Virus record (IMG/VR): IMGVR_UViG_2671181191_000004
Strand: one strand, 5' to 3'
DNA length: 64,000 nt
Source of the DNA: an uncultured virus (IMG/VR IMGVR_UViG_2671181191_000004)
Lineage: Duplodnaviria; Heunggongvirae; Uroviricota; Caudoviricetes
Shown in pieces: positions 1-64,000 of the stretch (positions within the stretch are counted from its first letter, which is position 1; each line of letters begins with the position of its first letter). The notes beneath the pieces are model-generated. The model saw nothing but the letters and a program-made list of their open reading frames with translations. It was not told the DNA's origin and did not search any database. Made by a program: the position numbers and the translations under genes.

Positions 1-21
1 TTGTGTTTGATTATTCAGCTT

Positions 22-1254
22 ATGGCAACAATCAGATTAACAGTATTAAGTTCCATTAAGGAACAAGATGGCAGACTGCCGATCTTAGTCTGTATCTCCC
101 AAAAGAAACAGCGGGCTTACATCAAAACAACCTTTCTATTGGATGATATCGCAGAATTCGAAAATGGAAAGGTCGCATATCGCAAAGATGCAAGTGTAAT
201 GAACAAACGATTAGAGTTTGTATTCTCACAATATAAAGATAAATTTGACTCCATAGAAAACATTGAGTATCTCTCTGCTATGCAGATCAAACAGATAATT
301 ATTTCTAAAGAACGTCCATCCCATATTTCATTCTTAGAATATTGGAAGAAACGAGTTGGTGAATTCAAAGAAGAAGGAAGAGAAAGTTATGCAAGAATGA
401 ATGAGGAAACAATACGCATCTTTACTATTGCTGAAGGAGACGTACCTATTCCTGCCATTAATACCATAATGATTGAACACTTCAAAAAGTGGATGATGAG
501 AAAAGGCTATGCAAATGGAAATATCGGATTAAGGCTTACCCATTTGAAAGCAAGAATCAACGAATTAATCAAAGCCGGCATTCTTAAACAAGATGTACAT
601 CCCTTTGCTTATACCAAAATCCCAACTGCCGAACCCAAGGAGTGCGATCTAACAATAGAGGAGTTTCAAAGAATACGAAATACCGAATTAGAAGGGAAGA
701 GGATTAGTTTAGGAAAAGACATGCTTCTACTATCTTTCTATTTATGCGGAATAAATCTGAAAGACCTATTATCAGTAAATCTATCATCAGACATTCTTTC
801 TTTCGAAAGAACTAAGACACTACATGCAAAGACAGGAAAAGCAAATATTACAATACCGATACATCCAGAAGCAAGAGCTATAATAAATAAGTATATTAAT
901 AAAAAAGGCATGCTGGATTTAGGGTATTCTTACACGTATTCTAATCTACAGAAGTATATAAACCTTTGCATGAGAGAGCTGAAAGACCGTTTAGGAATCA
1001 AGCAAACACTATGCTTCTATTCCGCTCGCAAAACTTTTGCTCAATTTGCATCAGAACTTGGCATACCAGACGGTGTGATAGACTACTGTCTAGGGCATTC
1101 GGACAAAAGCAAAGGAATTATTAGGTTCTATACAAAAGTCAAACAAAAGCAAGCTGAAATAGCAATCAATCGGGTGATCGATTACGTGAACAACCCCGAA
1201 AAATATAAAGACTACATCGAAATGAGAGCAGATATTATGATGATGAAAGGGTAA
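22..1254 (+). CDS. int: Tyrosine recombinase / phage integrase
   Basis: Arm-binding-like N-terminus; YSARKTFA, LGH and C-terminal Tyr (FYTK) motifs; likely start MATIRL at 22. Confidence 0.9.
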   Translation: MATIRLTVLSSIKEQDGRLPILVCISQKKQRAYIKTTFLLDDIAEFENGKVAYRKDASVMNKRLEFVFSQYKDKFDSIENIEYLSAMQIKQIIISKERPSHISFLEYWKKRVGEFKEEGRESYARMNEETIRIFTIAEGDVPIPAINTIMIEHFKKWMMRKGYANGNIGLRLTHLKARINELIKAGILKQDVHPFAYTKIPTAEPKECDLTIEEFQRIRNTELEGKRISLGKDMLLLSFYLCGINLKDLLSVNLSSDILSFERTKTLHAKTGKANITIPIHPEARAIINKYINKKGMLDLGYSYTYSNLQKYINLCMRELKDRLGIKQTLCFYSARKTFAQFASELGIPDGVIDYCLGHSDKSKGIIRFYTKVKQKQAEIAINRVIDYVNNPEKYKDYIEMRADIMMMKG

Positions 1255-1270
1255 TTGTGGTTCAGATACT

Positions 1271-1302
1271 ATCCCCGTAGTTGGGTTACTATGGGGATTT
1301 TT
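1271..1302 (+). terminator. Intrinsic terminator after the integrase
   Basis: ATCCCCGTAG...CTATGGGGAT hairpin followed by a T run. Confidence 0.7.
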
Positions 1303-1493
1303 CATTTTTTTGTGTTCGGACTAAACTTTTTAAAAGCTCATTAGTAATAGCACATGAAGACCAAGCAAGAGATGTGGATGCGTGCTGATGAGCTTGGTAG
1401 TCCAGGAGGCAGTCTTACGGCTGCCTTCTTCTTTAACCTAAAAAATACAAATGCAGGCAACTATATACAATATTTATTTGTTTATTTGCCACG

Positions 1494-1934
1494 ATGAAAA
1501 AGGATCTTCAACTTCATAAAATAGATATTTCAACCAGTCTGCCTTTAAAATATGCAGATGAAGGCATCAGGGCTGGCTTTCCCTCTCCGGCACAAGATTA
1601 CCTTGAACAAGCGATAGATTTGAATAAGGAACTCATAAAGCATCCGGCCAGCACATTCTACGGTCGTGTTATTGGTGACTCGATGCGTGATGAAGGTATC
1701 GAAGAGGGAGACATTCTTATCATAGACAAGTCATTGGAACTATTAGATGATGATTTAGCTGTTTGCTTCATTGACGGTGAATTTACAGTGAAGCGTGTAC
1801 GCTTAGAAACAGATGCAGCTTGGTTAATTCCTTCCAATCCGGACTATCCGCTAATCAAAGTCACTAAAGAAAATGAATTTATCGTTTGGGGAATAGTCAC
1901 CTACACCATAAAAAAGAATCGGAGAAAAAGATAA
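1494..1934 (+). CDS. umuD: UmuD-like S24 autopeptidase (Pol V accessory)
   Basis: AGFPSPAQDY cleavage motif, GDSM catalytic Ser, FTVKR catalytic Lys. Confidence 0.93.
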   Translation: MKKDLQLHKIDISTSLPLKYADEGIRAGFPSPAQDYLEQAIDLNKELIKHPASTFYGRVIGDSMRDEGIEEGDILIIDKSLELLDDDLAVCFIDGEFTVKRVRLETDAAWLIPSNPDYPLIKVTKENEFIVWGIVTYTIKKNRRKR

Positions 1935-3184
1935 TGTTCGGCCTTGTAGACTGCAACAACTTCTATGCGAGTTGTGAAAGGGTATTCAACCCCTCTCTAA
2001 ACGGGAAACCTATCGTTGTATTATCAAATAATGATGGATGTGTAATTGCACGAAGTAATGAAGCTAAGCTTCTTGGTATTAAAATGGGAGTACCAGCCTA
2101 CCAAATAAAGGATTTAGTAAAGAAACATGATGTAGCTGTATTTTCATCTAACTATGTGCTATATGGCGACATGTCCGGCCGAGTGATGTCAATGTTAGCG
2201 GAGTTGGCACCCGAAATTGAAGTTTATTCCATTGACGAAGCATTTCTCAATCTGACAGGGATTAAAGACCTACAATCACTTGGAACAAACATTGTACGGA
2301 AAGTATCTCGTGGTACCGGCATACCCGTAAGTATCGGCATTGCACCAACTAAAACACTTGCAAAGATGGCAAACAAATTTGCAAAGAAGTACCCAGCATA
2401 TAATCGCCTCTGTATTATTGATACAGAAGAGAAACATGAGAAAGCATTAAAACTGTTTGAGATTGGCGAAGTATGGGGGATTGGCCACCGGCAAGCGGCA
2501 AAGTTGGAAAAACAAGGAGTAAAAACAGCTTTTGATTTTACACAACTTCCTGGTTCATGGGTTAGAAAGAATATGACCGTTGTCGGTGAACGTACCTGGA
2601 AGGAACTTCGCGGAATATCTTGTATTGACATGGAAACAGCACCTCCGGCTAAAAAACAAATATGTACCAGCCGTTCCTTTGGTAAAATGGTAGAAGATAT
2701 AGATACTATGTCTGAAGCAATCGCAACGCATGCATCTACATGTGCGAAGAAGCTCAGACAACAAAAGTCTTACGCCATGTCTTTGATGGTATTCATTCAT
2801 ACAAATAACTTCCGGGAAGATCTACCACAGTACTGGAAGAATACAATTGTTCAATTTCCCATCCCGACTTCAGACACTTTAGAAATCGTTGAATATGCCT
2901 TGGCCGGACTAAAAACCATATTTATGGAAGGATATCAATACAAAAAAGCTGGTGTCATTATCACAGAGATAACCACAAATGCACAGTTGGGCCTCTTTGA
3001 CTCTGTTGATCGAGATAAACGAGAAAGATTAATGCAGGTAGTAGACAAGATCAATGGCAATCATCAGCATCATGTCAAACTCGCAATACAAGGATCAGGA
3101 AGAGATTGGAAACTCAAACAAGAACAGCTTTCCAGACGTTATACAACAGATATAAATGAGGTTATAATCATTAAATGTAAGTAA
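1934..3184 (+). CDS. umuC: Y-family DNA polymerase UmuC-like
   Basis: DCNNFYASCE, SNNDGC and YSIDEAF motifs; C-terminal LSRRYTT; start MFGLVD at 1934. Confidence 0.93.
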   Translation: MFGLVDCNNFYASCERVFNPSLNGKPIVVLSNNDGCVIARSNEAKLLGIKMGVPAYQIKDLVKKHDVAVFSSNYVLYGDMSGRVMSMLAELAPEIEVYSIDEAFLNLTGIKDLQSLGTNIVRKVSRGTGIPVSIGIAPTKTLAKMANKFAKKYPAYNRLCIIDTEEKHEKALKLFEIGEVWGIGHRQAAKLEKQGVKTAFDFTQLPGSWVRKNMTVVGERTWKELRGISCIDMETAPPAKKQICTSRSFGKMVEDIDTMSEAIATHASTCAKKLRQQKSYAMSLMVFIHTNNFREDLPQYWKNTIVQFPIPTSDTLEIVEYALAGLKTIFMEGYQYKKAGVIITEITTNAQLGLFDSVDRDKRERLMQVVDKINGNHQHHVKLAIQGSGRDWKLKQEQLSRRYTTDINEVIIIKCK

Positions 3185-3186
3185 GT

Positions 3187-3885
3187 ATGTGTTTTCATAA
3201 CTCCATGAGTGCAAAGGCAATCAAATTGGCTGCTCGATATGGCCGAAAGTCGGATGTAATTGAGATATACCAAGACATTCTCAATGAGCAATATCATGTT
3301 AACGCTTTCAACTTTCCGAAATATCCCATTGTTACAACCTCGGATGAAGTTCAAGTATTCAATTGGGGGCTAATCCCTTTTTGGACGAAAGACGAAACTA
3401 ATGCTGATGAAATCCGAAGAATGACACTTAATGCCCGGGCAGATACTATTTTTGAAAAGCCCTCATTTCGGGAACCGATTATGAAGAAACGTTGTATCGT
3501 GCCATCTACCGGTTACTTTGAATGGCGACACGAAGGCAGCAAGAAAATCCCCTACTACATCTACCTAAAAGACGAACCAATATTCTCTATGGCCGGAATA
3601 TATGATACTTGGCTTGATAAAGAGACTGGAGAGGAACATACAACATTTTCCATCATAACCACTGAAACGAACCCTCTTACAAATTACATCCACAACACCA
3701 AGCACCGTATGCCGACAATCTTATCTCCTGAGGATGAAGAAAAATGGTTGAATCCAGACTTATCGAAAACAGAAATATCATCTTTATTGAAGCCCTATGA
3801 TGCAAAACTGATGGATGCCTATATTATAGAGAATGACTTTATAAAGAAAGCATCAACAGATCCATCAATTTTGCAGAGAGTATAA
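3187..3885 (+). CDS. SOS response-associated peptidase (SRAP/HMCES/YedK family)
   Basis: N-terminal MC; WGLIPFW, NARADT, GYFEW and HRMP motifs. Confidence 0.9.
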   Translation: MCFHNSMSAKAIKLAARYGRKSDVIEIYQDILNEQYHVNAFNFPKYPIVTTSDEVQVFNWGLIPFWTKDETNADEIRRMTLNARADTIFEKPSFREPIMKKRCIVPSTGYFEWRHEGSKKIPYYIYLKDEPIFSMAGIYDTWLDKETGEEHTTFSIITTETNPLTNYIHNTKHRMPTILSPEDEEKWLNPDLSKTEISSLLKPYDAKLMDAYIIENDFIKKASTDPSILQRV

Positions 3886-3930
3886 AAAGGACAATTAATC
3901 ATGCCATCGTCCTTTTTATAAATTGTCCGC

Positions 3931-4449
3931 TTAGGATAACTTTTTTAGGCGATCTGCCCCCCAGACTTCCCCCATTTCACTATTATAGATAATAACATCT
4001 TGCATATATTGGGCTGGATAGACTCGATTACTATATTGGTTGAAGTTAGGCTTATACCATTGATTTATTACACAAATACTTCTACCAGGATAATATGCTT
4101 TCTTTTTCTCATTTAATTGGGGTTGCCAGCTAGAAATCAATAATGTTTCAACTATGGATATATTATCATGATCCGCATGATCCGAACAAGAAAAATTACC
4201 AACCCAAATATTTAATTCTCGGTCTATTTTATTGAATTTTCCATGATTATTACCCAATCTTTTATAAACATAGTCCTGTTCTGTAATGCCAACATAATCA
4301 GATACATTCCTATGCCGATATTCCTTACCTGTAAGTATATATAAATTGTTCTTACAATTTATATTCTCAATTTCCCATTCTTTTAGTTCTTCAAGAGTAA
4401 AGAATGGACCAATCCACCTTAAAATAAATATTTTATCAATACTTTCCAT
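3931..4449 (-). CDS. Hypothetical protein, possible GIY-YIG-like nuclease
   Basis: NLYILTG...YVGIT...RL...E...QPQLN pattern. Confidence 0.45.
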   Translation of the reverse strand: MESIDKIFILRWIGPFFTLEELKEWEIENINCKNNLYILTGKEYRHRNVSDYVGITEQDYVYKRLGNNHGKFNKIDRELNIWVGNFSCSDHADHDNISIVETLLISSWQPQLNEKKKAYYPGRSICVINQWYKPNFNQYSNRVYPAQYMQDVIIYNSEMGEVWGADRLKKLS

Positions 4450-4471
4450 AGTATAATAGTTTTAAAAAGTA

Positions 4472-4702
4472 CTATTTGAGCGATTCTTCCACAAATTCTT
4501 TCAGCCTATACAGTCGCGTAATGGCCGGATTGTAAAACCCATCCGGGTAATGCTGTTTAATGTCGTTGATATTAGCTCTCACATAAATACTGGTGTCAGT
4601 AATATGTTCAGCTTCACTTAATACTACCTCTTTGGGTAATTGTGCGTTCTCAGCCCATTTAATGATAGCGTTCACGCTCTCCTCATCATAATTGTATGCC
4701 AT
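4472..4702 (-). CDS. Small hypothetical protein
   Basis: 76-aa ORF with ATG start, co-oriented with neighbours. Confidence 0.6.
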   Translation of the reverse strand: MAYNYDEESVNAIIKWAENAQLPKEVVLSEAEHITDTSIYVRANINDIKQHYPDGFYNPAITRLYRLKEFVEESLK

Positions 4703-4730
4703 AGTAATTCAGCCTCTTTTACCCAATTTA

Positions 4731-5213
4731 TCAATTCATCAATGCTTGTATATTATTATCTTGTATAAAATTCTCGCATTGAGAACGTAGGGATTCTTTC
4801 AACGACAGTATTGTATTCCATTCTGACAAACGCTTATTTACCAATATATATTCTAATATTAAGCAAAACTCTACGATCTCTGGAAAATCGTCTTCTGTAT
4901 CCCACCATTCAATTACCAAGTTATCCAATGACTTTTCAATCACTTTATTAGACCAAGAATGTTTTCGAGCTTTTTCAAACTGTTTACCATTAACTAAACG
5001 GCCGCACATTCCACCTTTACGAAGTTTAATTTCCCCATTGTCTTCCAATCCAGAGCAACCTATGTATATCAAATATTTAGTATGCCCTTTAACTGCATAT
5101 ACTATGTAAACTCCACTTTTATTTTTCGGAGCATTACAAACGTTACTTAGCGAATCTGTACTTTTAAATTCAAAACTACCATTATTGGGATATTTATTAA
5201 GTAGGTCAAACAT
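4731..5213 (-). CDS. GIY-YIG-like nuclease domain protein
   Basis: SGVYIV...LIYIGCSG motif; start MFDLLN at 5213. Confidence 0.55.
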   Translation of the reverse strand: MFDLLNKYPNNGSFEFKSTDSLSNVCNAPKNKSGVYIVYAVKGHTKYLIYIGCSGLEDNGEIKLRKGGMCGRLVNGKQFEKARKHSWSNKVIEKSLDNLVIEWWDTEDDFPEIVEFCLILEYILVNKRLSEWNTILSLKESLRSQCENFIQDNNIQALMN

Positions 5214-5346
5214 AGGATTAAAATTTAAAGCTTCAACAAACATACAAATATATGAAATAAAGCAATATAGAAAGAACATTTATGTTATATAATACTTACT
5301 CCAGTTTTCGTTGGGCAAAATAAGTCAAAGTAAAAGACAGGCTATT

Positions 5347-6066
5347 TTATTTAGGCAAGGAGCAGAATTCCAGTTCTTTCTCTAATGATATAAATTCGCT
5401 ATCCCACATTAGCTTACCCGTCAAGAAAGATTTATATTGTTCGTAAAGATGGTGTTTCAAAATAAATGTAGATACTGCTGCCGAATAAGCCATTTTCCTT
5501 GAACCTCTATGCATTACATCTTTGACTCTCTGCAAAAAATAAGCAATATCGAGATCTTTCCATGGTTCTATATCTTTCAATGTTTTACCAATTTCAGCTA
5601 ACAAGCGAACTCTTGGACTATTTAGATATACTTGATTGTTTAAGTCAAGTATATTTATTGTGTTACTCCCTTTGACATTTTTATAGCATAAGAAACCATT
5701 TTGAAAATACAAATATTCCTTAGGATTATCAAATAATGGATTAACTATTTCAACAGTATTGGGGTCTATATTGCTTTTGTGTCTATTGCAATGATTCAAA
5801 GATGGTAATAAGTTCCCCCACTCAACGACTTTTTTAGAATATGGTACTTTAGGATAAAAATGATCGATCTGCATATCCTTCCCTTCTTCTTTCAGCCGCA
5901 CTTCAGAATAAGCACATTTTCCATAAGCAATTTCAAATACAGCATCTTTAATGAACTTTTTCTGCCAAACAGGATCTGTCTTGTCATTTTCAAATTGTTC
6001 AATAAGCGCTGACTCCATTTGAGGTGTCAGCTCTCTAGGTTTATTAGATAGGATTAGTTTAATCAT
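5347..6066 (-). CDS. HNH endonuclease, Septu PtuB-like
   Basis: KCAYSE...IDHFYPK...WGNLL...CNRHK; overlaps the stop of the upstream ATPase. Confidence 0.75.
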   Translation of the reverse strand: MIKLILSNKPRELTPQMESALIEQFENDKTDPVWQKKFIKDAVFEIAYGKCAYSEVRLKEEGKDMQIDHFYPKVPYSKKVVEWGNLLPSLNHCNRHKSNIDPNTVEIVNPLFDNPKEYLYFQNGFLCYKNVKGSNTINILDLNNQVYLNSPRVRLLAEIGKTLKDIEPWKDLDIAYFLQRVKDVMHRGSRKMAYSAAVSTFILKHHLYEQYKSFLTGKLMWDSEFISLEKELEFCSLPK

Positions 6067-7468
6067 GTTCGTTGTCGCGAATACCTTCAATTTGCAAAGG
6101 AATTAATTCTCTATCAATGCTACTAGGATGCAATATATTACTTAATTCACTAAAAATATTTTTTGCTTGTCTTGCATCTCCTTTTTGCAAAGCATCTTGT
6201 AATTGATTTATCAACACCATATATTTATCTGAACGAACCTCATCGCCTAAATTCATAATTTCACGAAGTATCTCTTCAACCGTCCAACCTTGAAAAGAAG
6301 TCTCTGGATAATGTGAAATTTTTATTGTATCATTATCTTTAACTAAGGCATAGAGATTTATTTTCTCAATAGATTGAACCAATAAAGGGCTATGTGTAGT
6401 TACAATAAATTGTGTCATTGGAAACATCTTACAAAGTTCAGATAAAATACTCCTCTGCCATGTCGGATGAAGATGCATATCTATTTCATCTACTAAAAGA
6501 ATAGCAGGTTCGTGAAAAGGATTTTTGGAATTGGGATATCTATCAAACAATTTCTTACAAAAATCAAAAATCCAAGAAAATGTACACTGATATCCATACC
6601 CCAAATCACTCAATCTATATCTTCCATCTTCTGTTACAAAATATACAAAACTATTCTCATTATCATCAAAACCTATTTCGATATCCTTTACATTTGGGAA
6701 AAGAGATGAATGACGAATTAAATTACGTACTTTCAAATATCTCGCACTTGCACCAGGTCGCTTATGATGTTTTGCAGTATCTAATTGTAATATCCACGAT
6801 TCAATATCAATCAGTCTATTGTCATCATAAAATAAAGATTCGCTATTCAAGAGATTTTCTAATCTTTTAGAGCCGAATTTTGAGTGCCTATTAGTCCCAT
6901 AAGCATCAATCCTTACCCTGCTTATATCTTCTGTTGGATCAACATAATTTGTTTTTTGGGTATATCCATATTTAGTCGGGGAAATTGATTCATGAAGCTG
7001 AGAGTTACCAGGCATCGGAAATCGCGTGGTATATCTAATTATTTCTTCAAAAGTAGATTTATTGATATTATCTTGGCGCTTTTTAATTTTCAAAAAATCA
7101 CATTCAATATCATATTGAATTTCACAATCATATCTCTCAACAACTCTAGGCTTATACATAGGCTTCTTGCTTAAATCAGGAGAAAGCATTCTATCCCCTA
7201 ACAGAACAGCTATGTCAAGATATAAGCGTTCTACTTTTTCTGCTGAAGAATCTACATTCTTAACATCATCTAATACAGGCTCTAAATTGGCAATGGCCTT
7301 CAATAAATTGGTTTTTCCAGTACCATTATCCCCTAATATTACTGTACATTGAGATAACTTCTTCCCACCATCATTCTTACAAAAAAAGAATTTATTTTCG
7401 CCTTTAAAACACTTATAATTATTCAGTGTCAAAGAACGAATATAAACAGGTTGTTTTTCTGTTGACAT
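6059..7468 (-). CDS. ABC/AAA ATPase, Septu PtuA-like
   Basis: Walker A GDNGTGKT, signature LSDLGYG, Walker B LLVDEIDMHLHP, TTHSP; start MSTEKQ at 7468. Confidence 0.8.
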   Translation of the reverse strand: MSTEKQPVYIRSLTLNNYKCFKGENKFFFCKNDGGKKLSQCTVILGDNGTGKTNLLKAIANLEPVLDDVKNVDSSAEKVERLYLDIAVLLGDRMLSPDLSKKPMYKPRVVERYDCEIQYDIECDFLKIKKRQDNINKSTFEEIIRYTTRFPMPGNSQLHESISPTKYGYTQKTNYVDPTEDISRVRIDAYGTNRHSKFGSKRLENLLNSESLFYDDNRLIDIESWILQLDTAKHHKRPGASARYLKVRNLIRHSSLFPNVKDIEIGFDDNENSFVYFVTEDGRYRLSDLGYGYQCTFSWIFDFCKKLFDRYPNSKNPFHEPAILLVDEIDMHLHPTWQRSILSELCKMFPMTQFIVTTHSPLLVQSIEKINLYALVKDNDTIKISHYPETSFQGWTVEEILREIMNLGDEVRSDKYMVLINQLQDALQKGDARQAKNIFSELSNILHPSSIDRELIPLQIEGIRDNEHD

Positions 7469-7558
7469 AATACATTTCCTTATATTCTCTTCGCAAATAT
7501 AAGCCAAAATTGGAATAGACATTCTTTTTCCCATTCTTTTTTTATTAAAATCAAATAT

Positions 7559-8011
7559 TTACCACCACCACAAATTATAACTCATTCCAACACCTAAATA
7601 CAAACCTCCCGGATAACCATACCCGACCTGCAAACCCAATCCCCAACGCTTCTTCTTAGGCGTAATGGTATGATAAATATCATTAGTTACCGTCTGATAC
7701 ACCGTCTTCGGAAATATCTGCAAGCTATCCAGCCTTGGACGACAACCACTCACCCATACTCGGTAAAGACTGTCTTCGTAATAAGCCTGCTCACGATATA
7801 CAACAGTGTCGCCGATACGCATAGTATCTGTTAACCGGAAGACCAATAAAGGGGCCATAGGTGGCGATATAAGCAATGTATCAACCTCTACAACAGTCTT
7901 TACCTTTGTCTCGGTACGTATTTCTGCCGGCAAAGGTTCGTGCGGACGGAACCAGGCAACCACACAAACCACTGCCAGCAATATAACTAATATCCAAGGC
8001 AACTTTTTCAT
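7559..8011 (-). CDS. Lysis-module membrane protein, putative spanin-like
   Basis: Follows the endolysin; N-terminal TM helix; C-terminal Gly/aromatic beta-strand-like segment. Confidence 0.55.
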   Translation of the reverse strand: MKKLPWILVILLAVVCVVAWFRPHEPLPAEIRTETKVKTVVEVDTLLISPPMAPLLVFRLTDTMRIGDTVVYREQAYYEDSLYRVWVSGCRPRLDSLQIFPKTVYQTVTNDIYHTITPKKKRWGLGLQVGYGYPGGLYLGVGMSYNLWWW

Positions 8012-8502
8012 GGCCGTACAACTACATTACGGAGAAAGTTAGAGAACTCACTACGTACATCAAAGCAAGGACACGCCTTAATATACTCTGCTAGCTCAAC
8101 TTCGCCGCTACCATCAAGGTCTGGCGAAGTGTCCCGGTGACCAAGAAGCTCAATAATCTGGTATTCCTTACAAAGTTTGGCAACCAGTTCTCGAAGTGCG
8201 GCCTTTTGTTCAGGCGTCCGGGTATCGGTTGGTTTCCCGTTTGCATCCAGACCACCAATATAACAGATGCCGATGCTGTGTTTATTATACGACTCTTTAG
8301 AAAACCCTTTCGTATTACAATGCGCCCCGTCGATAGAGAGAGGGCGTCCAGTCTCCACAGTCCCATCAAGGTCAATCACAAAGTTATAACCAATCTGATT
8401 AAAACCACGCGCCCGGTGCATCTGATCAATGTCTTTGGCCCGTAGGTCCTGCCCGGCACGTGTGGCCGAGCAATGGATGATAATTGCATCAATTGCTCTC
8501 AT
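8008..8502 (-). CDS. Endolysin, N-acetylmuramoyl-L-alanine amidase (T7 lysozyme-like)
   Basis: IIIHCSAT, SIGICYIGG, GHRD and KACPCF zinc-amidase motifs. Confidence 0.92.
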   Translation of the reverse strand: MRAIDAIIIHCSATRAGQDLRAKDIDQMHRARGFNQIGYNFVIDLDGTVETGRPLSIDGAHCNTKGFSKESYNKHSIGICYIGGLDANGKPTDTRTPEQKAALRELVAKLCKEYQIIELLGHRDTSPDLDGSGEVELAEYIKACPCFDVRSEFSNFLRNVVVRP

Positions 8503-8993
8503 TTAACTTCCTCCTTATCAATTTCGTTTTCAATTCTTTCAATCACTCCCTGGACGTGAGAGGGCATCGCACGTTTGAACTCAAACCTAATCAAGTGATA
8601 GATTATCCGGAATGCTTTGTTTTTGGGATACGCAACAATCAGATTTTTAAAAGCATTTTGCAGATACACGTATGAGAAGACATACGTAATAGTCTTTATC
8701 ACAATGAGGGAACTATCTCCATCCCCTATTGAATCCATGAAGACAAACACCACCTCGATAATAACCAGATATAAGAGCAGCTCTGCCAATGCATTTTTAA
8801 ACTTGCTCCATTTAAAGTTCTGGCACCGAACTATACTCACTCCATCAGCCCGCATGCCACACCAGATATTGAAGGCAAACATCACTGCCAAAGCTATTAA
8901 AAAGCCTTTGGTCGGTGTCAAGTACGCCAACAATGAGCTGAACAATGACACACATATCACTCTAATTTGATCTAACGTAAATAATCTCTCCAT
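8499..8993 (-). CDS. Putative holin
   Basis: Several TM segments, charged C-terminus, ATGA overlap with the endolysin. Confidence 0.75.
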   Translation of the reverse strand: MERLFTLDQIRVICVSLFSSLLAYLTPTKGFLIALAVMFAFNIWCGMRADGVSIVRCQNFKWSKFKNALAELLLYLVIIEVVFVFMDSIGDGDSSLIVIKTITYVFSYVYLQNAFKNLIVAYPKNKAFRIIYHLIRFEFKRAMPSHVQGVIERIENEIDKEEVK

Positions 8994-9159
8994 TTTGCAT
9001 ATATCTATTTTAATACTAATTTTGTAGGATCACAGTAGTTTTTAAACTACAAAATCCCGATCCAGCTTGTGAAAGTAGGACGGGATTTCTTAAAACAAAA
9101 AGCCCATCAACAACACCTAATACGGGCTGTCAATGGGCATAATCACATGCACAAAGGTA

Positions 9160-9780
9160 CTAATTATCTTCTAATTTACAAGCCTTTTCCTCCATTCTTA
9201 TAAGATGATTATTAAGGGTTACCAAGTGGCATTTAAGTTTGCGGCAGATAGCAGCCTTTGACTTTCCTTCAGCAAGCATCTTATCAATAAGTTCCGCTTT
9301 CTTATCAAGCTTATAGTGAGTGTTTTTTTCACCAGCTTGCCGGCCTAATTTTTTCCCTGAAGCTTTTCGCCATGCCAGTGCTTCTTTAGTTCGTTGGCTA
9401 ATTAGGTCGCGTTCGATCTGAGCTGACAGTCCGAAAGCAAAAGCGAGTACCTGACTGTTGATATTATTACCAAGCTCATACTTCTCTTTTACAGTCAACA
9501 CAAAGGTTTCCTTCGTCATGCAAAGATTGAGCATCGACATAATACTCATCAAGTTTCTACCCAAGCGGCTGATTTCAGAGATAACCAAAGTATCCCCTTT
9601 CTTCATTTTCCTAAGTAGTGGACCAAGACGACGTTCTTTCGCAGACTTGGTTCCCGTCACCTGTTCTGATACCCATAAATCTATTTTTAAACCTTTCGAT
9701 TCTGCGAATTTTTCAATCTCGAAACGCTGATTCTCTTTAATCTGTTTATCGGTTGAGATTCGAATGTATGCGTAAATCAT
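9160..9780 (-). CDS. Serine recombinase / DNA invertase (Mpi/Pin-like)
   Basis: MIYAYIRISTDKQ catalytic Ser, SRLGR and ERDLISQRT motifs, C-terminal HTH. Confidence 0.92.
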   Translation of the reverse strand: MIYAYIRISTDKQIKENQRFEIEKFAESKGLKIDLWVSEQVTGTKSAKERRLGPLLRKMKKGDTLVISEISRLGRNLMSIMSMLNLCMTKETFVLTVKEKYELGNNINSQVLAFAFGLSAQIERDLISQRTKEALAWRKASGKKLGRQAGEKNTHYKLDKKAELIDKMLAEGKSKAAICRKLKCHLVTLNNHLIRMEEKACKLEDN

Positions 9781-9834
9781 TTTTGCCTGTGAAGATAGTG
9801 ATATCATACAGGGTAAACAAACAATGAATCAAAC

Positions 9835-9858
9835 GTCCGTTAAAAGTGAATAGGTATG
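9835..9858 (+). repeat. Shufflon recombination site 1
   Basis: GTCCGTTAAAAGTGAATAGGTATG; ends in the cassette start codon. Confidence 0.9.
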
Positions 9859-10348
9859 AAAGAGAACGAGATAGCCAGCGGTGTTGCAATAAAGGTGCGA
9901 GGCTTAGATGCAAACGGCAATAGTATTGTGACAAGTCCTCAGCAAATTGTAGACAATACCAGTTGTCTGCAACTGAAGCAGCTATATGGTACTTATGCTG
10001 AGTCATATTACTGCAAGATCGTAACAATGACCCTATCTGGCAGTACAGAAGGCAACCTTGATAATATTGTTTTGGAAATAATCGGAGGTAACGCATACAC
10101 TGTGCCTAATAGTTTATTATACTTATCGCTGGTATGCCATAGAGAGACGGTAAAGGCCAGCAAGAATAGCATAATAGGTACTTTGAGTATTGGTTATGTC
10201 AAAAACGATACTTCGATAGATATATGGGTAAAAACAGCTTCATATTAATTCAATTTATGTCTCTATTCTTGGCAGACAAGATCGAAATGCCCTTATAAAA
10301 AACGTATATCAAAAGGATGTGCCAGAAGGATATATAGAGATTAATTAA
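9856..10348 (+). CDS. Shufflon cassette 1 (MKENE type), putative tail adhesin subunit; one extra base near 10245
   Basis: ORF 9856-10248 continues in another frame to ...VPEGYIEIN*, resembling the cassette 2 end VPEGLIKV. Confidence 0.7.
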
Positions 10349-10368
10349 TAGGGGCATAATGCCCCTAT
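10348..10368. repeat. Palindrome between convergent cassettes 1 and 2
   Basis: ATAGGGGCAT-A-ATGCCCCTAT; identical copy at 12108-12128. Confidence 0.85.
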
Positions 10369-10882
10369 ACTTTAATCAATCCCTCAGGGACTTCATTATT
10401 CGTTTCCAACTTAATTATTCCCCCATGATTAGCTATAACAGATAAATTGAGCGACCCACCGGAACTCGATTCATATCCCCATACTTCCCGTGTCTCATTT
10501 ACGTCTCTGTAATACAACCTAAAAGTTGTATTAGCCCTTGTACATTGATTAATTCCGGTAAGTAACCCTTTCGACAAGATATCATTCCAAGAGGTAACTT
10601 TCCCAGAGGACTACCGCTCGCTATAAGAAACTGGCAATTAGCATAATAAATAGTTAAGTTACATAAGTGAACATATTTTTCTGCTGAATAATGTTGCATA
10701 CTTCGTTTAAACAGGTCAACGGATGCCAATCCCTTTTGTTCCTTTGTAGCTTCAGACATTACCAACCTAATTACTTCAGCAAGGTCAGCTCTATTTATAC
10801 GTACTGGATTACCATTAGGATCTATTAAGGCGATATATTCACTATTGATACTATTTACCTGTGTACTTTCATTTAATTTCAT
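10365..10882 (-). CDS. Shufflon cassette 2 (KLNE type); frameshift near 10535
   Basis: ORFs 10499-10882 and 10365-10577 join by adding one G to a G run; N-terminus homologous to cassettes 4 and 5. Confidence 0.7.
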
Positions 10883-10902
10883 ACCATTCAGTTTTAACGG
10901 AC
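10880..10902 (-). repeat. Shufflon recombination site 2
   Basis: Reverse complement GTCCGTTAAAACTGAATGGTATG. Confidence 0.9.
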
Positions 10903-10944
10903 AAAAGATATGAAGTAGTCAAAGGCAAGCGTGAATCTCTCTCT

Positions 10945-11448
10945 TTAGAATGTAAATTCTTTGACAATATATCCAGCGTCCGGTTCTTCTGAAACTTCTA
11001 CCGGTGTCTGAAAAGTAAATCCAATGTTATTGCTGTAAGCAAAATTTATATCATTCCTTCCATTGGCACTGATATAAATATCAACCATTCCAGTTTCTGT
11101 AGTCGAGCCTATATATAATAATCGTACTTTACTAATACATTTACCGGACACTCCTAATTGAATAACGTTCTGTAGATTACTGTAGCCATCAAAAGCAATG
11201 TAGAATAATTGGGAACAAGGAGCATTATTCACATATAGACTCCCAGCATTAAGCAATACCGAACTTGCCATATGACATCTACGACTTATAGCTACTCTAT
11301 ACCATTTACCATTAAGAGCATCTACTATAGAGAATGTACCGCATCCTGACTTTGCAATTTCTTTAGGGGTGGTCACTATACTGTTGCCATTAGCGTCTAT
11401 CCCTCGCACCTTGGTAACTGTACCATTGTTCAATTCATTCTCTTTCAT
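10945..11448 (-). CDS. Shufflon cassette 3 (MKENE type)
   Basis: MKENEL...KVRGIDANGNSIVTTP, homologous to the cassette 1 N-terminus; ATG lies in site 3. Confidence 0.8.
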   Translation of the reverse strand: MKENELNNGTVTKVRGIDANGNSIVTTPKEIAKSGCGTFSIVDALNGKWYRVAISRRCHMASSVLLNAGSLYVNNAPCSQLFYIAFDGYSNLQNVIQLGVSGKCISKVRLLYIGSTTETGMVDIYISANGRNDINFAYSNNIGFTFQTPVEVSEEPDAGYIVKEFTF

Positions 11449-11468
11449 ACCATTCAGTTTTAACGGAC
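11446..11468 (-). repeat. Shufflon recombination site 3
   Basis: Reverse complement GTCCGTTAAAACTGAATGGTATG. Confidence 0.9.
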
Positions 11469-11539
11469 GTATTTTTATCACTGAATTTTACCCTCAAAAC
11501 TGTCGGCATAATTCTGAGTAAAAATACATGAGTTTGTAT

Positions 11540-11563
11540 GTCCGTTAAAAGTGAATAGGTATG
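11540..11563 (+). repeat. Shufflon recombination site 4
   Basis: GTCCGTTAAAAGTGAATAGGTATG. Confidence 0.9.
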
Positions 11564-12103
11564 GGAAAATTAAACGAAACCACCCAAGTGAACACTATAG
11601 GCAGCGAGTTTGTGCTACTTACAGATAGTAATGGCCTGCCAGTACGGATTAGCAAGAATAATCTTGCAGAAGTCATCCGCAGCGTGATGAACGAGGCCAA
11701 CATCGTAGATAAAGGATTGATGCCTGCCGGAATAGTTGGCAGCATTAATAAAGGAGCAAGTACACTATTATGTGAAACTCAAAGTATAACCGTTACTGCA
11801 TCAATGCTTTTATCTATATCCGCTACTACAACAGGGATACCTAATCTCTATTTTATATCAATGGCACGTGCGGCAAGTAATACAGGTAATCCAATCATAA
11901 AAGTAAAAGTGTTAGCCGGTACCTATAATATGAAAATTATAGGAAAAACAGATGCAGATGGTAAGTGTAAAGTATATGCTGAACGAACACAATATACCCC
12001 TGTCATTGATGTGATTGCAATGAGCACATTTGGTATCACCATGAAAATGGAATCTGCCGATAATTCAGAATTTGAGGGTGGTTTTGAAGCTACGTTAGAG
12101 TAA
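11561..12103 (+). CDS. Shufflon cassette 4 (KLNE type)
   Basis: MGKLNE...LLTDSNGLPVRISKNNLAE shared with cassette 5; intact 180 aa. Confidence 0.85.
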   Translation: MGKLNETTQVNTIGSEFVLLTDSNGLPVRISKNNLAEVIRSVMNEANIVDKGLMPAGIVGSINKGASTLLCETQSITVTASMLLSISATTTGIPNLYFISMARAASNTGNPIIKVKVLAGTYNMKIIGKTDADGKCKVYAERTQYTPVIDVIAMSTFGITMKMESADNSEFEGGFEATLE

Positions 12104-12106
12104 TAG

Positions 12107-12129
12107 TATAGGGGCATAATGCCCCTATA
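12107..12129. repeat. Palindrome between convergent cassettes 4 and 5
   Basis: TATAGGGGCAT-A-ATGCCCCTATA. Confidence 0.85.
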
Positions 12130-12130
12130 A

Positions 12131-12708
12131 TTATGTAACGTCAATATACGTTGCAGCATCAACTTCATCCTGATTGGCAGCAGTAAAAGAAATACCATCC
12201 GAGGAAGATTGGAAAGTATTTAGAATTTTAGCATACACGCCAACGGTATACTGTATTCGTTCCAATATAACTTTAAAAGCTCCAGTATTTTCGTCAGCCC
12301 ATAACTTAAATTTGGGGACATTAGAGGAAGAAGACCGCCTATACGGTTTAAAATTATTGTAGGTTTTTTCATACTCTCAGAGGCCCTATTAATGGACATT
12401 AGATAATGACTCATAACACCTCCACCAGATGCCGCTACGGATATTAAGAGGCTTGTGGATTTTGGATTTGTAGAAATCTCAGGTTCGAATATTATCAATG
12501 AATTGGAAGCACTCAATCTCTTTTCCATTCTCACTTCATTGGCGGGCTTTAGTCCGTTTTTCTCTGTTGTTGCTTCACTCATTACATTACGAACGGCTTC
12601 GGCAAGATTATTCTTGCTGATCCGTACTGGTAGCCCATTACTATCTGTAAGTAGCACATATTCACTATTAATGCTATTCACGATAGCGGCTTCGCTTAAT
12701 TTTCCCAT
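12131..12708 (-). CDS. Shufflon cassette 5 (KLNE type), next to the tail operon; frameshift near 12335
   Basis: Adding one base gives ...FKVILERIQYT...YIDVT*, homologous to cassette 4 CKVYAERTQYT. Confidence 0.75.
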
Positions 12709-12729
12709 ACCTATTCAGTTTTAACGGAC
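12706..12729 (-). repeat. Shufflon recombination site 5 (tail-operon-proximal)
   Basis: Reverse complement GTCCGTTAAAACTGAATAGGTATG. Confidence 0.9.
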
Positions 12730-12843
12730 GTCTAAATTATATCAAAAAACGCCCAAATTCAACATTTAATTTTTAGTCTCGTTTTGTTTAATTTATTTCC
12801 CCGCAAATTCACTCCCTTGTGGGCAAGGATAACTGAGGACTCC

Positions 12844-14163
12844 CTAAAGGTTCCCAAGTTTAGTATATAGCAATATCATTCCATTAAATGTAGGGTTGGC
12901 ATTTGAACTTGTGATCGTCAAATAGGTTTTTCCTGACTCAAAGCTGAAACTACCTATACTTATCGGGTTACCACTCGTCCGGCCATCCAAATGTACACTG
13001 GAATGAGTTATCAAACAATCCGTTTCATTGCTACCAATGATACCGGTCATGTCTATTTTGTAAGTAGTAACACTACCACTTACAGATGACGTGAAAGTGA
13101 GTTCATCCTGGTAATATTTACTTCGGAACATAAAAGCTCCTATGCCACTATAAAATTGGCAAAAGATAAATCCAAATACCGGATCATAAGGTGTCATATC
13201 GACCAGTAGCCAACGATAGTTGATGACAGTACCACTATCGCTATCATAGAGTGGCACGAGGCGGAATTTGGCAGAAGTCTTAGTGGCAAGAGAAATGTAA
13301 TTATTGAAACTCACGCCATTATATATAGGAGAAGATACGAAGTTATCAACTCCAGCAAGTGCCGATGTCCGCCCTTTCACAACGAGCCTATTCTGAGTAC
13401 CATCTTCCAAGGAATCACCTTGATACAATGAATAAGGAAGATAATCGATAGTAACCTCTCGTCCTGATTCATCGCTTGATCCTACCAACTCAACATTACA
13501 TTTATTACCGGTAATAATCAGGCGATTGATATTGTCACCAGGAAGGATACGATAGCTCTGTGAATTACCGGACTTTATTTCTGTTGGATATATGACTGTA
13601 CCTCTAATCTTAATATCACCTTTCGGTTCAAAGATGATACTTCCTCTCTTGCCTAAGAACTGTCTTCCGGTTTTGAGGTTTACACAATAGTTAGGGACGA
13701 AATCAATAGAACCAAATTCACTCAGTGGATCATTAGGGTTAAAGTTTTTATAATCCAATGTCGGATTGCCATTTGCATCTACCCCATGCTGACTAAACAT
13801 AAAATCATCATAGAAAATAGCGCTTGCGAAATTAGCAAATTGAGCCATGAGTATCTCAACATAAAGAGCCTTATAACTTTCAAAAGGTATCCAAGTGGCT
13901 TTGGTGCCATTGACTGCATAATCCTTTTGAGGATTATTAATATTCGACGGAACACCATGACCGATCCAGGTGGTAATCTGATTCATCACATAATAGATAC
14001 CATTATATAGTACATAAGGAGCGACCATATCCGTACATATATAATCCGTATGTAGGTTGTATTCGCCTGCCGGATAAGGAAGCTGGCCACGAGAACCTTT
14101 TGCACCATCCTCAGGAGCCGCCGTAACATTAAAGGTTGATGCTACTATCTGTTTCTTTGCCAT
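12844..14163 (-). CDS. Putative tail fibre / receptor-binding protein
   Basis: 439 aa, Gly/Ser/Thr-rich beta-type composition, distal end of the tail operon. Confidence 0.6.
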   Translation of the reverse strand: MAKKQIVASTFNVTAAPEDGAKGSRGQLPYPAGEYNLHTDYICTDMVAPYVLYNGIYYVMNQITTWIGHGVPSNINNPQKDYAVNGTKATWIPFESYKALYVEILMAQFANFASAIFYDDFMFSQHGVDANGNPTLDYKNFNPNDPLSEFGSIDFVPNYCVNLKTGRQFLGKRGSIIFEPKGDIKIRGTVIYPTEIKSGNSQSYRILPGDNINRLIITGNKCNVELVGSSDESGREVTIDYLPYSLYQGDSLEDGTQNRLVVKGRTSALAGVDNFVSSPIYNGVSFNNYISLATKTSAKFRLVPLYDSDSGTVINYRWLLVDMTPYDPVFGFIFCQFYSGIGAFMFRSKYYQDELTFTSSVSGSVTTYKIDMTGIIGSNETDCLITHSSVHLDGRTSGNPISIGSFSFESGKTYLTITSSNANPTFNGMILLYTKLGNL

Positions 14164-14168
14164 AAGAT

Positions 14169-15202
14169 TTAAGATTTAGTTCCTTGTACATAGCCGGTAA
14201 TATTACCCCTGCACCCTTCACATCGGTATAGGTAAGCTTACATCCGGTTGTGGTAGGCGCATTGGCAGGAGTAAAAGCGGTACCGTCAGCTTTCGTAAAA
14301 GTAGTCTTGAATGTAAAGCCGGTTACTTCTTCGCCTGTACCTGTCTTCTTCACCTTATATGTTGCAGTTACCTCACTGGTAGCACCGCTGCTGGTAAGAA
14401 ACGTAGGCCCACTGAAATTAACAGCCAAGAATAACGGATCAGTTTCATCACTCACTTCACCGATTGCAATAGCAACCACCTCACCACTGATAATAAATTC
14501 AGCTCTTACACTTAGCTTAGAATCAATGTCATCAGCCACTAATGAAACACTGTTAGCTGTTGACCATGCTGTGGTGGAAGGCATCTTGTACCATTTCAGG
14601 GAGTAGTTGCTTTGGGGTACCAGTGAGCCACCTTTGTAGAGTTCCTGAGTCACTTTAACGGTAGCTGTATCGCTGTCGATAATACCACCATCGGAAGGAT
14701 AAAGGAAACCGTAATAGGCAGAATTACTAAATTCTGAGATGGCAAGAGGTATCTCAGAAGTGTAGCCAAGATTATGCCCGGAAGCCTCAATCTCACCATC
14801 CATGCGGATAGTATCTGCATCCATGTTAGAAGCGGAAGCAAGATTTCCTACGATCTTCAGAGCCGGTACATTCACGGAGCCATTATTGTAAGTAGTGGTT
14901 TGCATCTTACCGGCTACGGCAGCCGGAGCGGTAGCTAACCCGGAAGCGTTGAATGTTATAAGTGTATTGTTATAATACCATTTCTCGGAACCAGAAACAA
15001 TCGACTTGATCACATTCTCATTGCCTGAGCGCATGACCGGATAGATGATAGGTTGATTAGCCGCTACACTCCAGTCCGGTACGCACTTACCCGTATCCTT
15101 CTGATACATCTGTACAAGCGGCTTCGTAGATCGAATATTCCCCTGTGCACTATCACCATCAATAATCATACCGATATAAAAAGAACCCGCAACATCACTC
15201 AT
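14169..15202 (-). CDS. Tail-associated structural protein; probable 1-nt frameshift near 14210
   Basis: Start MSDVAGS; one added G restores GAGGNITGYVQGTKS* ending just before the next gene. Confidence 0.65.
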
Positions 15203-15548
15203 CCTGTACCTCCTCTCCGTTAATTGAGTTATCTTCCGCCACAGGTTCTTTATCACTGTCCTGAACCGGCAAAGAATCCTCAGCAGATAATTCACTATTG
15301 TTTTCATTCTGTACCTCCTCTCCAATTTTATTTCCACCGGCTTCGATTAGCTTGGCGGCTTCCTGTTCAGTAAGAACCTGCCCGGCAATGCCTTTCACAT
15401 ATTCTTCCGGCTCGAACCTGACCATGCGCAGATCACTTTCGTTAATGATAAAATCACCGTCAGCAGTCCGATGGCGGACATCAATCACACCGGCACGACG
15501 GGCGATATCGGCGGACACTTTTAAATACTTCATTTCTCTCATACCCAT
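15195..15548 (-). CDS. Hypothetical tail-module protein
   Basis: 117 aa, acidic C-terminus, within the operon. Confidence 0.6.
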   Translation of the reverse strand: MGMREMKYLKVSADIARRAGVIDVRHRTADGDFIINESDLRMVRFEPEEYVKGIAGQVLTEQEAAKLIEAGGNKIGEEVQNENNSELSAEDSLPVQDSDKEPVAEDNSINGEEVQDE

Positions 15549-15561
15549 ATAAATTAAATTG

Positions 15562-16716
15562 TTAGCCTCTGGCTATTATTACTTCATTGGCGCCTGTACG
15601 GATGGGATCACCACTCTTGGTAGTAAGCACCGTATAAGGGCCTATCTCGTAGACTTCAGGATAAACAGACATCTGCAGGCCACCACTCAGGCGTAAGCTG
15701 CCGGCTGTAACCGATATCGAACTACCGTGTCCGATTTCCGTAGCAGTCGCACCCGCAGCAGACGACTTCTTAAACCACTTCACAAAAAAGTATTTATTGA
15801 TCTGGTCCGTTGTCAGCTCCTCTTTATTCGTCAGTATCTTCACATAAAAAGTCATGTTGGCCATTCCCTGACGAATGGTATTGCCATTCGGACTATAGAC
15901 AAATGCCTTAATCGGAGGAATCTTATAAACTATGGCCGTCTCAGCCATCAAAGTATCATCCGTAGGAGCTGACGGCTTGGTTCCGGTATAATAAGCCGCG
16001 CGGCAGCGGATAACGCTCATATATGTATTGTCAGCATCAATACGCAAAGTATTGGTACCCTGACCGGATACATATTCAATATTCAGGTCAGAAGAGTTGA
16101 TAAGGGTTTCCTCTCCGTTCTCGACTTTGTACCACCAATATGCTACATTGGCATCCGCTACCGTCTCGCTGCCCATTTTCAATACAGCAGTGATATCTAT
16201 GTATTGGTTATCCTTCAAAGGATTATAGGTTATCTTGGCAGGTTGGTTAACACTCAATGAAAGCTGGTCATCACTCTTCTGTATAGAGTTCAGAGTGAAT
16301 GTATCGGTATATACCAACGTGTTTTTATTTCTGGAATCCACATAGGTAGCCCGGCAAAGAATCTGCACAGGAGTAGTTGGCGAAACATTCTTCTTCACAA
16401 GCAATGTTCCGTCAGCATTCAGTGTATAATTGCTATTCTCCGAGGTAATCTGAGTGCTCTCACTGTTTTCATACCAGGTGACAGTCAGCTGACTACTTTT
16501 ATCCCCATTACTGATAATCTTATCCGGATCGACAATACTGAGGAATGCCTTTAGCTTCATCGGGGTAATGGTTCGATTCGGGATGAAGGTGTTAGCATTC
16601 GTGTAATAAAACTGTGTCTTACTACCTCCACCATCTATTACAATACCAAAACTCGCCTTCAGAGGCGTATAACTGGTTCTGACCGGCTGCGGTTGAACCG
16701 CGGTTTTAATTTTCAT
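15562..16716 (-). CDS. Tail-associated structural protein (Ig-like)
   Basis: 384 aa, Thr/Ser-rich, YWWYK and VKWFK Ig-like strands. Confidence 0.65.
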   Translation of the reverse strand: MKIKTAVQPQPVRTSYTPLKASFGIVIDGGGSKTQFYYTNANTFIPNRTITPMKLKAFLSIVDPDKIISNGDKSSQLTVTWYENSESTQITSENSNYTLNADGTLLVKKNVSPTTPVQILCRATYVDSRNKNTLVYTDTFTLNSIQKSDDQLSLSVNQPAKITYNPLKDNQYIDITAVLKMGSETVADANVAYWWYKVENGEETLINSSDLNIEYVSGQGTNTLRIDADNTYMSVIRCRAAYYTGTKPSAPTDDTLMAETAIVYKIPPIKAFVYSPNGNTIRQGMANMTFYVKILTNKEELTTDQINKYFFVKWFKKSSAAGATATEIGHGSSISVTAGSLRLSGGLQMSVYPEVYEIGPYTVLTTKSGDPIRTGANEVIIARG

Positions 16717-19600
16717 ACAATTATGCTATTTTCGATATTAATACTCTCAATACCGTCACGGACGTATGCCGTACAGGTGAATTTCACTTTTCTTGTAGCA
16801 CCCCAATTGGAAGGCATGTCCTCGTTTGTCAGGTGCAGTACCCGCCCGTTATTGGCGTGAGCGACCGACCAGGCATTATCTTCCGTCACCTGACCACTAT
16901 CACGAGTCCATGACCAGTCACCGGGCAACACATCCGCAGAGATATCATTATAGCCCCAATAGACAATAGGGGTAAATTCCGCATTGACCTTACCGGCAAA
17001 GAAGTTATAACCGTTACTGGATGAGAATTCAAGGGTTAGTTCTGAGTTACCTTCAATCTGCGCCCAGTCGGTTGCATTCCATTTGGGTTCTTGAAGTGTG
17101 CCGGTAGACAGACACATCCATTTACAGCCGACATGATAGACCGCATCATAAACTGTGTCTGTAGACTGATAGGGATTGTTCACAGCATCCTCAGATGACC
17201 ACGGACCCCGATTATTCTCAGAACGAACTGGTGTACCCTGATAGTCTATACGCAATAAGTCCTGTATAGCGATACCACGACAATAGATATAGCTATGTCG
17301 GTAGTTTATAGGCAGGTTGTCAAATAGTGACAACTGCTTTAACTTGCCTATAATGATGGCATAGTTATTCTCTTCCAGTATAGGTTTCGTTACTCCATCG
17401 AGCATACAGATACACTTCTCACGGGAAGATAGGTACCAATATGCCTGACGATCTTCGTTCACCGGATTACCACGATGAGAAAGTATCATTAGCGGTTCCG
17501 GTGGATAGTTTTTGCCTCCTGGAACTTCATCGTCCGGATACATGACCGCAGTGATGGTATTAGATACTGTATTCACATTCAGCACACGGAGCCATGAAGT
17601 GTAATAATCACCAGTACCTGAAGCAAGATTATTCACCATGCCGTAAACAACATCATTCTCGTCCAAGGCTGTGAAATCATTCTCCCAACGTTTACGAAGC
17701 GGTAAACGATAGGTACCATCTTCTAATAGTTCGACACTCTCAATCGTGCCAGATTCGGAAAATGAATAATCACTTTCCATAGCTGAAAGGCGATTAAAAA
17801 TTATCTCCAAAACGGTCAGCGATGACCGCAACTCCATGCGGTCAGCCTGTATCCTCCCTTTATTATCCGCGATTATGCCCTTGCCCGCAGTTAGTGAGTC
17901 TATGGCTTCGCCAACCTCTAGTCCTCCTAATAACCTCAATAGGTAATTAGTGAAATCTAGTTTATCTTTACGAAGAAACATTGATAACGAACGCAATGCC
18001 GAGAACACATTGCTGTCAGTTGCAGGAGTGGAGTCATTCCTTCTTATCACATATACACCACTACCGCTTCCACCTGTATAAACCTGTCCTTTGAGAGTGA
18101 GATTTTCCACCTTGTCCTCTAGTTCCCCGATGCGGGAATAGGCAGCAGTTTCCCCGACAGTATATACGGGGGAATCATAAGGCTTATCAAGGTTGAATTC
18201 GAACCCGATAACCCTCGACAGCCTTCCGTTTTCGAAATAGGCTTTGTTTATGAGGTTCACCCTTTGACCGATACCGTAGAGATTATGCATTCCATCCTCG
18301 CTGTATGCGTTATCGGACATCATCGTGCAGTTGTAGGTGTTCGGGTCTATCTTAGATTTGGCAATGTACTTTTCAGCCTCTTCCTTCAGTTCCCGTTCGG
18401 CAGCGGATACAAGTCCTAATTCTGTTATTTTGGTTGAATCCCAACCTGACAAAACGTAGGTATCGCCGTCTTCGGGGATGAGCACCTCATCGGGTAACGG
18501 GCGACCGTAATCCTCGTTTCGGACAATTTCCCAAAGCTGTTCATCCTTACCGTCGGGATCAAAGGTTACAGCGAACACCATACCGTTCAATTTACCCGAC
18601 TGGAAGATGATTGTCAATTCCTCACCGGGGAGGATATAATCTTTGGAGAAAGTTATCCCTGTGTCCTTGAAACGGTAAGCATCCCACTTCTTTTCGGTAG
18701 TCGTTCCATCAGCATTCTCAATGGTTTCGGTATATTCCTTGGTAGTGATGTCCGACATAGTTCCAACTCTCCGGGATAGACTTCATCGAAGATAACCACT
18801 TGCTCGATAGCTTCCTCTGTACTCATTTTCGGATAAGCATCTATGTACGGAGTTCCTTCGGGTAGCATCAATCTTTTTTGCACCACACCATTTACCACCA
18901 CCGCTTCGTCAACGGGACGGTAGTTGGCAGGAATGTTCCTTGTCGAGCCGAAAGTATAGATACGGGTGGCATAGGTTGACTGGGATTCGGAGCGTGACAT
19001 TTCCCCCACGTTCTTAGCGATTTCCATATTCACGTAGTCGCCAAACTCGCATTTACCGAAGTGGATAATATTGTCTGTCATCCAGCACTCGCAATCCCAT
19101 TTCTTCGCCATTTCAAAACAGGCATCTAAGATATTGGTGTTATCATAAGTCATTAACAGAGACTTGTTCTCGACCGTACTGTCAATGGAAAAATCAAAAT
19201 CCTGTCCTTTGTAAGTATAACCAAGAGCTTTCAAGTTTCTCAGGACTATACTTGCTTGTACGTTGAGTGGAGCAGTCAGACTCCAGGACGCTTCCTGCCC
19301 AGATGTCTCCGGGGTATATTTGAAGATTTTATTTTTCCATTTCCAGTAGTGAGCATCAAGTCTTAGTTCATAATCATAGCCTGCGTTATCGGTGTTGAAG
19401 GTAGGACTCTGCAAATCGCACACTTCAAATAGTCCAAAGTCGCATTCAACGTAAGTTCCGAGCTTGAAGTATATGGGATTCTCCAAAGAGAATTTCAAAA
19501 GTATGTAATCCTCTTTTTGGAGCGTAAGCTTCCGCTTGCAACCTTCGTTGGGAGGGGTTGAAAGAAGAATGGCACTGGATATGTCTTTGATATCTATCAT
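16713..19600 (-). CDS. Large tail tip / baseplate hub protein, split by a 1-nt frameshift near 18772
   Basis: ORFs 18653-19600 and 16713-18758 fuse (DEVYPRRVGTMSDITT) if CCC is CCCC. Confidence 0.7.
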
Positions 19601-19654
19601 ACCTCAAAGGTCGGAAATAAAAGAAAGAAGCCCTAACTTTTAGGGCTTCCTGTT

Positions 19655-19676
19655 GTGACATTAGAAATAAGGTCAC
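19655..19676 (-). promoter_or_regulatory. 22-bp palindromic site, 42 bp upstream of -7-like box 19605-19612
   Basis: GTGACATT-AGAAAT-AAGGTCAC; one of eight copies. Confidence 0.7.
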
Positions 19677-19679
19677 AAA

Positions 19680-20110
19680 TTAAGTTCTATTTGCCGGATT
19701 CGGCTCCGAAAATTTACTTGAAATCTTACCAAAAGTCCTATCTAAGCTCTGAGCATAAGTGACACTCTTGCCAGTATAAATAAGATGGTAAACCTCGCTA
19801 CTATTGGTTGGGACTTGAATATCAACCGCACCTTTATACAGTTCATCAAAGAAAGCTTTCTTCTTTGCTTGATAATCTGACTGAGAATTACCCTCGATAG
19901 TGAACGAAAGAGTTATTTCCCGCTCATCAACCTTAGGATTATTGATTATTACCCGTTTCCCATGTTCAAGTCGGCTTTTATTCTCAATAAAGTCTTTCAT
20001 GGGACGGCTGCCCCAATTACATCAAGAAACCCCTCTCCCATTCTTACACCCCATGTTGTGTAAGCATCCTTGTTGTTGATTAACAGCTCATTCATTAGTA
20101 AATCTGCCAT
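19680..20110 (-). CDS. Putative distal tail protein; frameshift near 20003
   Basis: Directly after the tape measure; upstream frame MADLLMNELL joins ORF 19680-20000 with one extra C. Confidence 0.65.
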
Positions 20111-20113
20111 AAC

Positions 20114-23100
20114 TTATAATTTTGATGTATTCTTTTTTACTTCTACTATTTCAGAAATCATTCTAGGACTATTCTTAGAAACAACTTGTATCCCTTCTCT
20201 TATCTCCTGTCTATCAAGATTGCCTTCAACTTGTAAAATCCTCATTTCATTAACAATACCCCTTAGAGCAGAGACTTCCAATGTCAAAACATCTATTTTT
20301 TCATCCGGAAATACAATATTAACTTGCGACTGATAGCCACTTGCGATACTTTCTCTCGTTTGTCCTGCAATATCAGGTACATTAGCCATTAATCTTGGAA
20401 TATCTTCATTTGTCAAGTCAAGTAATGACATTTTTTCATTGATGGATGAAAGTAGGCCAGTTTGTGCTATTGATTGATTCTTTATTTCTTCCCCTGCAAT
20501 CTGTAAAGCAGTAAACCGACCGTTTAATTCTTCGCCAGTATCTTGAGACATGGTTTGAAATCCCCGGGAAGAAGAATCTTGTGAAGTAGAAATATCGGAA
20601 CTCCATCCAAAAGCATCAGCCATTGCATCACGTTCAGCCATAATTTGCTCAGCTAACGCTTTTTGGGAGGCTTTCAATTCTGCCGATTCTTTAACAGTCA
20701 GGTCAAAAACACCATCTCCATCACTATCTGATTTTGCAGCCCAATCATTATATAAGGCTTCGATTTTAGCACGGTACTTATTCGCCACAAGGTTTTCTAA
20801 AATGGCATTCTTCAAGTATTCTCCGAAATCATCAGCCATATCTTTACTACTCTTATTCATATCGGAAAGAGTAGAAACAAAACTGTCATAGAAAGAATCG
20901 AAAGAAACTCCGGTCATTGTTTCCTGAAGTTTTGTCTTCATATCCTCTATCTCGTCAGAACAGTCAATAATGTTTTGTAAATACCCTTGTACATCACTGT
21001 CCAACTTCGCCCAGAACGTAGGCGCTTCTTCCTGTAGACGTTCCAATTGTTCCGCTGTAAGAGAAAATAGCCCAGTCATACGACCGTCAGCAACCGAGTT
21101 GTAATCGAATCCAATAGACTGTGCCGCTTTACGAAGTTCATCCCACCCTTGGCTTGACATTCCTTTTCTCTGACGAACGCCAATGGAGTGAGAACCTGCA
21201 CTCGCCCCTGCATTAAGCCTCTCTACTCCAAGTGCAACATTGCTTTGAGCTTTCTTATTCAATAAGTCCAGAACTTCTTGCCCAGCCTTACGTGCTTCAT
21301 CGCCATAAGATATATCTATATATTTCTGCTTTTTACTAATAAGCGTGTCCCAAACATCAATAAGTGCCCCATATTCTTCTTTCATTTTATTATAGGCAGA
21401 ATAATCAGCACCAAGGATACCGATTAATCCTGATGCCATGCCTATTGCTCCACCAATAACTGCTCCCCAAGGTCCACCTACAGACGCACCTGTTGCCGCA
21501 TAAGAAGCGGTACTACTTAAAACAGAAGTAACCTTACCAGCCGTACTGTCTGATTTTACACCCAAATCTCCAAGAACGCCATCCAACTCTCTCACAGCTG
21601 ATGCTATACCACTGAACCCCTTAGAGGTACTTTCAAAATCATTATTCTTAAATCCCTCTTGAATCTGCTTGAATGGATTATCCTTATCAAGCATCTTTTT
21701 GAATTTGTTTACTTGAGAGGAAAGATTTGACGTAAACTTGTTTAAGGAAGAAGGGTCAGACATAGCATCATTTATTGCTTTCACAGTCTTCTCATTATCC
21801 TTAAATAAGTCGGGTATTTTTGCTCCCTCCACCCCATTCATGTAATCAACAAGTTCTTGAATATCCTCTATTATACTCCTTATTGACGATGAAGAACGAT
21901 TTGAGAAATCTGTGAAAAATTTACTCCATAATTCTGAATCTTTCATCAATTCATCATCCAGGCTATCAAGATCTTCTTTTCTCTGGGCAATAAAAGTGGA
22001 TTTTTCAACACTCCCCTCTTCTGCGTCCGCAATCTGCTTATCATATTTATCCATGATAGCTTTGCGTTTTTCCTGATATTCTCCATACTTAATATAATAC
22101 TCATTCCAAGCATCATCTTGCTTATCTTGATACTCTTTTAAGTTCTTTTCGAAAGCGGCTATTCCACCTTTATACAATTCATTAAATGGTGTATTCTCAT
22201 CCTTAGATAGTGTAATCCCACTTCCATCAAAGGACTTTCCTTTATTTTCCGGATTAGCATCCCATGCAGTACGGGCATCCTCAATCTTCTTCCGCAAAGC
22301 ATCCTCTTTCTGTCGGTCGATAGTTTGCATCTCCTTTTCAAAGTTGAGTTCCATTTCAGCAATGGTCTTGGCCGAACCTTCATCCATTGCTTTTATACGG
22401 GCTTCATCAACTTTCATTTGTAAGTCTTCAGCAGAGCGTTGTTGCTCTAACGCTTGTTTATCGAGAAGAACTTTGTATTTCTCTTGCTCCTTACGAAGCT
22501 TTTCGGCAGCAGATTCTTGCTTGGATGCATTATTGTCATAAACATCTATTCCCGCCTTCTTTAAGATATCATTGATTTCCTTCTCAACTCCAATCTGAAG
22601 CTCACTCCATTTTTCAGCTTCATCTTTTAGTGCTTTAATTGTCGCATCTTCATCTATAGAGTTTTCCAAAAGTTGCCTTGTTTCATCTGCTTTATTTTTA
22701 TCGAAAGACAGCTTTCTGATAGGTATCCCATTCTCATATTCAATATTGCTAGATATTGCTGATATTCCACTTTGTAATGTTATGTTATTTTCTCTCTCTT
22801 TGAAATATTGCTCCCATTTCTCCTGCGCAATCTTACCTATAGCTGCAGCTTTTGCCCTCTGCATTATTGCATTTGTTACCGCATCAGATTGATTTATGAA
22901 GATATTCTCTGCATCAGATACACCATTAACAGCCAATCCGAGCAGACGGAACGAATCCTTATTCTCTAAAATGAATTTTTGCTTATCTTTTAAACTGCTC
23001 CCCAACAATTCATATTCTTTTTTTAGTTTTTGGTATGTAGTCATTTGAGTTGAAGCAGTTGATGCAAATGATTGCATATAAGATTCTTGCATTGCTTTTG

Positions 23101-24625
23101 CTGCTTCCACCTTTCTATTAATTTCTTCCTGTGCTTTAGCTCCTTCTTTATTAGCTTTGATAAGCAAAGCCATTCCTCCTACAAGTGTTAAAATTGCCGT
23201 CCCAAGTAGAATATACGGATTCACTTTTGCCACTGCATTTAATGCTTTTTGAGCTACCACCTCCGACCATGTAAGCGCTATGAGTTGTGATTTAGCTTTA
23301 GCTTCCAAGGCTTGTGAGGCAATTAATGCTTTTGTCTGTAAATCCTCAACAGCACGCATTAATATACCAGTTTTCTTAACCGTGTTATAAGTGGTTTCCA
23401 GTCCAACTATTATTCCAAGTAAAGATTGGATTTTAGTTTGGATTTGTACCATCTCTTCGCTTTTCTGATTAAAAAAGCCCATTATCCCTACAACTAAACT
23501 TGCAGAACCAGCTATCCCTTGTAATCCAGTTTTTAATACCAAAAGATTCTTATTTGGATTAGAGAGATACTCCATTTCCGCATTAACAAGAGTCATTTGT
23601 GTACGCATTTTTGCGACTTCTTGTCCTACTTGTTGGTATTGCGCAGTATTTTGCAGCCCAGCGGAGCGCATCTGCACCAATTGCTCTCGCGCATCCAAAA
23701 TAAGAGCGCGAGTACGAGCATGTTTCTCATTGCCTTGCTCTATTACAGTATTCAGTTCAGCTTGTCTCTTTCTCTGTTCTGAAATTTGTAATGCTATCTC
23801 TTTACTCTTTTGGCTTACACCATCAAGTAGTGGTTTAAATCTTTCTAATTCGCTTGAAATAAGAGCCGTTGCCCCATCACCAATAGGGACACGTGTCATA
23901 CCTTTCTCTTGTGCTGTATATAATCTATCAAGTATAGATTTATAAGATGCTATTTGCGCCGCTAATGTATCGTAATACTTGATATTTTCGTTTAAATCCT
24001 TTGTCAAACCTTTCAGTTCCGTTTTGGCACTCTTGACAGCATCAGAAGAAGAGTTTGTAGCTTGCTTGTATTGTTCAATAGCGCTTACATTGTTTGTCTT
24101 TATTGCCATTGCCAACTTATTCCATTCTTCTTGCTGCTGTCTAATTTCCTCTTTTTGAACACGAAGTTGTTCAGTCAATTCGGTATTTTTAATGCGAAGG
24201 TCTTCCAATTGTTGTATTGGCACATTATTAGAAGTAGAGCCATCAATGCCTGCTTTACCGACTTGTAATAAAGAAGACATAGATTCCACTTTTGCCAATA
24301 ATTCATCAAAATACTTATTGAGGTTATTACACATCTTCATTAGTTCCGCATCGAATGAAATTAACGGATCTGACGATATTCCGTTTATTGCTTCAGAGAC
24401 TTTTTGTTTTGCAATCATCATTTCACCTTCCACTTTAGCAATTTTCTGTACCAAAGTGTCATATTGTTCCATGAGAGATTTTAATCGAGCTTCGAAATTT
24501 TCTTTAATATCAAGATTTACCCTAATATCAATGCTCTTTAATTCCTTTTTAACACCAGCAATTTCAGCTTTCACCTGCTGCAACTTTTTAATGTCCTCAG
24601 ACATGTCCGCAATTATTCCCGCCAT
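20114..24625 (-). CDS. Tail tape measure protein
   Basis: 1503 aa, helical/coiled-coil with hydrophobic Gly/Ala segments, tail-module position. Confidence 0.88.
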   Translation of the reverse strand: MAGIIADMSEDIKKLQQVKAEIAGVKKELKSIDIRVNLDIKENFEARLKSLMEQYDTLVQKIAKVEGEMMIAKQKVSEAINGISSDPLISFDAELMKMCNNLNKYFDELLAKVESMSSLLQVGKAGIDGSTSNNVPIQQLEDLRIKNTELTEQLRVQKEEIRQQQEEWNKLAMAIKTNNVSAIEQYKQATNSSSDAVKSAKTELKGLTKDLNENIKYYDTLAAQIASYKSILDRLYTAQEKGMTRVPIGDGATALISSELERFKPLLDGVSQKSKEIALQISEQRKRQAELNTVIEQGNEKHARTRALILDAREQLVQMRSAGLQNTAQYQQVGQEVAKMRTQMTLVNAEMEYLSNPNKNLLVLKTGLQGIAGSASLVVGIMGFFNQKSEEMVQIQTKIQSLLGIIVGLETTYNTVKKTGILMRAVEDLQTKALIASQALEAKAKSQLIALTWSEVVAQKALNAVAKVNPYILLGTAILTLVGGMALLIKANKEGAKAQEEINRKVEAAKAMQESYMQSFASTASTQMTTYQKLKKEYELLGSSLKDKQKFILENKDSFRLLGLAVNGVSDAENIFINQSDAVTNAIMQRAKAAAIGKIAQEKWEQYFKERENNITLQSGISAISSNIEYENGIPIRKLSFDKNKADETRQLLENSIDEDATIKALKDEAEKWSELQIGVEKEINDILKKAGIDVYDNNASKQESAAEKLRKEQEKYKVLLDKQALEQQRSAEDLQMKVDEARIKAMDEGSAKTIAEMELNFEKEMQTIDRQKEDALRKKIEDARTAWDANPENKGKSFDGSGITLSKDENTPFNELYKGGIAAFEKNLKEYQDKQDDAWNEYYIKYGEYQEKRKAIMDKYDKQIADAEEGSVEKSTFIAQRKEDLDSLDDELMKDSELWSKFFTDFSNRSSSSIRSIIEDIQELVDYMNGVEGAKIPDLFKDNEKTVKAINDAMSDPSSLNKFTSNLSSQVNKFKKMLDKDNPFKQIQEGFKNNDFESTSKGFSGIASAVRELDGVLGDLGVKSDSTAGKVTSVLSSTASYAATGASVGGPWGAVIGGAIGMASGLIGILGADYSAYNKMKEEYGALIDVWDTLISKKQKYIDISYGDEARKAGQEVLDLLNKKAQSNVALGVERLNAGASAGSHSIGVRQRKGMSSQGWDELRKAAQSIGFDYNSVADGRMTGLFSLTAEQLERLQEEAPTFWAKLDSDVQGYLQNIIDCSDEIEDMKTKLQETMTGVSFDSFYDSFVSTLSDMNKSSKDMADDFGEYLKNAILENLVANKYRAKIEALYNDWAAKSDSDGDGVFDLTVKESAELKASQKALAEQIMAERDAMADAFGWSSDISTSQDSSSRGFQTMSQDTGEELNGRFTALQIAGEEIKNQSIAQTGLLSSINEKMSLLDLTNEDIPRLMANVPDIAGQTRESIASGYQSQVNIVFPDEKIDVLTLEVSALRGIVNEMRILQVEGNLDRQEIREGIQVVSKNSPRMISEIVEVKKNTSKL

Positions 24626-24628
24626 AAT

Positions 24629-25102
24629 TTATTTAATTAATTTCCATAACATTAAAACTCCTGAATCAAGGACATTGAACCCCTTGCTTGACACATGATT
24701 TGCATATTCCATCCCAGCAACCAGAACGAAAGAATACCCAGATGAACTAACTTTCGACCTTGCGAACTCCAAACCTTCCTTAGAACCATGGGAACCATCA
24801 CCGAATTTTCCTTTAGCCCAAAATGAAACCTGTTTTCCATCTTTGGTGGTAAATTCCACCTTTTGCATATTGTTACCACGCCCTTGAATCTTATAGAAAC
24901 CACCTTCTTTGATGATTTTCCCGTTATATGCAATAACATATCCGATGGAACTCCTTAAATCACCTGTAATATTTTGATAGTTTCCATCCACAACAGCCTT
25001 CTGAACAGCTGCTTCACCAGCTTGTATAAGACGGTCAATGTAGTACTGCTCAATCCTCTTTTCAAGTTCATTCAGTCCTGTTATATCTCCTTTAAATTCC
25101 AT
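24629..25102 (-). CDS. HK97 gp10-like neck/tail-completion protein (paralogue of 39219-39517)
   Basis: YQNITGDLRSSI and EYANHVSSKGFNVL resemble YQDHTLTLRTSN and EYASFVESKGFDVL. Confidence 0.6.
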   Translation of the reverse strand: MEFKGDITGLNELEKRIEQYYIDRLIQAGEAAVQKAVVDGNYQNITGDLRSSIGYVIAYNGKIIKEGGFYKIQGRGNNMQKVEFTTKDGKQVSFWAKGKFGDGSHGSKEGLEFARSKVSSSGYSFVLVAGMEYANHVSSKGFNVLDSGVLMLWKLIK

Positions 25103-25165
25103 AGGCTTTTATCTTCAAAATTACTATACTCATTAATCCATGATGAATTTTCATTCATCGAATCC

Positions 25166-25187
25166 ATGACATTCAGGAAAAGGTCAC
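25166..25187 (-). promoter_or_regulatory. 22-bp palindromic site, 42 bp upstream of TAATTTTG (25116-25123)
   Basis: ATGACATT-CAGGAA-AAGGTCAC. Confidence 0.7.
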
Positions 25188-25419
25188 AAATCTATTTCAG
25201 ACATTCAAAATCAAACCTCTCTCCTACCGATTCTTCTTAATTCTTTACCCCAATGCCAAACAACCAGACGATTGTTACAGATTTCCTCAAAAGTAATCAC
25301 TCAACAACTTTACTATAAGAATTTCCAACCCAAAGATTTCACTACAACCGAGCTGTGAAAGAATTGGTATAAAAGTAAAGGAAGCAAGTTTTAAAAAACC
25401 TTTTTAGAACGAACTATAT

Positions 25420-25441
25420 ACGACAATAAAAGAATTGTCGT
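25420..25441 (-). promoter_or_regulatory. 22-bp palindromic site, 42 bp upstream of TACTTTTA (25370-25377)
   Basis: ACGACAAT-AAAAGA-ATTGTCGT. Confidence 0.7.
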
Positions 25442-25507
25442 GAAATAATTTGGAGTAAATAGATTTTGAAGTAAATTTGTAAATTGTTTAATTAAAAATA
25501 TACGATT

Positions 25508-25897
25508 ATGGAAAACATGCAAAATTTTATTGGATGGATAATAATTATTTTTGGCGTTTTACAAATTATCCTGTTCTTCAAAATATGGATAATGACAGAT
25601 GATGTGACTAAAATAAAAAATACAATTCAAGCAAATGGATACCCTAATGGGATTTCCCCAGCTAAATTTGAGCTCGCAATGGGGAATATAGAAAAAGCTA
25701 AAGAATTAGCAACAAGAGAGTTTATTTCAGATATTTATAAAATATATTCAAATGTATTAAAGTCTGAAAATGAAGAATATGTTAAGCGCTTTAATGTTAT
25801 AGAGCAAGAATACAGAGCCAAATTCGATAACATTTCATCTTTTATTGACTTTGAAAAATTTTCCACATACGATAAAGCCCAAAAGATATTTTGTTAA
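25508..25897 (+). CDS. Membrane-anchored moron protein
   Basis: N-terminal TM helix; TAAATTTG box at 25472. Confidence 0.65.
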   Translation: MENMQNFIGWIIIIFGVLQIILFFKIWIMTDDVTKIKNTIQANGYPNGISPAKFELAMGNIEKAKELATREFISDIYKIYSNVLKSENEEYVKRFNVIEQEYRAKFDNISSFIDFEKFSTYDKAQKIFC

Positions 25898-25987
25898 AAT
25901 AACAATAGCGCATACCAACCTAATGACATACATTCTGTTAAAAGGCAGCCCTTGATGTCGTGCAGAGACTGCCTTTTGATAATCGTG

Positions 25988-26236
25988 TTAGGTCGTCAGA
26001 ACCGCAACTCTACTTGTTATAATCATGCCAATAATATAGCTTACATCACGAGAACATTCATTCAGCCCTGAAACTGTATCATCTAAGCAGTCCCATTGTC
26101 CGGCATCCCTTAGTTCTTTTTCATCCATTGCATCCGAAACAATATTTCGAGCTTGGCTTATTAGGCACATTGCTTTCAATAATTCAGAGTGAATAGCGTT
26201 GTTCTTTACTTCTTCGATGTTGATTTCTGTTGCCAT
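25988..26236 (-). CDS. Hypothetical protein (paralogue of 32950-33198)
   Basis: MATEINIEE...DEKELRDAGQWDCLDDTVS shared. Confidence 0.75.
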   Translation of the reverse strand: MATEINIEEVKNNAIHSELLKAMCLISQARNIVSDAMDEKELRDAGQWDCLDDTVSGLNECSRDVSYIIGMIITSRVAVLTT

Positions 26237-26242
26237 AACCGT

Positions 26243-26434
26243 TTATTTTTTATGTGTTAGTACTTTACAAACTCTATCATAGACATGTGTCTTCTCAAAT
26301 CTATTCAGTATTGATGCTTTCCCAGCCCCAAAAGTCAATTCACCATTTTTAAACTGATATACGTTAATCCAACCGCCTACTGTATTATACCGGTAAATTC
26401 TTACTTCTTGGTTTTCAGCTATTAACTCTATCAT
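26243..26434 (-). CDS. Hypothetical protein (paralogue of 33204-33398)
   Basis: LIAENQEV...GELTFGA.KASILNRFEKT shared. Confidence 0.75.
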   Translation of the reverse strand: MIELIAENQEVRIYRYNTVGGWINVYQFKNGELTFGAGKASILNRFEKTHVYDRVCKVLTHKK

Positions 26435-26541
26435 AACCGTTATATTTTATGTGTTTATATTTTAATGGAAAAATCTCTCATTGTTACTTCTGAACAGCCT
26501 GTAACCGATGTACAGGCTGCCGATAATCAGTGTCATTTCGA

Positions 26542-27333
26542 TCATGCTGATTGATTTTGCTTACCGAACAAATGATGAAGGAAAGCTCTACCTCTTTCCG
26601 TCCAGACAGTAATTGTATTGCTTCCTTGTGAACCATCAGAACGTGGAAAAGTAACTGTACGCGGTTTGGTATAGCCTTTCTCGCTATACTTTGCTGTCAA
26701 CATCCATTGCCCGGACTGCTTAAACATGATACCTTTCGATTTAAGTGCCTTATGAAGCTGTTCCGCTTCTCTCATGCCTAATTCTTTAGCTACCTGTGTA
26801 CTCGTGTAAGTTTGAGATGATTGCAATACTTCATCCACATATTTCACTTTCGGGGCGGCTAGTTTCAGTTGTTCGCTTTGTAGGTGGTTCTCTACCTCTA
26901 ACCGTTCTTTCTCCGCTTTGGCGGTCTCTAATCTCTTTCTGAGCACTTGCATGGCATAGGCGATGGCTTCGTCATCGTTGGAGACGGTGGTAACGCCAGT
27001 GGTGAGAAGTTCCTCTATTCTCATGTCTACCCAGACTGCTAAGTCTGAGTTTAGTTTCTGTGCGACACGAATAGCGACGAGGCGATGCGCCCAAGTACCA
27101 CCTCCTAAGTGCGGTGCACCTTTCCTAACTATCAGTAAATCAGCAAAACTATATTTTTTTAGTTTTGAGAGAGAATAACAATAGTCGTTGATTTCCTGAG
27201 AGTTAACGATAGTCGTTAGATTCTTCTCTGGATATGACTTTGCCATAGCCGTAAGATTTACTAATACGTCTTTCCCTTTTTCAAAAGGAATTTGATTACC
27301 TTTGTAGTCGAAATTGATAATTGAATTTTGCAT
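26542..27333 (-). CDS. Phage antirepressor (KilA-N + KilAC/ANT)
   Basis: VNLTAMAK...GGTWAH N-domain; PKVKYVD...TQVAKELG...WTERGRAFL C-domain. Confidence 0.85.
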   Translation of the reverse strand: MQNSIINFDYKGNQIPFEKGKDVLVNLTAMAKSYPEKNLTTIVNSQEINDYCYSLSKLKKYSFADLLIVRKGAPHLGGGTWAHRLVAIRVAQKLNSDLAVWVDMRIEELLTTGVTTVSNDDEAIAYAMQVLRKRLETAKAEKERLEVENHLQSEQLKLAAPKVKYVDEVLQSSQTYTSTQVAKELGMREAEQLHKALKSKGIMFKQSGQWMLTAKYSEKGYTKPRTVTFPRSDGSQGSNTITVWTERGRAFLHHLFGKQNQSA

Positions 27334-27390
27334 ATCGTTATTGATTTTATTGTGGGCAGGCGTTGGTAGCACCTGCTCACATTGTTTATA

Positions 27391-27717
27391 CTAAGCTATC
27401 TTTATAAGATTGCACTTCTTGAAGCAACGCCAGTCGCCTACCTCTGTATCAAAGTACACTTGGCAATTATCAGCCGTTTTCTTTGTACCTTTAGTTTCGG
27501 GTACTCTGCTGTCTAATAAAGTGCCAAAGGCTTGACGTAACGTGCCATCAGTCTTTTTGAAATAGAACTCTACCACTTTAACTTTCAAAGCCACTTTGAG
27601 CTTCAAATTAGCCCATGCGCATTTTAATGCTTCACTCATTGAATAACCGTTCTTGCGAACAAAAGACCATGCCATTTGCATAACCTCTTTCATCTGATTT
27701 CTTAATGTTGTGCTCAT
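27391..27717 (-). CDS. SH3-fold (WYL-like/DUF2693-like) protein
   Basis: FYFKKTDGTLRQAFGTL...YFDTEVGDWRCF. Confidence 0.65.
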   Translation of the reverse strand: MSTTLRNQMKEVMQMAWSFVRKNGYSMSEALKCAWANLKLKVALKVKVVEFYFKKTDGTLRQAFGTLLDSRVPETKGTKKTADNCQVYFDTEVGDWRCFKKCNLIKIA

Positions 27718-27917
27718 ACTCTTAATATTTATGTGTTTACACCAATTATACTACTTGGTTTAACATTATATTGCAAAGTAAAACTAATTAGTTTAATTAC
27801 GCAACAGATAGTATGATAAATAATGTTAATTATAAAACTAAGTAGGTTTATTTTTATCAGATAATTGTATTATGTAGTATAAATCACTATTTTTGTCGAA
27901 TAAAACTATATAGTATT

Positions 27918-28205
27918 ATGGATTTTAGAACAAGGATAAAAGAACTTTGCCAAGAACGAGGCATTACCCAAAAGGAACTGGCTGAAAAAATGGGTATTTC
28001 AGATATTAGTCTAAATAAGACTTTACGAGGAGAATATCCACAGTTGCAAACATTAGAAAAAATAGCAAACACTTTGAATGTTCCTATTGCAGAGCTATTC
28101 GAGAAGCCAAACACCAATGATATTATTGGCTTCGTAAAGGTCGGCGATACCGTACATGAGGTGAAGTCTGCGGAGGATATTAAGAAATTAGCAGAGAATT
28201 TATAA
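27918..28205 (+). CDS. XRE-family HTH regulator
   Basis: RIKELCQERGITQKELAEKMG...TLEKIANTLNV. Confidence 0.88.
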   Translation: MDFRTRIKELCQERGITQKELAEKMGISDISLNKTLRGEYPQLQTLEKIANTLNVPIAELFEKPNTNDIIGFVKVGDTVHEVKSAEDIKKLAENL

Positions 28206-29713
28206 TGACTCAAAAAAATAAAATAATAGATACTATTTGCAGTAGAACTACTTCATTTATTATCAATACTTCCAAGAGTGAAAGAAAAAAATACGGACAG
28301 TTTTTTACTAGTAAGGAAATTGCTATATACATGGCAAGCCTATTTGATTTACAAGAAAATAAGTGTGAATTTAAAATATTAGACGCGGGTGCAGGGTCTG
28401 GAATCCTGTCTGCTGCCATATTGGATAAACTACGTCCAATGAAACATATATCAAAGTTATATTTAACTTGTTATGAAAACGATGAAAATATACTTCCTCT
28501 TTTAAAAAGTAATCTTGAATATATCAAAACTCAAATGCCTAATAGATTAGAATATGAAATTATCGAGGATAATTATATTCTTTCTCAAAATTTTGAACGT
28601 AAAGGGACTAATGATACTAATTTTTTATATGATATAATAATAGGAAATCCACCTTATCTAAAAATTGCTAAGGATGCCCCAGAAGCTTTAGCTATGCCTT
28701 CTGTCTGCTATGGTGCCCCCAACCTATATTTTTTATTTATGGCTATGGGAGTATATAATTTAAAACCAGGATGTGAAATGATATATATCATACCCAGATC
28801 ATGGACATCAGGCGCTTATTTTCAGAAATTTAGAGATTATCTATTTGAAAATTGTGTCCTATTACAAATTCACTTATTTGAAAGTCGAAATAAAGTTTTT
28901 GATAACGAATCTATTTTGCAAGAAACAATTATCGTAAAAATAAAAAAAGCACAAACTCCTTCAAAAAAAATCTTGATCACATCTAGCTTATCTAGTGATT
29001 TTTCTAATATTACAAAATTAGAAGTTCCGTATAATATCGTTGTCATGCCTTCTAATGGCTATGTATATTTACCTACTAATGAAAAAGAGAAAGATTCTTT
29101 ATTAATAATCAATCGTTTGCCAAAGACTTTGCCCGCATTAGGTTTGAAAATGAAAACCGGTATTATCGTAGACTTTCGAACTAGAAATGTTTTGAGAAAT
29201 AAAAAAGAAAGTTTGAGTTATCCATTATTTTATTCTCAACATATACAAGGGGGAAAAGTTATATTTCCAATAGGAAAAAATGGTGAGTATATTAAAACAG
29301 ATAAGAAAGGATATTTACAGAAAAATAAAAACTATCTTTTTGTGAAAAGATTCACTTCGAAAGAAGAAAATAGACGTTTACAATGTGGTATATACCTATC
29401 AAATGAATACTCAGAATATGAATATATAAGTACTCAGAATAAGATTAACTTTATTGAGGGAGTACAATTATTATCAGAAGAAGCTATATATGGCTTATTT
29501 GTATTATTTAATTCATCAATATATGATATGTATTATCGTATATTAAATGGTTCAACTCAAGTAAATTCAACAGAAGTAAATGTAATACCTATACCAACGA
29601 TGAATGTAATAGAGACCATGGGAAAGGAGTTAAAACTATCTAATGATCTTTCAGAAAGCAATTGTAATAATATACTAAATAAATACATAAATGGACAAAC
29701 TGAAAACGATTAA
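28205..29713 (+). CDS. Type II N6-adenine DNA methyltransferase (Eco57I/BsuBI/PstI-like)
   Basis: GQFFT, motif I LDAGAGSG, motif IV GNPPY. Confidence 0.9.
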   Translation: MTQKNKIIDTICSRTTSFIINTSKSERKKYGQFFTSKEIAIYMASLFDLQENKCEFKILDAGAGSGILSAAILDKLRPMKHISKLYLTCYENDENILPLLKSNLEYIKTQMPNRLEYEIIEDNYILSQNFERKGTNDTNFLYDIIIGNPPYLKIAKDAPEALAMPSVCYGAPNLYFLFMAMGVYNLKPGCEMIYIIPRSWTSGAYFQKFRDYLFENCVLLQIHLFESRNKVFDNESILQETIIVKIKKAQTPSKKILITSSLSSDFSNITKLEVPYNIVVMPSNGYVYLPTNEKEKDSLLIINRLPKTLPALGLKMKTGIIVDFRTRNVLRNKKESLSYPLFYSQHIQGGKVIFPIGKNGEYIKTDKKGYLQKNKNYLFVKRFTSKEENRRLQCGIYLSNEYSEYEYISTQNKINFIEGVQLLSEEAIYGLFVLFNSSIYDMYYRILNGSTQVNSTEVNVIPIPTMNVIETMGKELKLSNDLSESNCNNILNKYINGQTEND

Positions 29714-30650
29714 AATCCTACTTGAAAAGTTAGGGATGCCTAAGGAGCAACAGTCCGATCTATGCTGTTACGCTATATTAGCAATGGCTAATATAGGCCC
29801 TAGTGACAAATGGAATAAAGCAACAAATGAGTGGACCCGTATCCATGATATAATTGGCTTTATAAAAGAAAAGTATATGATCACATATGCAGAAAATAGC
29901 AGAGAGACATTCCGCAAACAAGCAATTCATCATTTTCGCACTGCTGCTTTAATAGAAGATAATGGAAGAGCAACCAATAGCCCTAATTTCCGTTATCGGC
30001 TCACCAAAGAAGTTTTGGATGTCATAAAAGATCTCCCTAATGAAAAATTAATAAATTCATTTTTGTCAAAGCATGAAAAATTAATAGATACTTATGCGTC
30101 TAAAAAGGAAATGACAAAAATGCCTGTAAAAATAAACGGTAAGAATTTTACTTTCTCAACAGGTAGTCATAATGAACTTCAAAAGGCAATAATAGAAGAA
30201 TTTGCACCACGTTTTGCTCCTAATTCTGAATGTTTGTATGTTGGAGATACGATTGAAAAAGATTTAGTAAAAGACACAAAAAAGTTAAAAGAGCTAGGCT
30301 TTGAAATTACTCTACATGACAAAATGCCAGATGTAGTACTATATAATAAAGAGAAAAATTGGCTCTATTTTATAGAATCCGTAACTTCCGTTGGTCCAAT
30401 GGATCCCAAAAGGATTATAGAAATTAATGCAATGACACAAAACGTTACTTGTGGAAAAATATTCGTCACTGCTTTTTTAGATTTTAAGACATTTAAGAGA
30501 TTCTCAGAAAAGTTAGCATGGGAGACAGAAGTTTGGTTAGCTGATATGCCTGACCATATGATACATCTTAATGGAGACAAATTCTTAGGTCCAAGGAACA
30601 ATGATTATCAAGAGAAAATCTATACCAACAAAATAAAAAAGAGGATTTAA
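29691..30650 (+). CDS. BsuBI/PstI-family type II restriction endonuclease; may extend to 30787 if an A run is one base short
   Basis: YAENSRETFRKQ, HDKMPDVV, FIESVTSVGP and AWETEVW motifs. Confidence 0.88.
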   Translation: MDKLKTIKILLEKLGMPKEQQSDLCCYAILAMANIGPSDKWNKATNEWTRIHDIIGFIKEKYMITYAENSRETFRKQAIHHFRTAALIEDNGRATNSPNFRYRLTKEVLDVIKDLPNEKLINSFLSKHEKLIDTYASKKEMTKMPVKINGKNFTFSTGSHNELQKAIIEEFAPRFAPNSECLYVGDTIEKDLVKDTKKLKELGFEITLHDKMPDVVLYNKEKNWLYFIESVTSVGPMDPKRIIEINAMTQNVTCGKIFVTAFLDFKTFKRFSEKLAWETEVWLADMPDHMIHLNGDKFLGPRNNDYQEKIYTNKIKKRI

Positions 30651-30913
30651 AAGAAAAAGTTAGTATTGTATTATATAAAAATATGCCTGTAACAGTTACT
30701 ACTATCTACAAAGATGATTGTCTCGTTAAAGATGATAAAGGCAATCTATATACTGCATTATTTGAGCAATTAATGCCAATAAAATAGTAATTTTCTTTCA
30801 TTTTAGCATAAAAACAGTACCTACTTTGGTAGGTACTGTTTTTTTATTGTTGGAGGCTGAATGGTGGGTAAAGAAAAAGCCGGAGTTTAGTGCTTCGGCT
30901 TCTGCTGTTAATT

Positions 30914-31474
30914 TTATAGATGGCTTTTTAAACTTTCTAAAGACTGATTTAGTAAAGAAATAACTTCGCTAATATTCTCAGCCTTCATAAATGTTTGTGA
31001 TCTATTTGTATAGCTCTTCGTTTGTATGTAAATTTTCCATACACTTTCTTTCTTTGTTATATTTAAATATGCGCCAAGGCTAACTCCATCTTTAGTGTTA
31101 TACTCACATTCAATATAGTTTTCAGGTATGGTTGTTATAATGTTATCTTTGATATAAGACAGTGACTTAATGCAACCTGCTAACTCATCATAATCTAACG
31201 TTCCGATATATGTGTCTGTTCCTATAGAAGAATAGTATGAGGTTTCAATACGCAGTGCTCCTGTTTTTTGACCAGTCGAAATATCAGTAATAACTATATT
31301 TTGAAAAGTCGCACCTGCTACCTTGCCAATATCATAGAAATCCTTTTTTAAAAGGACACCATCCTTTTTTAAAAGCTCTACAGTTTTGCTTTTAGAGGAT
31401 TCTTCTTCCTTTTTTTCTTGTGCATTAGCAGATAAGCAAAATAGTGTAACCAGCATGAAAAGTATTTTCTTCAT
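30914..31474 (-). CDS. Secreted hypothetical protein
   Basis: Signal peptide MKKILFMLVTLFCLSANA|Q. Confidence 0.7.
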   Translation of the reverse strand: MKKILFMLVTLFCLSANAQEKKEEESSKSKTVELLKKDGVLLKKDFYDIGKVAGATFQNIVITDISTGQKTGALRIETSYYSSIGTDTYIGTLDYDELAGCIKSLSYIKDNIITTIPENYIECEYNTKDGVSLGAYLNITKKESVWKIYIQTKSYTNRSQTFMKAENISEVISLLNQSLESLKSHL

Positions 31475-31627
31475 AATTATAAATTTGTTAGTTAATAATG
31501 AGACAAAGAAATACATATACTTACAATTAATCAACCTTTTTCCTGCTTTTCTTTGATTTCAGCCACAATTTTCTCCAATTCGTCATAAAAACAAGCGCAC
31601 CCCAACTTAATGAGGTGCGCATTGTTT

Positions 31628-32326
31628 TTAAGAAGCATAATTGAACACTTGTGGATAATTACGCTTTTGATATTGGTTTCTCAGATAGCTAATCAAATTA
31701 TCGAAGTTAGTTATAAATCCTTCGTTTATTAAATCAGCAACTTTCTTTTCAAGCTGCCACAATTCACGTTGCTTTATTTCGTCACCATGCTTGTTACGCA
31801 ACATCTTTTCGTGATTATTAAAAATCACCCAATTTAATGCTTCACCAACCTTTTGCATAGCTTTAGGCATAAAATCCTTGGGAACTATCTTCATAACAGC
31901 AGATGAGAGTTCTTTGTAAGCGTCACCAGCATCGTTTCGATAGCGAATCATTTCATCATAGACAAACCGCAATACCTTGACTTCAAAAGTCGGATTTATC
32001 CACATGGCAAACTTGATAAAAAGTAGTGGGTTCATCCAGACCTTATCAGGAGTTTTTCCTTCTTTTGTATTTTTACCCTTAACTTTTATAAGCAGCTGAT
32101 TTTCACCAATGTCGGTTTTTGACCTATGGCTTTCATCGTCTGCAAGAGCCTTTAAAAACTCCTTAACTTTAGGACTGTCAATAAATTCAGACATCCTTCT
32201 TCTTGGATTACCTTCTACATTATTCCACTGCCGAAGAAGTTCACTACCGTCAAAATACCCATCACTTGTGCGCTGAACCACTGAAAAGCTATCAATGTAT
32301 CGCACCATTTCTTGATTTGTTTTCAT
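31628..32326 (-). CDS. KilA-N domain protein
   Basis: QRTSDGYFDG...WMNPLLFIKFAMWINP. Confidence 0.82.
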   Translation of the reverse strand: MKTNQEMVRYIDSFSVVQRTSDGYFDGSELLRQWNNVEGNPRRRMSEFIDSPKVKEFLKALADDESHRSKTDIGENQLLIKVKGKNTKEGKTPDKVWMNPLLFIKFAMWINPTFEVKVLRFVYDEMIRYRNDAGDAYKELSSAVMKIVPKDFMPKAMQKVGEALNWVIFNNHEKMLRNKHGDEIKQRELWQLEKKVADLINEGFITNFDNLISYLRNQYQKRNYPQVFNYAS

Positions 32327-32486
32327 ATCTTTGCGATCGTTTTAAAATTGAACCCCACCAAAGGACGCTCCTAACTTCATCCGATGGCGGGGTTTATACT
32401 TTTCAGCTGTTAGGATAGCTGCGTTATTTCTGTTTGCGAATTTACCACTAACCGATTATGTAATCTAAAAAGCATCGTGCGTAGTC

Positions 32487-32590
32487 ACGACAATCAATCT
32501 ATTGTCGTAAATTCGTTGCAAACTTATCTTATAATCGTGTGAAAGAAGAATTGTCGCCCATTGGGTTCGTGACATCAAAGCGATTATCAC
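32487..32590 (-). promoter_or_regulatory. Two tandem palindromic sites (32487-32508, 32569-32590), each 42 bp upstream of a -7-like box
   Basis: ACGACAAT-N6-ATTGTCGT with TAAATTCG (32437-32444); GTGACATC-N6-ATTATCAC with TAAGTTTG (32519-32526). Confidence 0.7.
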
Positions 32591-32630
32591 AAAATAATAG
32601 GCGGTGGTCTTATTTTAGCCTGTTTCATAC

Positions 32631-32798
32631 TCATTTCTTTAACGCTTCATCAATCAACCCACGAAGTTCTTTCAATTCTTCTTCGGTCAATCCATACACA
32701 TTACCCAGCACAGAGGGCTTTTCTATCTTCAAGCCATATTTTACCCCCCCCTGTTGCTTCTCTTTGGGCAGAATAGCAATTGTAAATCGTTTACTCAT
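32631..32798 (-). CDS. Small hypothetical protein (55 aa)
   Basis: Hand-translated MSKRFTIAILPKEK...EALKK*. Confidence 0.55.
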   Translation of the reverse strand: MSKRFTIAILPKEKQQGGVKYGLKIEKPSVLGNVYGLTEEELKELRGLIDEALKK

Positions 32799-32949
32799 TT
32801 CTTGTTACTTTTAGTTTTAATACAATGTTTCTAATCACTAATTTGGTAGCTCATAATTGGCGGTGGTCGGATATTAAGATTCATAATCATATTGGTTTTA
32901 AAAGACAGTCCCTAAAGTCGTGCGGAGACTGCCTTTCTGAATAATCGTG

Positions 32950-33198
32950 TTATCTCATCATTAATTCTACTCTACCAGTGACAGTAACGCCAATAATATA
33001 GCCTATATCACGAGAACACTCATTCAGCCTTGAAACTGTATCATCCAAACAGTCCCATTGTCCGGCATCCCGTAATTCTTTCTCATCCATTGTACCCGAA
33101 ACTATACTACGGGCTTGATTAATAAGATACATTGCTTTTAGTAAATCAGAATGAACAGCCTTGTTCTTTATCTCTTCAATATTGATTTCTGTTGCCAT
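32950..33198 (-). CDS. Hypothetical protein (paralogue of 25988-26236)
   Basis: High similarity to the copy. Confidence 0.75.
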   Translation of the reverse strand: MATEINIEEIKNKAVHSDLLKAMYLINQARSIVSGTMDEKELRDAGQWDCLDDTVSRLNECSRDIGYIIGVTVTGRVELMMR

Positions 33199-33203
33199 AG
33201 TCT

Positions 33204-33398
33204 TTATATTTTATGTGTTAGTACTCTACAAATCGCTTCATAAACTTGTGTTTTCTCAAATCTATTCAAGATTGATGCTTTATCGGCACCAAAAGTCAAC
33301 TCGCCACTTTTAAACTGATATATGGTAATTTGACCGTCTTCAGCATTATATCGGTATATCTTTACTTCTTGATTTTCAGCTATTAGTGTCATAGTCAT
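33204..33398 (-). CDS. Hypothetical protein (paralogue of 26243-26434)
   Basis: High similarity to the copy. Confidence 0.75.
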   Translation of the reverse strand: MTMTLIAENQEVKIYRYNAEDGQITIYQFKSGELTFGADKASILNRFEKTQVYEAICRVLTHKI

Positions 33399-33410
33399 TT
33401 CTTTTTTAAA

Positions 33411-33659
33411 TTACCACTGTTTTACCTGTTCTTTCAATTCGTCATACTTACCATTCATAAGCAATTCGACTTCACGATGAAAGTTTATATCGGTCAAACG
33501 ATACTCGACCAATGTACGCTTATAAGCATCACCATTTTGATGTGAGTTGATAAGGCGCATCATCTGTGTACTATCCAAACCATACTTGTTTTTGCGATTA
33601 AGGTTTGTAGCTCTTTTTTTATCGCTTTCTCTTAGTTCAATTGTTGCCATAATCTTCAT
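33411..33659 (-). CDS. Hypothetical protein
   Basis: 82-aa ORF in the small-gene operon. Confidence 0.65.
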   Translation of the reverse strand: MKIMATIELRESDKKRATNLNRKNKYGLDSTQMMRLINSHQNGDAYKRTLVEYRLTDINFHREVELLMNGKYDELKEQVKQW

Positions 33660-33691
33660 GTTTTGAGTTATTTATTCGTTTCTATCTACTT

Positions 33692-33973
33692 TTAATCACC
33701 ACAATACTGACTACCCATATAACCTTTGCTATTTGCGTTGTAGCAGTCAGACCAAGTAAGATTACTATCATTATAAGATGTACATTTTACGGGCTTCTGA
33801 TTAGCTAACAGAGCCTGTTTTTTAGCTTCTCTTTCTTCTGCGAACTTGATAGTATCTTTTGCCCAACGCCAAGCAAGTTTCAAACATTCGCCAAAGGTTC
33901 TACCCATTCTTGAATTACTTCTGTAGAAGCGATGAGCGTCTTTCATGATTTGGAATAAGTTGTAGCGTTTCAT
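33692..33973 (-). CDS. Hypothetical protein, leaderless homologue of 48263-48598
   Basis: Shared M..AH..YR, F.E..K.AWR and GS...GD C-terminus. Confidence 0.75.
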   Translation of the reverse strand: MKRYNLFQIMKDAHRFYRSNSRMGRTFGECLKLAWRWAKDTIKFAEEREAKKQALLANQKPVKCTSYNDSNLTWSDCYNANSKGYMGSQYCGD

Positions 33974-34146
33974 ATCTTTATATATTTAGTATTTCGTTTA
34001 CTTTGATGCGACAAATGTAAAGTATATAATCTACATAAACAATAAAACAAGTAAAGAATATACTATTCATTAACATTAATTAGTAAAGCACTTACTATAC
34101 ATATAGTTTTATAATGTATATTTGCACCATATTTAAATACACGATT

Positions 34147-34407
34147 ATGGAACATAGAATAAAAGAACTCATCAAAGAAAAAGGATATACTCAACAGGAA
34201 TTTGCTGATTTGTTGGGTATGTCTAGAGTTGGACTTGCTCAAATAGTAAATGGAAAGCCTTCATATCCAACTCTTGAAAAAATCGCTACTGCTTTAGATG
34301 TCCCTATGTGGCAACTCTTTGCTTCACCAGAAGATGTAAAAGGCGAGGAAGATAAAAACACTCTCACCTGCCCCAAGTGTGGTACTAAGTTTAAGATGGA
34401 GGAATAA
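34147..34407 (+). CDS. XRE-family HTH regulator with C-terminal CPKCG
   Basis: RIKELIKEKGYTQQEFADLLG...PSYPTLEKIA. Confidence 0.88.
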   Translation: MEHRIKELIKEKGYTQQEFADLLGMSRVGLAQIVNGKPSYPTLEKIATALDVPMWQLFASPEDVKGEEDKNTLTCPKCGTKFKMEE

Positions 34408-34423
34408 GAAGAACATATTTGAA

Positions 34424-34885
34424 ATGAACAAAGAGCAGACTAAATTAGCAGACAAGGCATATAAAGCATTCAAGGCTTTAAATGACCAATATTACAAGCA
34501 AAGAATTCAAGCTTTAGTTAGTGTAAATGAATATGGTTTTGCTATATTAATACTATGGTCCAGAATTGAAATCACTCTAAAGCTATTAAGATATTACGAA
34601 AAAATGGAAGAGTATCCAGATAAGCTGGATTTCATAAATAGAAATTGGAGAGTTTTGAGTAATACTTATCACAGCAACCCTAGTTATTATAATTTAATCA
34701 TCCAAAATAATCAAAAATCTCTTTGGAAAACCCGAGATAGAATTGCCCATGCAGCAATAACCATAACAAAGGAGGAATATGGTAATTATAAACTGGCAGC
34801 TGATTACTTTTTATCAAGCATCTCTCAGCATTTACAGCCCCTGAATGATTATAAAGCAAAAATGAATAGAAAAAGGAAGAAATGA
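34424..34885 (+). CDS. Putative HEPN-domain protein
   Basis: Helical; Rx4H motif RDRIAH with an upstream Glu (WSRIE). Confidence 0.55.
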   Translation: MNKEQTKLADKAYKAFKALNDQYYKQRIQALVSVNEYGFAILILWSRIEITLKLLRYYEKMEEYPDKLDFINRNWRVLSNTYHSNPSYYNLIIQNNQKSLWKTRDRIAHAAITITKEEYGNYKLAADYFLSSISQHLQPLNDYKAKMNRKRKK

Positions 34886-35503
34886 ACATCCCATCTCCGA
34901 ACAGAAGATGGAGTGTTCAAAATAACATCAAAATATAAATACTATGAAAACAGGGATTTTAATTATAAATATACTTCTACTCATTGGAGAGATTATTTTA
35001 GGTTGCATTTTACTATTTGGGAAATCTTATCTACAAAAGAAAGGTGAGAATACTGCTGATAAAGAGGATTCACAAAAAATAGCTATGCTCAAAAAAATAG
35101 GTGAGAATATAGCTACCAAACAGGATATTCAAGATATTACGAATAAAGTTGAATCTATAAAAGCAAGCTATAATGAATCTCTTGAAAGGCACAAAATGGA
35201 GCTTCAAAAAGAATTTGAAACTCACAAATATATAGTAGGCTTATGTAATTCCCTTGACAATCAACTCATCAAACTTATCTCTGATTGTAGCAAAATTATT
35301 GGTGCTGAAGGAGCGATTTATCCAGAGAACGATGAAGGCCTAATATATTCTGCTCGTAAATTATCTAATTTCCTACATGCGTATAGAACTAGATATGAGT
35401 CGAATAAACAAATTAGCGAATTAATGGATATTACATTAAAAATAAAATTAGAAGCAGAGCTACAAGGAGAAATGTATAATAAGTTATCGAAGCAAGATAA
35501 AAC

Positions 35504-36872
35504 GGCACTATAAAATATTTTGTGTAAATGGAAAATACGGGATTCAGGTTGAGTTCCGTATTTTTTATTTTATAGCTTTGCAAAATGAAGAAGATTATGA
35601 AAGAAAAGAATCAAGTAGTGCCTGATGAGGTATTAAGCAAGGAGTTCCTTAGCCAGTTCAAGACAGAAGCCGATGTGAGCAAGTTTCTGAAGCAGCTGCA
35701 TGCCCAAGTGTTGGAAAAGATGCTTGAAGGCGAAATGGATGCCCATTTGGGTTATGAAAAGAATTCTGTGGCAGGGAACAACACTGGTAATTCACGTAAC
35801 GGTAGCTATCCGAAGAAAATCCAAACCGAACATGGGGAAGCTGTCATATCTATTCCACGTGACCGTAGCGGTCAGTTTGAACCGATAGCAGTACCCAAGC
35901 ATGAAAGTCGTGGACTTTCTATAGAAAAGCTTGTTATTTCTCTATACGCCAAAGGAATGAGTGTTTCTGATATAGAGGAAGAAATGCGTGAGATTTATGA
36001 GATAGAACTCTCAACATCCGCCATTTCCATCATTACAAACAAGGTAAACCAGGCTGCCCAGGAATGGCAGAACCGCCCTTTGGATCCGGTTTATCTGATA
36101 GTATGGATGGACGGCATCGTCTTTAAAGTACGGGATAACGGCAAGATCATAAACAAGACCGTTTACCTTTGTGTCGGACTGAAACAGAACGGTTTGAAAG
36201 AAGTCCTTGGCATGTGGGTCGGTAAATCGGAAAGTTCTTCTTTCTGGATGGGTGTCCTGACTGATTTAAAGGCGCGTGGAGTGCAGGATATATTGATTAC
36301 CTGTACCGACAATCTGAATGGATTTACGGATACCATCCGTACTGTATTCCCTCAATCATCCACCCAGATCTGTGTGGTACATCAGATCAGAAACTCTTGT
36401 AAATATGTTGTTTATAAGGACAAGAAAGAGTTTACGGCAGATATGAAGAATATCTATAATGCACCCAATAAGGAGGTTGCTGCCACGGAACTTGACAATT
36501 TGGAAAAGAAATGGGCAGGAAAGTATCCTTATGCCATACTGTCCTGGAGAAACAACTGGGATGACCTGACTGTTTTCTTCCAGTTCCCTCTGGAAATCAG
36601 AAAAATAATCTATACCACAAATCTCATTGAAAACCTGAATGGGAAAATCAGAAAGTACACAAAATCAAAGCTTTCATTCCCTTCGGACGATGCCGTAAAA
36701 AAGACCGTGTATCTTTCACTTATGGAGATTGAAAAGAAATGGACAATGCCTATTTCAAACTGGGGATTGATTATGAACCAATTTATGCTTATATTTGAAA
36801 GCAGAATCCAGATATAAGAAGAAACTTATAACTGAATCCTGTTTCCATTTACACAAAATTTTGGACAGTGTC
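35504..36872 (+). mobile_element. IS256-family insertion sequence
   Basis: Imperfect terminal IRs (GGCACTATAAAATATTTTGTGTAAATGGAAA / GACACTGTCCAAAATTTTGTGTAAATGGAAA); 8-bp duplication GATAAAAC at 35496-35503 and 36873-36880. Confidence 0.95.
35585..36817 (+). CDS. IS256-family transposase
   Basis: [28 protein letters not shown] and TTNLIENLN motifs. Confidence 0.95.
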
Positions 36873-37068
36873 GATAAAACAACGCTCATAAATTGTGTAT
36901 CTAATGCTCTATCCATCTTCTTACCTAAATTCAAATAAAGCCGGATTCCTCCGGCTTTTACTTTACCCACCTTCAGCCTCCAACAATAAAAAAACAGCAC
37001 CTAACCAAGCAAGTGCTGTTTCCAAATATTAATTGAAAGCTAAATAGAGCTTTGCTTTTCCTTCGAAA

Positions 37069-37449
37069 TTACGGCTCTTTCGTTCCAATGATAGTTTCTC
37101 CATTAACAGTAATGTCAATGTTCTTCCCCTTTTGTAAGTAATATACCTGTTGAACCCAGCGAATTGTAGTTTGACTTCCACCCTCCATTTTAACATAGAC
37201 TTTCACCTTTTCTGTTTTTTCATTTGCAGTGAACACCTTAGATAATCCCTGATGACATTCAATCGTGTTGTTAGCTACTTTTTCACCATCAGCACTGTAC
37301 TCAAACAAGATTACATTAGTTGTGATCATTGAATAATCTTCCAATTCCCAATTAAAAGTATAGGAAGTTGAAGCAGGATCATCATCATCAGAACATGATG
37401 TGAAAAGGAAAATAGGCAGTAAAGCCAGCATGAATAATACTTTTTTCAT
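37069..37449 (-). CDS. Lipoprotein moron
   Basis: Lipobox LFTSC followed by SDDDD acidic export-like stretch. Confidence 0.75.
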   Translation of the reverse strand: MKKVLFMLALLPIFLFTSCSDDDDPASTSYTFNWELEDYSMITTNVILFEYSADGEKVANNTIECHQGLSKVFTANEKTEKVKVYVKMEGGSQTTIRWVQQVYYLQKGKNIDITVNGETIIGTKEP

Positions 37450-37639
37450 AACTTTTATTTTGACTGTTAATTAATATGGTGCAAAGATAAACATTCGAAG
37501 CTAAATTTGTATAATATTATTTATCAATAATTTCAAATAAAATCATATGTTACTCAACAGATTAATAGAAAATAGAAATCAATAACTCAGAAAGAACTAA
37601 TTTCTAAATCATTAAAGTAAGACGGAATAATCCCGCCTT

Positions 37640-38208
37640 TTACTTTTTCCTCTTCAGCATATCCTTTCCAGATGTATTACTCACCTTCTCCCCATATACC
37701 ACATGTAATTTATCTTTCTGCATGATAATCAAATTGCGATATGGTATCTTATACACTATCTCATCATAAGACAGATGCAGATTTTCCATGAACGATGCAA
37801 TCTGTCCAAGTAAACAGTTATTTCCTGCTACCTCTGTTTCGCTGCCAGATCTGCTACGTTCTTCGCTAAAGCTGACAGCCTCGTAAAATTTTCAATCGAA
37901 ATCAATGACAAAGCAATGGATAAAGCTTCTACATTCTCTTCAAATGTTCCCCTTGATAATTCCTCAAACAGTTCATCATTCCCATTGATAAACCAAGAAA
38001 GGGCATGTGAGGCATTCGAAGTGTCTTTCATAGATCGGAATATATCCTCCAAGTTCTCTATCTTCCCAACATTCGACAGATAGCTTGCTGCTCCAGCTAT
38101 TTTATGAATGGTAGGAGGATAAATGATATACGACTTTCCATTCACTACCACAACTTTAAAATCATTGCCTATTATGGCATCCGAAACAATTCTCGCACCT
38201 TGATTCAT
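37640..38208 (-). CDS. Tail assembly chaperone (37828-38208) with predicted -1 frameshift extension to 37640
   Basis: Follows the major tail gene; slippery A-AAT-TTT at 37891-37885; -1 frame open to 37640. Confidence 0.65.
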
Positions 38209-38279
38209 AATCTTTAAATAAAAAAGGGTGAAGGCAGTAAATTCCACTCCCACCCTTCCATTAAATAATCTTATTTACC

Positions 38280-38822
38280 TTAACCTTCTGAAATGACCAC
38301 TTCCGATTCGTCAAACCACTTTTCGGAAGCCAATCCATCTACTCCTGTAGCAAGAGGAACGGCTGAAACAGCCAATCCAACAGCCTTATCAGTATTGGAT
38401 CCACGAGCATTGATAGCCGCTTTGGGAAACACAACGTATACACCATCTTTGGTTTTTCCAATGATACATTTATAAATAGGCTTGTATTTGCCTCTTTCCC
38501 AATTCTTTTCAGTGGCTTTTCCACCTTGCAAGTCTTCTTTGGTTTTGTAGTCATACTCACCAATGGTAAAGTTGATTTTCACCTCACCCGGTTCGGACGT
38601 TTCCCGGTAGTACTCACCTGTCAAGGCGTTTTTGTACCTCGTGACACTCGCCTCCGCTTCCTCGTACTGATACGTATCACCGTGTACGTTCTTGACCTGC
38701 TTCGTTGCTGCGTTTTTCAGAATAGCAGCAACTTCCGCGCCTGTTAATCCGGTAGCCGGAGTTGTAACCGTTTTAATAGATTCTGCGTAATACAATTCAT
38801 CAATTTCTACAGCTGTAATCAT
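38280..38822 (-). CDS. Major tail tube protein
   Basis: Position after the tail terminator, 180 aa, beta-rich. Confidence 0.65.
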   Translation of the reverse strand: MITAVEIDELYYAESIKTVTTPATGLTGAEVAAILKNAATKQVKNVHGDTYQYEEAEASVTRYKNALTGEYYRETSEPGEVKINFTIGEYDYKTKEDLQGGKATEKNWERGKYKPIYKCIIGKTKDGVYVVFPKAAINARGSNTDKAVGLAVSAVPLATGVDGLASEKWFDESEVVISEG

Positions 38823-38829
38823 AATTTTT

Positions 38830-39222
38830 CTAATTTACATTTAACACTTTAAATAATACTCTCACATTTACATAATGACACTTCAAAGCAATGTCCGCTT
38901 CTGTACCAATTGAATCAATGGAATAACGATAGGTCGTACCATCATAGGAACCTACCATATCATCCAGTATCTTCATGGCTTGTCTTTCAAATTCAGCCAA
39001 TCGAACAAGGTTTGCAATATTTGGCTCGATATCTGGAACACATAGATTAACCTCAACAAACCCTTTTTTCCAATATGTTTCCTGAGATTGTTCTTTTGTC
39101 CAAATGATTACTCTCTCGGTAGTTATTTCACCATCAGGAATATTTCCCTTTTGGTAAACTTCTATTCCGAAAGCCTTGCAATCTCGATAGAGAATGTTTC
39201 CTATATCGGTAGTTACTATCAT
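38830..39222 (-). CDS. Putative tail terminator
   Basis: Neck-module synteny and size. Confidence 0.55.
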   Translation of the reverse strand: MIVTTDIGNILYRDCKAFGIEVYQKGNIPDGEITTERVIIWTKEQSQETYWKKGFVEVNLCVPDIEPNIANLVRLAEFERQAMKILDDMVGSYDGTTYRYSIDSIGTEADIALKCHYVNVRVLFKVLNVN

Positions 39223-39517
39223 TCAAATTCTTCTTTTAACCGTTTCTCCGCATATATAGCGGCACCACTCAAAACATCAAACCCTTTTGGATTCCACGAA
39301 TGAAGCGTATTCTGCTTCGTTTTTTCAGCGTCAGACCGTCTTTATCGACATCGTAATCATTGGACGTTCTCAAAGTGAGCGTGTGGTCTTGATAGTTGCC
39401 GTGTTCTTCTGCGTACTTCACAGCTTCATCGCCCACGTCAATTATCTTCTTCTCGACTTCCCATTCTCCTTCATTGAAAAAGGAATCGACATCTGAAAAA
39501 TCAAAATCTACATCCAT
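39219..39517 (-). CDS. HK97 gp10-like protein; two apparent A-run indels
   Basis: Corrected end NEAEYASFVESKGFDVLSGAAIYAEKRLKEEFE*. Confidence 0.55.
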
Positions 39518-39840
39518 AACTCCGAGTAGTTAAAGTAGTTCGTACTCTTCACCGTGTAAACCTCACCTTGACCTCTCATGCTCTCGCCATCCATGCAACG
39601 GACTTCATCACCTGCCTTGATAGTAATTCTCTTCTCACACACTACGTGATAGTTAGGACGGTATACTTCTCCATTGACAGACTTAAACTCTTTAGTAGAG
39701 TTATCATCACAACGACACTTGCATACGTCCTGCCAACTTTCACCACCTGTACCAAGAATTGGTCGCCCAAACTCATCCATTTCAAATGGCGTAGTTACCT
39801 TAATCTGTAATATGTGTGGAGCGTAATACATAGTTACCAA
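39508..39840 (-). CDS. Putative head closure protein
   Basis: Synteny; DEFGRP motif. Confidence 0.5.
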   Translation of the reverse strand: MVTMYYAPHILQIKVTTPFEMDEFGRPILGTGGESWQDVCKCRCDDNSTKEFKSVNGEVYRPNYHVVCEKRITIKAGDEVRCMDGESMRGQGEVYTVKSTNYFNYSELWM

Positions 39841-40172
39841 AGATTAGAAGCGTCCTTAATCGTACTCAGGCCCACCAAAACAGATGCTTCATCATTCAGA
39901 GTGATCCCATATTTTCTAAGCATCAGGAGAGAACTGTTCTTTATCGAATCAGCACTCCAAGAGGTCGAAAAACCACTTTCGTCAATAGATGTAGGGTGAA
40001 GTATATTCTTATTCAAAAACTCGCTGATAGAGCCCGAAATAGCCTTCTTTTCCTCATCTGTCACCTCTCCTTCTGTCTCAAACCCGAAATCAATAGCGAA
40101 ATCAGAAGCTCCAGCATCGGATATTTCACCGATGTAGGAGAATCTCTGTTTTATGTAGTCAAGTGATGTCAT
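39834..40172 (-). CDS. Putative head-tail connector
   Basis: Synteny; SIDESGFSTSW motif. Confidence 0.55.
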   Translation of the reverse strand: MTSLDYIKQRFSYIGEISDAGASDFAIDFGFETEGEVTDEEKKAISGSISEFLNKNILHPTSIDESGFSTSWSADSIKNSSLLMLRKYGITLNDEASVLVGLSTIKDASNLW

Positions 40173-40510
40173 ACCTCAATGCCTAATGCCTCTTTCAGTT
40201 TTGCGATTGTTACTTCATCCAAAGCAGCCACATTCGCAATCAGGGTTTCCCCTTTCATGTTCATTGCCGCCTTATCGCCAATAGCCTTCAAAGCATCAAC
40301 CAAAGTCTTTTTCTCGAACTCCTTTTCAAAAAGGGAGATTTTCTCCTCTTTCTTTTCTCCAAAAGCCTTCACCTCTTCGACACACTCAGCAAGTTTGCGA
40401 TTTTCCAAGTCTCGCACACGGGCTTCGTCTTCTATTTCAACAACTTCACCAACACTATATAGTTGATGAGTGAATTTGTCACGGAAAACACTTGTAACCT
40501 TTACTTTCAT
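40169..40510 (-). CDS. Hypothetical head-module protein
   Basis: Directly after the capsid gene. Confidence 0.6.
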   Translation of the reverse strand: MKVKVTSVFRDKFTHQLYSVGEVVEIEDEARVRDLENRKLAECVEEVKAFGEKKEEKISLFEKEFEKKTLVDALKAIGDKAAMNMKGETLIANVAALDEVTIAKLKEALGIEV

Positions 40511-41595
40511 GCCTGTACCGTTTTAGAATCCAATGTATAAATTCTATCAACATTGTTGATGATAGGAACAACCATAGCCTGAGAAGAAGTAAATTCCCTC
40601 AATGGGTCGTTCTTTGAGTACTTGGACAACAGAATGAATTCATCTGCCACCTGGTATTCAACACCGGCAACCCGACGTGTTGTCTCAGCAGTATTCGTCC
40701 ATACCAAAGAACCAAGCTTTTCATCGCAAGTGAATACCACCATACCCTGTTGCCAAGGAGAATGAGATTTCTTAACACCGTTGATTTCCGTCTTGATCTT
40801 ACGGGCAACACGATGGAGGGTTACATCCCATTTGGTTTTTACAACCTGAGCCGCTTTGTCAAAATCCAGTGTCGGGACACCAACACCTTCCTGAGCGGTA
40901 ACCTTGTTATCAAAAGCATACTGACCACGGACTTGTTTACTTTGATAGAGTCCTTTCAAAGCTGCATCATCCAACCAGATATCAGTGACCGTATTCTGAT
41001 CTTCCAGAGCTTTATCAAATACCTTCTGCATATCGTCAAGAGGTGTTGATGTATCCGGATCATCCCACAAAACAGACACACCAAATTTGTTAGCCGTATA
41101 ATAACCAACATCGAGGCGAACACCGGTTCCATTATTGCGTTCACTCAAACCAATACCAGTCGACAGTTCAGAGAGGAACATATCTTCAATACGCTCCCAT
41201 ACACCTTCAAGACAACGTGGAAGATCATTGAAAATCTTATTCACGATTTGGTTGAGAGGTAAGCTCTGGGCAATCATGGCATCAATATCTTTCATCTGCT
41301 TTTCTGTCAGATACAGTTTCATACCAAGTTTAGGTATTTCACCGGAAGCTGTTTCTATTGAATCACGAGTCTTCAACGGAAGTTCAGAATCCAAAGAAAC
41401 GACATCGGCTGCTACACGGTTATACTCGGCCAGAATACTGGACCAGCGCCCATCGGCTGAAAAATCCGGTGTAAGCAACGTCTTATACATGTAAGGAAGC
41501 TGGTTAGCTCTCTTTTCGTTCAATCTCTCAACGATGGAAAGAACCAACTGAGGAAAGAATCTTTGAACATACTCTAGATAAAGTGATTTTTCCAT
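40507..41595 (-). CDS. Major capsid protein
   Basis: 362 aa after scaffold and decoration genes; lambda-E-like size and position. Confidence 0.8.
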   Translation of the reverse strand: MEKSLYLEYVQRFFPQLVLSIVERLNEKRANQLPYMYKTLLTPDFSADGRWSSILAEYNRVAADVVSLDSELPLKTRDSIETASGEIPKLGMKLYLTEKQMKDIDAMIAQSLPLNQIVNKIFNDLPRCLEGVWERIEDMFLSELSTGIGLSERNNGTGVRLDVGYYTANKFGVSVLWDDPDTSTPLDDMQKVFDKALEDQNTVTDIWLDDAALKGLYQSKQVRGQYAFDNKVTAQEGVGVPTLDFDKAAQVVKTKWDVTLHRVARKIKTEINGVKKSHSPWQQGMVVFTCDEKLGSLVWTNTAETTRRVAGVEYQVADEFILLSKYSKNDPLREFTSSQAMVVPIINNVDRIYTLDSKTVQA

Positions 41596-41598
41596 TTA

Positions 41599-42000
41599 CT
41601 ACGCCTCCTCGTCTTTAATGAAATCAATATGAGGGCAAGCTACCTTGAATGCATCCAGAATGGAAGCCATATCATAAGGTTTTGCCACATCGTTCACTTC
41701 TCCCCACGTCATAATTGACGCAAACGGTTTTGCTGTCCGTATGCTGCGATACAACACCCCTACATAGCTATGCCCTTCCGGTAATGCAGCATAAGCATTA
41801 TCAGATACAGGCATAGGCTTATAGGTGCTGTCACTGTCCTTACGAATAATTACATGACCGGCCTTGATTACCTTGTCTGCAAAACCTGTAACATCGAGCG
41901 TCCGGCCACCTTTAATGCCGGAGATATACTTCTGGATAACGATTGAATCATCACCGAAGACTACCTGCTCTCTTTCATTGTTTAAATTAGCTTTTGTCAT
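41599..42000 (-). CDS. Head decoration protein
   Basis: 133 aa between scaffold and capsid; VIKAGHVI...GVLY pattern. Confidence 0.6.
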   Translation of the reverse strand: MTKANLNNEREQVVFGDDSIVIQKYISGIKGGRTLDVTGFADKVIKAGHVIIRKDSDSTYKPMPVSDNAYAALPEGHSYVGVLYRSIRTAKPFASIMTWGEVNDVAKPYDMASILDAFKVACPHIDFIKDEEA

Positions 42001-42014
42001 CTCGTTCTTTTTAA

Positions 42015-42710
42015 TTAACCAACTAATGATTTGGCAATAGCATCCACTTCTCCCTTGTCAGGCTTATTGTCAGACAGAGGGAATGAATTCTTATTGCCCG
42101 GTAGTAATTGTGCCTTGACATTGTTCGCTACCGTAGTGAGATGTGAAGTGATTGCTTCCTCATTTGCATCGGATGCAATAGAGAAGCCTTCTTCAATTCG
42201 CCACTGTGGTATGCCCAATTCTTTGGCTTTGGATACGATCAGATTGCTCCGTTCGGCAGCAGCTTTTTCAGCCTTGAAAGTTTCATTCTCTTTCTTGATA
42301 CTATTCAAACCATCCAACAAGGTCTTATTTGTGTGAAGTAACTCCTGGATTGTTTTTTCAGTGGCTGCTTTCTCCACCTTGTACCATTCCGGCATATCCT
42401 TTTCTTTCTCCCGTTTAGCCTGTTCTTCCAGCTTTTTAGTTTCTTCCTCGACCTTCTTCCTTGCTTCTTCCGTCTCAAGCTCTTTTTTAGCATCAGCCTT
42501 TGCTTTGAAAACAGCATCAGTGACACGTTTGTCACTCGTCTTCTGAAGGTTCTCAAGGAATCCTTTTTGTGCAGAAATAACAGTGTCGATGTTTTCGTCA
42601 GTAACAAGACCGATAGACGCAAGACTGTCAGCATGTGCCTGTAAAATAACATCACCTAACCCAAGATGGGAAAATTCTTGTTTTAGCTTTTGGAAAATCT
42701 TTTCTTTCAT
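42015..42710 (-). CDS. Capsid scaffolding protein
   Basis: Charged coiled coil; start MKEKIF at 42710. Confidence 0.65.
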   Translation of the reverse strand: MKEKIFQKLKQEFSHLGLGDVILQAHADSLASIGLVTDENIDTVISAQKGFLENLQKTSDKRVTDAVFKAKADAKKELETEEARKKVEEETKKLEEQAKREKEKDMPEWYKVEKAATEKTIQELLHTNKTLLDGLNSIKKENETFKAEKAAAERSNLIVSKAKELGIPQWRIEEGFSIASDANEEAITSHLTTVANNVKAQLLPGNKNSFPLSDNKPDKGEVDAIAKSLVG

Positions 42711-42800
42711 ACCGTATGAATTATTAAATTTAAAATTCAAATTGCGGAAGTAAAAATACCAACAATACAAATGATTAGTAAATATTTAAGCCTCCTATTC

Positions 42801-42904
42801 ATGACATCAAAGCGATTGTCACAAATACGGTATAAAAGTAAAAAGTAAGTAGATGGAAGGGAAATAATTAGATAGTTGATACACGACAATGAAATGATTG
42901 TCGT
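42801..42904 (-). promoter_or_regulatory. Two tandem palindromic sites (42801-42822, 42883-42904) upstream of the head operon
   Basis: ATGACATC-N6-ATTGTCAC and ACGACAAT-N6-ATTGTCGT, each 42 bp from a TAnnTTTA box. Confidence 0.7.
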
Positions 42905-43010
42905 AAAATGACATAAAAAAACCGTGAACCAATAAAGGAACACGGCTTCATTTGAATTTAAAAGCTCTGAATTTATAAAGTAGCAGATTGTAACTCTGCT
43001 CCGATATTCT

Positions 43011-43421
43011 TTACATATCTACCTCAAGCTCTTTTCCTGTTAGAGCGAAATATAGATTTTGAAGTTGATGAAGTGATTTTACTTCTATATTGGCGTCATG
43101 CCATTCTTTCCCTAAACCTACTTCAAATCCAATAAACGCACAAATTGAATTTCCAAGTATTCTAATCCTGAGATTTAATCTGTCGAAACAATCATCTATC
43201 GCATTATATACAAAGCCACAATTCAAGAGAAGTTGTGCTGTAAGCAAAATAGGCTTAAGATTATCGACATAAGTACGAAACACTGCTTCCGAAGATCTTC
43301 CACTTGCTTCATATCTCGGATATTCAATCTCACTATATCCTATTTCGGTTATGCGACAGGGAGTTTTACTACTCTGTAGATAAACATAATTCCCTATCTT
43401 CAATTCCCTAGCATCAATCAT
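43011..43421 (-). CDS. Hypothetical phage protein
   Basis: 136-aa ORF coupled to hicB. Confidence 0.65.
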   Translation of the reverse strand: MIDARELKIGNYVYLQSSKTPCRITEIGYSEIEYPRYEASGRSSEAVFRTYVDNLKPILLTAQLLLNCGFVYNAIDDCFDRLNLRIRILGNSICAFIGFEVGLGKEWHDANIEVKSLHQLQNLYFALTGKELEVDM

Positions 43422-43768
43422 TAATGTGCTAATTTAAGTTGATTCTCCAATGCCTGTTTTATATAACCATTAATAGTTGTTCCTGCTTCTTGTGCAAGTG
43501 AAGCAATCCGACTATGAATCTCCGGCGAAATACGGATATTCAATGTACCACTATATGGTTTACGCGGTTCCACTCCATCAGCCAAACAACCTGCAAGATA
43601 GCTTTCTATTCCGGCTTCAAAATCAGCACGAAGTTCATCAATGGTGTTTCCTTCATAAAGAATCAAATCCTTACTCATTCCAAGCACCTTTCCAAATAGG
43701 CAGTTATCAGCTTTGCTGTACTCAACTGAACCTTTATATCCTTTGTATTCCAAGTAGTCCATATTCAA
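43421..43768 (-). CDS. hicB: HicB antitoxin
   Basis: LEYKGYKGSVEYS...PRKPYSGTLNIRISPEIH. Confidence 0.9.
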   Translation of the reverse strand: MNMDYLEYKGYKGSVEYSKADNCLFGKVLGMSKDLILYEGNTIDELRADFEAGIESYLAGCLADGVEPRKPYSGTLNIRISPEIHSRIASLAQEAGTTINGYIKQALENQLKLAH

Positions 43769-43773
43769 TTCTT

Positions 43774-44034
43774 TTATTTAATTAAACCGTTACTTTTTAA
43801 ATGCTGATATATCGCTTTCATCATCCATGCTTTCATGATACTACCCGGATGCGGCTTATGTATATCAATATACTGTCCCGTTTGTTCATTTTTAAATCTT
43901 ACACGAGAACCAGATGTCGCACCTTTATTATGTTCACTATATCCAAAGGCAGAAAGCAACTTCAAAGTTTCTTCATAAGTGAAGTCTTTAGGTAGTTTGC
44001 AAAAACGGTCTATCAACTTTTCTTTAGTACCCAT
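43774..44034 (-). CDS. hicA: HicA toxin
   Basis: GATSGSRVRF...HKPHPG. Confidence 0.9.
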   Translation of the reverse strand: MGTKEKLIDRFCKLPKDFTYEETLKLLSAFGYSEHNKGATSGSRVRFKNEQTGQYIDIHKPHPGSIMKAWMMKAIYQHLKSNGLIK

Positions 44035-44053
44035 ATCTGTTTATTCTTTACCG

Positions 44054-44077
44054 CAAATGTAACTAAACTTAGTTACA
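44054..44077 (-). promoter_or_regulatory. hicAB promoter with overlapping operator
   Basis: -7 box TACATTTG overlapped by TGTAACTAA-AC-TTAGTTACA. Confidence 0.7.
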
Positions 44078-44216
44078 AAACAAAATAATACAGAGAAAAA
44101 ATTCAATTAAAGATAAAAAAACGGTAACTCCGAAGAATCACCGCAAAATATTCTATTTTTCTTATACTAAAATTATAAACCCCGTATTTTTTCTACCAGC
44201 CATCTCAAAAGATAGG

Positions 44217-45602
44217 CTATTTTTCCGATTCAACAAAAACTTGTCCAGTATTTCTTATTCTTTCAACCTCCTCTTCTGGCGCATCAGTCAATGCCAGCAT
44301 CTGAACAGCTTGTTCCAATGATACAATCCCATCAGTATATAACTTGCCGATAGCTGACCACGTTTTTTGTTTATCCTCAGTGAACGGTTCCGAAAATTCA
44401 AAAGAAATTTCCAGTTTATCCAGTTCAGTAACTTTATCTGGATGGAGATATTTTAGAATACTAATGATCAAGTTCTTCTCACGGTCCACAAGCTCCTCAT
44501 AGGATTCCTTTCGATTATCCCTCTTAATATACCCCAAAATCATGGCATTCTTGATTGCATCTCCAGAGAGAGTACCCATTCCCTTTATCTTATCGAAAGA
44601 GAAATCTGGAGTGAATGTATCAAACAAAATAGAATCATTCAAATCTTGTTTTTCAGCCTCTCTTGTCTCCGATGATTGCGGAGGATTGACATATTCAAAC
44701 TTTGAATTAGCTCCCTGACACTGGATTAGTTTACCAGGTTTATTAGGATCCGCCATCAGTTGAATAACATCAGCGGAAGCAACTGCTATGGGGTCTGCAA
44801 AGTAATTGTTGGTATCTCCTACCTTTGAATCCAAAATCTCTTCACGCTTTAATCTCGGTTCCGCTCCGTCCCACGCTTTAGGTTGGTTGTAATACAGTAC
44901 ATTAATCTTTCCTGTAGGGTTCGGATAAGATTCCACTTCATACCCTATATTTCCTTTTCGACAGAAAAAAAGTACATCCGGGGTTTGAATATCCCAATGT
45001 TGGACTGTCCTCCCACTCTCTTTCAGCTTGTACCCATAAGCAAATGCAGTCATATTTCCGTACTGGTCAAACAGTGGTCGAAGTTTATATCCATTGGAAC
45101 GTGCCAAGACCCGACTTCTTACCTGCCGCTCACCTGTCCTATCATCTCTATACAGGTGATAAACCTTAGCTGATTCTGTTTCAGCACCAGCAAGCCTCTT
45201 AGCTTGTCTTATAGTAGAGTTGAATCGAGTGCTCTTTATAAAGTCTTTAAACAGAGCGAAAGCATCATCTGAACCATTTTCTTTCTTCCATCTGATTGGA
45301 TTCCCCAGAAGGAAAAACAGCTCCACTTCATTGATGTATCTCTGCCGGGACCGTGGAAGCTTCTCCGAGATGTAATCATCAGAGTTTTTTCGGTACTTGT
45401 TCGGTCTAAACATAACATCATGCGTCTGAGGGTTATATTCCTTGATGGCATTATCCACTTCATCGTCATGGTTCTGCATCATATCAATAGCCGTATCAAT
45501 ATCACCATCTTGGATGAGTTGGTACAAATCCCGCTCTGCACCTACTGAATTTAAGGCCAGGTTACGGAAGTATGTCATTATCTGCTGCAAGTAGTTATTC
45601 AT
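44217..45602 (-). CDS. Portal protein (SPP1 gp6-like)
   Basis: 461 aa directly after the terminase; LSGDAIK motif. Confidence 0.82.
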   Translation of the reverse strand: MNNYLQQIMTYFRNLALNSVGAERDLYQLIQDGDIDTAIDMMQNHDDEVDNAIKEYNPQTHDVMFRPNKYRKNSDDYISEKLPRSRQRYINEVELFFLLGNPIRWKKENGSDDAFALFKDFIKSTRFNSTIRQAKRLAGAETESAKVYHLYRDDRTGERQVRSRVLARSNGYKLRPLFDQYGNMTAFAYGYKLKESGRTVQHWDIQTPDVLFFCRKGNIGYEVESYPNPTGKINVLYYNQPKAWDGAEPRLKREEILDSKVGDTNNYFADPIAVASADVIQLMADPNKPGKLIQCQGANSKFEYVNPPQSSETREAEKQDLNDSILFDTFTPDFSFDKIKGMGTLSGDAIKNAMILGYIKRDNRKESYEELVDREKNLIISILKYLHPDKVTELDKLEISFEFSEPFTEDKQKTWSAIGKLYTDGIVSLEQAVQMLALTDAPEEEVERIRNTGQVFVESEK

Positions 45603-45613
45603 AATCTCATATT

Positions 45614-46840
45614 TTAATAAATTCCTAAATCTGACTTATTATAATTCTTTTGTAAGAGGATACGTCCCATAAGCTCCATCATACAACAATATCGAACTTC
45701 ATCCAATATATGGTTGAAATTATCAACCGGAACATTTAACCATCTGCCATTCTTGTCTTGCTGATAAGTATAATTATCAAGTTCTTTCTTCACATTAATA
45801 GAGTGCTCTGTAATATATATCTTCTTAGATTTCATGAAATCAATACCCGCTTCCACCGATCCCGGATATTTTCTTACTGGCTCAATATTGAATCCAGCAT
45901 TATATATTTCCTGAACTAAACGTGGATCTGCACTCTCAGACCATATTTTCCTGTCAGGAAGCTCCTTTAAAACTCTTATTATGTCAGAGGAAAGCATATT
46001 CGTTTGATAAATCTCTTCGTCAATATAAAGAGCATTGTCCAAATACCCATTGTCGGAAGCAGCTGTAACATCATTCGTATATCCAAAGTCAATGCCTCTC
46101 CATCTCCTCTTTACCCACTCCGGCATTTCTTTGATGATCGTGTAGTTTTCAAATATAAGCCCTTCAATCTTAGCACGCTTACCAAGTCCATATATCATCC
46201 ATTTCCGTTTATCGGCAGTACCTTGTTTGATATTATATTCTGTTGGTTCATATGAAAGTATTTTCCTCTTCATATTTGCTGGAATAAAGGGATTATCCAA
46301 CATTGTAGAATGATCAAAATAACAATCCTCACGGGAGCAAACATTGTCGTAGATCCAATGCTCCTCAGCAGACGGATTATAGTCAAGAATAGCAAAACGG
46401 GAGCATCGTTGTTCCAGTTGGTCGAAATCATCCTTAGATGCTTCCATAGCTTCATTGATCCAAAAGATATCGGTAGTCAAACCATGAAGTCTCTGGACAT
46501 CATCAAGCCCGACAAATTCAAACGTAGTAGAATAAAGCTGGATTGTTTTAAGAGTATTGTTTATTCGACAGTTATTATACAATCCAAGTTCCAAGAGAAT
46601 ATTCTTAAAATCAGTCCAAACAGTAGAAGCTAACCAGGTACCTTTCTTTCGGGCTATTACAATACGATTTGTGCGCTGCCAGTTATTAATGGCATAAACT
46701 ATAAAAAATTGAATAAGAGAATAAGTCTTCGACGAGCGAGAACCTCCTTCAAAGACCATGACATTAAACAGCCCACTATTCAGAGCCTTCATAGCCCGAT
46801 AAAAAATCGGAGTGCATTTCATATTCAGCTCAATCATCAT
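45614..46840 (-). CDS. terL: Terminase large subunit (PBSX-like)
   Basis: GGSRSSKT, FWINEA, DYNP, GIDFGY and NHILDEVRY motifs. Confidence 0.92.
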   Translation of the reverse strand: MMIELNMKCTPIFYRAMKALNSGLFNVMVFEGGSRSSKTYSLIQFFIVYAINNWQRTNRIVIARKKGTWLASTVWTDFKNILLELGLYNNCRINNTLKTIQLYSTTFEFVGLDDVQRLHGLTTDIFWINEAMEASKDDFDQLEQRCSRFAILDYNPSAEEHWIYDNVCSREDCYFDHSTMLDNPFIPANMKRKILSYEPTEYNIKQGTADKRKWMIYGLGKRAKIEGLIFENYTIIKEMPEWVKRRWRGIDFGYTNDVTAASDNGYLDNALYIDEEIYQTNMLSSDIIRVLKELPDRKIWSESADPRLVQEIYNAGFNIEPVRKYPGSVEAGIDFMKSKKIYITEHSINVKKELDNYTYQQDKNGRWLNVPVDNFNHILDEVRYCCMMELMGRILLQKNYNKSDLGIY

Positions 46841-47282
46841 TACCTTCTTTTAGGTTTACAGACTTCTCTTGTAATTCCAATAACTTAGGGTCATTGGTTA
46901 CTACTTGTATATTCATACTTGGAGCGGTTATAAGTTCTTTACCATTAGTGGTAATATCAAACTTTGACGCCATTTCTTTACCCCACATCAATGTAATTAA
47001 TTCACGAAGCGTATTTATAACTCCCTTACCTGTATCCTTGTAAAGAGCACGGCATACGTTCAACATCCAAATAGGAGTATCTTCTTTGTCAGCTATTTCA
47101 TTCAGTTCTTTCCTAGGGCATTGAACAAGATAATTCACCACTTCTTTGAATTCTTCAAATGAAATGCCGTATGTTTTCTTGGCGATAGTATATAACTTAG
47201 GCTTCCTGCCACGATTTGCTGGCTGGTTGGTACTTGAAAAACGGTTACCCTTTCCTTTTATATGTTCATATTCTCCTGCCAA
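46830..47282 (-). CDS. Putative terminase small subunit
   Basis: RFSSTNQPANRGRKP N-terminus, DITTNGKEL near the C-terminus, overlaps terL; start uncertain. Confidence 0.6.
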   Translation of the reverse strand: MAGEYEHIKGKGNRFSSTNQPANRGRKPKLYTIAKKTYGISFEEFKEVVNYLVQCPRKELNEIADKEDTPIWMLNVCRALYKDTGKGVINTLRELITLMWGKEMASKFDITTNGKELITAPSMNIQVVTNDPKLLELQEKSVNLKEGNDD

Positions 47283-47342
47283 AACGCTTGTTTTACGGTT
47301 GATTTTATAATTATTCAAGTATTATTATTACCTTTGCATTAT

Positions 47343-47468
47343 ACCAATAGTCTAGAACGGGAATTGACAGCCCCTCGGTTGCTTAGTAGGACATTTCCTT
47401 CCAAATTGGGTAATGGGATAGGTCAATAACTCCCACATCTTAAAGCGGCATTCAAAAGATGTCGCTTT
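47343..47468 (+). ncRNA. Candidate structured small RNA convergent with the toxin-like gene
   Basis: TACCTTTG box at 47329; GGGA-ATTGAC...GTCAAT-aac-TCCC closing stem; terminal hairpin 47442-47468. Confidence 0.4.
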
Positions 47469-47988
47469 ATTTATTATGTTTATGCCTGTGAATACGTCCA
47501 TCTCCTGTTACTACTATAATATGCTTGAATCGATACTTACTTGCACTTTCAAAAGCTCGTATTCCATTTTCTACGCTTTGTCGGGTATGCCCGCTGCCTT
47601 TCATATAGAGAACTGGTACATCTGCTTTCTTATCCCTGACATGATAGAGAGATGACCTAATATTTATATCCGTATTTCCTTTAGGCGTTCTCTGTTCAAA
47701 CGAAGCAGAAAACAGATACCCATCAGGAGTTTTAATCTTATGTCCCAATCCAGCTTCATTTTTCAATGTCACCTTATACCCTTTATCCGCCAATATGCGT
47801 GCTGATTCCAGTTCCTCGGGCTTATGCCGTGACGTACTCTTCTCAATAGCGACATATCCACCACCTTTACCCATCTCCACACTGGAATACTTTCCACTCC
47901 GACGCATAGCATCGGCTTCCACTTCACGTCTACGATAAGTGGAACTTCCATTTTTGTATGTACGTATACCGCCTGAAGTCTTTGCCAT
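47467..47988 (-). CDS. MAKT-leader protein 4 with PD-(D/E)XK-like (CdiA-C tRNase-like) domain
   Basis: MAKTSGGIR leader; E...A..LAD.GY.V and TPDG......EQRTP. Confidence 0.6.
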   Translation of the reverse strand: MAKTSGGIRTYKNGSSTYRRREVEADAMRRSGKYSSVEMGKGGGYVAIEKSTSRHKPEELESARILADKGYKVTLKNEAGLGHKIKTPDGYLFSASFEQRTPKGNTDINIRSSLYHVRDKKADVPVLYMKGSGHTRQSVENGIRAFESASKYRFKHIIVVTGDGRIHRHKHNK

Positions 47989-47990
47989 AT

Positions 47991-48251
47991 CTATCTTCTA
48001 CTTAATCCCATATAAGTTGAACGTTTAGCTTTTGCATCACTGGGAATCATACCATTATACGCTCTGCTGAAATTAGTAAAATATCTCTCATAAATAGATT
48101 TTACCCTATCTCTGATTACCCGTTGCTTTTCCGAACTTCCATACTGTCTATAAGCTTGCGTTTGAATACGATACCTTTGCGCAGTCAATTCCTTCATAGA
48201 CTTTGTACGTTCCTTCCCATTACTCCTTACTCCTCCTGATGTTTTAGCCAT
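47991..48251 (-). CDS. MAKT-leader protein 3
   Basis: MAKTSGGVR leader; very basic. Confidence 0.8.
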   Translation of the reverse strand: MAKTSGGVRSNGKERTKSMKELTAQRYRIQTQAYRQYGSSEKQRVIRDRVKSIYERYFTNFSRAYNGMIPSDAKAKRSTYMGLSRR

Positions 48252-48262
48252 ATCTTTAATTC

Positions 48263-48598
48263 TTAATCACCAACAAACTTACTTCCGAAACGTCCTCTTT
48301 TATTAGGTGTGTAAAATGCAGATTCTGGTATAGATAAATCATCATAAGAACTCCTTTGAGCAGGTTTCAAATCTTTATACTCCTTTCTCATTTTATCAAG
48401 ATAAGACTTATTGGCAGCAGCTTTATAATCAGTAGTTACCGCCCGACCGCCATAGTTTCTCCAAGCCTGTTTTATACTTTCTGAAAAAGATATTTTTCCG
48501 CCATAAAGTCTATAGAGTTTATGTGCCATCGCCATTACTTTCGAACTGTTCATTCGAGACGAAGTTCCATTCCTTACTCCTCCTGCCGTTTTAGCCAT
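48263..48598 (-). CDS. MAKT-leader protein 2
   Basis: MAKTAGGVR leader; body homologous to 33692-33973. Confidence 0.82.
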   Translation of the reverse strand: MAKTAGGVRNGTSSRMNSSKVMAMAHKLYRLYGGKISFSESIKQAWRNYGGRAVTTDYKAAANKSYLDKMRKEYKDLKPAQRSSYDDLSIPESAFYTPNKRGRFGSKFVGD

Positions 48599-48600
48599 AG

Positions 48601-48936
48601 TTATCTCCTTCCGGTGTATCCACCTCTTCCTGCTCGGAATTCACGTCTGTCTCTAACTTCAAACTCACGAGCTAGGTCACGATTATAAATATCATATTGT
48701 GTACCTCTGCGTGTATCTTTGTCAATAGCTGCTGCTGTAGCAAAGCCTGATTTAGCAGGACTATCAAAGCGGGATGCAACCCTATCAATCCACTTTTCGG
48801 CCTGTGATTGTGTACGAAAATTCTTTTGTAACCACCTTGTTTCTCCATTACGATTCTGTACCGCAACTGAAGCCTGAAAATTTCCTCCACTTCGTGAAGA
48901 ACTACCACTTCTTAGCCCACCTGCCGTTTTAGCCAT
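48601..48936 (-). CDS. MAKT-leader protein 1
   Basis: MAKTAGGLR leader; start overlaps the stop of the DUF4417 gene. Confidence 0.8.
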   Translation of the reverse strand: MAKTAGGLRSGSSSRSGGNFQASVAVQNRNGETRWLQKNFRTQSQAEKWIDRVASRFDSPAKSGFATAAAIDKDTRRGTQYDIYNRDLAREFEVRDRREFRAGRGGYTGRR

Positions 48937-50035
48937 TTTCACCTCCTTTCTTGATTTGCTTAACTCTATTAGCCATGAACTGCTCAACATAAAGTACGTT
49001 GTTTTGCAAACATAATTCCCTTATTGCTTCACCACCTCCGTAAACGATCATATTGGGGTTGTCTTTACCTGATATTTCGCGGGCTATTTGTATTTCCAAC
49101 TTAAGGTATTCCTGTCTATCTGTATAACCACGCGTAGCAAAAGCATCGTAGCCATCTGGAATACCCAAACAGTTATATTTGTAGAATTTTTGCGCCACAT
49201 TGAGATCTACATAAATCTTAGCACCACACTCCTGCCAAAAACGGGCAATCCAACGCTTCATATAAATTTGTTGTAAGCCGTAGGCTATAGGTGTGGTATC
49301 GAATAAAGATAGATTGGGTTCTACCAGTTCGGTGCATCCGCTATCCAATACGGATATTGGATTATTCCAAATATTGGTAAAACGATAATCTTCCACATAA
49401 AAGTGATAGGTGGATATCCCCTTCTTAGCCCTTGTATCCGAACCCCATCCAGCAAAGGGTAGTAATAATCCACTTGTAGGTTGTCCGTCAAACAATAGAC
49501 TAGGGACATCAAACTCGTTATTACTGTCATAAATACGGTCACCAAGCATCATAGCAAAAAAATCAGCTTTCCTAACTTCTTCCTCGCCTGTTTCCTCTTG
49601 TTGTTTGGGCTTTTTTAGCTGCTTATCCTCTTTCGGTTCTTGCCACACGTCAAAGCCCCATTCTTCCAACTCTAAGCTATCCCATTCATTAGCCAAAGCA
49701 TCCCAATCGTTTTCACCAAAAGGATTGTTATCTTGAATAAGCATCTGACGGAGCTTTTCTACCGGCATATTTTCGGGTAATATACAACAAGGCACTTCTG
49801 TCCATCCGAGATACTTGTATGCCTGCAAACGCATATTTCCACCAATGACAACATAACTACCATTATAAGGATAAACAAGAATATCTCTCGCCTCTGTCAT
49901 TTCTGGAAGTGACTGTATAGAGCGACACAACTTACGAAATTTCTCATCTTTGATAAGACGGGGATTCCTCGGCAGCCCTTCTAGCTGTCCTTCATTCGGG
50001 ATTACTTTCGATATATCTATCTTGGCTCTTTGCAT
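48929..50035 (-). CDS. ParB-N + DUF4417 fusion protein
   Basis: ParB-N (RNPR...IGGNMRLQA...DN); DUF4417-type HFYVEDYRF..IWNNP...EPNLSLF...RWIARFWQ. Confidence 0.75.
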   Translation of the reverse strand: MQRAKIDISKVIPNEGQLEGLPRNPRLIKDEKFRKLCRSIQSLPEMTEARDILVYPYNGSYVVIGGNMRLQAYKYLGWTEVPCCILPENMPVEKLRQMLIQDNNPFGENDWDALANEWDSLELEEWGFDVWQEPKEDKQLKKPKQQEETGEEEVRKADFFAMMLGDRIYDSNNEFDVPSLLFDGQPTSGLLLPFAGWGSDTRAKKGISTYHFYVEDYRFTNIWNNPISVLDSGCTELVEPNLSLFDTTPIAYGLQQIYMKRWIARFWQECGAKIYVDLNVAQKFYKYNCLGIPDGYDAFATRGYTDRQEYLKLEIQIAREISGKDNPNMIVYGGGEAIRELCLQNNVLYVEQFMANRVKQIKKGGENG

Positions 50036-50115
50036 AAAAATACCTTTGAACTACTATTACTCATCCAAAGGTACTACCACAACCAAAGATAACGAAATAT
50101 CTTCAATTGTTATAT

Positions 50116-50137
50116 GTGACAATCTGTCTTAAGTCAC
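50116..50137 (-). promoter_or_regulatory. 22-bp palindromic site, 42 bp upstream of TACCTTTG (50066-50073)
   Basis: GTGACAAT-CTGTCT-TAAGTCAC, upstream of the packaging operon. Confidence 0.7.
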
Positions 50138-51506
50138 AAAGTCTTTTTCAGCCATTTATCCCGTCTTTCTCTGCACACCTCTAAGGTAGGCGCACAACAA
50201 GAAAACAACTCACCGTCTTCTGTACGATAGTCGTATTGGTACATTCTCACTCTCTTTCTGCCTAACTTCGTTGTGTAGGTAGTGTAATTCTCTTTACCGG
50301 GCTGGCATACGCTGCAACCGTTTTCATTTATTGAGTTCATAATCACTATATTTAATGTTTAGCATTCAATCTTTCTTCACTCGTATAAGCCACTACAAGA
50401 CCAGTTTCATCGTGCTGTATGGTGATGTACTTTTCGTTCTTGTCAATGGTAGTAAAGTCGTACATGGTACATAGCTTGCCCAATACTTTGCCCAGTTGCT
50501 TCATCAGTGGGGCTTCGGGGCTGATAACTAAAACTAAATCTGCTTTCATAATCGTGTGTATTTTGGTAACCCGAAGGCTACCGAGTTAAACCTTAATTAA
50601 TTCTTTCATATTTCTGCAATACGCTTACAGGTATACCATCGCTAACACCACAATCATTCTCAATTATACCAAAAGGCGTAATATTATTAGCAATCTTTTT
50701 ACATTCTGCTACACTTTCACCATCATATCTCTCGTAGGTTCTTAATACTGTATATATTACTTCAAGGCTACCGGGGTGAATTATTTCTTTGTACATCTCT
50801 TTCATAATCTTCTATATTGCGCAGGGCTTTCGCCCTGCTGGTTAAACCTTAGAATTTGTATTGAATTGTATCAAGAGGATTAGCACCATTAGAAACTGCT
50901 ACTTCAAATGCTTCTTCAATGGTTGTCTTACCTGTTGCTATCTCGTGACGTGTTTCACTTTCTGCAAAACCGTTGCCTTTAACTTCTTCTGACCATGTGT
51001 AAAAAACTACTGTAATCATTGCTCTATATCTTTGTGGTGGGGTTATTAGCCCCACCAATTAAACTTATAATATCGTAATCTCTTTGTTGCCTATCTCTGT
51101 ATCTACATTCAGAACCTCATACTTTTGAGCCCTGTAATTATAAACGATCTCACAAGTATTGAAACCTCTACCATCTTCTCTTTGGTCATATATAGTATTT
51201 ATATGCTGATACATTTTATTGCCTAACATAAAGTTTATCTTGCCTGATGTACAGAAGTAGAATGCTACTGCATACTTCAATGTTTTCTTTTCATCAATCT
51301 TCTTTGTTGCCATGATTGTATATTTAAGCATTAATACCAATTGCGTTTCTCATAAAGTCACTTGCTTGTTCTACTGACATACCTAGTTTCTTTTGAATCA
51401 GAAGAAGCATACAGCTTACTTGTTCTTCTGTATCTAAGTTACCTTGTGCAAACTCTGACATGATGAACTTCTCTATCATTCTTTGTTTAATTACTGATGC
51501 TGCCAT
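50134..51506 (-). other. Cluster of six small hypothetical genes (approx. 50134-50346, 50352-50549, 50593-50805, 50849-51019, 51065-51313, 51324-51506)
   Basis: Co-oriented ~55-85 aa ORFs divergent from the XRE gene at 51681. Confidence 0.7.
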
Positions 51507-51680
51507 AATCGTATATTTTTTAATTGTTATTACTTCGTTTCTGATGATGCAAATGTAAGGTATATACATCACACAGCAAAACAACAAGTGATATTAATTA
51601 TCACTATTAACATTATTTAGTGATATATATATATCACACATACACAATAAACGTATCTTTGCAAAAAGAAAAAACTAATT

Positions 51681-51980
51681 ATGAATAGAATCAAAGAAGT
51701 AATTAAAGAACAGGGCTTCACTATAACAAGCCTTGCAGATAAATTAGGAATCGCACGTGAGAGCCTTTCACGAATGATAGTATCGCCATCATACCCAACA
51801 CTTGAAAAGATTTCCAATGCGCTGAATGTTCCGATATGGCAACTATTTGTTTCACCAGTAGAAGTCACAGGAGAAGGTGAACTAACCGCCCTCATCCAAC
51901 ACAAAGGAGACTTCTATAAAGCCAGTACCATAGAAGAACTGGAACAAATTGTAGCTGAAATCAAAGATAAAGCCAATTAA
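51681..51980 (+). CDS. XRE-family HTH regulator
   Basis: RIKEVIKEQGFTITSLADKLG...PSYPTLEKIS. Confidence 0.88.
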   Translation: MNRIKEVIKEQGFTITSLADKLGIARESLSRMIVSPSYPTLEKISNALNVPIWQLFVSPVEVTGEGELTALIQHKGDFYKASTIEELEQIVAEIKDKAN

Positions 51981-52017
51981 AGTTGTTATATATGTAAACT
52001 TTTACTATATTTGCATC

Positions 52018-52353
52018 ATGAAAAAAGAAAGAGAGATATTATATTATGAGAGTTACTTTATAGACTTCTTCATGTCATTAGAGGATGGAGCAAAGAAAAA
52101 AGTATCTTATGTGCTTGATATGCTCAAGACACAAGAGCGACAGAATAAAAACTTCGTGAAATTCATACGCGAGGGTGTATATGAATTAAGAGCAAGCCAT
52201 AACGGAAATATTTATCGTGCTTTCTTTATCTTTGATGATGGGAACATCGTAATGCTGTTTAACGGTTTTCAAAAGAAGACCCAGAAGACACCTGAAAGTG
52301 AAATTAATAAGGCTTTAAAACTTAAAAATGAATATTATGCAAGCAAATCCTAA
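52018..52353 (+). CDS. RelE/HigB-like toxin (phage Gp49-like)
   Basis: GVYELR...YRAFF...NGFQKKTQKTPESEI. Confidence 0.85.
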   Translation: MKKEREILYYESYFIDFFMSLEDGAKKKVSYVLDMLKTQERQNKNFVKFIREGVYELRASHNGNIYRAFFIFDDGNIVMLFNGFQKKTQKTPESEINKALKLKNEYYASKS

Positions 52354-52639
52354 AATTGGAAGTATGGATGCCGTATTAGACAAATTATACGGCAAAGTTG
52401 GCTCACCTGAAAGGGAGGAGTTTCGCAAAGAGGCATACGCTTATTGTGTGGGGCAAATGATTAGTGACGCACGTAAACAAGAAAAAATGACACAATCTGA
52501 ACTTGCGGAAAAGGTCGGTACTAATAAAACTTATATATCAAGGATCGAAAAAGGAGTTATAGAACCAGGAGTTGGTTTATTCTTTCGCATCATTGATGCA
52601 CTGGGACTTAAAATAGAAATCGTCAAGCCCATATTATAA
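52328..52639 (+). CDS. HigA-like HTH antitoxin
   Basis: MTQSELAEKVGTNKTYISRIEKG; overlaps the toxin gene. Confidence 0.85.
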   Translation: MNIMQANPKIGSMDAVLDKLYGKVGSPEREEFRKEAYAYCVGQMISDARKQEKMTQSELAEKVGTNKTYISRIEKGVIEPGVGLFFRIIDALGLKIEIVKPIL

Positions 52640-52923
52640 TGGATAAACAAGAACTATTCATCTGCGCTTGTAACAGCGTAGAACACCAATTGATAATGTC
52701 ATATTTCGCGGATGAAGAAGACAGGGAAGTATATTGCAGCGTGCATCTAAAACCGGAAAGAAACATATTTAAACGGATATGGAAAGCCATAAAATACATA
52801 TTTGGTCATCGGAGTATCTACGGTGATTTTGATGAATTCATTTTCAAACAGGAAGATGCAGACAGATTGCAACAGATAGCCGACTATCTCAAAACTTGTA
52901 AAGAAAGAAAGCCGGAGCACTAA
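52639..52923 (+). CDS. Hypothetical protein
   Basis: 94 aa, coupled to the antitoxin gene. Confidence 0.65.
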   Translation: MDKQELFICACNSVEHQLIMSYFADEEDREVYCSVHLKPERNIFKRIWKAIKYIFGHRSIYGDFDEFIFKQEDADRLQQIADYLKTCKERKPEH

Positions 52924-52957
52924 CCCCGGCTTTCTTTTTCGTGCTATGGTAGCACCT

Positions 52958-53395
52958 TCAATTGATTAGCCCTTTGAATTTTAACCGATTTACGATTTCT
53001 GTGTAAAGATAATCTATATCCGCACGATAATCCTTATAATTGTTATAGTTAAACGTGACATTAACGTAAAGGTTAGAAATTCCTGTAGGGGCTTTAAATC
53101 CCAATATGCCGGCAAGTATATCACGTACCCCTCTGGCAATCTTTCCACCTGCTAATGCACTTGGGGAATAAAGGAAAAGAATTATAAAGATGAATTTCTG
53201 CCGGAAGCTGGAACCGGCTCTTCTCTCAGGTAATCCGCAATTCCCCACAATTTCACAGTACCATTTGAATATTGTAGGAATAATACTTAGATCTAACAAA
53301 ATAGGTTTGGTTAACTCTTGTTCTCTTTCCGATAATCTTGATTTCTGCTCTCTAATATATTTTAACTCCGATATCGCTGAAAATTCCTTCACCAT
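52958..53395 (-). CDS. Hypothetical protein, possible late-gene transcription regulator
   Basis: Last early-strand gene before the packaging region; possible HTH RDILAGILGFKAPTGISN. Confidence 0.4.
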   Translation of the reverse strand: MVKEFSAISELKYIREQKSRLSEREQELTKPILLDLSIIPTIFKWYCEIVGNCGLPERRAGSSFRQKFIFIILFLYSPSALAGGKIARGVRDILAGILGFKAPTGISNLYVNVTFNYNNYKDYRADIDYLYTEIVNRLKFKGLIN

Positions 53396-53793
53396 AACAC
53401 AATTATTTTAAAAGTAAATAGTATATTTGCACTATAATCGTGTGAGGGAGGATTGAGTGGTCGTGCGCTTGGTTCTCCTTTCTTATTTTACAGATTTATT
53501 CTTTTTCATAATAATCCTATTCTTTTCATTCACTTCCCTACTCCACATAATAGCGGAATAAATAGCTTTCGCATATAAAAAGAGTTCCTCACGACTGGTA
53601 AGGAACTCTACCCTAAAGGCTGCGCATTTTGCATCAGTCCAAACATTTTTATCTATCTTCATTGCTCATTAGTTAATTTTATATATTTATAATGTTAACA
53701 GTTAACATATATATTTGCCTGCTAAACCATGTTATAAGATGGCTGAACAAAGGCTGATAATTTGCATAATTCCTGTAAATCCGTACCTTTGCA

Positions 53794-53862
53794 ATGTGTT
53801 TTTCATAGTATTAGATTAAGGTTAACAAAAGATTGGCTGTCTGGGATAGATAGCCTTTTTTT
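53794..53862 (+). ncRNA. Candidate ~65-nt small RNA
   Basis: TTTG-N19-TACCTTTG promoter (53761-53791); terminator GGCTGTCT/AGATAGCC + T7; no ORF between them. Confidence 0.6.
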
Positions 53863-53971
53863 GTTTAGTATCACTTCAACAAATTAATCTCAAGAAATAG
53901 TCTCTATAGATATTCATCTTTTTATCTATCTTTGTGCACTATTTAATAAGTCACCTTTAATACAATTGATT

Positions 53972-54067
53972 ATGTTAGCTCGTATTTTTGTCATGGTTGT
54001 AGCCGGTGTTATTATTGTATACGTAGTGCGCTGGATAGATAGTATGTTCTCTAATTGGAAAAGGTAA
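53972..54067 (+). CDS. 31-aa hydrophobic peptide (type I toxin-like)
   Basis: MLARIFVMVVAGVIIVYVVRWIDSMFSNWKR*; TATCTTTG box upstream. Confidence 0.5.
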   Translation: MLARIFVMVVAGVIIVYVVRWIDSMFSNWKR

Positions 54068-54114
54068 CTTTCAAATATCGGGTATTGATAATAAGTCACC
54101 TCTTTTCTGATTAG

Positions 54115-57100
54115 TTATGATTGTTGTTCATCGTTCAGTATGTTATCAATCAAATTGTCTATTTCTTGATTGGATAGAAATTGTTTACCTACATCCTTTT
54201 GCTTCTGAAGTTCAACTTTAAGCCTACTTTCTATCCTTCCCAATGCAGAACAAGTGTTCTTATCAGGATAATACCAGTCTATCGAACTACATACAATTAG
54301 CTTTATGTGGTCTAATTCCAGACTATCAGGGCAATGTTCATTGAGATAATCTAAGTCTTCTTTGATTAACTTCTCGTATGCCTCCTTACTCATCTTTATG
54401 CTCATATTTTTATACTTTTGAGAAAGAAAATAACTCAGTTCCATTTAAGTTACGAATTAAGTTTTTCAATAAATTGTTTCACAGTAGGGCAATCCCTACC
54501 TATGCATACATCTGCGCAATCGCAGCACCAATCTGATTTGTACTCACAGTTTTCTATATAAGATTCAATAGCTTTCTGTTTCATCTCTTCCCCAGCAAGA
54601 TAGAAAGCCTTTTCAAAGGTTTCCAATACAGCCTTTCTTACAACAGAGGTAGCTACACATACACTTTTTTGATGAGCTATTTCGGCTCTTACCTTATAAT
54701 CGCTATTGCTCCAATGCTCAGAAGCATATTTAGATACATTTTTATTCATTCCTACATCGATTTTGAATTTACTTGTACCAGCGTCCACCGCAATATTTAC
54801 ATACGAAATAATTCCCCATACTCATCACCTGAACTTTTTCATCAACGCATATACGACACATACAAATCTTGTGGTCGCCATCGGATTGCGGCTGTTGGAT
54901 TCTATCATATTCCCAAAATGAGAGTTTCCCTTTAGCTGGTATTGGTTCAGGGAAAAGAATAGGATTAGCCAATACCCAATTGTATGCACCTTTATCTGCC
55001 CAAACAGATGCATAGTTCTGTACACAGTCTACAATCTCCACGCTACCGATGATGGAGCCAAAAGGAAGATCGTTGAAACCTATACGACTCATAGGTGTAT
55101 TAAGCACCTTTAGTCTTTGGTTTGGCTGTAAACATCCAAATTTGGAAATATCCCCCTTTACACTTGAATGTATCAGTACACGTCCACGGAAATTTGTTTG
55201 CCAACTCCGGTTCTCAATGTCCTTGATACCGTGGACTATCAAGGATGCCCACGGTTGCTTTATTGTTATTGCTTTCATTTCTATTCTTTATGAAGTTAAA
55301 TCGTTCAATTCATATTCATACCTTCGGAAGAACCTTCCATCTTTAGTCATAACAACATAAGTTATAAACGATACGTCCGACTTGTTTAAAGTCTCTACAA
55401 CAATTACTTCTGCCTCTAACAGGTCTCCATTCTTAGTGAACTTGACCTTGTCACCAATATTAAATTTAGTCTCTATTTTCATGGCGTTTAATCTCCCATT
55501 TCCTCAATTATTTCATCGAAAGAGGGGATAGGCATCCATTCCATAGTGTTTTTCTACAGCTTCTATAGCCGCTTGTTCTAATGTCTGTTTCATATCAATC
55601 TCTTATTCGTTTATATTAGGAATCTGACCAAATTTCATATAGTAGTCTATATTTTCATGCGGAGAGCTTTCTTTTCCGTTTATTATATCAACTACATGAT
55701 TCCATGAACGCATTACATTCCGATCCAAACATGATTCTCTTTTTGAAGAATCAAGCGCATTTGCTACCATCCGAAGCGTATTAGCTATTTCTTTAAGCTC
55801 CCAAAGAGGAACATTAATGGTTTTCGTTGATTCGCTCATATCCGGTTTGGTTATTATTTAAATGTAAACCTCTTAACAACTTCTTCATCCACATCAGGAA
55901 GCGCTCTGTATTGGCATTCAGTTGCAAGTATTATTCTTCCGTCGCAAAGACGAATAATAGTTCGGAATGGCAATTCTCTATCATCCCGAATTATTACGCC
56001 AGGAATTGTATTTTCCGCTTTGTAGAAAAAGCAAACTTCCACTTTACGGCCAATACCTCCCATTTGACTTTCCTCTACTGAATATTGTTTAGGAAAACTA
56101 TTTACATCTATCTTTTTCTCAATTCCCATAATACTTTCATATTTATCAAGTTACACGTTAATAGACATTCTTTTAATATGCGCAAAACAATCATCCATAG
56201 CCTTGTCAAAAACTTCTTGACTTATGATATTTTTCTCAATCCGTTCCACGTATTCACCTGCGTAAGATGCAAGTTGGATGCTTGAATCACTATTACTTAC
56301 ATCTTCTCTATTGTCAAAATATACATGTATACAATCAAATACCACTTCATCACCGATTTCATCAGTATTTACCCTAACTATCGCTGTGATTTTTTCATAA
56401 GAAGTATGCGCCAGGTGAATACACTTTCCAACGAGATATTGATATTTTGCCTTTTTTTTATCGGCTTCCTGTTTCTTTAGCTTCTGTATTTCAGCTTCTA
56501 ATTTCTGTATTCTGTTCATATCTACTTAGTTTTTAATGTTTCACGAATAAACTCTCTCATTTCTCGAATTGTCAGTTTTTTCCAGAATGGGAAAGTTTTT
56601 GATCCTATTATATCATTGCTGTGTATCTTTCTAAGCTCAAGAGTTACTTTTTCGGATTCAAAAATTGGGCGCATTGGTCTGAGGACATAGGTATTTTCCC
56701 ATTTATTAGCCTTGTTCCATTTGTCCCAAAAAGAAAATTGTTCATCATTGTATTTCCATGATGGAAATTTGTCTGACAGTTCTAAAGGTATGTTATAGTA
56801 TCCTACATTTTCCCACCATGCCAAGCTTCCATCTTCTGTGCTTTTTAGAAGACACTTAGTGTATTTACCAGCTTCCTCTTTAACATCGACAACCCACGAT
56901 AAATACCATTTAGTAGTTGGCGCTGCCATAAGTCGTACAAGGCTTCCAATCGGAGGTGCACCCCCTATCTTTACAGATTCAAAACCACTACCTTCACTAA
57001 AAGGAGGAAAGTATTTGCCATCATACAGGGTATTGGTGCAGAAGGTTATTACATAATTCAGTATCTCCAGTCTTGCCCGGCTGAACGTTTCATGCTTCAT

Positions 57101-57306
57101 ATTTAAATTGATTTAAATTATTCAATTTCACAGATATAACCATTCTCACGCATATAATCTGAAATATCGTCTTTGGATATGGAATCCAGTAATTTAGTAG
57201 AATCTCTTTCATCGACTTCTGCTGTTACTCTGACATATCCATTTCCAGCCATACTTGTCTCTATCTGAACGCTTGTCGCATCCACATCTATTGATATTGT
57301 TTTCAT
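54115..57306 (-). other. Nin-like cluster of small early/middle hypothetical genes (e.g. 55288-55482, 55603-55839, 55854-56129, 56151-56519, 56522-57100, 57118-57306)
   Basis: Tightly packed co-oriented ORFs downstream of the replication genes. Confidence 0.7.
54769..55278 (-). CDS. ASCH domain protein
   Basis: TIKQPWASLIVHGIKDIENRSW. Confidence 0.85.
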   Translation of the reverse strand: MKAITIKQPWASLIVHGIKDIENRSWQTNFRGRVLIHSSVKGDISKFGCLQPNQRLKVLNTPMSRIGFNDLPFGSIIGSVEIVDCVQNYASVWADKGAYNWVLANPILFPEPIPAKGKLSFWEYDRIQQPQSDGDHKICMCRICVDEKVQVMSMGNYFVCKYCGGRWYK

Positions 57307-57326
57307 ATTGTACTTTTTAGAACTAT

Positions 57327-57962
57327 TTATTTCTTCGGATAACGATTAATTTCAGCTTGAATATAATTAGCTGGTACATGATACCTTTCTACTACGGTTC
57401 GGCGTTCTTCAATTTCCCGAAAGTTACGTCCTCTAATGATGATGTCCATTTCTTCGCTCCGCTCACGGAGAAACTTCCTAAATGCTTCACCGACAGTTAT
57501 CGTATCGAAATACCCGTAAAACTTACCGTATTTTCCAAGTTTGAAGCGGGCGATAAATAAAAGAAACTCTGTCAACTTAATATAGTGATACTGAGCAACA
57601 AACAATCGGGAAAATTCACTCAGAGCGTCTATATCAGCACTCTCTTTCGTAGAAGAAGCGAAATCAATAGTCAATAGTTGAGTCTTCACCCACAATGAGG
57701 AAGAATCGCAGCCATACATTCGCTCAAGATCAGACATTGTAGGAGATTTCTCACTGTAAGCCTTTTCCATATCCGAAAGAATAATCGTTTGAAGCGAAGT
57801 GGAATAGGCAGAGGAAAAAGCCTTAAAGGTCGGGTATCTCTGTTTGATGGTCGATAGCAGAACTTCCCTGTTCGATGGCTGCATACTCGTCAAGGAGCAT
57901 TCTTGCCTTTGCTGCCTTATCAGCATTCCGATTGTTTTGTCCTTGGATTCCTGTTTTTCCAT
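57327..57962 (-). CDS. Replication-associated hypothetical protein
   Basis: Directly after the initiator-like gene; start uncertain. Confidence 0.55.
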   Translation of the reverse strand: MEKQESKDKTIGMLIRQQRQECSLTSMQPSNREVLLSTIKQRYPTFKAFSSAYSTSLQTIILSDMEKAYSEKSPTMSDLERMYGCDSSSLWVKTQLLTIDFASSTKESADIDALSEFSRLFVAQYHYIKLTEFLLFIARFKLGKYGKFYGYFDTITVGEAFRKFLRERSEEMDIIIRGRNFREIEERRTVVERYHVPANYIQAEINRYPKK

Positions 57963-58799
57963 ACTTGATGTTTAACCATTCTTGATAATCACGTTCAGTT
58001 CCCGTAAATACTACACCAGTCCAACCGGATTCGATTGCCCTCTCAATTTGCCTAATGGCAAACTCTTCTTCAAAATTAGAAAGTTTATTAAGCGAAAGCT
58101 GCAACGCATAGTTGAGCTTATTTTTCCACTTCGGAGTATTTCGTAAAGTTTCCCAAGCAGACATGAAAGCTATCGAAGAAAAAGGATAAACTAAAGGCTT
58201 TTTATCTCCATCTTTTTTCCGGGACTTCTTTGGCTTTTCGGGTGGGGGGCTCTCGTGCGTACGCGCGAGACTCTCTTCGTTTATAGTTTTAATATCTATA
58301 ATAGGTGGAATTTGCATTTCATCAGTACCATTTACCGATGATATTACCGGAGTAGTACTTTTATCATCGGTATTTTCATCAGTACGTAGTACCGAAGAAA
58401 TTACCATGTCATTTACTGATGATTGAGCTTTCTCTATCTGGACATCTTCGGTATTTTCTTCGGTATTTTCATCAGTACCATTTACCGATGATATTGCTGA
58501 TGTTTTCATATCGTTACTCAGAACTGATAGAAAAGAGTAGTAACACCCTACCCTTTTATCCCGGCATGATTCGAAAGATATTAGCCCTGTGTCAGCAAGC
58601 GCTTTGCGTGATTTTCGCAATGTTTTATCCCATATATTCAATGATGTACATAAAACAGAGCTACGAGCCTCAAATACTTCCTTCCACCCCTTTTCATTGC
58701 AAATAGATATTAACTCATAGTAAAGGGCCTGATCTATTGCCGTGAGGTATGTATCAGCCGAACCTTACGAAGTTTGGATATTAGTTGATAGCTATTCAT
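57823..58799 (-). CDS. Replication initiator-like protein; frameshift near 58760
   Basis: N-terminal wHTH-like segment (MNSYQLI...DQALYYEL) joins ORF 57823-58641 with one extra G; internal DNA repeats. Confidence 0.6.
58317..58495. repeat. Iteron-like direct repeats, putative origin
   Basis: Exact 29-mer TTTCATCAGTACCATTTACCGATGATATT at 58317 and 58467; degenerate copy near 58374. Confidence 0.6.
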
Positions 58800-59089
58800 A
58801 AACGGAAATATCTATTTGCTGCACATTCATCAAAAGACTTCACACGCTCTATAAGCCGCTTTTGCTTTTGTCTGAAGGCTAAATTATTGTCATACTTATT
58901 GTGGCATTCCCGGCACAATCCAACAATATTGAGAGGATTAGTGTAGTGCTCAGGGTATTCCGATTTTGGCACTAAATGGGCAGCGTCAGACATCAACCTG
59001 CCACAAATTGCACAATATGGAGATAGGGTTTTCTTTATTTCAGCAACCTGCCTATTCCGCTGTGCCTGCTTTCTGCTTATCTGCTTCAT
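58796..59089 (-). CDS. HNH endonuclease
   Basis: CAICG...AHLVP...NIVGLCRECHNKYD. Confidence 0.8.
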   Translation of the reverse strand: MKQISRKQAQRNRQVAEIKKTLSPYCAICGRLMSDAAHLVPKSEYPEHYTNPLNIVGLCRECHNKYDNNLAFRQKQKRLIERVKSFDECAANRYFRL

Positions 59090-59145
59090 AAAAATAGATT
59101 TTAAAGAAAGTTCCCGGATACCAAACCAATGGACACCGGGATAAT

Positions 59146-59409
59146 TTATCTACCATGTTTCATTCTATGGCAATCTTCACACAGCGTTTCAAGACAATAC
59201 AAGAATTCTAATTCGTGACCAACAATAGAATATCCTGCAATGTCATAGACTTTGTGATGAACCTCCAAATTGTATGTCTTACCACACACCTGACATTTAT
59301 GCCCATCACGAATTCTAACCTTACGCTTTACCTCTTCCCAATACGGATTATTCCTCAGGCTCTGCCGGTATTTCGTCGGCCTCCCCTTCTTGTGCTTCAG
59401 TCTGTTCAT
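59146..59409 (-). CDS. HNH endonuclease
   Basis: RDGHKCQVCG...EVHH...TLCEDCH. Confidence 0.8.
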   Translation of the reverse strand: MNRLKHKKGRPTKYRQSLRNNPYWEEVKRKVRIRDGHKCQVCGKTYNLEVHHKVYDIAGYSIVGHELEFLYCLETLCEDCHRMKHGR

Positions 59410-60172
59410 CTTCTTTCCTCCATGGGCTTTCTTCAATTGCTACTCTATGCCATTCATGGCGTTGTACAGGAACTACCTCTCCGCTATCTTCATCTAAAAA
59501 GTCCTCGATCCAATGTTCTAACCAAACATCCTGACCGTCTTCTTCCCAGACTTCAACAACATTCTCATCCTTGCCAAATTTGCGAAGGTTCTTTCTCGTA
59601 TCCTTCACATCTATATCAGGTAAATCATAACCAAGTGCTTTAAAGGCTTCCTGATTCATTTCTCCCGAATTAAACAAGTCGTTGTATTCATGCTTTGGTA
59701 TTTCTTGGACCAATGCCAGCCGAAATGCATCATTTACCCATGAATAATACAGGTAATGCCCCATCACAGGAATACGAAAGGTATCAATCATCTTTAAAGG
59801 ATAATCCTTAATACCTTTCTTTGCCAAGTTCACAAGGTCTTTGAACTGGGTATGTAAGGCAGAAATCTTTGCCTCAAAGTCTTTCTTCTCTGTATTAAAC
59901 TTGGCTTTCAAAGATTCGAACTGTGCTTCAAGTTCCGGAATCTGTTCCTCGGCAATCTCACCATAATTCGCACGGATAGTTGAGATTTCATAATCGTCCA
60001 TCACCCGGTTAGCGATTACGTCTTTCTCTTGAATGGTAACGAAACTCTCAGCAAGCTTCTTCTTTACATCATCCATAGAGACACAATCAGAAAAAATCAC
60101 TTCGGGAAATTTCACGGTGGCAGGGAGCTTAAATTTAAGTTCCTCCGGTACATAGTCTTTTAAATCAATCAT
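59348..60172 (-). CDS. Hypothetical protein
   Basis: 274 aa, coiled coil, acidic tail. Confidence 0.7.
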   Translation of the reverse strand: MIDLKDYVPEELKFKLPATVKFPEVIFSDCVSMDDVKKKLAESFVTIQEKDVIANRVMDDYEISTIRANYGEIAEEQIPELEAQFESLKAKFNTEKKDFEAKISALHTQFKDLVNLAKKGIKDYPLKMIDTFRIPVMGHYLYYSWVNDAFRLALVQEIPKHEYNDLFNSGEMNQEAFKALGYDLPDIDVKDTRKNLRKFGKDENVVEVWEEDGQDVWLEHWIEDFLDEDSGEVVPVQRHEWHRVAIEESPWRKEDEQTEAQEGEADEIPAEPEE

Positions 60173-60195
60173 TGTTCTTTGTTTTTTATTAATTT

Positions 60196-60573
60196 TCAGA
60201 AGGGTAAATCATCATCTTGTGTGGTAGTAGTTGGTGCGTTGACAGTATCCAAATTGTTTTCCCTAAAAGGTTTCATGTTCCCAATGAATGGTTTAGCATC
60301 CAACACTTCCTTGGTTTCACGTTCTCGATAATCCTTAGAGAAGCTTTGTCGTATTGTATGCGTTTGTCCATACCGACTGACTTCTTTACGCTCATAAACA
60401 TTAATTCCCAGATAAACCCCTTCAGCTTTCAAGTCTGTCCCTACCTTTACATATAAATCGTTCTCTTGAATAGGGATTACAACACATTTTATTCCGCGAA
60501 TAGTGGCTATACCAGCCATATCCATCTTTAGTAAATTGATGTTTCCTGTTAGATTCATATTATTCAAAATCAT
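60196..60573 (-). CDS. Putative single-stranded DNA-binding protein
   Basis: C-terminal DDDLPF tip; next to the exonuclease. Confidence 0.55.
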   Translation of the reverse strand: MILNNMNLTGNINLLKMDMAGIATIRGIKCVVIPIQENDLYVKVGTDLKAEGVYLGINVYERKEVSRYGQTHTIRQSFSKDYRERETKEVLDAKPFIGNMKPFRENNLDTVNAPTTTTQDDDLPF

Positions 60574-61705
60574 CTATAGCCACCGGATGAAGAAGTTTCT
60601 TACTCCAATCAGGAAGCTGCATGTCAATTATACCACGAGCACCATCTTCCGCTTTAGCATCATAGCCGGGAAACCACTTCTTATCGAAGCAGTCTTTGAC
60701 AATGGAAAGTGCATAGTGATATTTGTATTTCCCATTCGCCAGATCATCAGGCGACCAAAAAAGGACGGCCACATCATAAGGCTCGACTGTCTGCAACATA
60801 ATCATTATGGTTACATTGAAGTTTCGCCCTGTAATGCCACTCATTACTTCTTGGTACATACCTTCTGACAACTCATATTTGAGTTTGGCGCAATCATAAT
60901 AGAACTTGCCGAGGTCATCGGCTCGTGTGGTCTTGAAAGAAATAACGGCATTTACACCGATGTTTTCTTCTACATTGAAATAATCAGGTCTTACCCTAAC
61001 ATCAAGTCCGGTTTCCTCGTCTCTTCCATAGAAAGATACTTCTGAATAAGCGCCTTTGAGAATCTGAGGGATAATACCACCACCGTACCAATAATAGTTT
61101 CTTTTCAAGGCAGTGATAATCATATTCATTTCTTCACTGATGAAAGAATAGCCTAGATCAATAAGCTTTTGTTTCAAATCGTCCCGGTACTCTTTAAGTG
61201 CATTGAAATTCCACTTTTCAGAAGGTGATTCACTCTCAGCATTCTTTGCATAATCTTTCTCGTTTTCAAGAAGTCCTTCATAGAAATCGATCATCTGAAG
61301 CACACCGTCCTTTGATGCTTGATTACACACCGGCTCCACCTTTACAAGTTCAAACAAACGAGGTTCCAGAAAAGCCATGTGGGCAAATGTGCCTAATTGA
61401 AAACAAGGTTTTTGCTTTTCTTCAAAAACTCGCTCCCAGTCATAGTAGAACGAGCGAGGGGTTTTGAGAGCATTTTTCAAATTAGAGGAAGAAATGTGCT
61501 TACTTTCAAGATAAGTTTCCATTGAATCACGTTTGACTGTCCCATTTACACTCAAGGATTTCAAATCTATGTTTATAGGCTTCTTATGACTATTTAAGGC
61601 TATAAAATCCAAAACTGTTTCTTTTGTTGGGTAGTCATCCGGATTATAGGCAGAAGGGTTAAGTTCTTCCCCTTCTGCACAATCGTTCAAATCAAAATCT
61701 ATCAT
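60560..61705 (-). CDS. RecE/ExoVIII-like PD-(D/E)XK exonuclease
   Basis: ISSSNLK, LGTFAH, SEVSF...RVRPD...SFKTT. Confidence 0.78.
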   Translation of the reverse strand: MIDFDLNDCAEGEELNPSAYNPDDYPTKETVLDFIALNSHKKPINIDLKSLSVNGTVKRDSMETYLESKHISSSNLKNALKTPRSFYYDWERVFEEKQKPCFQLGTFAHMAFLEPRLFELVKVEPVCNQASKDGVLQMIDFYEGLLENEKDYAKNAESESPSEKWNFNALKEYRDDLKQKLIDLGYSFISEEMNMIITALKRNYYWYGGGIIPQILKGAYSEVSFYGRDEETGLDVRVRPDYFNVEENIGVNAVISFKTTRADDLGKFYYDCAKLKYELSEGMYQEVMSGITGRNFNVTIMIMLQTVEPYDVAVLFWSPDDLANGKYKYHYALSIVKDCFDKKWFPGYDAKAEDGARGIIDMQLPDWSKKLLHPVAIDDFE

Positions 61706-62163
61706 TCAACTGCTGATAAGTTTATACGTAGAGGTTTTACAGACCAATTATCGGATTGGAAATTATTGGTCTTATTCTTTCTCTTTCCCATGTAAGTGAT
61801 TTTAAGAGGAACGCCACTTTTGAGCGAGCCATTCTCAATATATTGTTCTAGAATACCAACTAATCTACGAGACCCATTAGTCACAGTCTGTACTATGCCA
61901 TCCTCTGATCTCTCAAGGAAAGTAGCACAATCCAAATCAATCAGTTCACCAGTTCCAGTAGCACTTAAGACCTTTTGAGGCTTAATTTCTACGAAAAACA
62001 TTTTCTTAAACTCACCGGCATGTTCCGGCGTCCAGTAGTTGCCGCAAAGATCAACAGGTAATTCCTGAGCATCCTCTAAAGAGGGAAGATCACTTGTACT
62101 TAAATCTGCTGCCTGAATCTCAAATGAAGACTCTTGCTCTTTCAATGCTAATTCTTTACTCAT
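61702..62163 (-). CDS. Hypothetical recombination-module protein
   Basis: 153 aa, coupled to the exonuclease gene. Confidence 0.65.
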   Translation of the reverse strand: MSKELALKEQESSFEIQAADLSTSDLPSLEDAQELPVDLCGNYWTPEHAGEFKKMFFVEIKPQKVLSATGTGELIDLDCATFLERSEDGIVQTVTNGSRRLVGILEQYIENGSLKSGVPLKITYMGKRKNKTNNFQSDNWSVKPLRINLSAVE

Positions 62164-62186
62164 AATCGTAAAATTTAAAAAGTTAA

Positions 62187-62414
62187 TTATATTCTTTGTT
62201 CTTTAGAATCAATAGCATAGAGAAACACATCGCAGGCATTCACATCATAAGGAGACATCTTAGTTGGTCCCGTTTTTGTCGCCCGAATTTTATTTTCTCT
62301 AATTAATTTTTCAAGCCTATACCGGCCACCTACAAATCCCGCTGCTTGCGACTTATTCAGAGGTATCCTATTTCCGATTCGATAAAGGGTACTTAATTTA
62401 GTTTCTGCATTCAT
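62187..62414 (-). CDS. Excisionase-like DNA-binding protein
   Basis: LNKSQAAGFVGGRYRLEKLIRENKI. Confidence 0.45.
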   Translation of the reverse strand: MNAETKLSTLYRIGNRIPLNKSQAAGFVGGRYRLEKLIRENKIRATKTGPTKMSPYDVNACDVFLYAIDSKEQRI

Positions 62415-62773
62415 TCTGACCTCCTTGCTCTTTCAAATGTTTCAATTTTCGTCCTTCGTGCCCTTCTCATATCGCTCTGTTCGTGATAAAGCGACAAAGA
62501 AAAGACACATAATAAACCACAGGCAACGGATGTACGAATGATAGGTGAAAAATCCATTGTGAACTTCACACCGGCTATCCGTTCATAAAGCATGGTTGCC
62601 AATTCCCGACCATTCCTCACCTGCAAAACATCAAAAGCCCTCTGCAATTGGTTGTTTATTGTACTAACTGCTCGACATTTGAGATTTGCAATTTCTTTCT
62701 TTTCATACCCTTGTGCGTACATTCGTGCTGTAATCTCGCATTCAGGTGTGAGCTCTGTAAATACTCTATCCAT
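62411..62773 (-). CDS. LuxR-type HTH protein
   Basis: LTPECEIT...GYEKKEIANL...STINNQL. Confidence 0.75.
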   Translation of the reverse strand: MDRVFTELTPECEITARMYAQGYEKKEIANLKCRAVSTINNQLQRAFDVLQVRNGRELATMLYERIAGVKFTMDFSPIIRTSVACGLLCVFSLSLYHEQSDMRRARRTKIETFERARRSE

Positions 62774-63042
62774 AATCGTGTGAGTTGATAATTAGTAGTT
62801 CCTTACTACATAGAACTTCCCTTTAGGAGCTCCTTCTTGCTGAATAGAATAAAGTACATCTTCCGGTTCTACAAGCCGATTGGCTCTCGCCAAACGATTC
62901 AAATCTTGAACCATACGGGACACTTTCACATAAAGAGATAAAGAGAAAGGTAGCTTATCATTTTTCTTTATCAGCTTCTCTTTGACTTTTTTCTTTCTTC
63001 TGATTCTTTTGCCATAAGATTTAATTTTAAATTAATGATTCG

Positions 63043-63124
63043 TGGATGGTAGAGGAATCGAACCCCTCTCACTCGTTTGAATTGATTGCGCAACACGAAG
63101 CTCTAACCGATAAGCTAACCATCC
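63043..63124 (-). tRNA. tRNA-like RNA with an abnormal, enlarged anticodon arm
   Basis: Acceptor GGATGGT/ACCATCC, D arm TAGCTTATCGGTTAGAGC, T arm AGGGG-TTCGATT-CCTCT; no 7-nt anticodon loop. Confidence 0.65.
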
Positions 63125-63204
63125 AAAATAATAAAGGTGCGCTATTCTCACGAACGACACACCCCAGTACAAACACAAAATAAAACACGACAAAAACAGT
63201 TATG

Positions 63205-63587
63205 TCAATAATCCTCTTTCAACTCCGAATATGTCAAAACAGTAAGTATAATAGATAAAACAAACATTATAGATGTCAGTATAACACCGGACATATACAT
63301 GGGACTATCCTTGATAACAGCATTACATAGTATCACTGTCATACATAATAATATGACCAATGAAAAAGAAAACATAATCACTTTCACGGCAACTTCTCCT
63401 TTACTTTAGCAAGTGTGCATTTACTTTGGTGAACTGCATCATCAATACGCAGCATTAAACTATCCATTTCTCTTGTACGTCTTATAGACAAAGCCGCCAA
63501 ACAATCAGTAGTAGCTTTCAATTCACGTGAAAGTTCTTTCACCGTATCTTCCAAGAATTTCATGTACTCGATTTCTTTCATAAACAA
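63205..63587 (-). other. Two small early genes (63205-63387 membrane protein; 63384-63587)
   Basis: ORF track; two TM segments in the first. Confidence 0.55.
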
Positions 63588-64000
63588 TAAGTATTAGTTT
63601 GCGCCCGCCAACCTTTTAGACAGTTGTACCAGTAATCGAGAACTGACGGGCTTTTATATCAATACCAGTACGGACGCCCAACCCGTATGCTTACTGCTTA
63701 ATGGACGGTTTTGCTGTGGTTTTACTTATCCATTGTTTTCGCGCCCAAAGTAGCGCCCTTACATTTGCTGAGTCGTAAGTTAACTCATCTTTTATTCCAG
63801 TCAAAAGCTAACTGTCATGTATCAATGTCACATGCTGACATACAAGCCCTTTATATCTTGCATTATTTCAGCTATATCGTGGGTGAAGAAGAAGATATAG
63901 CAGTGTTCCACAATGTCAAAGAACTAATCAATAGTGCCCATGTAGAATATTCTCTACGTCTACACGGACTGTCGTGCGTTGCATAATCGTGCAATCAATC

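Follow-up and report, generated by a model that had tools for sequence, protein, structure and literature searches.

A probable shufflon of whole small tail-tip genes beside an Mpi-family invertase in a Bacteroides prophage

The window, as we call the whole stretch of 64,000 nucleotides of uncultured-virus DNA that was analysed, carries a multi-site inversion system that is real and active. Five small cassettes lie between a serine invertase and the end of a tail operon, each behind a short recombination site, and each moves as a whole gene. We consider it likely that this is the shufflon of a Bacteroides prophage, in which an invertase of the Mpi family swaps whole genes for small tail-tip proteins, hedging against the capsules of the host. 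The host genus is taken from the names of two homologues (Bacteroides sp. MSB163 and B. cellulosilyticus).

Sites, invertase and natural rearrangements

A scan of all 64 kb recovered the five sites that the first-pass annotation had claimed, and only these even when up to three mismatches were allowed; the chance expectation has a mean of 0.36, and 0 of 100 shuffles reached five. Site 1 (9835-9851, plus strand) is at the array end nearest the invertase, with a proposed core TC at 9836-9837. Sites 2 (10886-10902) and 3 (11452-11468) are on the minus strand, the left arm of site 2 being the end of cassette C3, with no hairpin between (z +2.1). Site 4 (11540-11556) is on the plus strand, and site 5 (12713-12729, minus strand) forms the slot behind the tail operon. 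A cassette ATG follows 3-4 nt behind each of the five. When one genome per species was scanned for the site, 63 stretches were found, every one a single match.

The invertase gene (9160..9807, minus strand; likely start ATG at 9780, 206 aa) matches PF00239 (E 2e-28) and phrog_125, DNA invertase, and scores 287.4 bits against NF009949, the Mpi family, above the cut-off of 272, which bears out the earlier identification of a serine invertase beside the sites. The invertase adjoins the cassette array in 19 of 20 full loci, and this position suggests that the phage's own enzyme does the shuffling. A 52%-identical invertase in phage B124-14 lies among replication genes, with no cassette annotated nearby.

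Alternative arrangements, for which the first-pass annotation had proposed a search, are present both in relatives and in contigs derived from reads. Locus L112 is 99.0-99.9% identical to the window in aligned blocks, but its C1-C2 segment and its spacer are inverted, and in L207, whose segments are 99.4-100% identical to the window, the slot is taken by C1. Contigs of four public runs contain junctions recombined at the sites: the isolate run X7 shows two versions of the slot, one with C3 (contig 30, depth 12.8) and one with the C5 junction found in the window (contig 29, depth 6.8), run X4 has a site 2-site 4 inversion within one contig, and five loose ends in run X1 are the starts of other cassettes. 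Of 70 loci, 43 have sites pointing both ways. Like Min, Gin and Cin, the system has at least three sites, in opposing orientations, and exists in nature in more than one arrangement; by computation five sites give 64 reachable arrangements.

The breakpoints had been placed at a central AA, around which the site forms an imperfect dyad. A weak dyad does exist there (5-7 of 13 pairs in each of the five window sites), but comparison across the family puts the exchange at another point. From the window sites alone, two dyad models are nearly equal (31 versus 28 of 65 pairs). Across the family, 277 pairs of sites with a common left flank and 116 with a common cassette were compared. Position 5 differs in 55 of the former and 2 of the latter, and position 7, a weaker witness, in 30 and 9 respectively; these pairs are not independent, related phages being counted repeatedly. 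Position 5 co-segregates with the cassette, which indicates exchange within positions 1-4, and the base at position 12 goes with the cassette at 4/4 sites exchanged between L112 and the window. The best dyad in the family sites is centred on positions 2-3 (5.55 versus 3.54 for the control). Within loci, position 2 is almost constant, varying in 1 of 59, yet it does differ from locus to locus (T 38, C 198); by contrast, positions 5 and 7 vary within 15 and 10 of the 59, and positions 1, 3 and 4 were preset by the search pattern in this analysis. As in systems of the Min/Gin/Cin type, the dyad encloses a 2-bp core, here at positions 2-3, that partner sites share. On these comparisons we place the crossover in G(TC)C; the AA core is rejected on the co-segregation of positions 5 and 12 with the cassette.

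Cassettes and their expression

The cassettes C1 (9856..10348, plus strand; 164 aa) and C3 (10945..11448, minus strand; 168 aa) belong to the N-terminal class MKENE, and C2 (10365..10882, minus strand; 172 aa) and C4 (11561..12103, plus strand; 180 aa) to the class KL.E; C5 (12131..12708, minus strand; 192 aa) occupies the slot. As the window spells them, the open reading frames of C1-C5 are of 130, 127, 167, 180 and 162 aa. The window is short of two bases behind 10245 in C1, one behind 10534 in C2, three near 11343 in C3 and one behind 12334 in C5, all of which are present at full depth in contigs of 4/4 public runs compared, and also in L112. Four cassettes therefore look damaged only because of sequencing errors in the window, and the lengths given first are the corrected ones. 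Pseudogenised cassettes are rejected, since the missing bases occur in all four runs.

Over residues 1-45, identity is 60-76% among C2, C4 and C5, 49% between C1 and C3, and 16-27% between classes, whereas the C-terminal parts of the window cassettes are 14-25% identical; two N-terminal classes with divergent C-termini had been described, and stand. Profile comparison relates C3 to C1 (94.9) and finds no similarity between C4 and C3 (probability 0.1), though their models share structural neighbours. The window cassettes have no match in Pfam, PHROG, NCBIfam or PADLOC at E<=0.001, and C4 and one Parabacteroides-type cassette have none among 50,697 GenBank phages. No signal peptide or hydrophobic helix is evident on reading the cassette translations.

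That each cassette moves as a whole gene is shown by the relation between site and start codon. Among cassette starts identified by profile only, 237 of 242 have a site 19-26 nt upstream, and at these 237 sites the spacing to the ATG falls in all three phases (93/78/66). A further in-frame stop precedes the slot cassette in 42/42 slot loci, with gap phases of 19/15/8. The phases and stops show that this is not a crossover inside a coding region that joins constant and variable parts, and they confirm the proposal that whole genes are swapped, start codon included. In the window, the tail gene ends at 12844 and both a TAA and a TGA lie in frame inside site 5, so that, as had also been claimed, no constant N-terminus is fused on. 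With exchange 20-21 nt before the ATG, the whole gene would move with its own ribosome-binding region.

Strong hairpins lie where cassettes converge, at 10348..10371 between C1 and C2 (z -4.5 and -5.8; 0 of 200 shuffles on either strand), a candidate two-way terminator, and at 12105..12128 between C4 and C5 (z -3.5 and -4.1). Hairpins of -10 kcal/mol or below occur at 33/33 convergent and 9/90 tandem junctions, these being raw counts without shuffle control from junctions that differ in length. As hairpins mark convergent and rarely tandem junctions, a run of cassettes is probably expressed, and the choice is probably not of one in five but of the co-oriented run up to the first hairpin. The phase-variable choice proposed earlier thus holds as regards active inversion of whole genes, but its one-of-five reading has been refined.

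Two non-coding elements accompany the cassettes. A 71-bp invertible spacer (11469..11539), made of two left flanks back to back, is inverted in L112, and ten distinct spacers measure 70-71 bp. Before the slot, a conserved element (12730..12790, minus strand), a candidate promoter or accessory recombination site, whether of the Fis-enhancer type or other, has an invariant ACAAA and TGT..AAT in 28 distinct copies and is unique in the window (score 55 versus -6.5 for the runner-up). Because no exact Bacteroides -7 box stands before any site or in the spacer or flanks, and because the hairpins are without clear U-tracts and not among the terminator-scan calls, the rule of expression is one that we infer. 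Scans for sigma-70 promoters and terminators were at chance (19 versus 19.7 and 4 versus 3.8), and a promoter in the spacer or flanks was rejected on the -7 box and the sigma-70 scan. Rfam gave no match in 8900-14300, and the slot flank folds no better than shuffles (z +0.6).

Tip function and rival explanations

Two of the five cassettes were modelled, C4 (pLDDT 81.5) and C3, the latter from its L112 copy (pLDDT 84). C4 is predicted to comprise a short N-module, a linker and a tailspike-tip-like β-sandwich, and C3 to have a β-sandwich of the same kind. C4 aligns with the C-domain of WceF (VIA Z 10.4, rmsd 3.2, 117 aligned) and with an Acinetobacter tailspike (VIA Z 8.7, rmsd 2.5, 97 aligned); C3 gives VIA Z scores of 8.5 (rmsd 3.4, 122 aligned) and 8.2 (2.7, 107), and Foldseek in BFVD returns many tail-fibre and tailspike matches for the two models. 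Both models have the tip-domain fold of receptor-binding proteins and tailspike C-terminal domains and would fit receptor-binding tips, which favours the fold part of the earlier proposal of a small receptor-binding subunit (Z 8.5 and 10.4). Such a fold does not in itself show receptor binding, for the best-scoring structure, WceF, is an enzyme of bacteria, and this sandwich is also present in a baseplate chain (9f4a_LA, Z 7.2-7.4) and in the fibre connector gp9 of T4 (Foldseek E 0.07). Tail-fibre PHROGs are matched by 4 of 58 cassette clusters at E<=1e-3, one cluster in relatives matches Lcl_C (E 2.4e-4, below the cut-off), and some tips among the clusters we take to be pyocin-knob-like. For the N-module, neither PDB sequences (best E 0.012, an unrelated protein) nor Pfam gave a convincing match; its atlas neighbours with the Pfam labels DUF685, Phage_fiber_rpt, PTR and Mtd_N (scores 0.76-0.83) are leads only.

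The family is wide (70 of 82 loci), with 58 tip clusters in 80 loci, one of 59 cassette clusters (2 ORFs) having been dropped before the family searches as a spurious antisense ORF, and the module profile matches 738 clusters at 50% identity. In 20/20 loci with full downstream sequence, cassette modules stand behind a 384-aa tail protein (15562..16716, minus strand; phrog_3267) with a hairpin-like motif at its C-terminus that might serve for docking. The slot element is kept while the gene upstream changes, be it a tail protein, a 147-aa HExxH protein or genes of 105 or >1000 aa. In the window, the last gene of the tail operon (12844..14163, minus strand) encodes a 439-aa protein that is not fused to a cassette and whose N-part is conserved and C-part replaced in relatives; it has no PDB sequence match, and its atlas neighbours at 0.86 or above are all unnamed. 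With a variable C-terminus of its own, this protein could be the main adhesin. Loci L007, L017 and L024 have the slot flank at both ends. RVT_1 is found in 0 of 5 phage records, only two of which are at least 90% complete, and a crude pattern for the reverse-transcriptase motif finds none in 79 loci.

The mechanism that we favour would operate in a temperate, tape-measure-bearing Bacteroides prophage, whose Mpi-family invertase would invert the DNA between any two opposed sites. Cassettes pointing away from the tail operon would be read, from the operon or from the element before site 5, to the first hairpin, and the rest would be silent; either a single cassette or C3 with one other would be expressed. 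These would yield small, separate tail-tip proteins, in which a shared N-module of ~45 residues may oligomerise or attach to the tail and a variable tip domain, with the fold of the C3 and C4 models, may bind a surface glycan or protein. A lysogen population would then release phages with different tips, as a hedge against the phase-variable capsules of Bacteroides.

Two objections to the system itself carry very little weight. It is highly improbable that the differing arrangements are assembly artefacts at short repeats. The evidence is from contigs only, with three odd loci (L007, L017 and L024) and 23 of 59 truncated contigs ending near a site; yet the junctions join one left flank to another cassette over ~11 shared bases in contigs of four studies, the base at position 12 goes with the cassette at every exchanged L112 site, and the invertase is beside the array in all but one of the full loci. 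Hardly more tenable is the idea that each cassette supplies just the C-terminal half of a protein, linked to a constant part through read-through, a frameshift or a disrupted gene upstream, after the manner of Min, Gin, Cin, Rin and BV01. The three phases and the invariable stops contradict it, as do the lack of indels between 12730 and 14163 in contigs of four runs and the N-terminal place of the module in short proteins (148 of the best 150 module matches are of 250 aa or less). In its favour, no stop interrupts the frame across the site in 120 of 237 cases, sequencing indels do occur at other places in the window, and the phage shufflons of PMC6109161 and PMC13596623 work, in the accessible text of each, by such fusion.

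The other rivals accept the shufflon and concern its products. The cassettes might be structural or accessory virion proteins (head or collar fibres, reversible-adsorption or mucus-binding decorations) and not host-range determinants, with the 439-aa protein as primary receptor-binding protein. The sandwich is common to the T4 gp9-type connector, the 439-aa protein varies in its C-terminus among relatives, and tandem cassettes are probably co-expressed, as would suit auxiliary fibres. We nevertheless judge this unlikely, as 58 divergent tip clusters on one N-module, including pyocin-knob-like and Lcl_C-like ones, are what receptor-driven diversification would be expected to give. Alternatively, the cassettes could be phase-variable proteins of the lysogen, serving in superinfection exclusion, receptor masking or as surface lectins, and be expressed from the site-5 element independently of the tail operon. 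That element is kept despite the changing upstream gene and has no second copy in the window, which could suit a dedicated promoter, and in B. intestinalis transcription begins within the proximal Mpi-like repeat (PMC8375218, accessible text). The tailspike- and fibre-tip folds, the tail-fibre PHROG matches, the constant place behind tail genes and the lack of an evident signal peptide or hydrophobic helix make such lysogen proteins decidedly improbable.

To our preferred reading, of whole tail-tip genes swapped in a Bacteroides prophage, we add tentatively an extension that is itself rather doubtful. Modular 'snap-on' tips would be common in Bacteroides- and Parabacteroides-type prophages, drawn as whole genes from a shared library and attached to the tail by one N-module; the position of a single hairpin would set which tips, and how many, a virion bears, and host and phage invertases may cross-talk. 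Given the resemblance of phage invertase and sites to host Mpi, apart from a base of the core, phage cassettes may be flipped by the host's enzyme or host capsule promoters by the phage's; if true, this would couple the phage receptor switch to the host coat switch. Gut Bacteroidales switch capsules by DNA inversion, and the locus offers a testable countermeasure by which temperate phages could keep finding capsule-switching hosts. Site, N-module and Mpi-type invertase together provide a detection rule and a proposed function for many hypothetical proteins, in the 738 clusters, and whole-gene cassettes escape searches built on gene-pseudogene pairs. The shuffling array would also explain why assemblies of these prophages are so often interrupted where the tail operon ends, and the cassettes themselves offer a ready-made set of small proteins that may bind surface glycans of Bacteroides.

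Comparison with known inversion systems

The host invertase Mpi appears a closer model than hix/gix. Mpi is the master invertase of Bacteroides fragilis, with repeats ARACGTTCGTN in the accessible text of PMC8375218 and PMC12632263. Sites 1 and 5 each match this repeat at 9/10 positions, the one mismatch being the second base of the proposed core, and sites 2, 3 and 4 differ at 5, 2 and 4 of 10; the window invertase also passes the NF009949 cut-off. Mpi flips short promoter segments before capsule loci, in trans, on the chromosome, whereas the window enzyme would act in cis, in a prophage, and move structural genes. As regards the inversion of promoter segments, the Mpi trait, the 71-bp spacer does invert but has no exact -7 box; the main substrates are genes.

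With Min of p15B, Gin of Mu and Cin of P1, in which, according to the accessible text of PMC6109161, a variable 3' part is joined to a constant 5' part, the locus has in common a serine invertase beside alternative tail-fibre or receptor-binding cassettes, short crossover sites and many arrangements. It differs in having whole genes as cassettes, sites that no reading frame crosses and an invertase from the Mpi family. The G segment of Mu also carries whole U/U' genes, though the Mu fibre itself is still a fusion. A separate small tail-attached receptor-binding protein is known in Mtd of Bordetella phage BPP-1, which is diversified by a DGR. The cassettes resemble it as separate small proteins, with the Lcl_C-like domain of one relatives' cluster, below cut-off, as a further likeness, but their diversity would come from a gene library and inversion, and RVT_1 has no match in the five phage records, only two of them at least 90% complete.

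Two gut prophage systems come close. In the Rin shufflon of Bifidobacterium prophages (PMC6109161, accessible text), small receptor-binding cassettes also lie each behind a short site with a recombinase flanking, but the enzyme is a tyrosine recombinase and C-terminal parts are fused to a constant N-terminal gene; the window invertase has a serine resolvase domain, which sets it apart from R64-type shufflons (Rci, Rin), and it serves whole genes. The BV01-like tail-fibre shufflon of Phocaeicola vulgatus (PMC13596623, a preprint, accessible text) likewise combines active multi-cassette inversion, a temperate Bacteroidaceae phage and a proposed counter to capsule phase variation, but uses another 10-bp motif and overlaps the distal end of one fibre gene, giving six isoforms of one protein instead of separate genes. 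A 2-kb tail-fibre inversion in a B. uniformis phage is seemingly without effect on host range (PMC9727126, accessible text). In the literature searched, mostly open-access, we found no description of the present system; the locus tables of PMC9881135 may include a member. As far as the accessible texts go, earlier switches of this type in phages exchange no more than the terminal part of a single fibre gene, and it is in its whole-gene cassettes that the present locus differs from them.

Rearrangement of the cassette array

The five recombination sites proposed in the first-pass annotation are all exact, and a scan of the 64 kb that allows three mismatches finds no others (chance mean 0.36); each is followed by the ATG of a cassette gene (C1–C5, 9856–12708). 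The enzyme beside the array is, as proposed, a serine invertase, a serine recombinase that scores above the Mpi-family cut-off (287 against 272 bits). Site 1 (9835–9851) forms the invertase-side end, and site 5 (12713–12729) the slot behind the tail operon, filled by C5 in the window. Sequencing errors account for the reduced length of four cassettes in the window, since the missing bases are present in the related locus L112 and, at full depth, in contigs of all four sequencing runs; the corrected lengths of C1–C5 are 164, 172, 168, 180 and 192 residues. A further frameshift (one base missing behind 14205, all four runs) and the split of a gene that has 962 codons in the relative L192 into ORFs of 315 and 681 aa (16713–19600) also look like sequencing errors, and the methyltransferase/restriction gene at 28205–30650 may be split likewise. 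Two loci carry a tandem pair of invertase genes beside the array (L181:5370–6594 and L183:5370–6609).

The shufflon is active, and its arrangement differs among relatives and runs. L112, 99.0–99.9% identical to the window over aligned blocks, differs by two inversions, between sites 1 and 2 and between sites 3 and 4; in L207, every segment of which is 99.4–100% identical to the window, the slot holds C1. Contigs from the runs break at the sites, with loose ends that are starts or flanks of other cassettes (five such ends in run X1), and run X4 contains the site 2–site 4 inversion within one contig. The isolate run X7 has C3 in the slot (depth 12.8) together with the window's C5 junction (depth 6.8); these arrangements were taken from contigs rather than raw reads, so that depths give no arrangement frequencies. 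By computation, inversion between opposite sites reaches 64 arrangements, within four steps. At three loci (L007, L017, L024) the slot flank stands at both array ends, through either misassembly or recombination between two copies of the phage. Five others (L113, L118, L124, L137, L139) have two-cassette arrays where relatives have 3–7 cassettes, reflecting either cassette loss, by deletion between sites in direct orientation, or collapse during assembly.

The moving unit and the point of exchange

Cassette starts were sought at 82 loci with a profile of the N-terminal module, using no site pattern. The profile finds 246 starts at 70 loci, counts that are lower bounds because profile A2 leaves out a third, shorter module, seen in cassettes of L126, L127, L131, L138 and L146, that lacks the β-hairpin and begins almost at the helix. 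A site lies 19–26 nt before the ATG in 237 of the 242 starts with enough upstream sequence, and inspection revealed a site or site variant at the other five. Fusion to a constant N-terminus, already denied in the first-pass annotation, is ruled out to the extent that sequence allows, because site-to-ATG spacings occur in all three phases (93, 78 and 66), an extra in-frame stop separates the cassette from the upstream gene in all 42 loci with a slot flank, that upstream gene is interchangeable among relatives, and 148 of the best 150 library matches to the module are no longer than 250 aa.

The crossover was placed differently in that annotation, at the central AA (site positions 8–9), a placement that does not hold. 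Strand exchange falls instead within positions 1–4, because position 5 goes with the cassette and, when the window is compared with L112, the base before position 1 remains with the left flank. Of the pairs sharing a left flank, 55 of 277 differ at position 5, but only 2 of 116 sharing a cassette do so, pairs that are not independent; in one group of close relatives an identical left flank has G or C there, depending on the attached cassette. Position 7 segregates less cleanly. Across 258 distinct sites, dyad symmetry peaks at positions 2–3 (5.55 pairs, where shuffled arms give 3.54, the innermost pair being fixed by the search pattern), compared with 4.16 against 3.69 at the AA; by themselves, the window's five sites fail to distinguish the two models (31 versus 28 of 65 pairs). 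Position 2 varies inside one of 59 loci but does vary from locus to locus, the behaviour expected of a core base. At sites 1 and 5, 9 of 10 positions agree with the published Mpi repeat, ARACGTTCGTN (PMC8375218), the mismatch being the second core base. We thus correct the putative core from AA to TC.

Some 24 nt ahead of the core, a G-rich half-site (12730–12756, minus strand, and in other left flanks) forms a dyad with it, both arms being changed in distant loci, and is possibly a second binding site for the invertase. The 71-bp spacer (11469–11539) contains an inverted degenerate site near 11490.

Expression and products of the cassettes

Strong hairpins lie between C1 and C2 and between C4 and C5 (z −3.5 to −5.8), and none was found after C3 (z +2.1). 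Among relatives, 33 of 33 convergent junctions but 9 of 90 tandem ones fold at −10 kcal/mol or below, in counts that carry no shuffle control. Relatives such as L146 have five cassettes in the same orientation. On the simplest reading, transcription would enter at site 5 and continue through co-oriented cassettes to the first hairpin, a rule under which, by computation, 48 arrangements would express a single cassette and 16 would express C3 together with a second. The ∼60-bp element before the slot (12730–12790), conserved across 28 distinct flanks and unique in the window, may serve as a promoter or as an accessory site in recombination; a search for an exact Bacteroides −7 box gave none in front of any site. 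The hairpin arms (10348–10371 and 12105–12128) are similar to the start of the site variant that distant loci use, as if the hairpins derived from fused sites.

At 80 invertase loci, 257 ORFs behind sites form 59 clusters by their C-terminal parts, one of them spurious. Representatives of 4 of the 58 match tail-fibre PHROGs (E≤1e-3) and one matches Lcl_C, below its cut-off; C1–C5 themselves have no family match. In models of C4 (pLDDT 81.5) and of C3 (84.2; from its intact copy in L112), a β-sandwich follows a short module built of strands and a helix. Their best solved matches are C-terminal domains of WceF and of Acinetobacter and Klebsiella tailspikes, with Z scores of 10.4 (rmsd 3.2, 117 residues aligned) and 8.7 (2.5, 97) for C4, and 8.5 (3.4, 122) and 8.2 (2.7, 107) for C3; many tail fibres are among the matches in predicted viral structures. 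The products are therefore likely to bind receptor, as first proposed, although a baseplate chain and T4 gp9 share the fold. A 384-aa tail protein offers a candidate docking point in a hairpin-like motif at its C-terminus, the pattern of which is kept in homologues at 27–31% identity; at the 20 loci with full downstream sequence, this protein is followed by cassette modules in all 20 and by the invertase in 19.

Phage setting and comparison with known systems

The phage is temperate, with genes mostly on the minus strand running from terminase, portal, major head protein and tape measure through distal tail and tail proteins to lysis genes; the array is bordered by the last tail gene (stop at 12844) on one side and by the lysis genes on the other. 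Directly after these is a Septu-type defence pair (5347–7534, minus strand; PtuA-like ATPase and PtuB-like nuclease, PADLOC E 6e-141 and 1.5e-73). A DNA polymerase gene (phrog_1268) and its partner (1886–3885, plus strand) follow the integrase at the left end, and a transposase (35585–36817, plus strand) lies inside the structural region. Two named homologues of the cassette proteins come from Bacteroides species, and the stretch occurs in runs of mouse-gut or gut metagenomes and of one coded organism.

In the last tail gene (12844–14163, minus strand; L192–L201), ∼170–270 N-terminal residues are kept among relatives and the C-terminal parts are unrelated (267–439 aa in all); this is a second, non-invertible layer of tip variation. 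In more distant loci (L145–L187) this gene is replaced, directly before the slot element, by a 147–151-aa protein with an HExxH motif and a hydrophobic stretch, for which an NCBIfam search gave no match.

We conclude that the array is a real and active whole-gene shufflon, of a type widespread in Bacteroidales prophages, whose cassettes are candidate receptor-binding tips. A bolder reading, in which tips would be displayed in combinations and this display coupled to the host's capsule switch, seems improbable. A search of open-access literature yielded no account of this arrangement. The Min system of p15B (PMC6109161) likewise combines a serine invertase, multiple sites and alternative tips, but is defined by a fusion of constant and variable gene parts that the window array lacks. 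The BV01-like shufflon (PMC13596623) and Rin (PMC6109161) each rewrite the end of one gene, whereas the window array moves whole genes. By enzyme family and site the nearer relative is the host Mpi system, which, however, flips promoters.
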